A DNA stretch of 64,000 bases from positions 6,572,001 to 6,636,000 of the forward strand of contig CM035352.1 of assembly GCA_020137815.1 (NCBI GenBank), in the 5' to 3' direction. The position numbers and the translations under genes were made by a program. The stretch comes from Hormiphora californensis (lineage: Eukaryota; Animalia; Ctenophora). The stretch's first letter is position 1; each line of letters starts with the position of its first letter. Shown piece by piece: positions 1-64,000 of the stretch. The notes beneath the pieces are model-generated. The model worked only from the letters and a program-made list of their open reading frames with translations, was not told the origin of the DNA and searched no databases.

Positions 1-3000
1 TTCCCTTATCAGTTGGTACAGCTGAGACGGAGTTAGCCAAACTCACAACTTGTGCGGAGTCTGTGAAAAGTCTGATGGGAGGGTCAAAAGATAGTTCCTG
101 GAGGAGGGCTTTAATCATAACTCCATATCCCAATCCTTCAGATACAGCATACAATTCTGCGGCAAAGACGCTCTTCACTACACGTTTTACCTTGCCACAC
201 GAGTAGGCGATCAAATTGAAATCAGAGCTGTCTCCCCAGAAAACTACAACTCCTGCTCCGCTCTTTCTGTCAGCTAGGTTGCCGAGACTGGCATCAGTGT
301 AAACAATTATCTCAGCTGTGGTAGGGTTAAAAGGGGAAAAGGTTATCGTTGAAGGAGAAAGGTTGGTCACAATCTTCTTCAGTTCTTTGAACTCTTTGCC
401 GGTCCAGGGTGATTTCGTCGTAATGTCAAGGAGACTGAAACTGATCTGTGGCATACTTTGGGTAGCCAGCCAGTTCAACTTTCCGATCACCGTTCTCATA
501 TAGGATTGAAGATTCTCATCAACCTCTTCTTGATTCTGTGGTACCGGTTTAACAGCTTTCATCTTGTCCAGGATATCCTCTCTGACAAACTTACAATACT
601 GTTCCTGGGTTACACAAATATCAATTCCTTGCTGTTTCAACTGCCATCCCAGGTAGTTGAATTCAGTTGTTTCAACTCTTCCTATCTTGTAGTTGTCAAG
701 AGCGGGTTTAACTTTCTTGTAGAAGTTGTGATCACCAGTAATAAGAATATCATCCACATGAATTACTAGTAATCCTTGTAGTTTCCCGTCATCTCCAGTG
801 GTGAAAAATACATTCTTGTCAATTCTTGACATCTGGAGAGTGTTTTTCAACGTTGCGGTGAGTGACATGTACCATCTTCTTCCCGCGTCACCAAGACCGT
901 ACAGTGGTTTATTTAGTTTCCACAGTACATCCTTCCTCTTGAGGTAAGCTGGGGGTTTGATGAACACATCTCTTGTCATCTTATCTGACTGCAGGTAGGC
1001 ACTGGTTACATCAACACTTTTCAGGGTCCAGTTACTGGTAGTTGCCAAACTTAGCAAGATCCTCACTGCGTGTTTAGTAACAGTCGGTGAGTTAGTCGGG
1101 TCCTCGAGTTTTTCCTCAAATCCTCGGGCCACCAGCCTGGCTTTCACTGTGCCATCATCTTTCCGTGTCATCACCCATCTGGTGGTGACTGGTTGTTGTC
1201 CTGTATCGGGTACTTCCTCGAAAACATTGAATTCACGGAGTTTGTCAATCTCCCTATTTCGTGCTGTCTGCACTTCTTCCTTGCCCAGTTTAGATGCGGC
1301 AAGAAGAATGACCTCCTCAGCATCAGAATCGGGATCTGAGTCCTCTGTGTCTTGATCTGGGGTCTTTGCTGCGTCCTCTGCGGGCTCTGCAGCATCCTCT
1401 TGTGGCGTTGATGTGTCCTCATTGGATCTGGCGCTGTCCTCTGTGGGATCTGGCTCTATGTCTCTCTGACCAGTTGTATCCTCAGTATCCGGGCTGGGTT
1501 CACTTTCAGGAACTCTCACAACAACAGGTCCACTTGTTGTGGCCTCATCCTCCTGCTGGTCCTCGGTTGGGACGGCTATCTCTGCATAAGTAGGTTCTCT
1601 GGGAACTTCTTCAATGTTACTCTCACTGTGTCCATCTTGTGGAGTGTCCTCTTCGGGATCTGTTTCACTAGGGATGAGTAGTTCATCTGCAGGATGCTCT
1701 GGTGGGGGGGTTTGTCGTCGGTTGTGCCGGAGATTGTATTTTCTGGTCGGTTCACGGACTGTCTTCTTTGGACGTCTGACTCTGCTAACCTTCGGTGGCT
1801 GCAATTTAGATTTCTCTATCGGTTCCGGGACATCTTCATCAGTCGTCACTTCCGGTGCAGTCTGCATCTCGGGGACGTGTCTCTTGGAACTTGATTCCTC
1901 GTTTCGTTTGTACTCCTCTTTCCGTTGTTGGTCCTCTGGGGTTTCTTGTCTTTGTTGTACCAGTCTCACTTTGCATGGGTGTGCTCTTAGTAGTTGCCCG
2001 CCGTGTTTAATCAGTACTTGGTTCTCAGTCATTCCAACTACAGTTGCAGGTCCCAACCAGGTCTTGTGTTGCTCACGTTTATAATACACCTTATCTCCCT
2101 GGACGTAGGTGGTCTGATCCTGTGTTGGTCCTGAACTTGCTAGAGCTCTCTTTAATCTGCTTGCATTCTCGAGTTGGATGAATTTCTCCCTGGCGGTCTT
2201 CATGGCTTTGATATTGTCTGAAATCACTTGGTCCTCACTCTTCTGGTCTCCATGGGCAGGTAAACAATCATCGTTCAGTACACTGGGGAAGGTAGGATTG
2301 CTCCCAAACACGAGTTGGTGTGGTGAGAATCCCATCTGGTTAGTCAACTGGTTCTTCGCATTCGAAGCCCAAGCACAAGCTACAGTTATACTGCACTTCG
2401 TGTCATCTTTGGTCTTCTCAACCATCTTTCCAAGAATACTGTTATGTCTCTCACAGATCCCATTGCACCAAGGACTTTCTGCTGGAGTAGAATTTAATTC
2501 GATTCCAAGTCTGCTCGCCATCTCAAGTAGGGTATCATTGATGAACTCGCCACCGTTGTCGCTGAGAATTCTCTGTGGACGTCCAAAAATGCTAATCCAG
2601 CTGGTGAAGAACTTCTGGGTGATCTCAGTTCCAGTTTTTGATTTCACGGGGACCATTACACTGTATCTGGTCAGTGTGTCAATGATGTGTAGTACCCAGC
2701 ATGATTCTCCAGACTTGAACTTCAGCATCTTGAGATCCATAGCGAGACATTCGTTGAATGTTTTGCTGAGAGGTAAAGCTACTTTCCTCCGTGGTTTGGA
2801 TGCACTGTGTTCGAGACAGTTTTCACATTCTTGTGTGACCCTGGTGAGTTCTTGACAAATCTCAGACTTTCGAGGGTGATCCGAGGATTTAACAATATCC
2901 TGGATCTTGGAGACTGAACCATGAGCAAAGTACTTGTGGAGTTTCTTGGCAATTGCTGGAGGAGAAATCTCTGAACAAGAATTTGTTAACAAAGTAGTGG

Positions 3001-4159
3001 GTGAAAGCTTCTTATTAAGGTCAATTGTTACATGTCCAGTGTCAGTAAGATGTAATGTAGTTGTCTTACCCGAGACACGGAGTTGATCCCTCTCAAAGTC
3101 AATCACTGCACCCATCTGACTCAGTAAGTGCCTGGATAGGAGAAGGGGAATGTTAATATCAAGAACATATACCGCAAACTCAGTAAACTTCACACCGAAA
3201 ATATCAGTTGGGATATAAGCAATCATAGTAGAGTTAACTCCTGATAAATCACCAAATGTAAATCTTCTCTGTTCACATGATTCTCTTCTCACTCGAATAC
3301 ACGACTCTTTCTCAAAATTCTTCAACCAATCACTGCCACACACACTCTTAGCGGCGCCAGTATCAAGCAACGCACGAAGTCCCACTTGCTCGGATAATGA
3401 CAAGACATAGTCCGTTTCAACGCTCATCTTGTACACTCCTGTGGCATCGCCACTCTGACCTCGTCGACCCCCAGATCCACGCTGACCACGTCCTCCACCA
3501 CGTTTACCCCGTACGGCACCACGCCGATTGTAACACTCAGAGGCAATGTGACCAGTCTTCTTACAATTGTAACAGACAACTAGAGTCAATGTTTCAGAGG
3601 TTTGATCGGTTTCAGCAGCTGAGGGTAGGGTCTCCCCATACGCCCTCTTCATCTGTGTGATCATGCATTCCAGACTGATTTCAACACAGGTAGCTCTGAG
3701 AAGTCGTTTCTGTTCATCGGAGATGTTAGATTGTTCCAAAAGTCTGTAGGCTAACACTTGTGATCCATAGAGTTTGTGATGGTCATCGACTCCAGCCTGC
3801 TGTCGGAGCTCCCCAAGTCGGGTGGAAAACTCTGATATAAAATCTGACATGTTCTGATTAGCTGGTCTGATAAAGTTCTCAAAAGCTTCAATGGCGGAAA
3901 AGAGTGAAACAGTTTTGTCTCTGCCGAACACTTTCTCGATGGCATCGAGGAGGATTTTAACACCGTTCTCAGACTTGAGCTGCTCGGTGGGTACGCCTAG
4001 GGCTACTTCCTTAGCACGTCCCCTCATTTGGAGAGCTAACCGGGCCGCCTGTTTCTCCTTGGGGCAGCCAGTACCTAACAGCCAGATGTCGACCTCACGG
4101 CGATAAGTCTCAAAGTTCGTTTTGTTATCAAAGACCGGGGCATGAATGTCGGATGGCAT
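1..4159 (-). CDS. Ty1/copia (GalEa-like) gag-pol polyprotein, single ORF, truncated by the window edge in RNase H
   Basis: Hand translation from ATG 4159 (MPSDIHAPVFDNK) gives, in order: CCHC knuckle CYNCKKTGHIASEC, protease LLDTGA, integrase (zinc finger LHKYFAH..CENC, core SDNGGEF..CERHN, WLGPATV), RT (KARLVARGFEE, LYGLGDAG, VIHVDD) and RNase H (YTDAS..AAE). Integrase before RT is the copia order. The RT segment is in frame with the ATG; the ORF is probably missing from the track because it has no stop in the window. Confidence 0.95.
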   Translation of the reverse strand, partial: MPSDIHAPVFDNKTNFETYRREVDIWLLGTGCPKEKQAARLALQMRGRAKEVALGVPTEQLKSENGVKILLDAIEKVFGRDKTVSLFSAIEAFENFIRPANQNMSDFISEFSTRLGELRQQAGVDDHHKLYGSQVLAYRLLEQSNISDEQKRLLRATCVEISLECMITQMKRAYGETLPSAAETDQTSETLTLVVCYNCKKTGHIASECYNRRGAVRGKRGGGRGQRGSGGRRGQSGDATGVYKMSVETDYVLSLSEQVGLRALLDTGAAKSVCGSDWLKNFEKESCIRVRRESCEQRRFTFGDLSGVNSTMIAYIPTDIFGVKFTEFAVYVLDINIPLLLSRHLLSQMGAVIDFERDQLRVSGKTTTLHLTDTGHVTIDLNKKLSPTTLLTNSCSEISPPAIAKKLHKYFAHGSVSKIQDIVKSSDHPRKSEICQELTRVTQECENCLEHSASKPRRKVALPLSKTFNECLAMDLKMLKFKSGESCWVLHIIDTLTRYSVMVPVKSKTGTEITQKFFTSWISIFGRPQRILSDNGGEFINDTLLEMASRLGIELNSTPAESPWCNGICERHNSILGKMVEKTKDDTKCSITVACAWASNAKNQLTNQMGFSPHQLVFGSNPTFPSVLNDDCLPAHGDQKSEDQVISDNIKAMKTAREKFIQLENASRLKRALASSGPTQDQTTYVQGDKVYYKREQHKTWLGPATVVGMTENQVLIKHGGQLLRAHPCKVRLVQQRQETPEDQQRKEEYKRNEESSSKRHVPEMQTAPEVTTDEDVPEPIEKSKLQPPKVSRVRRPKKTVREPTRKYNLRHNRRQTPPPEHPADELLIPSETDPEEDTPQDGHSESNIEEVPREPTYAEIAVPTEDQQEDEATTSGPVVVRVPESEPSPDTEDTTGQRDIEPDPTEDSARSNEDTSTPQEDAAEPAEDAAKTPDQDTEDSDPDSDAEEVILLAASKLGKEEVQTARNREIDKLREFNVFEEVPDTGQQPVTTRWVMTRKDDGTVKARLVARGFEEKLEDPTNSPTVTKHAVRILLSLATTSNWTLKSVDVTSAYLQSDKMTRDVFIKPPAYLKRKDVLWKLNKPLYGLGDAGRRWYMSLTATLKNTLQMSRIDKNVFFTTGDDGKLQGLLVIHVDDILITGDHNFYKKVKPALDNYKIGRVETTEFNYLGWQLKQQGIDICVTQEQYCKFVREDILDKMKAVKPVPQNQEEVDENLQSYMRTVIGKLNWLATQSMPQISFSLLDITTKSPWTGKEFKELKKIVTNLSPSTITFSPFNPTTAEIIVYTDASLGNLADRKSGAGVVVFWGDSSDFNLIAYSCGKVKRVVKSVFAAELYAVSEGLGYGVMIKALLQELSFDPPIRLFTDSAQVVSLANSVSAVPTDKG

Positions 4160-4185
4160 GATGTCGTCAGCTTCACTGCTACCAC

Positions 4186-4449
4186 TGTCTATATGATGTT
4201 GGGAAGGTGGACGAATGGAAACACGGTAGATAACGGGTGGTTAACAAAATAGACGGATCAGGTAGTACAACGTTAAGGTAGTTCGATATTGGGAATCTGA
4301 CAAAGTGCTTGTCACCTCAAAACTCATTCGATCTTCACAAGAAGCACGTGCGCGCACTTGAAAGGTGCATTTCAAGTGCGTGCACAAAAGTGTCACATAC
4401 TAATGATCAGTTCGCGCGTTACGTCCGGTAGGCGGTAACAACTGCGACA
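4186..4449 (-). mobile_element. 5' LTR (~264 bp) of the copia element, followed by a tRNA-Met-type primer binding site
   Basis: Minus strand begins TGTCGCAG (4449) and ends TAGACA (4186), giving TGTC...GACA inverted ends. PBS TGGTAGCAG at 4184-4176. The partner LTR is outside the window, so the outer boundary is inferred. Confidence 0.7.
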
Positions 4450-4816
4450 GTGTGTGTCCCACAGAACAATACACTCAATCTCATGACACACAGCTCATGA
4501 CACCCTTTTCGTGCGCGGAATGTTTTTGCGCGTCACATCACATGTTAACGTGTGGTGTGCGCGTCAAAATTGATAAATTTCACATGTGCGGTCATTTTGG
4601 GGTGACAGTTTCAAAAAATCCGACTTTAGGCTTAAATACACTTATTTTCGATCTTCTAAGTCAAACAAGAAGATTTTGAAACTTTTGGAGACAAAATTTT
4701 TTTAAATTTTTTTGGCAGTTTCACTCGAAATTCAAAACAGGGTGCGCGTCGCAATGCCAAAATGCGCGTCGCATGCGCGTCGCATTGTGCGCGTCTCAAC
4801 ACAGTGTCTCGCCTCC

Positions 4817-5283
4817 ATGGCGGCGCATTGACGCAAAATCAAAAAAAATAAAAACATGAAAAAAATAAAAAAACGTGTTTCAAAAAACATGTTTTTAAAA
4901 AAAAATGTTTTCGAAAATTTTGATTTTGCGTCAATGCGCCACGTAAGCCGGCTCAATGACGCAAAATCATGTTTTCAAAAATTTTTATTTTGCGTCAATG
5001 CGCCACGTGGCCGGCGCATTGACGCAAAATCAAAATTTTCAGAAAAAAAAACATGTTTTCGAAAATGTTGATTTTGCGTCATTGAGCCGGCGACGTGGCG
5101 CATTGACACAAAATCAAAATGTTCGAAAAATGATTTTGCGTCATTGAGCCGGCTTACGTGGCGCATTGACGCAAAATCAAAATTTTCGAAAACATATTTT
5201 TTTAAAAACATGTTTTTTGAAACACGTTTTTTATTTTTTTTAACGTTTTTTACTTTTTTGATTTTGCGTCAATGCGCCGCCAT
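4817..5283. mobile_element. Fold-back MITE-like element, copy 1
   Basis: ATGGCGGCGCATTGACGCAAAATC ... GATTTTGCGTCAATGCGCCGCCAT; near-complete palindrome with internal nested copies of the GCGCATTGACGCAAAATCAAAA unit. Confidence 0.8.
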
Positions 5284-5380
5284 ACTGCAGCCCCCTCATG
5301 CGCGCAACGTATGCCAAGGAACACGTGTGCGGGTGTACCATAGGTATATTGTGTTAGGACACGGAGAAAAGAGGTAGAGT

Positions 5381-5936
5381 ATGGCGGCGCATTACCGCAA
5401 AATCAAAACATAAAAAATATTTTAAAAAAATAAAAAAACGTGTTTTAAAATACATGAAAAAATAAAGAAACACGGTTTTTTTTAAAATATCTTTTTTGAA
5501 AATATATTTTTTTTAAAAAATATGAAAACAGTTTTCGAAAATTTTGATTTTGCGTCAATGCGCCACGTGGCCGGCTCAATGACGCACACACGTTGTGTGC
5601 TGCGGCGAAAAATATATTTTTACCAACCCTAACCAGACCCTAACGATAGCCCTAACATCTCTCGACCGTCAAAATTGATGAATTGTTAGCAATGAAAGGT
5701 ACCCAGATTTTATAGTGCGTGCGTCATTGAGCCGGCCACGTGGCGCATTCACGCAAAATCAAAATTTTCGAAAATTGTTTTCAAATTTTTTAAAAACTTA
5801 TGTTTTCAAAAAAGATATTTTTAAAAAAACCATGTTTCTTTTCTTTTTTCATGTATTTTATTAGTATTATTTTATATTTTGTAACACGTTTTATATATTT
5901 TTTAAATGTTTTGGTTTTGCGGTAATGCGCCGCCAT
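5381..5936. mobile_element. Fold-back MITE-like element, copy 2, with telomere-like motifs in the spacer
   Basis: Same termini (ATGGCGGCGCATTACCGCAAAA / TTTTGCGGTAATGCGCCGCCAT), ~200-bp arms, CCCTAA-like motifs at about 5625-5657. Confidence 0.8.
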
Positions 5937-6039
5937 AGTAGAGACACAATAAAGAATGGCTGCATAATTCACCACTCCTGGTACACCACGCACGTCCCTA
6001 GCGATTATAAAAGTCAACACAGAATAAATTACGTCAGTC

Positions 6040-6228
6040 TGAAATCAACTTCTTAGTGCCCCTCAATGCTACTAAGGTTGATCTTAACAGGCTAAATCTG
6101 AGCTTTTGTCTTATAAAAGACATCGTCTCACTGAGTCCTTCTTGGTGCTTGGAGCAGATTTTGTGTCCAACGCATTCCAGAACTCGTTTAACCTCTGGTG
6201 CGAAGCCTCCTGAAGTAGCAAACACAAG
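6040..6228 (-). pseudogene. Relic C-terminus of a CRE-like (RLE-type) non-LTR retrotransposon ORF
   Basis: FATSGGFAPEVKRVL...SETMSFIRQKLRFSLLRSTLVALRG resembles the conserved tail after the restriction-like endonuclease of CRE-clade elements (recalled motif). Confidence 0.7.
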
Positions 6229-6965
6229 TCGAAAAAGTAAAAACTTTTAAGAACTCCTGTCAGATCTCATCTTGCCAATCCGTTTCCTGGGAACACCTGG
6301 CCAAAGGACATCAAGATGTCCATACTGACCAAGTTTCATATCGATTGGATAAGATTTAGGGTGGCTACGGTGAAAAATGTCGTATGTTTTGAAAGTCTTA
6401 ACTTTTCCGACACGATTTAGGACCCTTAAACATTGAGTTATGGGAAATCACAGTATATTAAAATGAAGTTCAACCGATTTTCTTTATTAGTTTGGATTTA
6501 GATCCGTCTTCAGGGTTTCAGAAGCGTCTGAAAAATGTTAGTTTGTTCACCCCGTCACCCCGTGATATCACTGCTGATAAGGATCAGATCAAAAATCTTA
6601 TCCCGTACTAACATCCGCGTTGGGGCTCGGTTCGCCAAAGTACCAGTGTATAAATTTTCAAGACTCCAGCTCAAAAACTGTGGAAGGAGTTTGAAAAAAA
6701 AAATTGGGACTATTTTTTCTTTTGAACTTAATTATGGTTAAAAGTGGCATTAAGTAAAGTCCATTTTTATTCAACTGTTCACCCTCCAACTCGTGCGCGT
6801 GCGATATTTTAATTTACGCTGCGCGCGCTACACGTTAACATGTGATAGACGCGCAAAAAAATTCCGCGCACGACTTTGGGGGGTGAACAGTTGAAAAAAA
6901 ATGGAGTATAATTATTTAAACCATATTTTCTTGTACCTAGGTCTATAATGTAAATTGGATAAACA

Positions 6966-9900
6966 ATGACAAGTTTGTTACTGCTGGTACTGAACATTCT
7001 TACACTCGCATCCACTGCAGGTAAGATACGGAAAACTTTAAAATCTGGGTGCCTTTCATTGCTAATAATTCGTAGTATGACATTTTGGTATGGTAAACCT
7101 GTAGACGGACCTTTTTTGTCACGTTATTGCCAGGGGCAATGGTGTAGCAACTAGAGCCGTGCACACAGTTACGAACTGCTCCTTCATAAACCACTTCATT
7201 GGCACGTTTTAAGGAAATGTGTGGCACGCAATGTAGCGGCGTGGCACACAATTTAGTGCTACTAAAACACAAGGATTTGCTCTATACTGTTTGTGTCATA
7301 TATAAATGATCGAAATTTTGTGTCCCGCTTGCTGCTACAGCGAATTCCCTTTCTTCATAGATTGACACGGCAGGGAAATTCAGCGATGCAGTAATGATCA
7401 CATTGCATAATTACAGTTTGGAGGAAAGCAACATGCTCAATGGATAACCCAACCATCGACCCAGTGCCATGGGATCTAGCGGCGGTACCTCTCCGCTTCA
7501 GCACAGATGGATCTTCCTACCGCATGAACGCATACTTCTATAAGTCAGACGGCACAGTGTTAGGTTTGTGATTTAAACTAATTCAAGATTTGCAGAAATT
7601 AGCGAACATTACCAACATTATTATTGTTGTACAGTGTTAGGTTTGTGATTTAAGGCCAGAGGGGGTGTCGACGGGTCTAAAAAGTTAATTTTGAGGTTTG
7701 GTCCGGCTCGTAGAGCCGGACCAGATGGAATAGTCGGAATCGTTTTAGCACGCACCGTTAAGGAGAAATTTGAGGTTAACTTTTGTCCCAAAAGTCCAAG
7801 TTAACCTCAATAATTCACAGAAGGGATGACTTGAGACAGCAGAAACGGTTCAAAAAGTTAAGGTTGAGCTAACCTTAGCAGTTCACAAAATATCGGAGGT
7901 TAACACATTTCCCGAAAAGAAGCCTTTTAGTCAATATCTCCGAACAATTTTTTCCCACTTTTTCCTACTTCCCTTCCATTCAATTAAAGACGGCTAGGAG
8001 TTCAGAGTTGGGCATTGAAATTTGGCAGGCATGATCCTGAGATGATCGTGTTGAAATTAGATGTAGCGATTTTTGATTTAGGCCCTGGTTCCAAAGTTAT
8101 TGTGGTTAACATCCAACCAATTCAAACTACCAAAATGTTAACCTCAATAACTTTGGAACCAGGGCCTAAATCAAAAATCGCTACATCAGATTTCAGCACG
8201 ATCATCTCAGGATCATGTCTGCCAAATTTCAAGGCCCAACTCCTAGCCGTCATTAAATTAATGGAAGGGAAGTAGGAAAAAGTGGGAAAAGTTGTTCTGT
8301 GTTAACCTCCGATATTTTGTGAACCGCTAGGGTCAGCTCAATGAAATTTTACAGTGACACCCTCCTTGGTGAGATTTAACTTTTTGCACCGTTTTTGCTG
8401 TCTCAAGTAATCCCTTCTGTGAATCATTGAGGTTAACTTGGACTTTTGGGACAAAAGTTAACCTCAAATTTCTCCTTAACGGTACACACTAAAACGATTC
8501 CAACTATTCCATCTGGTCCGACTCTTCAAGCCGGACCAAACCTCAAAAGTGACTTTTTAGACCCGTCGACCCCCCCCCCCCCCTCTGGCCTTAAACTACA
8601 GTCGGACCCCGATTTAACGGCACCCTCGGGGGAAAGGGTTTTGTCCGTTAAATCGGGGTGTCCGCTAAATCGGGGCCAAATACTGTTAATTTCCTATATC
8701 GGGGGAAGATTATGCTGCCGTTAAATCGGGGTGCCGCTAAATCGGGGGCCGTTAAATCGGGGTCCGACTGTATTTCAAGATTTGCGGAAATTAACGAACA
8801 TTAACAACATTATTATTGTTGTACTAAAATTCAAAAGTTCGCGTTTAAATCAAAATGTGCAATTTTCAACAATCAAACATCATACTATTTAGGTACCCTC
8901 AATATCAACAATAACGATAATTCTTACTACCTGGCATTTTGTACTGATGAACAGCCCGAGTGGTCTGACCCGAGTGGAGCACTTACCAGGGATGCATACA
9001 AAGACACGCCAAGCAGCGCCTCAGGACTGGATGGTAACTGGACTATGACCATGTCAGGTAGTTCCCCGCCCTAGATTACATGACTTTCAATGACCGAAAA
9101 GGACGGGTAATATCCTGTCACATGTCTATCTAAAATCGTTCATAACGTCCATAATTCTTCTTTTCTACAGATGTGGGGATAGTGGTAGAGTTTGCTGACG
9201 AGATATTGTTTGATCACAAGTATAATAAGAGTCCTTCCAAAGCTGTCAGTTGTAAGCAGCAGTGGTACGGAAAAGTAGCGTTTGTAGATTTCTGTGGAGA
9301 TGGCGCTGCCAACTATTACCTGCCAGGTCAGTAAGAAGTGGGTTTGGTTATGAAGGCTTCCCTCCCGGTGGGGCAATAGGACGTGTTTAAGCTCGGGGGG
9401 ATCTGGGTGCTGATTTCTAACAAAATTGTTCGGTAAATGGTATGCTTATGATGCATCTTTTTATAGGTTGCGATCCTATTGTGAACGCTGTTAATACGGT
9501 GGAGACTGCCCTATCCGAAGAAGAGACGATAATCTGTAATGATGGATATGTAAGGATTGGACCATCCGCCATGACCTGCCAAGTGAACGGAGCTTGGAAC
9601 GAGCCCACCCCAACAAAGTGCCAGCAACTGAGTAAGGGTAAGTTCTCAACTTATTCTGTCAGCCGATGCCACTAACTGATAACGCATTCAATGTATTGAA
9701 CCATGCCACCGCCCCAGTAAACATCAGACATCTCTATCCACCTTGATCTATCCTCACTATCAACATCTATTGCATGCCTGCAAAACGTTTCCTTCAAAGC
9801 GGCACATTTTTATTGAGCAGTGAGGGAACTACCCAGGGTTCCAATCTGGCCTCTCCATGGTATTTATCAGTCTGCGACACCTTATAGCCGTCGTTTCAGA

Positions 9901-12900
9901 GGCTGATTGTTCTCAGATATTTTTTGCCGATTATGGGGCTTCCGTGGGTAAAATCCTTGCTCTTCGAAAATGGTGGGACATAATGTCCCGGACATTCTTT
10001 GCGAGACCGGACCTGGGCTAGATTACTTTCCAAACAGAATTGATTAATTAAATCAGTGCTCATCGTTACACTAATGGTGAACACCATGAAACGAACTAAC
10101 GGCAACTACTTATAGGGTATTTCTAAGGTGATGTGGCGATGTGCCCCGCACCCCCCCTTTTTGGGCCTAGGGCACTTGTCAGTGCTATGATAAGCAATGC
10201 AGTAATGATCACATTGCATAATTACAGTTTGGAGGAAAGCAACATGCTCAATGGATAACCCAACCATCGACCCAGTGCCATGGGATCTAGCGGCGGTACC
10301 TCTCCGCTTCAGCACAGATGGATCTTCCTACAGCATGAACACATACTTCTATAAGTCAGACGGCACAGTGTTAGGTTTGTGATTTAAACTAATTCAAGAT
10401 TTGCAGAAATTAGCGAACATTACCAACATTATTATTGTTGTACTAAAATTCAAAAGTTCGCGTTTAAATCAAAATATGAAATTTTCAACAATCAAACATC
10501 ATACTTGTTTTTAGGTACCCTCAATATCAACAATAACGATAATTCTTACTACCTGGCATTTTGTACTGATGAACAGCCCGAGTGGTCTGACCCGAGTGGA
10601 GCACTTACCAGGGATGCATACAAAGATACGCCAAGCAGCGCCTCAGGACTGCGTGGTACCTGGACTATAACCATGTCAGGTAGCTCCCCGCCCTAGATTA
10701 CATGACTTTCAATGATCGAACAGGACGGGTAATATCCTGTCACATGTCTATCTAAAATCGTTCATATAACGTCCATACTTCTTCTTTTCTACAGATGTGG
10801 GGATAGTGGTAGAGTTTGCTGACGATATATTGATTGATCACAAGTATAATAAGAGTCCTTCCAAAGCTGTCAGTTGTAAGCAGCAGTGGTACGGAAAAGT
10901 AGCGTTTGTAGATTTCTGTGGAGATGGCGCTGCCAACTATTACCTGCCAGGTCAGTAAGAAGTGGGTTTGGTTATGAAGGCGTCCCTCCCGGTGGGGCAA
11001 TAGGACGTGTTTACTCGGGGGGATGTCTGGGTGCTGATTTCTAACGAAATTGATCGGCAAATGGTTATGATGCATCTTTTTATAGGTTGCGGTCCTATTG
11101 TGAACGCTGTTAATACGGTGGAGACTGCCCTATCCGAAGAAGAGACGATAATCTGTAATGATGGATATGGAAGGATTGGACCATCCGCCATGACCTGCCA
11201 AGTGAATGGAGCTTGGAACGAGCCCACCCCAACAAAGTGCCAGCAACTGAGTAAGCTAAAAAGAATGCCACCCTGAATGGTTGATCTATTAATATTGTGC
11301 TATTGTGCTCGTAATAAATTTGGATGAGATGGTGGAGGCTGGTGGGGTAGTATATCTGTTTGGTTACGAAGTCACCCCTATTATTGCATATAGGGGTGAC
11401 AATACCGCCTACCTAAAAATGAAAATTTACGGGACCTTCTCATAAAAAGTTATCGAAAACTTGTCTAAAACCTATCTAAAACGTATGGTACTAGTTTGTA
11501 TAGTAACCAGGACCTGAATTCTACAGAAAGTAACGACCGGTAGCGATTACACCGCATGTTTAACAACAGAGGTGTGTCGCATAACTCCTTATATGGGCAT
11601 AAAATTCCAATCTTGTGGAATTTTTTCTGACTCGACTATAGCTTAGTTATCAATGAATCCACCTCTAATACCTTTGGAATGGCATTTTGCACATTTCTGA
11701 AGGTTTTTGTAGCCAAATTCCAGCATCTTCATAGTTTTCCAAAAACAAAAACAGTGTTAATGGCCAAAATATCGAAAAATTCCGGTATGTAATGGTAGCT
11801 CAGACAATTTCCTCGGTATGTTCAAAAAATTAGAACTTTCTGTTTTGTAGTTTGGACACAGGAATTTTTTTCCCGCCGTACAAGCGATATTATTACCCCT
11901 CCGTGAGCTAGCGCAGAGGGGGAATTTCATTACCAATATATCTGTTTGGTTTCATTATTCACACCAATGGTGTTGGCGGATGTGACATGACATCGAATAA
12001 GCCGACGTCTTCAATATCATGTCACACCCGCCAACACTATTGCCCTAGTAAACGCGTGTACGCCGTTAGTTGCATAAACGACGTCGTTTTACTCCGTTAA
12101 CGGAGTCAAACGACCTCGTTTATGCAACTAACGCATTCAAAACTTGATAAAATTCTTTATTTTCAGGTTATAGCTGGACCTGTAGCTCCAATCCATCTGA
12201 CGCAGTCGCCTGGCAGTCCCAGTTTGGATTAGACTGCGATCTGAAGCTCAATGGTGCCTCATGCGATGGGTGCAGTGGCGATATTTGCGCCTACTGCCCA
12301 GATGAATTCATCTTTGAAGCCTGCCTGGCGAGTGATTGTTCTATCAAAGTCCCACTTAGTACCACGAAAAAATCTTCCCTAAACGTCCATCTTCCTGTTG
12401 GGGATCCAGATAATGGTTTTTCAATCACAATTTCTGTTACGATGCAAATATTAGATAAGGTTTACACATCCACCAGTTTTGGTGTAATCTCCCGGCAGTA
12501 CTCTGGAGCACAGCCCTCTTTGAGTTCAATTGAAACGCAAATGGATAATGGGGGCAGCTTCAAGGGGCTCCAGACTCTTCTTGCTTTTGTATCCTCCGTC
12601 AGTAACTTGAATGGCTTAGAAAAAAGAATTTTGGACATACTTGAGGGAGTTTCTCTCTCCAATAAGTACTCCTCCATCCAAATCTTATCGGTCTTGGACG
12701 AACTTTCTACAAAATCAGTAGTTGATACAGTCCATGATCGAGTTCTCCATCTTGCCGTTTCAGCATATAATGCGTGCAGTTCCAATTCGCCAGCTCACTA
12801 TGTTGGCTGTAAAACTCTAATGTCAGACACAATTTGGAATATGTGGAATCAAAGTATCATCTCGTGTGTCAGGAACGGGAGGCGTACTGAATGCCGAAGT

Positions 12901-12903
12901 TAA
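6966..12903 (+). CDS. Truncated tandem duplicate of the polycystin N-terminus; predicted ~685-aa secreted protein
   Basis: Ten GT-AG exons joined in phase 1: 6966-7020 (signal peptide), 7417-7563, 8893-9057, 9171-9326, 9467-9631 (sushi/CCP), 10228-10374, 10515-10679, 10795-10950, 11086-11250, 12167-12903. Exon lengths keep the frame and I saw no stop. Homology to the downstream gene ends at about 12875. Confidence 0.7.
7654..8590. mobile_element. Kolobok-like non-autonomous fold-back element
   Basis: TTAA|GGCCAGAGGGGG ... CCCCCTCTGGCC|TTAA; TTAA duplication with purine-purine termini; arms complementary over almost the whole 937 bp. Confidence 0.8.
8599..8770. mobile_element. Tc1/pogo-like MITE (CAGTCGGACCCCG family)
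   Basis: TA|CAGTCGGACCCCGATTTA ... TAAATCGGGGTCCGACTG|TA; further copies at 30643-30726 and 33022-33056. Confidence 0.85.
9655..10020 (+). pseudogene. Relic CRE-like reverse transcriptase fragment in an intron
   Basis: Broken frames give NAFNVLNHATAPVNIRHLYP and LLSSEGTTQGSNLAS, which resemble RT motifs. Confidence 0.7.
11366..11936. mobile_element. Intronic insertion with hairpins at both ends, flanked by a 15-bp direct repeat
   Basis: TATATCTGTTTGGTT at 11351-11365 and 11937-11951; terminal stems GTCACCCCTAT..ATAGGGGTGAC and CCCCTC..GAGGGG; absent from the paralogous intron 16060-16179. Confidence 0.6.
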
Positions 12904-13145
12904 CTTAACTCGAAGTTGGATAATTAAAACGGACGATTTTATTGTTCCATTATATCGACCAAAACGTAGAGGTTTTACGTCAGCCGACCCGAAACCGGAT
13001 TAAATTTGGCCACTCGCTGGTCTCGAGATTTCAAAATATTATGTCAGAATAATATTATGTCAAAATTATCATTTGGTCTTTTAGACCTTTTAATTACTTT
13101 TAATTACCCTTTTTATTACACGTAATAACATTTCGACCCCGATGA

Positions 13146-13640
13146 TAAAGTTCAAGAGCGCACCACATCCAAGACCGCACCACATCCAAGATTTTAATGT
13201 GTGAGAGGTCAGAGCGGAGAGAGTGAATTTTTAGAGATTTTAATATTATTCATTCTCCTGATTATATATTCACATCCTTTTTTGTTTGAAACCGTTTCTT
13301 GTAAAAGGATATGGCGGGGGCCAGGGTGGGGTCACAGGGTCAATGCACACAAAAGTCCTTACCCGACTTCGTGCAATTGGTCTCGTTACGCCACTCTGAA
13401 CCCTCGTCCAGTTTGGTCCGTGTGGTTCAGTTTTCATGATATTATGTTTAATCGCGGCTCAGTGCCACTACCTACCGTGGTAGCTTTGATTGAATGATAG
13501 ATTGAAGAGCATAACCCATCCAGAAGAAACCACATCCAAGAGCTTAGAGCGTACCACATCTAGAAGATACCACTCCAAGAGATACTTCTTGGAGTGGTAT
13601 CTTCTGGATAGGTTGCGCTCTTGGACGCTCTTGAACTTTA
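13146..13640. mobile_element. MITE with subterminal ACCACATCCAAGA repeats
   Basis: TAAAGTTCAAGAGCG ... CGCTCTTGAACTTTA inverted termini. Confidence 0.65.
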
Positions 13641-13723
13641 AATTTAAATGGTTAAAAGTGGCAAACAATTCTTCAAATCAATATTTTCTTGTACCTAGGT
13701 CTATAATGTAAATTGGATAAACT

Positions 13724-16700
13724 ATGACAAGTTTGTTACTGCTGGTACTGAACATTCTTACACTCGCATCCACTGCAGGTAAGATACTACCTTTTAACTG
13801 ACCATCAACATTATAATATAACCATCTCAACACTCGTGTCATGCAGACTTATTGCCCTAAACAAGAAACCTGGTATTCGTCCTTTTGGCATTGGTGAGAT
13901 CTTAAGACAAATAATTGGACACACTGTTATAGTCTCCCTGCAAAGACATTGCCCAAGCAGCTGACCCACTTCAGCTTGCCTCCGATCTCCAAGGGGGTAG
14001 AGAGGCAACGGTGCACAGCATATCCTAGTTTTTCTCGGATGATGGAACAGAGGGTGTTCTGTTAGCCGATATGCCACTAACGCATTCAATATTGAACCAT
14101 GCCACCGCCCCAGTAAACATCCGCCATCTCTATCCACCTTTATCTATACTCACTATCAACATCTATCGCATGCCTGCAAAACATTTTCAGTGGGTACAAT
14201 CCTTGCTCTTCGGAAATGGTGGGACGTTCTTTGCGAGACCGGACCTGGGCTAGATTACTTTCCAAACAGAGTTTAATCATTGCTCATCGTTAGACTAATA
14301 GTGTAACACCATGAAACGAACTAATGGCAACTACTTATATATAATGACAGTTATAGGGTATTTCTAAGGTGCTATGCCCCGCACCCCTCTTTTGGGCCTA
14401 GGCACTTGCCAGTGCTATGATATGCAATGCAGTAATGATCACAGTACATAATTACAGTTTGGAGGGAGGCAACATGCTCGGATGACCCATCCATCGACCC
14501 AGTGCCATGGGATCTAGCGGCGGTACCTCTCCGCTTCAGCACAGATGGATCTTCCTACCGCATGAACGCATACTTCTATCAGTCAGACGCCACATTGTTA
14601 GGTTTGTGATTAACTAGTTCAAGATTTGCAGAAAATAGCTAACATTATTTTTGTCGGTGTGCGGACTCTAGTGCTACACTCTAAGTCTAAAGAGGACTCT
14701 ATATCTAAATTTAGATTTAGATAAAGAGTCCAAATAATTCTAAACTCTAGGAGCCAGGAGGACTCTTTATCTAAAAAGTCTACACAGGGCGGACTCTTTA
14801 TCTAAAAAGTCTAAACAAAGTGGACTCTATATCTACATAAATCTAAATTAGATATAGAGACCGCCTTTCGGCGCGAACTCGAGATTTCGGCCGTTACGCC
14901 GGAAACGAGAGTTTGCTCTACCCCTATACTAATTTAGAAGTGTTAGGGCCGTTATTTGGGTTCGAGGTTAGGGTTAGGGTTAGTGTTAGGGTTAGGTTTT
15001 GGGTTGGGTTAGGATTTTAGACATATAGTCCGGGTTGGAGGATTTGGCGCCAAAATGTACTAGAGGACTCTATATCTGAAAATTCTACACAGGGCGGACT
15101 CTTTATCTAAAAAGTCTACACAGGGAGGACTCTTTATCTAAACTTTTTTCAAAATCTAACTGTAGATAAAGAGTCCGTTTTTAGATATAGAGTTCGCCTT
15201 GGATTTAGATAAAGAGTCCGTTAGCACTAGAGTCCGCCCACTGCACCGTTTTTGTCGTATGTACTAAAATTCAAAAGTTCACGTTTAAATCAAAATGTGC
15301 AATTTTCAACAATCAAACAAACAATTTAGGTACCATTAATATCAACAATACCGAAAATTCTTACTACCTGGCATTTTGTACTGATGAACAGGCCGACTTG
15401 TCGAGTGGAGAATTTACCAGGGATGCATACAACGACACGCCAAGCAGCGCCTCAGGACTGGATGGTAACTGGACTATGACCATGTCAGGTAGCTCCCCGC
15501 CCTAGATTACATGACTTTCAATAACCGAAAAGGACGGGTAATATCCTGTCACATGTCTATCTAAAATCGTCCATAACTTCCATAATTCTTCTTTTCTACA
15601 GATGTTGGGATATTGGTAGAGTTTGCTGACGAGATATTGATTGATCACAAGTATAATAAGAGTGCTGACAAAGCTGTCAATTGTAAGCAGCAGTGGTACG
15701 GAAAAGTAGCGTTTGTAGATTTCTGTGGAGATGGCGCTGCCAACTATTACCTGTCAGGTCAGTAAGAAGTGGGTTTGGTTATGAAGGCGTCCCTCCCGGT
15801 GGGCCAATAGGACGTGTTGATTACTCGGGGGGATGTGCTGATTTCTATCGAAATTGTTCGGCAAATGGTATGATTATGATGAATCTTTTTATAGGTTGCG
15901 ATCCTATTGTGAACGCTGTTAATACGGTGGAGACTGCCCTATCCGAAGAAGAGACGATAATCTGTAATGATGGATATGTAAGGATTGGACCATCCGTCAT
16001 GACCTGCCAAGTGAATGGAACTTGGAACGAAACTACCCTAGCAGAGTGCCAGCAACTGAGTAAGTTGAAAATAATTCCACCCTGAATGGTTGAGCTACTA
16101 TTGTGCTATTGTGCTAGTAATAAATACATAGTTAAAAAGGTTACAGACTTCAGAACTTGATACAATTCTTTAATTTCAGGTTATAGCTGGACCTGTAGCT
16201 CAACTCCGTCTGACGCAGTCGCCTGGCAGTCCCAGTTTGGATTAGACTGCGATCTGGAGCTCAATGGTGTCTCATGCGATGGGTGCAGTGGCGATATTTG
16301 CGCCTACTGCCCAGACGAATTCATCTTTGAAGCCTGCCTGGCGAGTGATTGTTCTATCAAAGTCCCACTTAGTCCCACGAAAGAATCCTCCCTAAATGTC
16401 CATCTTCCTGTTGGGGATCCAGATAATGGTTTCGGGATCACAATTGCTGTTACGATGCAAATATTAGATAAGGTTTACACATCCACCAGTTTTGGTGTAA
16501 CATCCCGGCAGTACTCTGGAGCACAACCCTCTTTGAGTTCAATTGAAACGCAAATGGATAATGGGGACAGCTTCGAGGGGCTGCAGGCTCTTCTTGCTTT
16601 TGTATCCTCCGTCAGTGACTTGAATGGCTTAGAGGAAAGTATATTGGACATACTTGAGGGAGTTTCTCTCTCCAACAACCACTCCTCTATCCAAATCTTA

Positions 16701-19700
16701 TCGGTTTTGGACGAACTTTCTATGAATTCAGCAGCTGATACCGTCCATGATCGAGTTCTCCATCTTGTCGTGTCAGCATACGATGTGTGCAGTTCCAACT
16801 CGCCAGTTCACTATGTTGGCTGTAAAACTCTAATGACAGACACAATGTGGAATATGTGGAATCAAAGTATCATCACTTGTGTCAGGAATTGTGAAGGTGG
16901 ACTTGTATTTCCCTTCACTGATGTTGAGTTCGTGACTTCGGTTCGGCCCAGTTTTGTTGACGACTTTGAGTGGAGGGTGGAATGTGATGGCCTCGGAAAC
17001 GTAACAAGCAATCTCACGAGCTACCCTAATAAGGTCAATCTGAGATTTGACCCGATTACATTGGAGAACACCACATGTGACGTTCACCTAGTCTTCAACG
17101 TTAGTGGACATTTATTTTTGGACAGTTTCGAACTGAATATAATATCAACTCCAATCTACACGATGCCTTGTTCCTCAACCCCCTCCGCAGCCTCTGCGTG
17201 GACTGAACAGTTTCAAATTTCCTGCAACATCCAAGTGAACGGGGATGATTGTATTGGATGTACTGGTGATACTTGTAATTTGTGTCCGACTAGTATAGAG
17301 TACAAGGCATGCTTAAACAGTGACTGTTCAATCTCAGTTCCACTAAACGCGACTGCTGGCACGAATTCACCCCTCACTGTCGACCTTCCCTCCGGGTCCC
17401 TGGAGAACGATTTCAACATCACGATAGAAGTTTCGGCTGAAGTATCAGGGGTGATTGTCTCTTCAACTTCATTTCAAGTTACGGCTTATCCACATTCGGG
17501 GGAGCAACCCCCTCTGCAGTCAGTGGAGGATCTCATTGAAGGTGGTGATACTTTCGAGGGACTTCAGAGACTTCACACATTAGTCACCTCCCTGAGTTTC
17601 ATGAACAGCACTACCATTGAGGACGTTTTGGCGATCATAGAAAATATTCCTCTCTCTGAAAGCCGCTCCTCCGTCGAAATATTAGCCATTTTGCATTCAC
17701 TAACTTCCCAAACTGCAGTTGTTAAAGTGTCCAGTCGTGTAAGCGACTTAGCTACAGAAGCTTATGCGGCAAGTGGTGAAAACTCCCAACACTACGCAGA
17801 GGAGTGTTCTCTCCTAACTTGGGCTGTCATGGAAAATCTTTTGAAGGTAGGGATTCCGGAAGGTTCCGCCTCTGGAGTCGAAGAAGCTGCTCCAATCTCA
17901 GCTGACCAGGAGTACTACAACATGTATGTTGACTTTGATTTCGCAGCAGAGATGGAGGAAGCAGAGAATGAGATGGCAAGTGAAAATTTGTGTGAGGCAA
18001 TTCGACAGTTGGAAATCTCAGCGGTGGAAGCGCAAAAACCAAACGCTGCAGTGGGACAGGTTTCAAATATGAGCTCCTCGGTCATTTCGTTTAGTCTGAC
18101 TTTAAAGCACAAAGATGAGGTTGGGGATGAGCCTATGACGAAGCTAGGGGACGGATCAGTCAGCATTCCTAGGATAACATTTGACAGTGTCGGAATATTT
18201 GACGAACCAGTGATGTATTCTTATTTTCGGCTGGACGACAACCCATGTCAAGGAATGGAAAATGCGAACAGAATCACATCTTCCATAGTCGGTGTCAATG
18301 TCACTTATGTTGAATCCGATACTACTATTGAAGGTGGAGCGAAAAAGAGAAGTTTGGATCTTGCAGAGAGTTCAGTAGTACGGGCTGAGAATGACAAAAT
18401 GGATGGAGCGGTCGAAGTCCTCATCAACCCTAGTTTTCCAATTTCATTGAACTCATTCACACTCGACCCAAATAAAACCAACCAATATTTCAAGGTAAAG
18501 ATCGCCTCTGGATCCGATATGGTCATGGTTATTCAAATTCAGGCAGAAGGTGATGTGGAGTTGCGGATGAAATACAAATCTTTCCCATCATCTGAGGACC
18601 TACTCGGAGTATTTCCTGATAGTGACCTAAGAGATAAAAAGACTGACAAATTGGAAGAACTCGAGTTTTCATACTGGGATTTCGGTTCCACTGACAGTGT
18701 GCTAGTTCCCTCCCAAGGAGAGGGTACCTACTACTTTAAAGTCCTCTCAAATGACACAAACACATTCTCTCTGACAGTCCTCACAACAGCCTGCTTAGAG
18801 TGGACTGCCAGTGGGTGGTCTCTTGAAACAGGGAATGTTGGTATTTTAACCAACTCTACAGCCACGCATTGCTACTACCCCTGGGCCCGGCTACTTCGCT
18901 GCAGATATCCGGTGGTGGACAGTGGAGGAGTACATCGAGCCGATAATTCCCGTCTACATCGTCAACAAGAATGATGCGTATCTGTGGTCTCCGGTCGTTT
19001 TGATTCTAGTGATGTTTGTCTCCATTTATCTGTTGGTGCGGCGGCTGGATAAGCGTGATCAGGTTAGTCGGTCAACCCTGTACCGTCTCACTGAGAATGA
19101 GACCGATTACTCCTATACCGTAGATGTGTGCACGGGCCTGCGGGTCGGGGGGTCTACAACCGCTGCGATACGAATTGAGCTTGTGGGCAGTAAAGGTAAA
19201 GTAACACTGGATATCAATCAAGGTGGCATTGAGCTGTTTGGAATTAACCAGACTTCAACATTCCTGTACCACTCTGACAAAGATATTGGAGAATTGGAAT
19301 ATATTAAGGTGTCAACTGATTGCTCTGGTAGCAGCCCCAATTGGTATCTAAAGGAGGTTCGGGTAAGAGATCACCGATATCACCGGTTTCCATTTAACGG
19401 ATGGCTGGGTGTCCAAGCAGAGATGTTTTCCTGTTCAATATACCCCTCTACAGAGCATTCTCGCCGCGGACTATTACAGTTTGTGACCAGTGCGATAACT
19501 GAATACCACTGTGTTCTCTCCGGGGTGCTGAAAACTAGGACCCTCCCTTCAAGAACATTCCTTCTCACCATGGCAACAACAAGGATTCTCTCCGTTTTAT
19601 GTTTTAGTTTGGTTTCCCAAGATTGGCTCATCTTGTCTCTTCTAGCAATCTCCCCGCTTCCCGTCTTACTTCTTCTCGAGTGGATGGTCCAGCAGCTTGT

Positions 19701-21903
19701 TTATAACAGAAGTCACAATGACCACATTGAAGCCTATTCACCTAAAGAGCAGCCAATGTGGCCCAGAAAGTTCCATAATTCCTGCCTTGAAGTTATGCTT
19801 ACCAATTTGCCTGGTGTTTTCATGGTAATACTTCTTGCGGTATACCCAGGGCTAGCATACACCAGCCGCGATGTAGATGGTCAGGCTGTGCTGATTCGTT
19901 TTGTCGTCATTCTCGCAGGACTACTGTTTGTTGAGCAGCCCATAGTCAGCTGGATACGGTGCTACCTGATCCGGTCAACTGACTTTCTCGATCACACACA
20001 AAACTTCGAGAAGAAAGTGGAAGATCACCACCTCACCAACTCTGCTTCCCAACCAACATGTCTGTTGGATGAAATGCTCCAAAGTATTGAGAAATGGAGT
20101 GGAATGGTCCGGAAAGAACGGAAAAATCAACAAGTATTCATCAGGCTGATAATGTATGTCCTATTCATTGGAATTGTAGTGGCGTTCGCGAAACAAGACA
20201 GGAACGTCAATTGTTATTATCTCAACACCTCCTTGAAGTCCCTGTTTACTAAGTCTGCCAAGTTCGAATCAATTGAAACTGTTGAAGAATACTGGAAATA
20301 TCTTCAGGACAACTTTACAGAAACGCTCTCCGATGACGCATTTTACGAGAACACCGGTACTATTGCTCCTTCAGAAAACTATCTATCGGATGGTACAAAC
20401 ATCATTATCTCCATAGCACGGTTGAGGCAGATACGGATCGAGCATCAGAATTGTACCACCACAAACGTAACAGACCCCTTCGTTAGCTGCTGGCCACCCT
20501 ACAGAGACGGTTTAGAAAACAAAGCAAATTACAGTACTAGTTGGGAAGATCATTCTCCACTACCTGCAAATGCCCGGTTTCCCACAATCCGATATAGGTC
20601 CTATTGGGCTTGGGAGGACGGGGAGCATTCCTTCCGAACCCACGGCACCCTAACTAGCTATCCTGTCAGTGGCTACACAGTCCCTCTAGCCAATACACCC
20701 CGGAACGCCAAGGCCCAGATGGAATACCTTCAGAATGATGGGTGGATAGACAGGAACACTCGGGCAGTGTTGGTTGAACTGACCGTGTACAACCCATCAA
20801 CTGGGCTCATGTGTTCCGTTAAATTATTGGCAGAGTTTCTACCGACGGGGAACATTGTCACTTCATCCTATTTCCACTCCGTCAACTTCTTCCTTTACTC
20901 CCAACCAATGTCGATTGGAAAAACCAAAGTGGAGATCTCATACCTGGTCTTCCTGACGATCCTCACTGTCTACAATATGTACCAGTTTATCAGTGGGAAA
21001 ACTAAGGGCACTAAAGTTTGGAGGGGGTTTTGGAGTCTTCTAGATCTGGGTATCATGTTGATCGGATGGACGGCTGTGGTGCTATACCTCATCAGGCAGG
21101 AAGTTCTCCAGGCAGCGATTGCAGAGTTTAATGACACGCCCTATTATTATACAGATTTCCAATCCGCAGCAGAGTTTGATGTCCTTTTTGCAGATTGTCT
21201 GGGTGGATTGATGTTCCTTTTCACTATTAAGATAATCGACCTGTTTCTGGTAAATATGAGAATTCGTGTCCTGACCATTATAACCCGCCGATCTCTTGTC
21301 TCTCTGGCAAGTCTTGGCGTTCCCTTCTTCATTCTCTTCGCTACGTTTACCCAAATATTCCGGCTGCTATTTGGCTCCAATCTCCGTACCTTCTCCCTCT
21401 GGGGCCTCTCCCTGGGCAGCACATTTGGATTTGTGTTGGGCGAGGTGAACTGGGCGGAGATGAGGGACACTCACCCCATCCTGGCACCTATCTTTGGGTT
21501 CCTCCTTGGTATCGGTAGCGTGGTATACTTTGTAAATCTGTTTGCTGTTATTGTGTGTCACGAGATGGCCGAGGTGAGCAGTGGTCCCCCCGCCACGGAT
21601 AAGGAGAGTTTCCCCATATTCACTTACTTGGGGAAACTCCTCGGGGATTTCCTAACTTTTGTGTGTCCCGGGGCCGGTGAAATAGCACGTTGGTGGGGTG
21701 TCCACTGGAAGAAGCACCAGAAGGAAAAGTATGCAGTTGGGGAGGGTCATACAACGAGGAATCCATACTTGGTTGAGAGTGAGAGAAGAGTAAAGGAACA
21801 AGAGGAAAATATTGAAAAGTTGAATAAAATGATTGATATTGTGGATGTGAGGGTAACTAAACTTGTTAATCTGATTTTGGAACGCCGTCAAATTAAGCAA
21901 TGA
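13724..21903 (+). CDS. PKD1-like polycystin (signal peptide, ctenophore-type domain, sushi, REJ-like repeats, GAIN/GPS, PLAT/LH2, polycystin channel)
   Basis: Exons 13724-13778, 14458-14601, 15330-15488, 15602-15757, 15895-16059, then one 5.7-kb exon 16180-21903. PLAT motifs YTVDVCTG..GGSTTA and SPNWYLKEV..FPFNGWL; TOP domain ARLRQIR and WIDRNTRAVLVELTVYNP. One extra base at about CCCC 18878-18881 splits the ORF into the 839-aa and 993-aa track entries. Confidence 0.9.
13830..14250 (+). pseudogene. Relic CRE-like RT fragment in polycystin intron 1
   Basis: CRLIALNKKPGIRPFGIGEILRQII and LNHATAPVNIRHLYPPLSILTINIYR; overlaps in sequence with the 9655-10020 relic. Confidence 0.75.
14655..15248. 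mobile_element. TIR element with GGACTCTTTATCTAAA subterminal arrays and an internal TTAGGG-like tract
   Basis: CGGTG..GCGGACTCTAGTGCTA / TAGCACTAGAGTCCGC..CACCG; flanking duplication TTTTTGT(C), 7-8 bp; telomere-like tract about 14967-15012; absent from the paralogous introns. Confidence 0.8.
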
Positions 21904-23398
21904 TTTCAACACTGTGAACACATGAGTCATGACAAGCTCTCTATTTTGTATCTTTTTAATTAATTTATTCTACCTAAATTATAATATATTTTTTCAAGCT
22001 CAGCTGTTGTCTTTTACTCCGTGTTTCTTGTTTTCAAGATCCAGTTCCATAATTATAGCCGTCTACAGTTCTAACCCACTCTTGTATTTAGAATGGTTGA
22101 TGGTAGATTCTACGTGTGGAAAATGTGGAAACTGTCAACAGATGTGGTTTCCCTTAGCTGAGCTTTCTCTCTTGATCTTGCGGCCTGCCCTTTCTCTGGC
22201 CCGGGGTTTATTCACGATTCTTTTTCTCTTGGTCTCTTGGTTTTTATCTCTCCTGTTCAGCGGTCATCGTCTATTACAAATATTGTAAATGAGGGTTGAA
22301 ACATAACAAGGTCTTTCCCTTTCCTCTACCCACTCCAGTCCGTCAGTTTGTCAAAAACCCTACTCATTATTGTGCTGGCAGGCGCTGTCTAGAGCACACA
22401 CACTCATGATTGGGTGAGCCAGACAGTGTCGGTGCAAGTCACCGGGCTCATGCAAGGGAACACACTTCCCGGGTTACTAGCGGTCCGGAAACACCAGATA
22501 CCTTTAATGAGGGTATATAATAGTCCAAGTATGAAGTTTCATAAGCTAATCTTGCAAACTTTTTCCTGGGTGAATCCCAACGCTTGTAAAGATCCAAAAT
22601 GAACACCGTGTATGTGCATAAGCGTAAGGCGCGGGGCGTCTTTTCTGGTAAAAGAACCGCGCGCAAGCTTCTCTGAGACTGCAAGTGTGACAGAAAGGTT
22701 TGCAAAATGCGCGTTTTCGCCACTACGAAGCGCAATTTGCGCCAATTTTCATTTTATTGAGCTCATTTGAAAGATTTCAATGTCTTCTTTACAATGAACC
22801 CAAGATTTTGCAAATTGGTCAAAAAATGGCTGAGTTATAGCCAAAACTTCTCAGGAAACGGCAGGCATGTAGGGGAAGTTTTGAAAGTGGTAGGGGATTT
22901 TTTTGGTCACGTGATATGGCATACACTGACTTTTCCATTGAAAATTTTTCGGTTTTTAGGCCAAAAAGTCATAGTTTTTGTCTAATCATGAAAAGTACTG
23001 GGGCCAGTTTCTGAAAAGTACTGGGGCCATGGCGTACCCTGCCCCCTTCCCCTACATGCGTGGGAAACGGGTCAACCTTTTGTATTTAGAAATGCATATA
23101 ATAACTTCATGTGGTTTATAAGTTGAACTAAAATTAATTACATGTCAACCCGTTTCAAATAACAAAAAGGGTAATTTTGAACACACTCTTTCAGTTTCAC
23201 AATTATTAATTGAATTAAAGTATTGGCATAAAATCAGTCCACGATTCAAAACCAGATCCTAAACTAAAACAATGGTAATTATTTGCACATCCTGGAAACC
23301 AGTTCCTAAATCTTCATTATCTACAGTAGAAATGTAGTTATATTTATAACGGAGAAGGATAGAAAACTAGAAAACCCTGTCGTTAGGGAACTGTCAAA

Positions 23399-25621
23399 TC
23401 ACCCATCCTGACCAGTCCGGACTAGTGTTGATGGCCTTCGTTAGGTTCTCCAGACATGTCTTGAAATCTTGGAAGTTTAACGCACTGCTAGCGTGCCTGA
23501 AGAAAGGCAGTGGTGAGGGTCATACGGAAATTTGTTTAGGCCCGTTTAATTTTATTATCCTGGTCTTGCAGTGGGCCTATTCTCAAACGCGTTTGAGAAT
23601 AGGCCAACTGCAAGACCAGGATAATAAAATGACTTAGCTTCTCGGCACTAAAGTGTGACGGGATATGATTACCTGCAGAGTTTTTGCACCGCTTCAATTT
23701 GTTGGTAGTTGAGGCTGCAGAACTGGGTTGAGTCAATAACCAGCTGAAAAGAATATTGTCAGATCAGATCTCACACACTCAACACTCAGAGAAGTACTGG
23801 TCAGGTGGAGATGGCCTGATTCAAACACACACACACACACACATACCATGCATGGGACAAGGTGACTCACCAATTGTCCCGGAGCACTAGGAGGTCCTGC
23901 GGTCGGGGCTGGCTGGTAGCTTGGCTGGGAGGGAGGTTGGTAGGTTGGCTGGGAGGGAGGTTGGTAGGCGGGTTGGGAGGGAGGTTGGTAGGTTGGCTGG
24001 GAGGGAGGCTGGTAGGCGGGTTGGGAGGGAGGTTGGTAGGCGGGTTGGGAGGGAGGCTGATATGGCACAGCGGGTTCGTCTCTTGGTAGCGTGTTGAAGG
24101 ACGATGCTGATGGTTGTCGATCGAGGGTACCAGCTGGTCCAGGAATTTCTTCCCCACCCTGTGTGTGATAGATATTACTGGAAATATATTATACACATGG
24201 TCATCCTGTCACAAGTTTGCCAGGTGCCCTCAATCCTCATTCACCCCCCCCCCCCCAACACACACCCACACACAAACCTCTTTTTGGAGTGGTCCAGGAA
24301 TAGGCTGCTCTCCAGTCCTCTTGCACCTCTCCAGGTAGGTTGCCTTCCATTTAGCGTACTTCTTCTGGTGCTCTACCTCCTCGCTTAGCTCGCCAAACTG
24401 CGTGAGCACCTCAAACAATAGAGAGGACGTGTAGAAGGACTTTATCACTTTACTGAAATAATGTTACGGGTTCTATATTATTTGTACATTGCTAATTGCT
24501 AATCTACAAATTTAAACGCAAAGAAAAACAATAAATTGTTTCACTGCACAAAATTTTGGAAATCGTCAGTTTCCATCTCTACAGAAGACAATTCCAAAAG
24601 GATTTAATTTAGCTAAGACTCACTCATCAAAGTTTGAAGCCCTGTCTTCCCTATCTGCAAACAGGAACAACTGCAGGCCCTTCGTCTCAATGTATGCTGA
24701 GGCAATGGTATCATTTGTAACAGCATCGTTCCCCTGCTCCAGCAACTCCTTCTTTCTCTAAAAAATAGGGGGAAATGAACTTTAGTGGTTCCTTCTTTCT
24801 CTAAAATAGGGGAAATGAACTTTAGTGGTTCCTTCTTTCTCTAAAAATAGGGAAAATGAACTTTAGTGGTTCCTTCTTTCTCTAAAAATAGGGGAAATGA
24901 ACTTTAGTGGTTCCTTCTTTCTCTAAATCAGGGGAAATGAACTTTAGGGGTTCCTTCTTTCTCTAAAAACAGGGGAAATGAACTTTAGTGGTTCCTTCTT
25001 TCTCTAAATCAGGGGAAATGAACCTTAGGGGTTCCTTCTTTCTCTAAATCAGGGGGAATGAACTTTAGTAGTTCCTTCTTTCTCTAAAACAGATGGAATA
25101 AATTTTAGGGGTTCCATCTTTCTCTAAATCAGGGGGAATAAACTTTAGGGGTTCCATCTTTCTCTAAAGCAGGGGGAATGAACTTTAGGGGTTCCATCTT
25201 TCTCTAAAAACAGAGGGAATCATGAACTTTAGGGAAAGCATGGGGAACTAATAGTAGAAGGTACCCCGTACCCAACAAATCCCCGTACCTACTGGGGGGG
25301 GGGGACCTACTTCTGAATGAATTTACATTTTCAAGAGAATCCATTAGTTTGAAGAGGAAGCTCTTTCCCTCGGGCGATTTACTGTCCAACTTTATACCCC
25401 GCTGAACAACGTACATCTGACCTGGGAAGAAGGGGAGATGCAGGGTTGTGTATGAGGGGGTTACAAAACAACAATTAGTTCCCAATTATTAAATTAATCA
25501 GATATTAATAAATTTACGGTAACTTACAATAATACGCCACAGTGGGATCTCTAGCTTCAAACTGTTTCGCCAGCCTCATGTAGGGAGTCAGCGGCTTCAG
25601 GGATTCAGGGATTCCTGCCAT
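23399..25621 (-). CDS. VTA1: Vacuolar protein sorting-associated protein VTA1 (LIP5)
   Basis: [32 protein letters not shown]; [34 protein letters not shown]; Pro/Gln linker of YQPPSQPA repeats; VSL domain [20 protein letters not shown]. One apparent extra base near 23429. Confidence 0.93.
23549..23630. repeat. 82-bp near-perfect palindrome in the last VTA1 intron
   Basis: ATTTTATTATCCTGGTCTTGCAGT...CAAACGCGTTTG...ACTGCAAGACCAGGATAATAAAAT. Confidence 0.9.
24747..25234. repeat. ~41-bp minisatellite, ~12 copies, each containing the VTA1 splice acceptor
   Basis: Unit TCCTTCTTTCTCTAAAAATAGGGGAAATGAACTTTAGTGGT; on the minus strand each unit reads TTTAG|AGAAAGA. Confidence 0.9.
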
Positions 25622-25937
25622 GGATTGCTTACAGAGAGAGAGGAGAACAGGTTAGATTTAGTCGAATCAAATACTAAGTTCGTTAGATAGGTATTAATGT
25701 CTCATTTAAAATAAAGTTAATAGTCTGTAGCATGCACCCTTGATTCTTCCAGACCCTTTCTAGCTCTAAACACTAGCATTGGAAGGGGTCTGGAGCAGAA
25801 AACATAATTACCAGATAACTTCAACTTCACTCAATATACTCATTTAAAAACTGAAAAAAAAAACACTTTAAGTTTAACATTCATCCAGTTCCACGGGACT
25901 TTTCCTCAGTTAAATACACACACACACACATGTGTGT

Positions 25938-26054
25938 TTAGTCAGCGGGTCGTTTCAGAGAGTTAACTAGGACGTAGTGGTATACGATAACCAGGATGAA
26001 GATAACACTTCCCATTAGGTTACAGAATATTGCCAGCTGGTGGTCGGTTATCAT
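25938..26054 (-). CDS. OST4: Oligosaccharyltransferase 4-kDa subunit (38 aa; not in the ORF track)
   Basis: Translates to [38 protein letters not shown], matching the OST4 pattern MITD.QLAIF.N..G...F.LV..YHYV.VN. Confidence 0.95.
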
Positions 26055-26330
26055 TGTGCTAGTGTGTCTGCAGGGACTGGGGTCAGAATGTTAATTTTGG
26101 AGTCGGGGTAACGGGGTTAGAATGTCAGTAGTAAGTGCTATTGGGATGGGGGGGGGGTTAGAAAACACAGGATTCCGACAAAAACTTTAGAAAAAAGGTG
26201 TTACAAACATCTTATGATTATTTACACAAATAAAACTTCTCTCTTTCTAAATGTTTTGTTATCAAAACACTGCTATAATAGCCTGGAAATGCCGTCTGTC
26301 ATAGGGTGGAATTCAGCCACTATAAAGCAG

Positions 26331-27790
26331 CTAGCTATTTGCTGTTATGAGGCCCGTTTTGAAGGCTGCATCATCATCAGGTAGTTGCCGTGGTGACAAC
26401 ATCTCCATAGCAACGACAAACTCAGGTTGTAACTCCTTGACAACCGCTCTAGCGTGTGTAACCAGGGCGACCTCTTTCTCTGTCAGTTTATCACTAGTGC
26501 TACTGTCACTACACTGTGCTATGGAGGCGGCTGAGAGACGAGCTAGTGATGACGTCATCATGGTCCTATCTCCCTCACCATGGAAACACATCATGTGACA
26601 GAGGAGGAGGATCAGCTGAATACGCAGTTTCTCTGTATACCCTGCCATGGATCCCGGAGCACTTGGTTCGTCACCCAGCAAGATGACAACAGTAGTCCAC
26701 ACCTTGGTGAAGTGAGCCCCATAACACGCCCTGGAAGAGGGCTGGCCAAGAGCCAAGGTAGCGTTAATCCGAACTTTAAAGTTTTTGCAGTGAACAATGA
26801 CTGAAGTGAGGGTTTCAAATAGGAGGGGTGCCCAGTCCGCGTCGAGGGGGCTTATAACTGGGTTTTGAAGGGAGTTCATTAGAGCATGACACGCATTCCA
26901 CCGGGTTTTCATCATACCTGAAGCAGAGGGAGACACATTAACGACACTACATTTGCTTTGAGTTATAACAATGTGGTTGTTATTGGGTGTTGTTATTGAG
27001 AAAAAGGGCTAAATAATGACCCCCGTGTGACTCATGTTGTCGGATCATTGTTATTGACCCGGGGGAAGGAGGGGGTATGAGGGTGGGACCGAGAGGGGGG
27101 TATGTTTACCGGGAGGGTGTGGGACCGAGAGGGGGATATGTTTACCGGGAGGGTGTGGCATGGTGATGGGAGGGTGTGGCATGGTGATGGGAGGGTGTGG
27201 TGATGGGAGGGTGTGGTGATGGGAGGGTGTGGTGATGGGAGGGTGTGGTGATGGGAGGGTGTGGTGATGGGTTATACCTGAAGTTGAGGCACGAAGGAGG
27301 CATTCAATACTCCTTGTAACATAGTCCTTAAAATGAACCTTATCGTATGTGCTTTGTTTCATGAATCTCAATAGGTTTCCCAGTGCTCTCACGATGTTAC
27401 TCTTCACTTTGTCATTGCTGTCAGCTGACTTCAGAGACACGTCCAGTAATCTAGAGGAGGGTGGTAGTAGAATAACTTAATTCGGCCGGGAAAGGAAAAT
27501 ATTACATAATCTTCCCTCTGTTTACTAACCTCCCTAGCAGAAGATCACTAAAGTCGCTAACGAAACTGGGATTATTGCCCTTGTTGACGACCAGGGTGTC
27601 TGACAAGTTTCCCAGGCTCCAGGACACCCTTAGTATGAGAGTCCTGTCTGAAGAGTCTGTACTCTCCAGGGCACTGATGATTGCATTAGCAGTGTCCGCC
27701 ACAAAGAGTAGGTCATCCCGGATACACGGGTACATGACCAGCACTCCCAAACACCTACAGGGAGAGAGAGAGAGAGAGAAGAGAGAGAAG

Positions 27791-27838
<48 letters not shown>

Positions 27839-30800
27839 AGAGAGAGAAGAGATAGAGAGAGATGCAGACTCTCAGTATACATAGACTCTTACTACATAAT
27901 CTTATCTCTCTACGTAGCTCCTCTCTCTCTCTGCTCCTTTCTACTCTCTCTCTCTCTCCTCTCATCTCTCCCGCTCTCTCATCTCGACGTCTCTCTCTCT
28001 CGCTCTGGCTCTCTCTCATCTCTACCATCTACTCCTTCGTCTCCTACCTCTCTCTCTTCTCTCTCGTCTTCTCCTCTCAGTCTTCTCTCTCTCTCTCGAT
28101 CTCTCTTCGTATCTCTCTTGCTCCTCCGTCTGTCTCTCTTCATCTCTCTCTCTCTTCGCAAGGCCGTAGAGAATCGAGAAAAAGATACAAATAAAATCCA
28201 TGAAGACTTCGATATCCTTCCTAATTAATTATCGACGACGAATGATATCGGGGAATGAACTGGCAGACAGAACAACCATGTTGAAGAGAGCGCCCAAAGG
28301 TGTTTTACGACCTTCCAGGCGGATGACGTTGCCGGGACGTTAGGGTTAGTTAGGGCCAGCAGGAGTGTCATAATTAACCGCTGTGTGTGCACCTCAAATG
28401 AAGAGAATACCTTATTACCTGAAATGTAAAACAATCTAGAGATATTATTATTATGGGAGACGGGAGTATCATGGGAGGTTTGCAGAAGAATAGTAGTCTG
28501 CTACGGGCTACCTGGTAAACGGTAGGAATCATCCAGGTCACAAACAATGAACATCACAGCATAACAACACTAGTTACTTAACTAACCTATTGTTGATATG
28601 ATATCACACGCCCCGGGCATCATTTGAGATGACTCGTCTTGAAGTATTGGAACTACAACCCCGCTCAAGATACCCAACCAATGCTCAAGAACCTCCGATA
28701 GCTCCAATTTTGAGTCTGGCCTGAGGGTAATGGGTGTATGTACCGTGTGGGGCAATAAAAATGCCCCCCCAAGTCTACCATAGTTCCAGATATCGTGGAG
28801 CGCTAAAATTTGGTTCAGTAACTCTATGAGACAAATAAATAACTTGACCAAAATTTCAGACCTCTAGCTCAAAATTCATTTTTTTGATCGGAATGAACAT
28901 TGTCATTCATTCCAGGAAAAAATATTTTCCGGTTCAAAATTTAACCAATTATGTTTGGCTATCGATTAGCTTTCCAATGTGACCAAGATCAGCTAAATTG
29001 GACAACCACAAGAGACACAGTGTCATGTTGCTTTAAGTTAGTCAGGTCATGTGATCTTCACTGAATCGTTGATCGTGTTCAGTATTACGAATTGGTCTAA
29101 GTGGTAGAGAATCACGTATCACATCTGCTAATGAGGGATGACGATGCTGATTGGTCATGAGATCTGTAGCTCTTTGATAAATGTCCTTTTTCCTCGAATC
29201 ACATCACCCTGTATTGGTACACATACCCAATTAGCGGCCATGATACGAGATTCCTTTGCCCATTGACCCGATTAGCAATCCCGGAAACTCAACGATTCGG
29301 TGAAGATCACATGACCTGACTAACTTAAAGCAACATGACACTGTGTCTCTTGTGTTTGTCCAATTTAGCTGATCTTGGTCCCATTGGAAAACAAATCGAT
29401 AGCCAAACATAATTAGTTAAATTTTGGACCGGAAAATATTTTTTCCTGGAATGAATGACAATGTTCATTCCGATCAAAAAAATGAATTTTGAGCTAGAGG
29501 TCTGAAATTTTGGCCAAGTTATTTATTTGTCTCATAGAGTTACTGTACCAAATTTTAGCGCTCCACGATATCTGGAACTATGGTAGACTTGGGGGGGCAT
29601 TTTTATTGCCCCACATGTGTACTATGCGGCAGAAACACAAAAATTCTAAACTCGGTAACCATGGCCACTAGGGCCCTGTGATATGACACTCGACCTAATA
29701 ATTAGAATCGTTCAAATCCTTACATTTCGGTCTGGGCAGCTAGCGCACGGCCTAGTTCCTCCAGGACAAGGAGGGCCATATTCTGAACCATCGGATCAGA
29801 TGGACTTGACTCCAGAGTAAACTTGCCCACCTCTGACACCTCTTTCCACCTGGTAATATACATGTTACAAAAGAGGGTATTTGGGCCAAGAGGTCAGTAA
29901 AACAGTATTGTCCCACAAAAAGCGCTATGATGCAGTCATCCCCTTCCGAAAAACAGCACCTGTCAATAAGGGGGTTGAAACAGCACATTACCTGTCAATA
30001 AGGGGGGTTGAAATACAGCACATTACCTGTCAATAAGGGGGTTGAAATAGAATCTGAGAATCTGACATGTGATCTGAAGGCATTCCTTCTGGTGGGTCCC
30101 AGCCCGCAGGTGAGTCACACAATCCCCAAATACTTCTGAATGCCTAGTTAGCCACTCTCCCACCTACAATAGGGGTAAAGATTCAATTGTAAAATTAAGT
30201 AAGAACTTATACACAGTCACACTAGACTAGTGACCCCAGACCATTATGTGGCAGGTTAAGGGATGTATCTTGGAGAAAGTACTTGTACTCTATTATAGAG
30301 CATGTTGCTCTTTTCGAGTGCTTGGTGTGCCTGATGATGGCAATCAAATTGTTGTTGACCGCGTTGAGTAACAACAAATGTTTCAAATTACCTCTAAGAA
30401 GGGGGTCTCAATGGTGAGACATGTACAGAGAAGGTTAAGAGCTGCAGCTTGGACCTTCAACTGTCCGTTATCTGCCCTCATATACTCCCGACACACATTC
30501 AGAATCTGCAAGTTTATTAGTAGGGGTGAAGTAATTAGTAGGGGATGAAGTTAATTAGCGGGGGTGAAGTAATTAGCGGGGATGAGTTAATTAGCGAGGG
30601 TTGTAAATGCAGCCCGCGAGCCAGATTAGCTTAATTGTTATACAGTCGGACCCCGATTTACCGTGCCCTCGATTTACCGGGCAAAACCCTTTCTCCCGAG
30701 CATCGCGGCAAATCGGGGTCCGACTGTACAGTGTACCGTATTGTAGTAGTGGCCTAGAGCTAAATTTCAAAGCGGTACCTTGCTGATAATGCCAGGTGGA

Positions 30801-33800
30801 AGCTTTGAGAAGGGTGTGTGGGAGACAAGGACAGAGATACACTGAAGGTGGTGAGGTAGCACCGTTACGGGACATCCTGATACCTGACCCACCAACTCCT
30901 TGTGGAGGCCAGTCAGGTCGCTAGCGAGGGTCCGGGAAAATGGAGTAAATGCACCCGTTTCATTGCCTGCAAATTAATGATTGTTTACTGTTTAGTGCTG
31001 GGGTAACTCTTATTTTTCTTCTTCTTCTTCTAGAGGGTGCCTGGGATAAACCCACAAGGAACTATCGCGAAAGCGATTTGATCTGGTGGGCACTTATAGT
31101 AATAGATTGCCAAGTTAGACTGTTTTTTATAAAATAAAATAAAAGAGTTTGTACAAAACAAGTAATAGAGGCTAGTGGCCCCCGAACTGTCTGGCGCCGC
31201 GACCCCATCTGAGCGCACTGTGAGAATCAAATGGGGTATGGCGCCGCCATACAGCCCTCGAAGGGGTGGTGATAAAAAGTGGAGATGAAGAAGTAAGAAC
31301 CACCCAAACTACTAACAAGATTAATTGCATTATGTTCTAACATAATGCTGAATTTCCCTGCCATGTGAATCTATGAAGAAAGGAAATCATGACCAGATCC
31401 GCTGTAGCAGCAAGCGGAACACAAAATCCCGATCATCATATCACACAAACAGTATAGAGCAAATCCTTGTGTTTTAGTAGCAATAAATTGCGCGCCACGC
31501 CGCCACATTGCGCGCCACACATTTCCTGAAAACGTGCCAATGAAGTGGTTTATGAAGGAGCAGCTCGTAACTGTGTGCGCGGCTCTTGTTGCTACACCGT
31601 TGCCCCTCGCAACTAAAGTGTGACCAAAATGGTCCCTCTACCGATTAGTTAGTATACCAAAATGTCGTTTTCGAATTCTAACCCTGCTATGCCTTTTTAC
31701 AAAGTAAAAAGGCATCCGGGTGAATGCCTTCGGCATTCACCCGGGCAGGGAAAAAATTACCTTGTCTGTAGTCAGCTGCTACAAAATAGTGTCGACATGA
31801 TTCTATTAGGTTTGCTAACGCTCCAAGGCCAGCGATTCTACACTTCATGTTCTGTTCCCGTCCTATCACCGGTAATAAACCTGAAACAATGCGATAACAG
31901 CCCTGAAACTTTACTTTCCTGCTAGTAGCAGGAAAGTAAAGCAGTGCTACATTTCCCGGGAATTTCAGAGGTTTTGTACTTCTATGACTCTCTCACCAGG
32001 AACCGACCGAAACAAGTAAACAACCAATCAGAACTCGTTATTTAGGTCACGCGACTAGTTATCAGCCAATCAGGGACCAGTATTTCCTGATTCGGTCGGT
32101 TCCTGTCTCTCACCATAGTTAGTATCAGAGGGTAGGAAGGCAGACCAGACGCTATACATCCTGGACTTGTGGATGGTGGTGACACACTGTTGGAGAGTCT
32201 GTAGACTGGCCAGCCTGGTTCGGAACTTCACTGCAAGTACTTTACTGTGCAGACCCTCCTCAGTATCACTCTCGGAGTACTGAAATTAGAGGGGGGTTCC
32301 AAATTATACATTTATACAGCAGGAACTAAATTTAACGTACATGCTACCATAATTGCATGCAGTACTGCACTTCTGTTCCTACCTCAGACTCGGACGTTGA
32401 AACGACAACTTCACTTTTGATAGCAGCAGCGGGACTACCGATGGGAATCTTAGTGTCAACAGGAGTTCCTTTCTTGGAGGGGGGCTGCTGTGTGGTTCGA
32501 GGTTGTGGAGGTTTCCCTTGGGCACGGACCTAAAACATAACATTCCTTAATTAGCTCCACCACCCTGATGATACTATTTGTTGCTTTACAGTTAGGTTGT
32601 TGAGACTGATTGATCTGGTTTTCCTTCTCCATGATTGCTGTTCACTTTGTTGCGGTCTCTGCAGGGGGGCTCTGTCAGCATGTCTCGGATTTCTGTTCTG
32701 CTCCCCTCGCTGTCTGGTGTTGTCAGCAAAGCTGTCAGCTGTCCTCCTCTTACCTTTTCCTTTCCTGAGGATGTGTTGGTAAATAGTGGAACAAATACAG
32801 CTGTGTAACGTGTTATTTGTAACTAATCACTTGTTCCATGTTACTCACTTGTTCCTGACACGAGGCTGAGAGTACCGGCTTTGTCCGGATTCGCTAAAAT
32901 CGGACAGGTTCAGTTCGTCCAGAGACATGGATTCAAAACTTATGGCCGGGCTAGGTCCGGCTCCTTCTTCGAATATCATTCCTGGAAGGTTTGAACGTGA
33001 AACTTCTCTTCCATCTTACTACAGTCCGAGCTTCCCGGTAAATCGGGGTCCGACTGTATATTAAATGCAGATCGGTGGACACACGTCTCCACGTGTTAAA
33101 TGGACGGGTTGTTATCGTCGGTATAACAGAGGGTGAAAATGGGGGGAGGGGAGAGAGGTAAATGCCCTCCCTGCCGAGTGCCGAAAACTCTCTCGGGGTA
33201 AGTATTCGGCAGGGAGGGTAGGAAATAGGGGTATAATGCCCTACATGCCGACGGCGATCTCATCCCAATTTCGTCGGCATGTAGGGCATTAGACCCCTAT
33301 AATAGGCTATATCCCGCCCTCCCTGACGAATGCCCTCCCTATCGACCCGTCGGCAGGGAGGGCGGGTACCGTTTGTTATGCATATTATATATATATATCG
33401 TACTGGTGGGCTTTGTGTTCCTGTTGATTCGGTGGTGTTTATTGAGTGGCTTGAGTGTTCAAGAAATAATTCAAGGTGAATCACTTTTGCTACCTACCCC
33501 TGTGTGACACATACCTTTTATAACATTGAGAATAGTCTCCATGAGATACTGTGACCGGTTGTGTCTGGTGACGGTCTGCAGACACTTTGTCACACCAGCC
33601 CGGAGGCGGGCACGGTTCAGGTTGTCTCCATGGAGACGTGATTCAACCAGGGTACATAGAGTCTGAACTAAGGGCATCACAAACACCTCATCAACCACGC
33701 TGTGTCGGGATAATTTGTTGTTATTGGTGAATTCAACGAACCTATAAAATCAAAGCTACTACATTGATTGGTGGAATGTGTACTTACCTCTATACCTACC

Positions 33801-35186
33801 TGGGATCTACCTACTGAAACATTTACACTAACCTGTTCAGCATATTGTTTAAACACCGCAGGGCAAGATGTTGAACCTCACGTTCTGGTGCGGAACCAAG
33901 GATCAATCGGTGGAGCTCCCCACCCTCCCCTACAAGCATGTCTAGACAATCCAAAACCTGAAGTTAAACCTGGTTAGTGGGTAATAATGCATCATAAAAC
34001 CCCTACTAATAAATATCCATACATAAAAGGTTTCACATAGTTTATTGTACCCTAAATACCAGGAACCGACCGAAACGAGTAAACAACCAATCAGAACTCG
34101 TTATTTAGGTCACGTGACTGGTTATCAGCCAATCAGGGACCAGTATTTCCTGATTCGGTCGGTTCCTGCTAAATACTAACATTAAGGTCGGTGTCGTAGA
34201 GAAGAGCTCCCAGTGCTTCGACTGAATGGTAAACGTAATTGGTGGCTTTACACACGTCCAATATGAAGGAGGTACACTCGTTCAATTCCCCAGCACTAAA
34301 TGTACACTGAAAAATAATAAGAGAATTATCAAGGGGGTTGTGTATATTACACTTTTGTAGGCTACCTGCACCCCCGTGCTTGAGTCCCGTGTAATATACA
34401 CAACCCCCTTGATGAAAAGACATTTAGTGTAAGTAGAAAGAGAGAAGGGTCGGTATATAGCCAGAGAGAGGGGAGATATAGAAAGAGGGGATACAAGATA
34501 GAGAGGGGTGAGAGACAGAGAAAGAGCATGGTAAGCGTATTTAATCTGTAAGTAAAGTGATGTAATCGGCCCCGCAATCTTACCGATTGCCCCACACGCA
34601 ATACACAGTACACGGAGTGACCATAATGTAATCAGTAATATGGGTATTCAATTGCAGCCCTAAAATTCTTGCCGGGAACAGATGGTAGGTAAATAAACAG
34701 AACATTGATTAAAGGCTGCTGCTGCTGTTCAACTGTGTGAGTGGGTGGTTATGTGTAAACAGTGCTGCAGATCGATGCGATGAGAAACGCGCGTGCGGCT
34801 GACACTGCCGCCGCGCACTTTTCTCACAACAGCCACCCCGCGCCCTCCGTCTTTACCTTGACACGGTTGAGGGCCAGGACACACAGCTGACACCACTTCA
34901 CCTGGAGTTGCGCCTCCCCACACAGCCCTACTGTACATAACAGGGCACCCTTCACTTCCTGAAACGGGGTGTAATGATAAACACAGAGACAAGAGTAGTA
35001 AAAACTTAAAATAGGTCTACAAACTTGAAATTGGGCTGAAAACATGATTAATTTGAAACTTACATCTTCTTTAGGCACGCAACTCGGATCCCCATGTAGT
35101 TCTAAACTGAGTGATTGAAGGGCAAGGGATATCTCATTCTTGGGTGTCTTAGCCGTGAATCGAGATGCATTGAGCCATTGGGCCAT
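26331..35186 (-). CDS. HEATR6: HEAT repeat-containing protein 6, multi-exon
   Basis: MKTRWNACHALMN..NFKVRINATLAL; DSNDKVKSNIVRALGNLL; CLGVLVMYPCIRDDLLFVADTANAI..RVSWSLGNLSD. Start inferred from an ATG 10 nt after an acceptor; not every exon was mapped. Confidence 0.88.
27760..28160. repeat. (GA)n followed by degenerate (CT)n microsatellites in a HEATR6 intron
   Basis: Directly visible. Confidence 0.95.
28743..29618. mobile_element. Tc1/mariner-like fold-back element (same family as 41162-42038)
   Basis: TA|CCGTGTGGGGCAATAAAAATGCCCCCC...; ~340-bp complementary arms sharing ATAGTTCCAGATATCGT with the 41162 copy. Confidence 0.85.
30643..30726. mobile_element. Tc1/pogo-like MITE
   Basis: TA|CAGTCGGACCCCGATTT...AAATCGGGGTCCGACTG|TA. 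Confidence 0.85.
31345..31756 (+). mobile_element. Dispersed repeat ending in a double hairpin (Helitron/Helentron-like)
   Basis: Body is the reverse complement of about 7075-7385; the end ATGCCTTTT..AAAAGGCAT-CCGGGTGAATGCC-TTCG-GCATTCACCCGG recurs at 56448-56522. Superfamily is inferred. Confidence 0.55.
31997..32105. mobile_element. 109-bp hAT-like MITE
   Basis: CAGGAACCGACCGAA...TTCGGTCGGTTCCTG with 8-bp target duplication TCTCTCAC. Confidence 0.9.
33119..33371. repeat. GC-rich nested palindromic element in a HEATR6 intron
   Basis: CCCTCCCTGCCGA/TCGGCAGGGAGGG pairs around the central AATGCCCTACATGCCGACG..CGTCGGCATGTAGGGCATT stem. Confidence 0.65.
34060..34168. mobile_element. 109-bp hAT-like MITE, second copy
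   Basis: Near-identical to 31997-32105; 8-bp target duplication CTAAATAC. Confidence 0.9.
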
Positions 35187-35467
35187 TCAGGGGGCGCTAG
35201 GAGAATAAGATATTAAGGGAGCGATAATGGAGGTAAATAAGAAATGATAGAAATGATAGAATCAAAACAACATGGGATTTTTGTCAGTACTAAAATTTGA
35301 AATTCATATTACAACTTTTACTCTTCACATACCGTAGACACATAGACCAGTAATATATAATATAAGGGTAGATATATTCTTTTGTAATGATATTGACAAG
35401 TGAGACTCGGTTTATATCATCACTAAGAATGAATTCGGGAATTTTCACCGTTCAACGGCATCATCAG

Positions 35468-35510
35468 CTCAAATTAATTTGTGTAAAATAGTGTTGAAAA
35501 CTTTTAAACT
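35468..35510 (-). other. Genomic copy of a ctenophore spliced-leader exon, without a following GT donor
   Basis: Minus strand AGTTTAAAAGTTTTCAACACTATTTTACACAAATTAATTTGAG aligns ungapped (39/43) to the Mnemiopsis leader as I recall it (AGTTTCAAACTTTTCAACACTACTTTAAACAAATTAATTTGAG). The reference is from memory and needs checking. Confidence 0.75.
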
Positions 35511-35759
35511 GCAAATTAATTTGAGCTGATGATGAGGTTGAACGGTGAAAATTCCCGAATTCATTCTTCTTGGTAATAAACCTAGTCTCACTTGTCCATA
35601 CTATTACAAGAGAAGTATCGACATGAGACTCATATCAAGCTGGGGAACACAACAACTTATTCAATTGGCAGATATATTGCACAAAGATATACATGTACCT
35701 ACACCGTGTTTGTGTATATTTTGTTTGCTTTCTGTGATGTTCACACTCACACATACTAT

Positions 35760-36082
<323 letters not shown>

Positions 36083-36657
36083 CTTCCATTTACCTAAGTA
36101 ATGTATTTGCATACATTTTTCTCTCATTTGCCACATACACACACTTCACAACATAGGATATAAAATGAAATGAGAGAAAGAAAATGACGGAAGGGAAAGA
36201 AAGAAAGAAGGAGGGAGAGAGAGGTTGAGACCAGACATCACACTTTTACATATTTTATGTATGTTTCAGACAATTGCAAACAACCTCTTTACCACCCCCC
36301 GACAATCAAACTGTAAATGGAAACTCTGCGACTCTGGCTAGGCTTCAATTGGTGTGTACCTACACATGTGTATAATGAACAATCTACACACAATGATATG
36401 AACACAGTACACATGTACATATACACGCGTATACACAACACATTTAAATATAACCTATAATATTTTTTTCTCCCTTCCTTTTCTCTCATTCTCTTTCTCT
36501 CTCGCTCTCTGAGCATCTCCCCTCCTACACATACACGGGCCAAATAGGATGTATAAAACTGACAGAGAGCAACTAGAACAGGGAGAGGCTGACAAATAGA
36601 TCATTATGGTAACACTATATGTTAACACTATATGTTAACACTATGTTAACTCAAACA

Positions 36658-38218
36658 CTACGTAGTTAACGCAGGGTCAAACTCTGTGGCTTCATAAAAC
36701 AAAATATATCCGACTTCCAGGCCATTTGAAGTCCGGGGGTTGTCGTGCCCGAAAAAATCCTCTATACTCTTCTCATCGACCTTCTCGACCATTTCATCAT
36801 CAAAAATAAGCCAAAAATCGTGAGATTTTACCGCACAAATGTAGTGGCCTTTGTTCGGACCATTGCCGCAATGCACTACTACTGACATAAGTTGGTAGAG
36901 GCACTCTGGTTGGTGGGCATTATCAGAAGTGATAAAGAGTCTTAGTTCAAGGGGGAAAACAACCCGATACGTTAACTTCTTATACCTGTTGTCATTTTCT
37001 ACATACTTAAAACGCTTCAAATGTAGAGCTAACACCTTCGGTTGCTTCTTTATACGCATCCGCTTCTGTGCTTCTTGTTTACTGCAGCACGTTTCACAGA
37101 AATATTTCTGTGCTCCAGAGAGTGTTTCCATGGAGGAGAAGGATCGGAGACAATGGGATAGGGAGGTACTTTGTTCTATTTCGACTGACAGGTCCATGAA
37201 TGGCTCATCTTTGCAGGATAGAGCCTCACACGTTAAACATCGTGTTTCATTTGTTATTACTCCCTCAAATATCTCCTGTTTGAGAAATAAAAGGCGTTAG
37301 AAGTACATACCTTCAATTTTACAGAAACCAATTAATTTAAAACAGCAGGTTGGTTATTGAGAATTCTCAGTATCGGGAGCCCTCTCCCCTTAAAAAAGGT
37401 TGGTTTTTTGTTCAAGCAAGGCAAGCACTTTAACTTACTTCGACCCAAGTTCGCCGGTTTTTCTGCACGTCTCCTTCAGAAAACTCCGACCGAAGCAGAT
37501 CCGATATTGAATTGAGTAGGTAGTTTAGAAACTGGAAGGAGAGAAAAGGTTAAAAAGGAATTTAAATTGCATACTAACTGCTGTAACAGCCATATATCAC
37601 CCCTCCTCAAACATGCTAGTTGCTCTCTATCTCTCGGTATGAGAGTGTGTTCAACTAAATAAGGCTCATCAAGCCATATCGAGCAGTGGCAGGAGATTAT
37701 AACTCCGAGTTTGGTGATCTGCAACGAAACGAGGTAAAACCAAATAAGGTACCCCATTATTCCATATATGGGTGTATTCAAGTCTCAGCTGCTGACCGTG
37801 CAGTATATAAATACCTCATGGGCGTCCTGTTGCTGGAAATTGTTATACGTTTCATTTTCTTTTCTTAGTCGGGTGATAAAGCGCTTCGGAGCATGTACTC
37901 CCGTTCTTTTCTTCTGTGATGTGATACTGGAAAACAACTCGTAAAGGCAATACAGTAGATTTTCTTTCCGGGGCTTCTCCAGGGGTACCTTTAGCACCTG
38001 TAGTGGTCTTGTTAGAAAGAGAAGGAGGTGGAGAACACAATCAGAGTTGCAAGAAAGACAATAAATACCTTTTCCCGGAAGGGTTTGCAGAAAAAGAGTG
38101 CTTGAAGGACTGAGTTGCAGTAGCAGGTATTTCCAAAGTTGACCAAACCGTAATAATGCTCGTTCAAGGGAATCTGGGGTCCAATTTCACGTTCCAATTG
38201 GGAAGTCGACGCTCCCAT
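36658..38218 (-). CDS. USP46: Ubiquitin C-terminal hydrolase of the USP12/USP46 family
   Basis: [36 protein letters not shown]; QQQDAHE|FLNYLLN; His box [14 protein letters not shown]; four coding exons. Co-ortholog of USP12 and USP46. Confidence 0.95.
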
Positions 38219-38683
38219 CACACCCTGCATGAAGGATTATGAAATAGTGAGCATGAAACGAAGTGACTCAATTGTACACATAGTTTGTCAAAATAATGAA
38301 CTCAAAAAGAATGTCTTACCTATAATTGTAGAGCGATTCGGGGCGAAGTCCAAAAGTTGGAATGAGAACTTCAGCGTGCCATGTCATGCTCATTGCATCG
38401 CGCTACATTGAAGGGATAGGTGCTAGACAGACATATTGACAGTAGCATATTATAATATGAGGGTGTGGTTAATGGTTCTCGTGTTATTTATAACTTATAC
38501 AGTTATAACTATAAATAAGTATTTGAGACAATATCAGTCGCTGTCTGATATCAAGACGATACTTTTTTATCAACTTGTGGAGCTATGTTGAACAAATGAC
38601 AATAACTTATTACTAGACCATATAAAACCGCAGTTTGTTCCTTCTTTTCTTCAGTTTATATATTTACAACAATTGTGTCACCC

Positions 38684-39332
38684 CTAGTTCGATGACTTGT
38701 AGAACTTATCAAGGAACGAATCGTCCTTTTCCTTGACAATTCTCCGCTGGGTTTCCGTGTCATCGAAGTAAGCGTAGGCGTTGTAAGATTGTGCCCAAAA
38801 CTGGTGGAACTCTTCTAATGTCATTCGTCCTTTGACCACCATCATATCTATTACTCGCACATCCGTCACGTCTTTGTGTTTGAGGAACTCAGATCGCAAT
38901 TTTTTTCGGGCATCAGCAATGGATACCTGGAGAAAGTTAGTGTTACAGTGAAATGTTAAAACAATGAAGTAATTACAGTTGGACGTCGAATGAGTGTGAA
39001 AAATACCCCAAAAACACACCGAAATACAAAGAGGAGATTAATTCGAGAAAGCTACTTACATCAAGTAGATGTGATCTGCATGTCCAATCTAGTTCTCTGT
39101 AGAAATCGCGGTACAGAGCTGTTACACCTAGGAAGGCCGGGCATGTAGTTAGAGATAAAGAGGTAGGGACTGGGGAGGGGAGAGGGAGGGAGGGAGGTGT
39201 GAGGTTGGACTATACAACAAGTACAAGGTAAAGGATAGTCTACCTTAACTTACCAGCTCTGGCTTCCACGGCATTCTTCGACAAAATAGGCCGAACAATT
39301 TTTGTTGCAACTTGTCGCCCTGCACCAGACAT
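38684..39332 (-). CDS. NDUFA6: NADH dehydrogenase 1 alpha subcomplex subunit 6 (LYR family)
   Basis: VRPILSKNAVEARA..LYRDFYRE..ARKKLRSEFLKHKDVTDVRVIDMMVVKG..FLDKFY; three exons. Confidence 0.92.
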
Positions 39333-39344
39333 GGCTAAAACATA

Positions 39345-40248
39345 TTAGGCTGTCCAGTATTGATTGTCGTTGGCCTTTTATGAGACAATGGTTTGAGATA
39401 GAGCAAAATGGACTTCACCACCGTTTTTCTCACGCGATTTTGGATCGGAATAAGATGTCCGGTATCGGTATGTGGTTGTTCTTGGTTCCCCTCAGGCTAT
39501 TTTCTCTACCCCACTCTTGTTGCCGCTGCATATGAAAAATCGCGATTTTTGAGTTTTAGCACCATAACTGCTGTACTTCTTAAAAATGGTACCTGAGTGA
39601 TGTTTTGTTGCATCAAGCTTGTTCATTGGACAAGTATCTATTATTTAAGATGTAATAAAATATCCTATCTTTATTTGGTCACTGAGAAATGGGCCTCCAA
39701 AAAGTTTTGGTAAAAATTAGAAACTTTCACTTCCGGGTCTCATCAGGATTGGCTTATAATAAAAAACTCTGCAGTAAAAGATAGTTCTAAGTAAGTTCTA
39801 AGACTTAGTGAAGCCAATTATGTGATTGGTTGACTTTTCAAGTGACTAATTGACGTTTTCGAAAACGGGCCAGTTTTTGTGTGTACTTTTTCGCTGTTTC
39901 ATGTTACATTTACTGTTGTAGAGGTTATAAGTGAACACGTAGAGACCCAAATCACCTATATATCTCATCCTTAGACGATTGTCTATCGATTGAGCACTAC
40001 GGGAGCTGAAGAAACCGTATCAATTTTCCTCCAGCAGCGTTTAAAAAACATAGGTAACCCCGTGCAGCAGCAAAAAGAGTGGCGTACAGGAAATATCCTG
40101 GTGGGAACCGAGAACAACCATATACCAATATCAGGCAGCATATTCCGATCTAAAATCGCGTGAGAAAAACGGTGGTGAAGTCCATTTTGTTCTATATCAA
40201 ACCATTTTTCTATAAAAGCCCAACGACAATCAATACTGGACAGCCTAA
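39345..40248. mobile_element. Mariner-like non-autonomous element with ~190-bp TIRs
   Basis: TA|TTAGGCTGTCCAGTATTGATTGTCGTTGG ... CCAACGACAATCAATACTGGACAGCCTAA|TA. Confidence 0.85.
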
Positions 40249-41161
40249 TATATATATGTATATATAATTTACATGGTTTTTTCCTCATTCGGGTTTTGTG
40301 AAATTTGCCACGGCCATTGCTCCACCCCTGATGAAATATTGCCTTGTTCGAACCTCCCTCCCCGCGCCCCGGGTTTGTCAAAACAAATGAAATAGAGACT
40401 TTTGAAGGTTAGGAAGAACTCGACATGATATTCCTTCAGTCAAAATTTCAAGTCTCTATCTCATCAGTGGACCATGGGAAGTTTCACAAAACCCGAGTGA
40501 GGGCTTTTTTAGATGGGATTTCCTTTTTAATTATTGCATTATGTATTCATAATGCGGTGTTTCCCTGCCACAAATGGAGGTAAAATTGATGACTAAGCTT
40601 CAGAACCGAATTTCCCGATGAATTTTGCACTCGAAGAGCTTACAACAAGCGGAATTCCGTCAGTGGTGTAATCTATTTCAGCAGATCTCTTGAGGAAACC
40701 ATCCTGTGACCCGATGACAGAGACTGACTCCGGTGGTGAATCCAACGTGGCGTTCACTTTACGTTGCACACGTTTGCCGCTCAGCTACTTTCAAATATGT
40801 AATACGACCAAGTAACAGAACCGTCTTCCTTGTCTTGTATTGTCTTGTAGTTCTTATTGTGCAGATACTGCACAGGTTTCAGCTGATTTTAGGTCACTTT
40901 AACGCACCTAAACGCAGTTTACAATAAAAGTTTTAGTGTACACAACAGGCCTTCCCTTAGTGGGTCCACCTAAATAAATTAAACACGTATCACCTCTCAG
41001 CCACTCTCAGACATGAACAGCACATTGAGGGGAAATATCATTGGGAAGTGATGGATAGCCTCTGACAGGGGGACGGTCATAAAATCCTATCAAGTATGAA
41101 ATAGTTGCCCAGGGATGATTTGAATTGGCCTAAGCTTCCGCAGATTGGTGATTAATATGTA

Positions 41162-42038
41162 ACGTGTTGGGCAAAAAAAATGTCCCCCCTAGACTAGCAT
41201 AGTTCCAGATATCGTAGAGCTCTAAAATTTTACACAGTTACTCTATGGGACAAATAAATAAGTTCCACAAAATTTCAGACTTTTAGCTCAAAGTTCATTT
41301 TTTTGATCAGAATGAACATTGTTATTCATTCCAAAAAACATGATTTTTCGGTCCAGAAGCCAAGCGATTGTCTTTGGCTCTCGATTTTCTTTCAAATGCG
41401 ACCAAGAAAAGCCAAAACGGACAACCACAAGGCACACAGTGGTCATGTTTCTGACAGTTAGTCAGGTCATGTGATCCCCACCGAATCGTGTAATTTATTC
41501 AGAATTGCTAATCAGGCTTAATGGTGGAGAATCACGTATCACAGCTGCTAATGAGGGATGACGATGACTATTGGTCATGAGATCCGAAGCTCATTAACAA
41601 GTGGCCTCTTTACCCAAGTGCTCCCGAATCACATGTCGCTTTTTCGATACACATCCCTCATTAGCGACTGTGATACGTGATTCTTCCCCACTAAGCCTGA
41701 TTAGCAACTCACGATTCGATGGGGATCACATGACCTGACTAACTGTCAGAAACATGACCACTGGGTGCCTTGTGGTTGTCCGTTTTGGCTTTTCTTGGTC
41801 GCATTTGAAAGAAAATCGAGAGCCAAAGACAATTGCTTGACTTCTGGACCGAAAAATCATGTTTTTTGGAATGAATAACAATGTTCATTCCGATCAAAAA
41901 AATGAACTTTGAGCTAAAAGTCTGAAATTTTGTGGAACTTATTTATTTGCCCCATAGAGTAACTGTGTAAAATTTTAGAGCTCTACGATATCTGGAACTA
42001 TGCTAGTCTAGGGGGGACATTTTTTTTGCCCAACACGT
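41162..42038. mobile_element. Tc1/mariner-like fold-back element
   Basis: TA|ACGTGTTGGGCAAAAAAAA ... TTTTTTGCCCAACACGT|TA; ~325-bp near-perfect arms; no transposase ORF. Confidence 0.88.
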
Positions 42039-42501
42039 TAGTAACAATGAAAATGATAAACGCTCAAATAATACATTAGCATATGCTGCAGACCATTCAA
42101 ATGTGATAACTGATAAGGCAGTCCTTTTCAAGTTTAAACAGAGCTTAAAACTTTGGCAAACGTTGCTGGCGCCACGCGCAGCGCGGGATAAGGCAGCGCT
42201 TTTCAACTTAAAACTTTTTTGTAAAATTTTCTTTCTAAAAAACAAGTTTCTTATCACGAAAGTTTTCAGAACCTACCTGAACCTGATTTCTATGCGGCCG
42301 CGGCGCAAAATTTAATGGAACGCGCGAACATGTCCAAGTTTATACACCGCGCCGCACTGCTCTGGCCAGGTTTAATTTTTCTCGATTTTTCAAACTCAGC
42401 TGAGTTCACTTTTTTTCGGGCTTTTTTAAAATTTTACGCCTTCTCAAGTCAGTTTTTTGTTACTTAATTTGGCTGTGAATGAACTAACCCCGTTTTTTAG
42501 A

Positions 42502-43752
42502 ATGTCCTTTGTAACTCATTATACAAAGCAATTTATTTTGAAGAAAACTGGACAAGCAAAAGTTCCCACCAAGTGCCAAAAATGCCTCGAAGCAGGCCAC
42601 TGGACATACGAGTGTAAGAATGAGAGGAAGTATACCAAGAGAGAACCACGTAGTAAACAGGTGGACAAGCCACGAGAAATAGTGGAACGGCTGAAGAAAA
42701 AACGGAAAGTGTCGATCAGTTCAGAAAGCTCAGTTTCATCTGATTCAGAGGATGAGAATGATAAAGCGGCACAAGTTAAAAAGCTTTCTGCTAAGATAAA
42801 AGGTGTCGGCAAAGATAATACAGATGACGAAGATGAGCCAAATAATTCTCCCGAGCACCGACGATCCGATCCTGATTCAGATAATGAAGACAGGAGAAGA
42901 GAGGATTCTGGGTCACCAAGGAAAGAAGTCCCAGAAGTTGCATCACGTAGTAACAGAGATCGCTCAAGGCAGTCTGAAGATAAGGAAGCAAGGAGAAAAG
43001 GCGGAGAGAAACGTGGTCGTGATCAGCTGCACCACAGAGAGCGTAGCCGGTTAGGTGAAAGAACTAGAAAAGATTCCCGCTCCCCATCGAACGACAGATC
43101 AGGCTCAAGACCACAGAGAAAAAGCAGATCCCCGTCTCCACAACACCGACGAAAAGACAGATCCCCGTCTCCTGAAAGGAAGAGAAAAGACAGATCCCCG
43201 TCTCCTGAACGCCGAAGAAAAGACAGATCCCCGTCTCCTGAACGCCGAAGAAAAGACAGATCCCCGTCTCCAGGACGCAAGGGAAGAGGCAGGTCTCGGT
43301 CGTTAGAGAAAGTGAGGAGGCGAAGGTCACCAGACAGAAGGAGAGGAAGAAGTAGATCAAACTCGCGGACTAAAAGGCACTCCCGGTCACCCGATCGAAG
43401 ACAGCGCTCACCTGCTAGACAACGCTCCCCCGGTAGGAGACAACGCTCCCCCGATAGGAGACAATGGTCCCCCGACAGGAGACAACGATCTCCCGACAGG
43501 AGACAACGGTCCCCCGATAGAAGGAGAAGACGACGCGATTCTGACAATACAAGGAAAAGATCTCCTTCACCATCATCCCCCATTAACCGGACCCCAGAAA
43601 GAAATCTCCAGGATAAGACTCCAGATCTAACACCCCCAGGTGACGCAGATGTTGCCACACCCCCTAGAAGAAAGAAGAAGAGGCAGGCATCTTCATCTTC
43701 ATCATCATCTTCCAGCAGTAGTAGTAGTAGTAGTAGTTCGGACTCAGATTGA
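42502..43752 (+). CDS. ZCCHC10: ZCCHC10-like zinc-knuckle protein with a long RS-repeat region, intronless
   Basis: CQKCLEAGHWTYECKNERKY knuckle, RRKDRSPSPE and RQRSPD repeats, poly-Ser-DSD tail; ATG 1 nt after TTTTTTAG. Confidence 0.8.
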   Translation: MSFVTHYTKQFILKKTGQAKVPTKCQKCLEAGHWTYECKNERKYTKREPRSKQVDKPREIVERLKKKRKVSISSESSVSSDSEDENDKAAQVKKLSAKIKGVGKDNTDDEDEPNNSPEHRRSDPDSDNEDRRREDSGSPRKEVPEVASRSNRDRSRQSEDKEARRKGGEKRGRDQLHHRERSRLGERTRKDSRSPSNDRSGSRPQRKSRSPSPQHRRKDRSPSPERKRKDRSPSPERRRKDRSPSPERRRKDRSPSPGRKGRGRSRSLEKVRRRRSPDRRRGRSRSNSRTKRHSRSPDRRQRSPARQRSPGRRQRSPDRRQWSPDRRQRSPDRRQRSPDRRRRRRDSDNTRKRSPSPSSPINRTPERNLQDKTPDLTPPGDADVATPPRRKKKRQASSSSSSSSSSSSSSSSSDSD

Positions 43753-43910
43753 AGTTGAAAAAGTGTAAAATGTAAACATGAACAATTTTTTATCTGATTT
43801 TAGTTTTAATTAAACCATTCTTGTTTGATATATCTGACTAATAAACTCTCTCTATCCCTCTAAAACTCACAACCCTACTTCTAGCTGCCCATTAGTGGCA
43901 CATAATAGAC

Positions 43911-44365
43911 ATGTTAGAGACGCTGAATGACTTCACCCGAACACTGGGAACATTCTGGGGTGTTCTCTCCCTAATGGTGCTATGTGCACCCGCTGCCATA
44001 GCAGTCCATGAATTCACTGCCTATCGGATGAATCAATACTCTCTGGGAGGAAATGATTTCGGATGTAAATCTAATGTGGTAAGTATTCTGTGTGACGTTT
44101 GTGACGTGTGTTAGTGTGTGTGTGACGTGTGTGTGACGCGTGTGTGTGTGTGTGTGACGTGTGTGTTTGTTCGTATTAGTACAGGCTGTAATAGTACACA
44201 TCTTGAAGACACTCTGTGTACTGTGCAGTAGGTGTGGTTTGCAACTTGTAATTGCACACACACCGTGTGTATTATACTGTGTACCACCAGTTACAAAACT
44301 CCACTCTCGACCGCTTCATTTTACTTAGTATAGCAAAACACACTGAGTATACACTATACATCACA

Positions 44366-44404
<39 letters not shown>

Positions 44405-47400
44405 CATCTCTCTTTCTTTCTCTATCTCTCTCTCTCTCTACAGGTGAATTTCGAGGCCCGGTCAGTGAACGCTAACATTGTCACCAGGCGGTGTGTGTTG
44501 CTCTCGATGGGTGAGGTGACAGTGGACAGGATGAAAGAGCTGATAGACAACAAAGCAGGAGCTATACTCATCTCTATCCCTCAAAATTCCTCACAGCTCA
44601 CAGACGGTATGTATTGCTTGTTATGTTCTAACCCTCCTTTAGATTTGACTCGCCGTGTGGGGCACGGTGAAACAGAGTCGAGCAAGGCAAATGTGTTGCA
44701 CTGACTCTGACCAAACTAAAAATACCATTCTTGTGGTGCTTCCACATTTATTTGTTTCCTTCTTTTTGTCCCAAATTAATACAGATTTTATGTTTTAGTT
44801 GATGTCCCAAACATCACAACGAAATAATACAGCTGTATTTGGATCGTAGACATGATGGAAATCTTGTTGGAGCTCCAAGTTCTACTACGATTTTGATGTC
44901 CCAAACATTACAGATTTTATGTCTTGTTTCAGTTGATGTCCCAAATATATTACAGATTTTATGTCTTGTTTCAGTTGATGTCGAAGGTTGGAATGAAGTT
45001 GAAAGTTTGCTAATGGAGGCACCTATTGATACCAGTGTCTACTTTACATATGAGCAGGCGGAATTAGCTACCATCTACCATCAAGTAAGGGAAAACAACA
45101 GTACTTCCCCCAATTCTTAGAGATCTCCCTAATCCTCGCAACAACACGACCCTAAAGGTCCCCTAAATTATCTTATGTCTCCCATCTCCCCTGTAGGGTA
45201 CCCCTTTTCGATCCAAGTAACTCTTACACAACAACCTTTCTCAGGTTAGGACGGGGCTAAACAGTGACCACGCTGCAACAGCGGTAGCGGCGCTGGGTAA
45301 TGTGTTCCACTCTAACGGATACCAGATAGTCACCTATGGGACAGTACCCGCTCCAGCTAAATCAGTCATCTACACAGTACAGGTAGAGATTTACTTATAT
45401 TCGGACCACGATTTATCGGACAAAATGGCTGCCCCCAAATCCCGGTAAATCGGATCCAGCTATACTTTGGAGCCACTCCCAGGGTAATCTAACCCCCTCT
45501 TTCCTAGGGTAAACTGACAAGTCAAAGTAGGGAAGCTAACCCTTCAATAGCTATTGTGGCCCATTTTGACAGTTTTGGCATCGCGCCACACCTCGCTAAA
45601 TCAGCCAACAGTAATGGTAGTGGAGTTGCTGCGTTCTTGGAACTCGCCCGACTACTTGCCAAGTATGTCCATATATGGGTATCTCTTTAACAGCATCAGT
45701 TTTGCTATTGGGCATCTCTTTAGATTAACTCTATTTTACCCCCTGTCCACTGATAACTATCCCCCCTCCCTCCCCCGATGTTATTCCCTTCCTCTCCTCC
45801 AGGCTATACAACACACCTGGAAGTGTCCCAAAATACGATATTCTCTTCCTACTTACTGGGGCAGGAAAACTCAACTATCTCTCCTCCAAGACCTGGATGG
45901 AGAGAAAGATGACGAGTGATAGTCCTGATGGTGCTCTCCTGTCAGAAGCAGAGTTTGTTCTCTGTATTGATAGTGTTGGCAAGGAGGCTCTGAATATCCA
46001 CCTTTCTAAACAACCCAAGGCTGGAACTCCTGCTGAGAGAATGTTGAGGGCATTCAAAGAGGCCACCGATCTGTTGTACCCCAACACCACTATACAGACC
46101 ATCCCTAAGAAGGTGTGTTATGTTTTAACCCTCCTTTACATTTGTGCGGGGTGCGGTAAGGCTTGGGTATGATATCCCCCCTTCTTCTATCCTCCTGCGC
46201 TGTCTCTCTCATGTTATCGCGCACGCTACGTTTAGAGAGGGGACACTGTACCCAACGGGAAGGCAGGGTCGAGCAAAAAAGATTGTGAGTTACACTTTCT
46301 GGGCTATTATTATTATCTGAGTAGACAGGATGTGTAGTGTGTAACAGAGTGAATTGAGTTAGACATAAAACGGAAGAGTTATGTTTATTTCTCACCGGCC
46401 GTGCATTCCCCTCTTGTGTCTATTATATTTTTGACCCTGGTCTCTCCGTCTCCATATCTTACCCTATGTCTTATCCTACTCGCCCTTTAACCTTTGTCCT
46501 CTTCTATCTCCAATCATATACCCTTTAATTAATCCTAGTTAATTTCAATAAACCAACTTTCCCCTCCCCCAACAGGTGAACCTTGGAAACCCATCATTTG
46601 CATGGCACCACGAAGTGTTCACTGTCAAGCGACTCTCAGCTGGCACTCTCTCTAACTATCCCTCACACACAACATCAGGCAGACTGAATACATTCGACGA
46701 AAAAGGTAATTTTTCTTAGTTCTATCGATTGAATTGTTTCATATTTCGTTTGTCCACTTTGTCTTTGTTTTCTCACTATTATATTCACGCAAAAAAAACT
46801 TTTCGATCGTGGGTATACGGTATCGTGCCGATGCCGTATCCCTGGAATTTTCGTGGGTTGACCGTACCCACTGTAGCATCAGCCTAATCAGCTACACGGC
46901 TATGGGACTCTGATCATGCACAGGAGAGAGATAGTGCATGATCAGAGCTGGCACAGAGAGCCCAGCGGATTGTCAGTAACTTCAAATTAGAAAGATCCTG
47001 ACAATCACAATGAGCTCCCCCCATAGGGGTGAGGGGACGGAGGAGGGGGGAGGCATAAAATGAGGGTCATCACTCCTCAGGGTGTAGTAAAATCACACTC
47101 CCCTTTCTCCTCCGTCACCCTCGATAAAATGTCTTTGCTTTGTTTTAAAATCTCGATCTTGGTATTATTGATCCGGTCTTCTTTTACGAGGGGTGGTCGC
47201 CAAGCTGCTTCGGCCCAAGAGGACTTGGGGAGCTTGGGGACCATGTCACAGGCCAGTTTCCTCTCACTCTATTTGAAGTGTGATGTCAGGAGAGGGCTCT
47301 TCAGTTCTCTGCTCCATGGGCTGCTCCATGGTAGTTTCTTCAGAATTCTGCTCCATGGGCTGCTCCTTGGTAGTTTCTTCGGAATTCTGCTCCACAGGTG

Positions 47401-49341
47401 CAGAGAGAACAGTGATGAGACTGTCGTTTGAAGAGTTAGTTGACCTTGGAGATGCTATTTCAGTAATCCTCGGGCTTGCAACCGGAGTGATTGTTGTTCC
47501 CATTTCCACAGTTTCCTTGACAGTTTGGGATGCGGAGGTGTGGAAGACCGGGGTTTTCTTCCTCAGCTCGACCTCAACGATTTTCTGGAGCCGTTCCAGT
47601 CCTTGGGTAACTGAGCTGATTCTTTGCATTATGTTCATTGTGATTAGTCGTCCATTTTCTGCGACTATCTTTCCTTGCTCTAGGTCCGCCTGGTACATCG
47701 GGAGCAGGCGTGCACTATTAGCCTTTATCGTCCGTCCAATGTGCACGAATCCCAGCACCATAATGAGTGCAAGTAGTAGAAGGGTCACAGACAGTAGGAC
47801 GACGTCTGGCGTGAACATCTTGTCTTTATTATCTTTGGTTTTCTTTGGGTTCTGGTATTTGTTGTTGGTTGATTTCTTGGTTGATTGAGAGCAACAACAA
47901 AAGCGATTACGTATGCGGGGGGTTCTGCACGTGCTAACTTGAACACACCTTGTAGACAGGGTTACCATGGCAACACGTGCATACCACCCCACTAATCTAA
48001 TCACCCCACTAATCTAATCACCCCACCAATCATCAACCCCACTAATCTAATCACCCCACTAATCTAATCACCCCACCAATCCTCAATCCCACCCCCTCAT
48101 GTCAAGACCTCCCTTTCCCGTTATCGATTTTCTAACAACCCTTCTCCCCTCAGTTGATAGTGATTTGCTACTAAAGAATACTCACATAATAGCTGAGGCA
48201 GTAGGACGTTATATAAGCGAGGTTTCCGACAAATCAATTGCTATCCTACAAGACCGTATGGTAAGTGGTTATTGATTGTCAAATCAAATCAAAGTGGTTA
48301 TTTGTATGTTTCCCACTCGCCCCGAACCCTGCACACAACCCCTTCTACCTTCAGGTACCTAATAAAGATATGCTAGCACGAACAGTACAATATCTGTCTA
48401 CAACCCAACGAGCCGCACCTCTTCTCACCAAAGAAAGTTCAGTCATCAGCTTTTTGGAGCAGGTAAAAAAGACATGAAATTTACACACCATTTCACCTCA
48501 ACTTTCTGTAGCGGTGTATCGCTCGTTTTGAGCGCGCATAGTGTGAAAAGTACATCGTGTTAGCGTGTGACCCTCATTTCCCTTGTTTTCTCTGCGCGCG
48601 TATTTCCGGCCAGCTGGACTTCCGAACATCTGGTTTTGATTTATTTATTGTTTGTTTTATCGAATGAGCAAGCCCAGGGGCCTTTCATTTGTCTTGGTGT
48701 TTGGGTGTACCGTTAAAAACACAAGGCGGTATTTTGCCTGCTCCTTCATAAAACTAAACGTGACTTATCCTGAAGCTGACACATTTCCCTCGTTGGATGA
48801 GGTTAACAGTGATATTGTCCAAACCATGCAACAACAACCCCCTCTCTCAGATGATGGAGAAGTTCACGAGTGAGGTTATTGTGTCTGAGTTCAAGGCGTC
48901 CAAACGTGATCCAGAGTTCCAGTTTTATGATAACACAGAAGTGAAATTATTCGCATACAAGTAAGCATCTGTGACATTTCAATATCTCAGTAATATACAT
49001 TTGTTTATGGGTTGAACTTGAAAACTGGCTTAACGATATTGTAGTTATGAAATGAAATGCCAAAGACTAAACCCCCTTTTTTTCAGTGTAAAACCAGCCG
49101 TATTCGACCTATTCCTTGCAATCGCTGTGTTCGCCTATTTAGGAACTGTCTACCTTTGCATAAAAGTAAGTAGACCTAACCACTAACCAGTTTTGATTTG
49201 ATTTTATTACACGATAAGAAAGTTTTGAGAGGTTGGCTTTAGCCCACCAATATAATCCAGATCAAAACATAACAATATTTTCAGGCCATTCCCCACGTCC
49301 TAACTGCAATCTACCAATCAAAGAAGTTGAAATCGTCCTGA
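43911..49341 (+). CDS. NCLN: Nicalin, multi-exon
   Basis: VHEFTAYRMNQYSLGG; AIVAHFDSFGIAPHLAKSANSNGSGVAAFLELARL; EFVLCIDSVG..LNIHLSKQPK; VKPAVFDLFLAIAVFAYLG near the C-terminus. Confidence 0.93.
47264..47818 (-). CDS. Nested antisense ORF in a nicalin intron: single-pass membrane protein with a possible coiled coil and EQ-rich repeats
   Basis: ATG 47818 (MFTPDVVLLSVTLLLLALIMVLGFVHIG) after an A/C-rich leader; ~184 aa; inside the intron between about 46706 and 48153. No family recognised. Confidence 0.55.
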   Translation of the reverse strand: MFTPDVVLLSVTLLLLALIMVLGFVHIGRTIKANSARLLPMYQADLEQGKIVAENGRLITMNIMQRISSVTQGLERLQKIVEVELRKKTPVFHTSASQTVKETVEMGTTITPVASPRITEIASPRSTNSSNDSLITVLSAPVEQNSEETTKEQPMEQNSEETTMEQPMEQRTEEPSPDITLQIE

Positions 49342-49897
49342 TCTGACCACCATGGTTAAGTTATATTTCAGAGAATATATATAAACATTGTGTGAACCCC
49401 CTATTGTTTGTTTGACCAGCTGCGAAGTGAGAGAGAGAGTTGTTGTGTTTTTTTGTGTTTGTGTTTCCCAAGAGAATCTGTGTTGCAGCATTTATTTATC
49501 TTACATTAATTAATTACGCAGCTTGTTTTTGGTAATTAACAATTTTTAGGTTTGTTCTTTACAGCATGAAGCTATAAAGGGTTCAAATGTGCACTAAACA
49601 AAAATAGAAAACAAATAGAAAATAGCTCATAACACAATATAACCCTGACCCTATTCGTGACCATCCAGCTCCGCTTTCGCTCAGACTGTGTACTACAAAG
49701 ATACAGTCATGTTGTATGACAACTCCCTCCCTTGTCTCACAAAAGATTTCCCTTTCCAAACCGGCCGACATTACAAGTCGTAAAGATACGGTCGTATAGT
49801 ATGACCTCTCAGTCCTAATCTCACAGAATCATCTCAGTCCTAATCTCACAGAGCCGTCTCAGTCCTGATCTCGATGCTTTCAGCTTTACGTGACCCA

Positions 49898-50653
49898 TCA
49901 GTCCTGATCTCTAATACAAAGAGAGTCTCTATTGAGTTCAGCTGTACAGCACTGACACTGGGCACCCCCATACACACAACTACTGTAAGGATACCCCTCG
50001 TTCCAATTCTCCTCGCACCTGAGCCCCGCTGTAGATGGAGAGTCAGTAAACTTGTAGCTAACATCCTCGTTCATGTACCGCATCTGAGTGTACGTCCACA
50101 CTGGGTCAAAGTAAGGGAAGGAGAGGTAGTAACTAGGGTTCTGTTCGCTATCTGATGGTTCTGGAGTGTCTCGATATGAACTCTCCTCCTCCTCTTCCAC
50201 CCCGACCTCCTCCTCCCCCAACTTGGCACGCTCTAAACTAGCTATAGCCTGGTCTAGGACTGATAATGCAGTTTTACTGGTTGTTGAGTTCGTGGTGCAG
50301 CTAGATCCTTGTGTGTTGTGCCTGCTCCTACTACCGGATCTGTTCGTACAACTACCACTATCACTTCGGGCATCTTGTTGCAGATCCCATGTCTGTAACT
50401 CCCCTGTCTGGTGGTTTAGTACACTGTCAGCTCGATGCCTGGCCTGTAATTCCCCTGTCTGATGGTTTAGTATACTATCAGCACGATGCCTGACAGCTAC
50501 TGTACCAGCGATATTAGGGCTCACAGGGGCTGTGGTATGGTTAGGCGAAGGAGCAGTGGTAGGGGCTACAGAGGGGCAATACCGCCATGACTGGGAGTAT
50601 TGGTCGTAATAATAGTTGTTCCACCACACGCCGTTATTGTTCACCCACGACAT
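49898..50653 (-). CDS. Orphan intronless ORF, 251 aa
   Basis: Open frame with Trp/Tyr/Asn-rich N-terminus, internal 16-aa duplication RHRADS.LNHQTGELQ and Cys-rich C-terminus; acceptor-like TTTAG about 22 nt upstream. Confidence 0.55.
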   Translation of the reverse strand: MSWVNNNGVWWNNYYYDQYSQSWRYCPSVAPTTAPSPNHTTAPVSPNIAGTVAVRHRADSILNHQTGELQARHRADSVLNHQTGELQTWDLQQDARSDSGSCTNRSGSRSRHNTQGSSCTTNSTTSKTALSVLDQAIASLERAKLGEEEVGVEEEEESSYRDTPEPSDSEQNPSYYLSFPYFDPVWTYTQMRYMNEDVSYKFTDSPSTAGLRCEENWNEGYPYSSCVYGGAQCQCCTAELNRDSLCIRDQD

Positions 50654-52330
50654 CTTATATCATTTTACCATCTTGCTAAATTATATTGGGGGTTTTATAC
50701 AGAGACTTTATTTGAGTAGGTATCAGTGGCGCCTACTTAGGGATACACAAAGCAAAGTTAGGGATTGCCACAAATGAAGAACAAATGCCTTTTCTCAGCT
50801 GTTGAGTACTCCACAACTTTTCAATTGAATATCCCACTAACCACACATGCACAGGTGCAATTCTGCTCTGCACCTCAGAATGCTCAGAACAGTCAGCATA
50901 AAAATAAAATGGCAGGATAAATTGGGGTACATTTTTAGTGGTTTGAGGTTACTGGCGGCTCCCGCTAGTTTCAATTCAATCGAAGCACAAAAATGCAAAC
51001 AAATCAGGAGATATTGCAATATCTCCTGGGCTAATATAGTGGATACAAGAGCTATCACATATATTATTTTGTGTGATTGACTGGCACATTACATTGCATG
51101 CGAAAACAGCCCAAAAATCCTCCTGAATTCAATCACTTCCCTCTACTACACCACACAGGGGAACAACAATTAGTAAACAACAATTAGTAGATATAGACCT
51201 TGGATGTGGAGATATAAACGGCCGGCAGATACACATTGTATCTTGGCAGATACACACATTGGATCTTGGCACAGTTTGTGTGAACCAAGCTGGTAATCGG
51301 GGCGTTACATCACTTTCACCCTCTGGAGATATATCTCGTTAAGAGCTACATCATTTACACTGGTACAGAGTGTGCCAAAATTGGGAGACATTGATTGGGC
51401 AAATCCCGATCGAATGAGTTTGACATTACCTTGTATGTGAGATCGACCTCGATCTCACTCAGGCATCAATGTGGCCAATGAACCGGCTGCCTTGCTTGAC
51501 TCACCGGGTTTCAGTTTGAACAAAACATTGAACCATATGGCAATTGACAATGACGATAAACAGACAATCTGGTGGTGATTCTGAATGGAATTGAATGACT
51601 TGGCACTCCACTGTCTCCGGTCTCGCCCGTGTCCCAACTTCCAGGACCAAGACGAGAAACCACAACTTGGTTTCGTTTGCTCAGCTGGGACAACAAACAG
51701 AGTACACAGCCGGCCGGAGAGACAGTACAGTGTCGGATCACCAAGCGGCTGACAAGCGGTAAAATTCACCAACTGCTGTCAAAGCGCGCGCGGGACACTT
51801 CGCGCCAGATTATCAAATAAAACAGTTTCGCGCGCCACGTAACCGGTCTCCTGTGTTGTGAGTTGCTGGGAGGGGAATGGGAAGTTCAGCCTGAGCGCTC
51901 AGATCGGGTCTACGGAACAGATGAGCAGGCCAGGGACGTATGGCAGCAGGCGGCTATTGGTTGGTTCCTGTATATGTGTGTCTTGAGTTGTTGGGAGTTG
52001 AATGCAACTGTCCGTTCAGATTAGGTCTGCGGAACAGATGACCAGGGACGATTTTGATTGGATCAACTCAAAGAGGCTATTGGATATATTACTCACCTAG
52101 CGATTTGACCTTCAGTGGGCCTTCATTGTTTGATAAAATTACGACAAGCTATTCTTTGTTGTATAAAAGAAAGTTAAATCATGCAACACAATAACTGATC
52201 TTTCAGACACATATCTTAAATTAAAAACTTAGCAGTATTAAAAACACGTTTACCCTAGCTCATTATCAGCAAAATCAGTTTACGCGAAATTAACAAAAAC
52301 AAATTAAGTCTACAACGAGTCCATATTCCT

Positions 52331-52414
52331 TCGAGATCCGCACAAAGTCCCTCGAGATCCGCACAAAGTCCCTCGAGATCCGCACAAAGTCCCTCGAGAT
52401 CCGCACAAAGTCCC
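52331..52414. repeat. 21-bp tandem repeat, four copies
   Basis: TCGAGATCCGCACAAAGTCCC repeated just downstream of the P2X stop. Confidence 0.95.
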
Positions 52415-52428
52415 CCATAGTCCCCTCA

Positions 52429-53562
52429 CTACTCTTCCTTCTTGCTCATCCACTCAAGAAGACTATGTTTACTCCCACTAGCCACACTATGATCAACAAT
52501 ATCACCATCCTGCATTCCATATATCACCTCCCTATAGAACCCACTCTGGGGCAGAAGATACAGCGCTATAATGTCCCCAACTGTAGTAATCAGTGTTATC
52601 AGACTCATTGAGGTAGCCAGACACTGCAGTAGACATGTTATGGAGAACACTCCAAGGGAGCCACCCTGCACAAACTTTAGATGAACACCATACCTCTTTC
52701 TCAGTAGCCGATGCTGTACATTCGTGTAACGGTCGTGTGCTGTAGCAGTGTTGTAAGGGACGGTAGATGAAAAAAGAAGGGACGGCGTTACCATGGGGAT
52801 TACTTCCTCAACTCTGTACGGTGTATAAGGCACTCTCTCAACTGTGTATCTATACCGGAGTGGTGTTGTTCCCCACCAACTACTGAGAGTGTTTTCATAG
52901 AAGAGAGTTACTATTAGTAGACACCCCTTTCTTCTAAAGGATTTTCCGTTACCGTTAGGTGAATCAGAAGTCTCATCAAGAGATCCTAACCCGGAAGCCA
53001 TTAGCAGATCGTCTAAAGACAGCCGATCAGCGTGTTCAAGATCACTAAATTCCCGTATTAACCTCCCCTCTTGATCCTCTAGATACCCTGTCATGGTCCT
53101 TTGAGTGCCAGTAAGAAGGAGATCTCTGGAGTGTACCGAGTGTTCCACCTTTATATCAACCCTCTCAGGATGTTGGGAATAGTACTGGCTCTCTCCCTGA
53201 CGATCCTCTGTCATCTTCAGTCCAGGGTGGAGAGTCTGGTAACGCTCTTTGAAGAACGTTGCTATTGTCACAGAGTCCTTGTCCAGTGGCCAGGCTAGCT
53301 CCTTTCCATCAATCAGGTAACACTGACATTTCGGGCACTCGCAGTAATTGGTGAGATGGAGGTGGAGGGGTGGTCAGGTTTAAAGAGTCTGAGATAAGAG
53401 TGACGGAGCCGTGAGGAGCAGTGTCTATCTGCAGGTAGCCCTTTATTGATGATGATAGTTAGTAATTGAGTAGAGAATCACGGAGGCAATACCGATGTAG
53501 TAGTAGAGACCTAGGAACCGGTCCTTGATGGTACAATATTTGAACGTCGTGTAGAGTACCAT
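52429..53562 (-). CDS. P2X receptor-like ATP-gated channel, intronless; three apparent 1-nt insertions in the 5' part
   Basis: N-terminal YTTFK (YxTxK), TM1, KGYL..D, FRRKG.LLIV, RLLRKRYGVHLKFVQGGSLGVFS then TM2. Frame restored by deleting single bases near 53466, 53440 and 53368. Confidence 0.85.
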
Positions 53563-53958
53563 TTTCCACCAGTGCAGCCGAGAAGTACACAGTGTTAGGC
53601 GAGAGGGAAGGGGACCTCTAGAGGAAACAGGAGTGGGTTAGTGGGTGAGGTAGTAATAGTGGGTTAGTGCCTAGTGGGTTATTGGGCTAGTTGGCTAGTT
53701 GGTGAGGTAGTTAGTGGAGCAAAGTCAAACACAGATAATTTAGAGTAAAAAGATATTTTGGTTAAACATCAACAAATATTTCTAGGATAAAATTGGGGTT
53801 CTCCTCCACCCACACAACTGATAATATTGTTCCAAATATTTCAAACACGTCGGAACACGTTACAGTTTTCAATAACACTGTCCCTCAAACCCCACTTCTC
53901 TCCACGTTTCTTCTTTACTCCATTTCTTTTCAACCCCATTTCTCTCCATGTTTGTTCA

Positions 53959-55833
53959 TCACTGCATCTGTGCCTTCCGTATCATATCCATCCTCTGAAA
54001 ACAGTGTTATTATTGAAACAAGAATAACATCGAGGAATTCTGGCCCGGGCAATACACTTTAGTTCACAATTTAGGATAATTTAGTAGTTTCAACAATAGA
54101 ATAAAGTCGGATTTTTTAATCAAGGGACAGGAGGCCGCGCATTCAGAGGGGTCGCGCGGCTTTGTATTTGCACGTGATAATCGAGATCAAGTTCCTGGCA
54201 ATCTTAAGACTTGAACCCGGAAGCGTTGGAAAGATAATACATTTTCAACGCAACCAAAACCATGTCTTTATCTTATCAGGAACAGGAGATATGAGCGAAA
54301 ACGTTTAGCACGCGCAAATAGACTTTTGTAAATGCGTGGCCCCTGTCCCTTGATTAAAAAATTCGACTTTAGGTATACTTGGTGACGGGTGTCTGACCCC
54401 CCCCCCCAAGTCTCAATAAAGTAAGTGTACAAATAAAAACAAGATGGTTTGCCAGTAAGTGTACCTGTTCTCCCACCCCCTCCAAGTCTCAATAAAGCAG
54501 GTGTACAAATAGAAACAAGATGGTTTTCCAGTAGGTGTACCTGTTCTCTGACCCCCCACAAGTCTCAATAAAAAATAAAGTGTACCTGTTTGTGTTGTTC
54601 CAGACAGATGTCCTTTTTAGCAGGTTTCTGTTCCTGTTCCCGGGTATACCCAGGTACCCACAGGTCGTAGTGTCGATCTAGATACAGCAACACATCCTTC
54701 GTCTCCAATTGTTTGCTCTTTCGGTGCGATGCGATCTGAGCTGCGGATCCGATAACGTCCTCAAGGAAGTCATCGCCTATCTTTAGTAACACCTAGAGAG
54801 AGGGTGAATTGTTGATTGTTGAATGTTTTGAGAAATAAAGGGAAGGTTGTTTGATGTACAGAGATGTAATGTTATCAATAAAAGGAAATCTGTGATAGTT
54901 TAGAATTGACTGAAACGTGATCGTTACCTCTTCCACCTCATCATCCAGCTGTCCAAGGGGGTCAATACCTCTCAGGACTTCCTTAAGATGTCGCTTCTGC
55001 AAGACCCGCTCCCCCTCTCCCCTACTTCCCAGATTGGTAGGTAATGGTGGTGGCATCGTCGGTCTCTGCGTGGGGAGAGTTTCAGTATTTTAGCAGGGGG
55101 GGGGGGCGTTTTGCTAAAAACAGGTTGGTCCAGCAGATAGATAAGAAGCGAAAGTAACTTGTTTTTGGTTTACGTAATTCAAATAAGAGTTCTTATCTCT
55201 AGGGTTTAGATCACAGAAACACAACTTCTAGAACATACACCGATACCTCGCCCCCCTCCACTATGTAACTTTACCTGATGGTTAGTTAGACCGGGTACCA
55301 TACCAGGGGGCATGTTGCCCTGTATAGTTACCTGATGGTTAGTTAGACCGGGTACCATACCAGGGGGTATGTTGCCCTGTATAGTTACCTGATGGTTAGT
55401 TAGACCGGGTACCATACCAGGGGGTATGTTGCCCTGTATAGTTACCTGATGGTTAGTTAGACCGGGTACCATACCAGGGGGCATGTTGCCCTGTATAGTT
55501 ACCTGATGGTTAGTTAGACCGGGTACCATGCCAGGGGGCATGTTGCCCTGTATAGTTACCTGATGGTTAGTTAGACCGGGTACCATACCAGGGGGCATGT
55601 TGCCCTGTATAGTTACCTGATGGTTAGTTAGACCGGGCACCCACTACCCCTCCACTGGGTATAGTTACCTGATGGTTAGTTAGACCGGGCACCATACCAG
55701 GGGGTATGTTGCCCTGTTGAATATTGCTCTGGTTGATAAACCCTGATTGTCCAGGAACCATCAAACTGGGGGTTGTGTTCGCCCCTCCCGTCATTACCAA
55801 CCCCATCATACTCTGTCCACCCGGCCCTGACAT
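53959..55833 (-). CDS. TAF12: TFIID subunit 12
   Basis: VLQKRHLKEVLRGIDPLGQLDDEVEE|VLLKIGDDFLEDVIGSAAQIASHRKSKQLETKDVLLYLDRHYDLWVPGY..EQHKQ|RMDMIRK; start codon approximate. Confidence 0.93.
54103..54370. mobile_element. TIR MITE in the last TAF12 intron, related internally to 61772-62040
   Basis: AAAGTCGGATTTTTTAATCAAGGGACAGG ... CCTGTCCCTTGATTAAAAAATTCGACTTT; shared core ATCTTAAGACTTGA..TCTTATCAGGA. Confidence 0.75.
55275..55715. repeat. 57-bp tandem repeat copying the TAF12 exon end plus donor (six full copies, one partial, plus the exonic original)
   Basis: Minus unit GGCAACATGCCCCCTGGTATGGTACCCGGTCTAACTAACCATCAG|GTAACTATACAG. Confidence 0.95.
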
Positions 55834-56729
55834 TGGGGCTCTACTGTGCCATAAACATTCCCTGTACATAAAGGTGGTGAGTGGAAGTTCGTATACAGAC
55901 CTTCCTTCAATTTTCCAAGGAGGTTAATGTAAAGTACATGGCAGTGAGTGAAAAGGGAAGACAAGGGAATTGTAAATCTTTCAAATCGTATAAAAATTGT
56001 GAATCAAAAAACATAACACCATCAAAATTATCTGAAACAAGAATAATTGCGGTATAATGCCATACCGCCTGATTTCCCCGCCAACCATGTGATCTGGCAT
56101 GTGCCAGTTGCCACACCTGCTTCTAATTGGGCACTGATACGTGAGCCGGTATAGGTGATGGTTGCCTGAGCTATGTGATATCCTAGTAATAATAATAAGT
56201 CGCAGTTCCGATCACAAATGCAGAACAATGTTCATTGCACAATGACGTAGGGCGCGATGACAAATCTATGAACAATTGTAATTGCAAGTGCAACATAAAG
56301 GCGCCGCGCACATGCGCGCGAACTTCCTGTATTGCTCAGTCAGTAAGTGACAGCATTCCGCACTGGATAGTTGCCAACAGCAACTCAGGAGGTTACGTTA
56401 CAGGATTTAAGCGTGACACTTCACTAGTATGTAAAATAAAATTGTCGAATTCTAAACCCCTATGCCTTTTTACAAAAGGCATCCGGGTGAATGCCTTCGG
56501 CATTCACCGGGCGGGGAAAAAATATTATAAAAAAGAAAAACTTGTGCACGTATATACACTTGTGCACGTATATACACATAGTGTAGAAATATAAATAGTG
56601 TAGAAATATAAATTAGTGGGACACCCCATAGTGTAGAAATATAAATAGTGTAGAAATATAAATTAAAGTCATGCAGGAGTTACTGCATTCAGGTTGAAAA
56701 AGGAGCCATTTTCTCTAAAGATAACAATA

Positions 56730-57608
56730 TTATCCCCATGATACCGCTCTCACCCAAAGTCCCATCAGACAGTTTCTGATCTTCGGTTGCTGAATATAAA
56801 TGTAACCATTGAACAAGTTATTGCACAACAGGAAGATGTGGGCTAGAGAAAGGGCGAGTTTACCCTTAGCAGTAAACCACACGAACACTCCCTCATCCTG
56901 CTTCAACCGGGGGTCGAGAAACACAAAACCTGTGTAAATGTAGTACCCGTAGGTAAAGAGGAACACAGTGGAGACCAGCCATACAAACCGGGCTGCCCTA
57001 ATTAGACTGACCCCCTGGTTCCTCCGGTGATAGAGAATGGAAAATATTATCCCTGACAAAGCCAAAACTAACAACAACTCTGACACCTGTAGAGCCATGA
57101 AAAATCCATAAATTTTAAGGCTGTATTTAAAATCATCAACATATCTGTGTAGGAGTAGGTTTATTATTCCTGTAAAATGTATGGCTGCCAGCATGACGGG
57201 AACTCCTCCACAAAACCTCAAATAGAGCCATGGTTTTAGCTGAAAGGCAATGACACAATCCATGTTTAACATTAACACAAGCTTGATTGATACCCACAGG
57301 AAATATTCTTGCAGAGCGAATGAAACATGCCATAACGTTATACATGTGTCCTTTGTTACAAAGCATTCCGTGTCAATAATTCCACAGTTTAGGTACAGAG
57401 CGTTACAAAATCCTGTTACCCCGCTCAAAACGTCCATGGCAAGGAGGTGGGTCACGATGAATCCCCTTGGACTCAGCCATTCCCTTGTTTTACAGTAGCC
57501 GAATAGGGCCAGACCGGAGAGACAGCAGACAAGAGTTCCTAGGAATGTCTCCATCACCATAGCAACCACTGGGTAAACACATCTCAGGTCATCTTTCGTG
57601 ATATCCAT
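56730..57608 (-). CDS. Divergent rhodopsin-class 7TM receptor, paralog A
   Basis: 292 aa, seven hydrophobic segments, TM2 LLAMD, TM3 LNMDCVIAF, TM7 NNLFNGYIY; intronless. Confidence 0.75.
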   Translation of the reverse strand: MDITKDDLRCVYPVVAMVMETFLGTLVCCLSGLALFGYCKTREWLSPRGFIVTHLLAMDVLSGVTGFCNALYLNCGIIDTECFVTKDTCITLWHVSFALQEYFLWVSIKLVLMLNMDCVIAFQLKPWLYLRFCGGVPVMLAAIHFTGIINLLLHRYVDDFKYSLKIYGFFMALQVSELLLVLALSGIIFSILYHRRNQGVSLIRAARFVWLVSTVFLFTYGYYIYTGFVFLDPRLKQDEGVFVWFTAKGKLALSLAHIFLLCNNLFNGYIYIQQPKIRNCLMGLWVRAVSWG

Positions 57609-57850
57609 CCAACCTGCAAAACGATTTCAGTTCATAGTAGTCGGTAGGGGGGGGGGGCGTCAGTAGGGTTAGAGTGGTTTCGGACTATTCTAATAAAACA
57701 CAGTGATCTTATTATGAACGAGAATAATTTATGATCATTTTCTAAAAAACAGAAACACCATTTCATAACAGTTCTAACAAATCCCAATATATTGACGTGG
57801 TATCAAAGTTTTGAAACTGGCGCTTGAGAGGGGTCTCCGGCTGCTGTTTT

Positions 57851-58891
57851 TCACTCTATCAGATCTCCATACTTGTTCCTTCGCTGATGTTCCCCTGCTC
57901 CTCCTGCTGCTGCCCCCTCCTCCTCACCCCCTGGGGGAGTGAACCGGGACCTAGGGCGACCAAAGTAGCCCCCACCTGATTGTTTGTCCTCACCAGCATC
58001 AGATGAAGGTGCGGTGTATGATCCTCTACCTCCATAGGGTCCCAACTGCTGTGAGTCTTCAGTTGTAGACTGTGGTGAAGAACTGTAGTTGTAGGGGGCG
58101 GATCTATTGTTGTACGATGGTTCCTGTCCTTGGTTAGATCCATAGGGAGGTGATTGCTGGCTGGCACCGTAGGGAGGTGATTTCTGACTATCACCGTAGG
58201 GTGGTGTTTGCTGGCTAGCACCGTAGGGAGGTGATTGCTGGCTGGCACCGTAGGGAGAACTATAAGGATTGGATGGAGGAACTTCTGTTGGCACTCCATT
58301 ATTACCACTTCTAGCTTGTCCATAATGATGAGGTTCATTTTGAGGTGCTGGATTATACCCTTGATCATCCTTCTTGCCGTAATAAGGAGCTGGTGAGGCC
58401 TCACTTTCCCCCTCCCCAGATGACATGAGAGGTTGGTATGGTGACCTGAACTGAGGGCTACCACCCTCACCACCCTGATCAACCACCTTGGTGGTGGTGC
58501 CATTTTTGTAATCTTGCAGCATTTGGAACTTGGTAGATAGTTTTTCCTGATATTCCTCTTGAGAGAGCTGCCCGTTCAGCCTATTCAACAAGATATCCCT
58601 AGTTTCACTGGGAGGTACTGACTCTATCATCGACCGACAGATGGGGGTTCGGAGCATTCGGAATGAAATGGAAAACGTGGTTAAACCAACGCCAAGGGAC
58701 ACAATTGACTGGTATTTCTTGAGGGGAGACGAACTTGAACCGGCAATTGCATTTTTTGCTATCCTGTTGGCGAACCCTCCAAAGAGTGAAGAGAAGACGA
58801 AGGTGCTGGTGACACAACCCGCCATTGCGCTCATTGCACTCTTCATCTCGTTGAATTCCTCAGTGTTCGCTGCATGCTCGGGATCCGACAT
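57851..58891 (-). CDS. OCIA-domain (OCIAD1/asrij)-like protein
   Basis: Two N-terminal hydrophobic helices followed by C...IES.P.S, a long low-complexity region and the terminal RRNKYGD motif typical of OCIAD1/asrij; divergent. Confidence 0.6.
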   Translation of the reverse strand: MSDPEHAANTEEFNEMKSAMSAMAGCVTSTFVFSSLFGGFANRIAKNAIAGSSSSPLKKYQSIVSLGVGLTTFSISFRMLRTPICRSMIESVPPSETRDILLNRLNGQLSQEEYQEKLSTKFQMLQDYKNGTTTKVVDQGGEGGSPQFRSPYQPLMSSGEGESEASPAPYYGKKDDQGYNPAPQNEPHHYGQARSGNNGVPTEVPPSNPYSSPYGASQQSPPYGASQQTPPYGDSQKSPPYGASQQSPPYGSNQGQEPSYNNRSAPYNYSSSPQSTTEDSQQLGPYGGRGSYTAPSSDAGEDKQSGGGYFGRPRSRFTPPGGEEEGAAAGGAGEHQRRNKYGDLIE

Positions 58892-59328
58892 TCTGCTGGG
58901 CTATCTGGGTAGAGAGTTGGGGTTAGGTTGACTGAATCATTGGGGGGGGGGGGTAAAATGAAACACGCATTGCTGCATTGTGAGGAAAATAAAAATGTAT
59001 GCACAGTATTATAGACGCAGGAAGTAATTTTAATATCTTCTTCTGTTACACACACGCCCTCTGTTCAACAGAGTCAGGGATTATTTAAAGCGTTGTGAAA
59101 ATATGTTGCATATTTGATTCTACCCTTGTTCTTTTGGAACCTGAGGACTTCTCCAATAACAATAAGGATACAGTACTGATACAGCAACAGAAATTAGAAA
59201 AGATACAAAACTCAATTCGTCAAAAATTATACAAAATAACTCATATAAATCAGCATATATCAAAAGAGAGTTTTCTCAAATTTTCTACAGCCAACGGTGT
59301 CCATCTAGGTAAGAAGTGTTAGTGTATT

Positions 59329-60222
59329 CTAGAATGTAATAAGTGCTGCATTTTCCCTCTGTAGTAGCAGCCTATAGTAGTTCCGGACCCAGATGTTCTG
59401 TATAGCGGTCCAGATCTCCGGTTGAGCGAGGAAGATACACCCATTGAATATGCTGTTTCCGAGCAGGAAGATATGACCCACAGATATAGCCAGTGGACCT
59501 GTCGCAGTGAACCAGATGAAGATACTGGGGTTGTGGGGCAGACCAGGTATCATGTAGACGATTGAGGTGTACTGGTAGTAACCATATGTAAAGAAGTAGG
59601 CAGCGGAGACGAGAAAGACGGACTTGGAAACACGCCGTCGAGCATCATTCACGTAATCCCCGGAGTTAAGAAATACCAACGTCAACCCCGCCAAACCCAG
59701 AATAACCACATTCTCAAATATAGCAAAGATCACAAAGGAACCATAGATACGCTTATCCTTGTTCATGTGGGGGATGTATCTCTTTGCCAGACCAATCCCA
59801 AGACCACTGGCATATGCAAACAGAACAGCCGCTTTAGTGCTGTATCGTGATACCAAGTTGGTATATCTGAATGGCATCACGATGGCAAGAAGACAACAGA
59901 TATTTAGGATAAGGATGATCTGAGTTGAAACCCATAGAAAGTAGGCCTGGATGAAAAAGACAATATGCGACACGAGAGGACACTTTTTCCCTGAGAAACT
60001 GCAATCCAACAGCACTGTATGCAGGAAACCGTTGAAGCCATTCAGAAAATCAATTACCAGGAGACTCATTATGACAAATCCACGAGGTTTCCTCCAGCCG
60101 TGTACCTTTACATACCCAGTAAAGGCCAACGCAGAGAGACAACAGACCAGCGAGCCAAGAAATTGCTCCAAAATAATCCCAACTTGAGGGTAATACAGGT
60201 TGAGATCATGTCGAGTAACCAT
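59329..60222 (-). CDS. Divergent rhodopsin-class 7TM receptor, paralog B
   Basis: 297 aa, colinear with paralog A (FLG.LVCCLS.LA..GY, PRGF, YFLWVS, FTYGYY.YT, WFTA.G.LA.S..HIFLL.N). Confidence 0.75.
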   Translation of the reverse strand: MVTRHDLNLYYPQVGIILEQFLGSLVCCLSALAFTGYVKVHGWRKPRGFVIMSLLVIDFLNGFNGFLHTVLLDCSFSGKKCPLVSHIVFFIQAYFLWVSTQIILILNICCLLAIVMPFRYTNLVSRYSTKAAVLFAYASGLGIGLAKRYIPHMNKDKRIYGSFVIFAIFENVVILGLAGLTLVFLNSGDYVNDARRRVSKSVFLVSAAYFFTYGYYQYTSIVYMIPGLPHNPSIFIWFTATGPLAISVGHIFLLGNSIFNGCIFLAQPEIWTAIQNIWVRNYYRLLLQRENAALITF

Positions 60223-61771
60223 CCTAAGAGAAAGTGCTGCTTTATGGAGGGATTAAATATGTTTACATAAACACAGAGAGCGGGGCCGAGACAAAAACGA
60301 ACGATTTTTTTGACAAGTTTTAGACAAGTTTTTTAGACAAGTTTTAAAAATGATTCAGGTCGGTGTTACCCGACCCATGAAAATACAATAATAATTTAAT
60401 TAATAATTTAAAAACACACTCAAAAAATAAATATAATTAAAAATAAAAGGAAATCTGGAGAAGTGGGGAGGGAGATGGGGAGGGAGAAGGGATCAAGGCA
60501 TGTGTGTATGGGGGGGGGGGGGGGGGTGGTGCATAGTGATAGAGTTGGCGGTAAGTGGAGAAGAGAACAGTGTGGTTAAGGGAGTGGGAATGACCGGGTG
60601 GAAGGGTGAGAGAGAGAAACACGATGCTAAGAGAGAGGTGAACAGCAGTGAGGTGGAGAGGGAGCACTTAAACAGGGGGAAGGGAAGAAGGGAATAGAGG
60701 TAGCAAGACAACGTGCGGGAGGCGGGGGACCGGAGGTAAAGGAGGACTGAGGCTGACGAAGAGCACTGAGAGCAGCTAGGGATGGGTTCCAGGGAAAGGG
60801 CAGCGAGGTCTGGAGAAAAAGGGTGAGATGTAGGAGGGCCAGAGGTGAGGAATGGAAAAGGTGAGAGTACCAGAAGAGCAAGAGGCGAGACGATGATCCG
60901 GATCAAAAAGGGGGGGGGGCTGGAACGAGGAGGGAAATGGAGGAGGTCAAACCAGCGGTGGAGACGACGAGAAGGAAGCGGAGTGTCGGTGGAGCCTGGC
61001 TGTCGGGGACGCCGGACGGGGGACTGACGGAGAGATGCAACTCAGAGAGAGGAAGTAGATGGAAACCACGGACAGGAAAAAGGGCGGTGAGGGCTGGAAA
61101 CGGTGAAGGAGGGCCAGAGATGGAGGTGAGGAAGGAGAGGGGGAGCACCCAGTGAGCAGAAGAGGCGATGATTGGCATACGTTGCAGGCCCCTTATAATA
61201 TAATATAAGGGGCCTGGAGGGAATACCGCGCTAGGGGGGAATACATAATCAATCATATCTCCGGTTCCAGATAAGGTACAGAAATCGTTTTGGTAGCGTT
61301 GGAAAGAAGAAGATAACAGCTTTCAAATGCAACCGGTTTCAGGTCTCTGTCTTATCAGGAACAGGAGATATGAACCAAACTCCGCAAAATCGAGTGCGGT
61401 AAAATAAAAAAATTCGAGATTTTAATTCAAATTTGAAACAAGGTGTCCCTGCAGGGACCTGTGACGTCACTTTTTGAAAACAACCAATCTTTGAACGGCT
61501 ATTGCTCAGCCTCCTCAAGTCCAATTAACTTCTCTCAAAAACAGCAAGGTAGATAATTGTCAGATCTAACAGCTAGTGAAAGAATCAAGCAAAACGGACT
61601 TCAGGGGCCAAAGTTATAAGCACCGCCGTTTTTTCGACCGCAAAGTTATTTTCGACCCAGCCGGGCTCAGGCCAAACGCGCGCGCGGCATTCCCTCCAGT
61701 CCCCTCGTTGCGGGGGTGCGCGCATGAGGGGGCTGCAGCGCATTCCAAAGGCGATGACCTTTGCGTTTTAA

Positions 61772-62040
61772 AGTCCGATTTTTAATAATGTGAACGGGGG
61801 GCGCGCACTTAATTCCACTTAATTCCATTTGCGCGTGCTAAATTTTGTTCCTGACAATCTTAAGACTTGATCCCAAAAGTATCGGAAAGATAATTTTAAG
61901 ACCTTTTCAATGCAACCAAGATAAAGTCTTTATCTTATCAGGAGCCAGAGATATGATCGAAACAAAACGGAAAAAACGTTCCCACGGTGCGTGGGAAAGT
62001 TTTTTGCGCGCCCCCGGTTCGCATTATTAAAAGTCGGACT
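61772..62040. mobile_element. Kolobok-like MITE
   Basis: TTAA|AGTCCGATTTTTAATAATG ... CATTATTAAAAGTCGGACT|TTAA. Confidence 0.75.
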
Positions 62041-62401
62041 TTAAAAATTCGTTCAGCGCGGCGCGCCACAAAATTTCTTTTTTATTTCGCAAAAGTCAAA
62101 TCAATAACGCGCACGCGCATATCCATGCCGCAGCGTAAAGACATAATTTGCACACCATACTCCCAGGCTATTGATTTGGCTATTGTGACATCTAAACACG
62201 GTTTGTTAGGCAATGTAATAATTTAGTTAGCTAAAACACTCGAAACTTGTTACAAAAGGATCTCACACCCTCACTATATCGGAAAAATAACAGTTCTCCT
62301 GTTACTTTCCAACTCCCTAAACAAAAACAGCTCTTTCAGTATCGAGGTTATATATGTGTATCTGTCCCCAAAACGGGACCCTCATACTACACATCATCTA
62401 T

Positions 62402-62908
62402 CTATGGAGAATGGATTCCATAGGTCATGGAATCGGAACCTCGGATCCTGGTTCCATCCATGTCGGTGTAGATAGTATTGAACATCTCATGGGTATCCAG
62501 CTCAGGGGACTCCCGAGCAAACTTGGTTGCCTCGTCAACCACTTTCCTGCATTCCCCATCAATCTCCTGGGAAAGAGTGAGGGTGGAGAAACAGTTGTAT
62601 ATTTGTTGCATGATGAGGCTAAAATTGAGGGGGGATGATGGTGTGGCTCACACCGCATTGTATTAATTAATACTTCAAGGTAATAAGAGATACCATCGAT
62701 CTGATTGTGCACACAAAACACGGTCACTAACCTTGAGCTCAGCTTCAGTGGCAAGTTCTCCCTCAATCATCATACTCTTCACCAGAGTGATGGGATCCTT
62801 CGTCTTCCTGACCTCCTGGACCTCGTCACGGGTCCTGTAGCTGGTACCGGGGTCACTCATACTGTGTCCGTAGTACCGGTAGGTCTCTACCTCGGCAACA
62901 ACGGGGCC
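62402..62908 (-). CDS. PDHA1: Pyruvate dehydrogenase E1 alpha, last two exons (62908-62732 and 62566-62402)
   Basis: GPVVAEVETYRYYGHSMSDPGTSYRTRDEVQEVRKTKDPI; upstream exons are not in the window. Confidence 0.95.
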
Positions 62909-63205
62909 CTGTTACGGAGGGGAAGGGGAGTTAGTTGGGTGGAGTTAGTTGGGCGATGGGGTTAGTTGTTATGGAGAGAGTAAGTTGGGAGAGGGTATTT
63001 ATTGGGGCAGGTTTAGGGCTTGTTATTGAGTGAGAGGTTATGACAAGGAATGGTGAAATGAAAGGGACAATCATCATGTTGTTTGTCGGGTTTCTTCATT
63101 TCAAAAAGAATAATCGTTTTGGTAAAATTTAAATAATAAATTCTATTCTCATCTGTTTACAACCAAAAAGTAAAAAATGTTCTCATTTGATTAACATTCA
63201 AATGT

Positions 63206-64000
63206 TCAAGCGCCAAACACAGTAATTTCAGTGAACTCCAGACAATTATCATCAGACTCTGGCTGGATAAAGACAATCCCACTCCCAGTCATCCCTCCAC
63301 ACTCAATTGTATAGGTCTGACTGGTGATGGAACTACCATCTCTCACCGATATCACCCCACAGAGCTGCATCTTTGCGGGGCGTAGTGAGATGAGAGGTTC
63401 CTTTTTGTTTGTCGCAGGGCGAGGCGGTGAGAGGGGTTCCTTCTTGTTTGAGATAGGAGCATCATCACGCTCCTTCCCCCCAATAACATAAACCAGCACT
63501 CCATCCAACCTCCACCTATTGTAATTCAACTTCCCGTTAATCACCACGACCTTGTCAACACTTGTCAGTGGGTTGATGAAGTGATACTTTAACCAGTGTG
63601 TCTCTCCCTCACACTGAGTGTGACTAGAGGTATTGGTGTCACCGTCCACCGCTAGAGCAGCCTCTCTACCTCCCCATGTTGAGGATTGCTCAACTCTGGT
63701 AGCAGGTATGGGCATGGAGATCTTGAGGGTTTTATCCTCTTCGTACACCTCTATCTCCCGGAGTTCTAGACAGGTAACTACAGGTTGGGAGAGGAACACC
63801 CCAACACCCTTCTCACCCTCACAATCCATCTCATAGGTTTGTGATTTGACTGTGGTGCCTTCTCGCACCTCAATTGCGTTGTTATCGCCGCACCTGTTCA
63901 TATGCCCATTATTACCGATCACGAACACTTCAGTCCGATCCAGTCTGTTCAACTTCCCATTAACTACCACCACCCTACCAACAGAGTAGACACCTCTAAA
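63206..64000 (-). CDS. Tandem F-type-lectin / F5/8 type C-like domain protein, 5' end outside the window
   Basis: VEQSSTWGGREAALAVDGDTNTSSHTQC..WL..VDKVVVIN..RL..CG..C..CLEFTEITVF, with a second partial copy; frame open to 64000. Confidence 0.75.
   Translation of the reverse strand, partial: FRGVYSVGRVVVVNGKLNRLDRTEVFVIGNNGHMNRCGDNNAIEVREGTTVKSQTYEMDCEGEKGVGVFLSQPVVTCLELREIEVYEEDKTLKISMPIPATRVEQSSTWGGREAALAVDGDTNTSSHTQCEGETHWLKYHFINPLTSVDKVVVINGKLNYNRWRLDGVLVYVIGGKERDDAPISNKKEPLSPPRPATNKKEPLISLRPAKMQLCGVISVRDGSSITSQTYTIECGGMTGSGIVFIQPESDDNCLEFTEITVFGA

Follow-up and report, generated by a model that had tools for sequence, protein, structure and literature searches.

A spliced-leader-centred hairpin between two ctenophore genes, a probable terminal-repeat-only Penelope-like insertion

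The DNA stretch analysed here, called the window throughout, is 64,000 nucleotides long and comes from Hormiphora californensis (GCA_020137815.1, contig CM035352.1, positions 6,572,001 to 6,636,000). It carries a 291-base hairpin element, flanked by minus-strand genes for a ubiquitin protease and a HEATR6-like protein. In this element spliced-leader copies stand head to head with a hammerhead-like core behind each, and the right end of the element is at position 35669. The features are as follows, in window coordinates.

35197–35198, minus strand: predicted AG acceptor of the HEATR6-like gene (not RNA-confirmed); the leader copy lies 271 nt upstream of it
35370–35378, plus strand: left copy of a 9-bp direct repeat, a probable target-site duplication (chance 1.2–2.7%, loose rule)
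35379–35467, minus strand: left arm body, the tailless copy of the inverted terminal repeat
35443–35467, minus strand: hammerhead-type core made up of CTGATGA, an unpaired base, a 5-bp helix II and GAAA
35468–35510, minus strand: spliced-leader copy, 43 nt, with 39 of 43 letters as in the printed leader (PMC8527503)
35512–35525, plus strand: remnant of a second leader, its last 14 nt (25 further letters in run X5)
35526–35550, plus strand: second hammerhead-type core, with two changes that break helix II
35526–35612, plus strand: right arm body
35613–35669, plus strand: one-sided tail, 57 nt, whose recurring core (35623–35662) begins at ATG
35670–35678, plus strand: right copy of the 9-bp direct repeat
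36658–38186, minus strand: exons of the upstream ubiquitin-specific protease gene

The gene downstream of the insert shows a weak DUF4042 match (E-value = 2e-4, below the cut-off). DUF4042 is a HEATR6 domain, and the weak match fits this assignment. A preliminary description of the locus had placed the leader copy about 270 bp from the HEATR6 acceptor and in the same orientation, which agrees with the 271 nt counted to the inferred AG at 35198–35197. In the single presumed-RNA run, coverage is found at the leader only and none on the arms or on the first exon of the HEATR6-like gene. The LYR-family, ubiquitin protease and HEATR6-like genes all read in one direction (window 26331–39037, minus strand), and no AATAAA or ATTAAA is present on the minus strand between 36660 and 35200. 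This stretch could be an operon-like cluster.

The inverted repeat of about 250 bp reported in the preliminary description is borne out. An inverted-repeat search gives two arm pairs, 35415–35481/35512–35578 (67 nt, 91% identity) and 35377–35415/35576–35614 (39 nt, 87% identity), and 91 of 103 alignment columns are identical between the left and right arms. The predicted fold has an energy of −89.2 kcal/mol (z = −18), which none of 100 shuffled sequences equalled. A hairpin alone is ordinary in this window, where 11 other palindromic or inverted-repeat stretches were examined. The hairpin and the leader of the earlier anatomy stand; the hammerhead-like core, the tail and the 9-bp repeat had been overlooked.

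Rfam gave generic hairpin and snoRNA matches below gathering scores, and miRNA and snoRNA readings were rejected. An assembly artefact is ruled out, since single contigs of runs X1 and X5 cross the centre and the whole stretch, respectively, and the two arms are also present in organism B. Other repeats lie in the window. Long palindromic elements that have no leader are found at 4817–5283, 7649–8595, 28746–29615, 41160–42040 and elsewhere, including two related copies of about 880 bp that are 79% identical. A Copia-type open frame of 1413 codons with zinc knuckle, integrase and RVT_2 domains (window 2–4240, minus strand) runs off the window start.

The 43-mer read on the minus strand from 35510 to 35468 had been taken for a ctenophore spliced leader. 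Its alignment with the H. californensis leader printed in the available part of PMC8527503 gives 39 of 43 identical letters, and the next-best leader-like site in the window reaches only 25 of 43. Metagenome contigs were scanned with a 22-letter pattern for the 3′ part of the leader, yielding at least 121 loci. Among the matches listed, the leader is at the contig start in 111 of 121. A sense frame of at least 100 codons starting within 400 nt is present in 74 of the 75 listed start-leader loci that have 1000 nt or more. A Pfam scan took in 75 of the 80 long loci, leaving out five retroelement-like ones; of the 75, again among the matches listed, 63 carry cellular Pfam families at 1e-8 and none a reverse transcriptase (RT) or GIY-YIG domain. 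With such mRNA-like contig starts the identification of the 43-mer as a spliced leader is well founded. The variant letters of the window leader were not seen among the listed loci, which have the canonical 3′ 22-mer. Locus L103, where only 16 letters agree with the printed leader, is probably a chance match.

Behind the 43-mer the sequence reads CTGATG and not GT, as first described and as a re-reading of the letters bears out. GT directly follows the leader in 12 of the 121 loci (among the matches listed), so GT alone is not diagnostic of a spliced-leader RNA gene. Two of the loci, L088 and L089, show the leader followed by GTAAG, a structured part and a U-rich stretch, and lie in tandem 778 nt apart on one contig. 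These are candidate tandem copies of the spliced-leader RNA gene. The window copy has the same leader exon as these candidates. It differs from them in having no GTAAG, no structured intron part and no tandem spacing, in line with the original view that it is not a spliced-leader RNA gene.

Genomic copies of the leader are numerous. Two ctenophores are reported to have 718 and 491 of them, for which main-text passages of PMC8527503 give no explanation. In three presumed-DNA runs the depth in the leader bin far exceeds that of the flanks (in X1 about 7,500–10,700 against 13–48); this depth is repetition and gives no copy number. Loci L072, L082 and L086 are further leader copies with 53–280 non-leader letters upstream and no GTAAG. 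The L072 leader heads a 266-codon frame, and the upstream DNA of L082 resembles window repeats at 54096–54283 and 61826–61943.

The core behind each leader starts at the first base after it with CTGATGA and a single unpaired base, followed, after a further 13 nt, by GAAA. These 13 nt make a 5-bp helix in the left arm, which two changes disrupt in the right arm. Core plus stem occurs once in the window, and shuffles put the chance per position at about 1e-6 with the stem and 1.5e-5 without it. No core lies within 10 nt of the leader in the 121 leader-bearing metagenome contigs (among the matches listed). Rfam returned 19 matches, none at the gathering score and none a hammerhead. By inspection the leader end offers no helix I, and helix III is not clear-cut; the ribozyme is putative. 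Several family copies end helix II with TCGAAA or TCGAAAC (the partner strand lies outside the letters displayed), the canonical C11.1 form in hammerhead numbering.

The 9-bp direct repeat encloses both arms together with the 57-nt tail on the right, and ends in ATT. The expected length for a PLE target-site duplication is 8–10 bp, and the 9-bp repeat here, which chance gives in 1.2–2.7% of trials under the loose rule, is only of moderate significance. Direct repeats of at least 8 nt, by a similar rule, are found at 2 of the 11 other inverted repeats of the window. No empty insertion site is seen in the contigs of either run comparison.

The window stretch was compared twice with contigs of four runs. 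The second comparison, with the full leader omitted from the stretch, covered runs X5, X9, X11 and X12 and gave 14, 21 and 22 matching contigs in the first three and none in X12, a seawater run. Parts of the leader-core segment and of the tail recur at other loci in two related organisms. The recurring tail core is about 35–40 nt within the 57-nt tail. Similarity to it mostly begins at 35622–35625, at the ATG, and ends at 35648–35662 (most often 35656–35662), at least 7 nt short of the 9-bp repeat. At other loci arm-like letters stand directly ahead of the tail core, and a 334-nt contig of organism B from another locus has both a leader-core part and a tail core. In X5 the full leader is ahead of the core in four contigs, with a consensus matching the printed leader at 25 of 26 letters (hand count). 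Among the matches listed (24 of 42 and 24 of 94), the core was never preceded by an acceptor other than that of the leader. Family copies are visible only as 30-letter ends, often of mixed consensus. The centre and the tail show extra depth and the outer arm ends do not. In the frame of the tail ATG two boundary changes are silent and the listed change at 35645 is not; another frame is open too.

A parent element with RT and GIY-YIG endonuclease was not found in viral and metagenome contigs, in prokaryote genomes or by protein and Pfam searches. The leader-plus-core pattern gave no hit in viral or metagenome contigs, and the tail pattern none in prokaryote genomes. A 43-codon open frame over the right arm has no protein-search match that supports a parent. 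The match of its residues 2–23 to a repeat-domain surface protein was rejected as chance.

In run X5 the symmetry centre probably keeps an older state of the element. The right arm restarts at 35512–35525 with the last 14 nt of the 43-mer, a point of the preliminary description that holds on re-reading. The X1 contig crosses the centre with zero differences, and X1 is possibly the source sample. The X5 contig, from another study and another individual, is 25 letters longer behind 35510. Counted by hand, 16 of the 25 match the printed leader, 13 of them among the 16 at the 3′ end; the added letters are in register with the 14-nt remnant and continue the second leader. Thus the older state has two leaders head to head. 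The missing piece has short look-alike ends on both sides, the same five letters (GCAAA), as expected of a slippage deletion. From these letters, the 14-nt restart is probably the scar of a later deletion of about 25 nt and not a fold-back point. The earlier proposal of a fold-back at a self-complementary 14-mer is therefore not supported, as X5 keeps most of the second leader there. X5 also has 13 letters missing in the left arm at window 35411.

Organism B carries both arms, so the insertion is older than the split of organisms A and B. Over 35570–35610 and its left counterpart, a left-arm contig (X11) and a right-arm contig (X9) of organism B, which are two different samples, have eight letters in common that are unlike the right arm of the window. 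At positions 35579 and 35606 the two arms in the window carry letters that neither organism B arm has. Arm letters common within organism B suggest arm-to-arm conversion or selection for pairing. Further leader/leader head-to-head joints are seen as loose ends in X1, X9 and X16 at window 35499–35511. The X9 joint, on a 116-nt contig, belongs to another locus, and the joint in X16, a presumed RNA run, may be a library artefact.

It is likely, on balance, that the hairpin is a dead Penelope-like element (PLE) insertion consisting of the terminal repeat only, probably reverse transcribed from a sense, leader-spliced element RNA. The head-to-head inverted terminal repeat, the one-sided tail of family sequence (57 nt against 30–40 bp in print) and the hammerhead core in the terminal repeat, with helix II in the left arm only, are present; a frame with RT and GIY-YIG is absent from the insert. 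PLE membership is likely and not proven, as the searches above turned up no parent carrying RT and endonuclease. The leader at the symmetry centre indicates a sense, trans-spliced template, and a reverse-transcribed, trans-spliced RNA, as first proposed, is judged the best source. The insert most likely has no function.

PLEs are present in ctenophores, and the Naiad PLEs with an ‘HHR_core’ include one ctenophore family (passages of PMC8557442). A purified PLE protein cuts both strands with a preference for ATT, and its reverse transcription begins at two internal sites, which define the tail (PMC11167929, in part). An insertion of the present kind would form in these steps. The host would splice the leader onto the PLE sense RNA directly before the core. 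The element protein would make a staggered 9-bp cut in AT-rich DNA, and each nick would prime reverse transcription, the two internal starts lying 57 nt from each other. The two cDNAs would run to the capped end of the RNA and be joined head to head. The later 25-nt deletion would then have taken most of the second leader from the window allele.

The best-surviving alternative, which we hold as tentative, is that a single cDNA from PLE RNA began at the tail, ran to the leader 5′ end, snapped back there and was extended over itself, stopping 57 nt before the end where it had begun. Leader-ended cDNAs do self-prime into hairpins in vitro (PMC9984361, in part). The X5 centre is nearly symmetric, and the other head-to-head leader joints in X1, X9 and X16 point the same way, with the reservation that the X16 joint may have arisen in the library. 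However, snap-back alone gives no target duplication. It should also leave the full-length leader on the arm with the tail and the truncated one opposite; both alleles show the reverse, so that a later loss is needed. This polarity favours two-ended priming, and snap-back remains a live rival since a later loss could hide the polarity. A version with the cDNA begun at the tailless arm does not stand, as self-copying cannot yield the 57-nt tail, which is family sequence.

It is rather improbable that an ancestral element took up the leader a single time and has since kept it as DNA in its repeat, with a hairpin that could then have come from a self-primed antisense transcript, although an antisense model is in print (passages of PMC3846280). 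Among the matches listed, whenever a family copy shows the sequence ahead of the core, this is leader, and no unspliced parent was seen, as this explanation would have it. The position of the symmetry centre at the leader 5′ end would then be a coincidence, and is expected for RT run-off on a capped RNA. The family leaders have also stayed near the present-day leader, and what follows the core is widely divergent, a comparison biased by matches that were anchored on the leader.

A slightly less probable source is a trans-spliced RNA that is not from a PLE (of host, retrozyme or SINE-like origin) and that a LINE mobilised through twin priming or template switching. The hammerhead-type core and the tail are PLE traits, and animal retrozymes are reported as PLE derivatives (10.64898/2026.07.22.740005, in part). 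LINE-like elements headed by the same leader are found in marine contigs and the PLE parent was not found, both in favour of a LINE, but the 3′ end of the insert shows neither poly(A) nor tandem repeats. LINE twin-priming inversions, moreover, usually join non-overlapping parts and not two copies of the 5′ end. A Mutator or foldback-type miniature DNA transposon with a leader by chance is very unlikely: long inverted arms and a 9-bp duplication are traits of such elements and the window is rich in palindromic elements, but the tail between one arm and the repeat makes the ends asymmetric, and the extra depth at centre and tail, not at the outer arm ends, is the opposite of common terminal repeats.

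The leader-headed LINE-like elements are four metagenome loci, L028, L039, L043 and L065. Each has a nearly complete leader, then an ORF1 with a zinc knuckle (43–59% mutual identity) and a second frame with an endonuclease domain, significant in three and truncated at E = 0.0015 in one. The RT domain lies beyond the sequence examined, and these assemblies are inferred to be DNA. Non-leader letters precede the leader in L028 (102) and L039 (38), suggesting genomic junctions; the upstream letters of L043 and L065 are too few to judge. Leader-headed LINE-like elements may account for many of the hundreds of reported genomic leader copies. In Hydra about 30% of transposon long reads have a spliced leader (passages of PMC12220107), so trans-splicing of transposon RNA is already known, and leader-tagged retrogenes are known in dinoflagellates (PMC5585692, in part). 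AG is found in the leader only at its two ends, so that a leader written back into DNA would bring along an acceptor of its own.

A broader model is possible, and is put forward with reserve. Ctenophore PLEs and LINEs, although unrelated classes, would both make their 5′ ends by trans-splicing, and copies lacking a promoter but with their own acceptor would be re-leadered from host read-through, recopied as far as the cap and reinserted. Genomic leaders would then be the 5′ ends of full-length retroelements, and the hairpins would result from two-ended PLE priming on sense RNA. The 718 and 491 leader copies in two ctenophore genomes (PMC8527503, in part) could be explained in this way; genomic leader matches are not all spliced-leader RNA genes. 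For PLE head-to-head ends, sections of PMC3846280 argue for self-priming on an antisense template and call for experiments. Leaders are added only to sense RNA, thus leader-centred hairpins are a natural strand tag, which makes the question of the PLE template strand countable in any ctenophore assembly.

In the literature covered, with limited access to subscription journals, no case was found of an animal PLE repeat that starts with a leader and is present twice, head to head, and the available text of PMC3846280 has no occurrence of ‘spliced leader’ or ‘trans-splic’. Pen2a_Av is described with an inverted repeat, a one-sided tail and a 9-bp duplication (PMC3846280, in part), and PLE insertions in general with a tail of 30–40 bp (PMC8557442, in part). 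The window insert shares with Pen2a_Av-type insertions the inverted repeat, the one-sided tail, the probable 9-bp duplication, an AT-rich site and a hammerhead-type core, but has no open reading frame body, has a host spliced leader at the start of each repeat and has the longer tail. Published PLE copies with inverted pLTRs are known for intron retention (passages of PMC3846280 and PMC8557442).

The minimal PLE hammerheads, which have an unpaired base before helix II (PMC4209133, in part), and the Naiad ‘HHR_core’ (PMC8557442, in part) show CUGANGA, an unpaired base, helix II and GAAA, as found here. In D. virilis Penelope the 3′ end of an intron maps to the 5′ end of helix I (same passages of PMC4209133), which is the position of the leader in the window element. 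The junction here would be a trans-splice, and by inspection no helix I can form with the leader. In the DinoSL-tagged retrogenes of dinoflagellates (passages of PMC5585692) a leader written back to DNA marks a copy of mature RNA, as it probably does here, whereas here the host is an animal and what was copied would be the end of a retroelement, in two head-to-head copies, and not a host gene. Thus each part of the element has a precedent, and the combination appears to be new in the literature covered.
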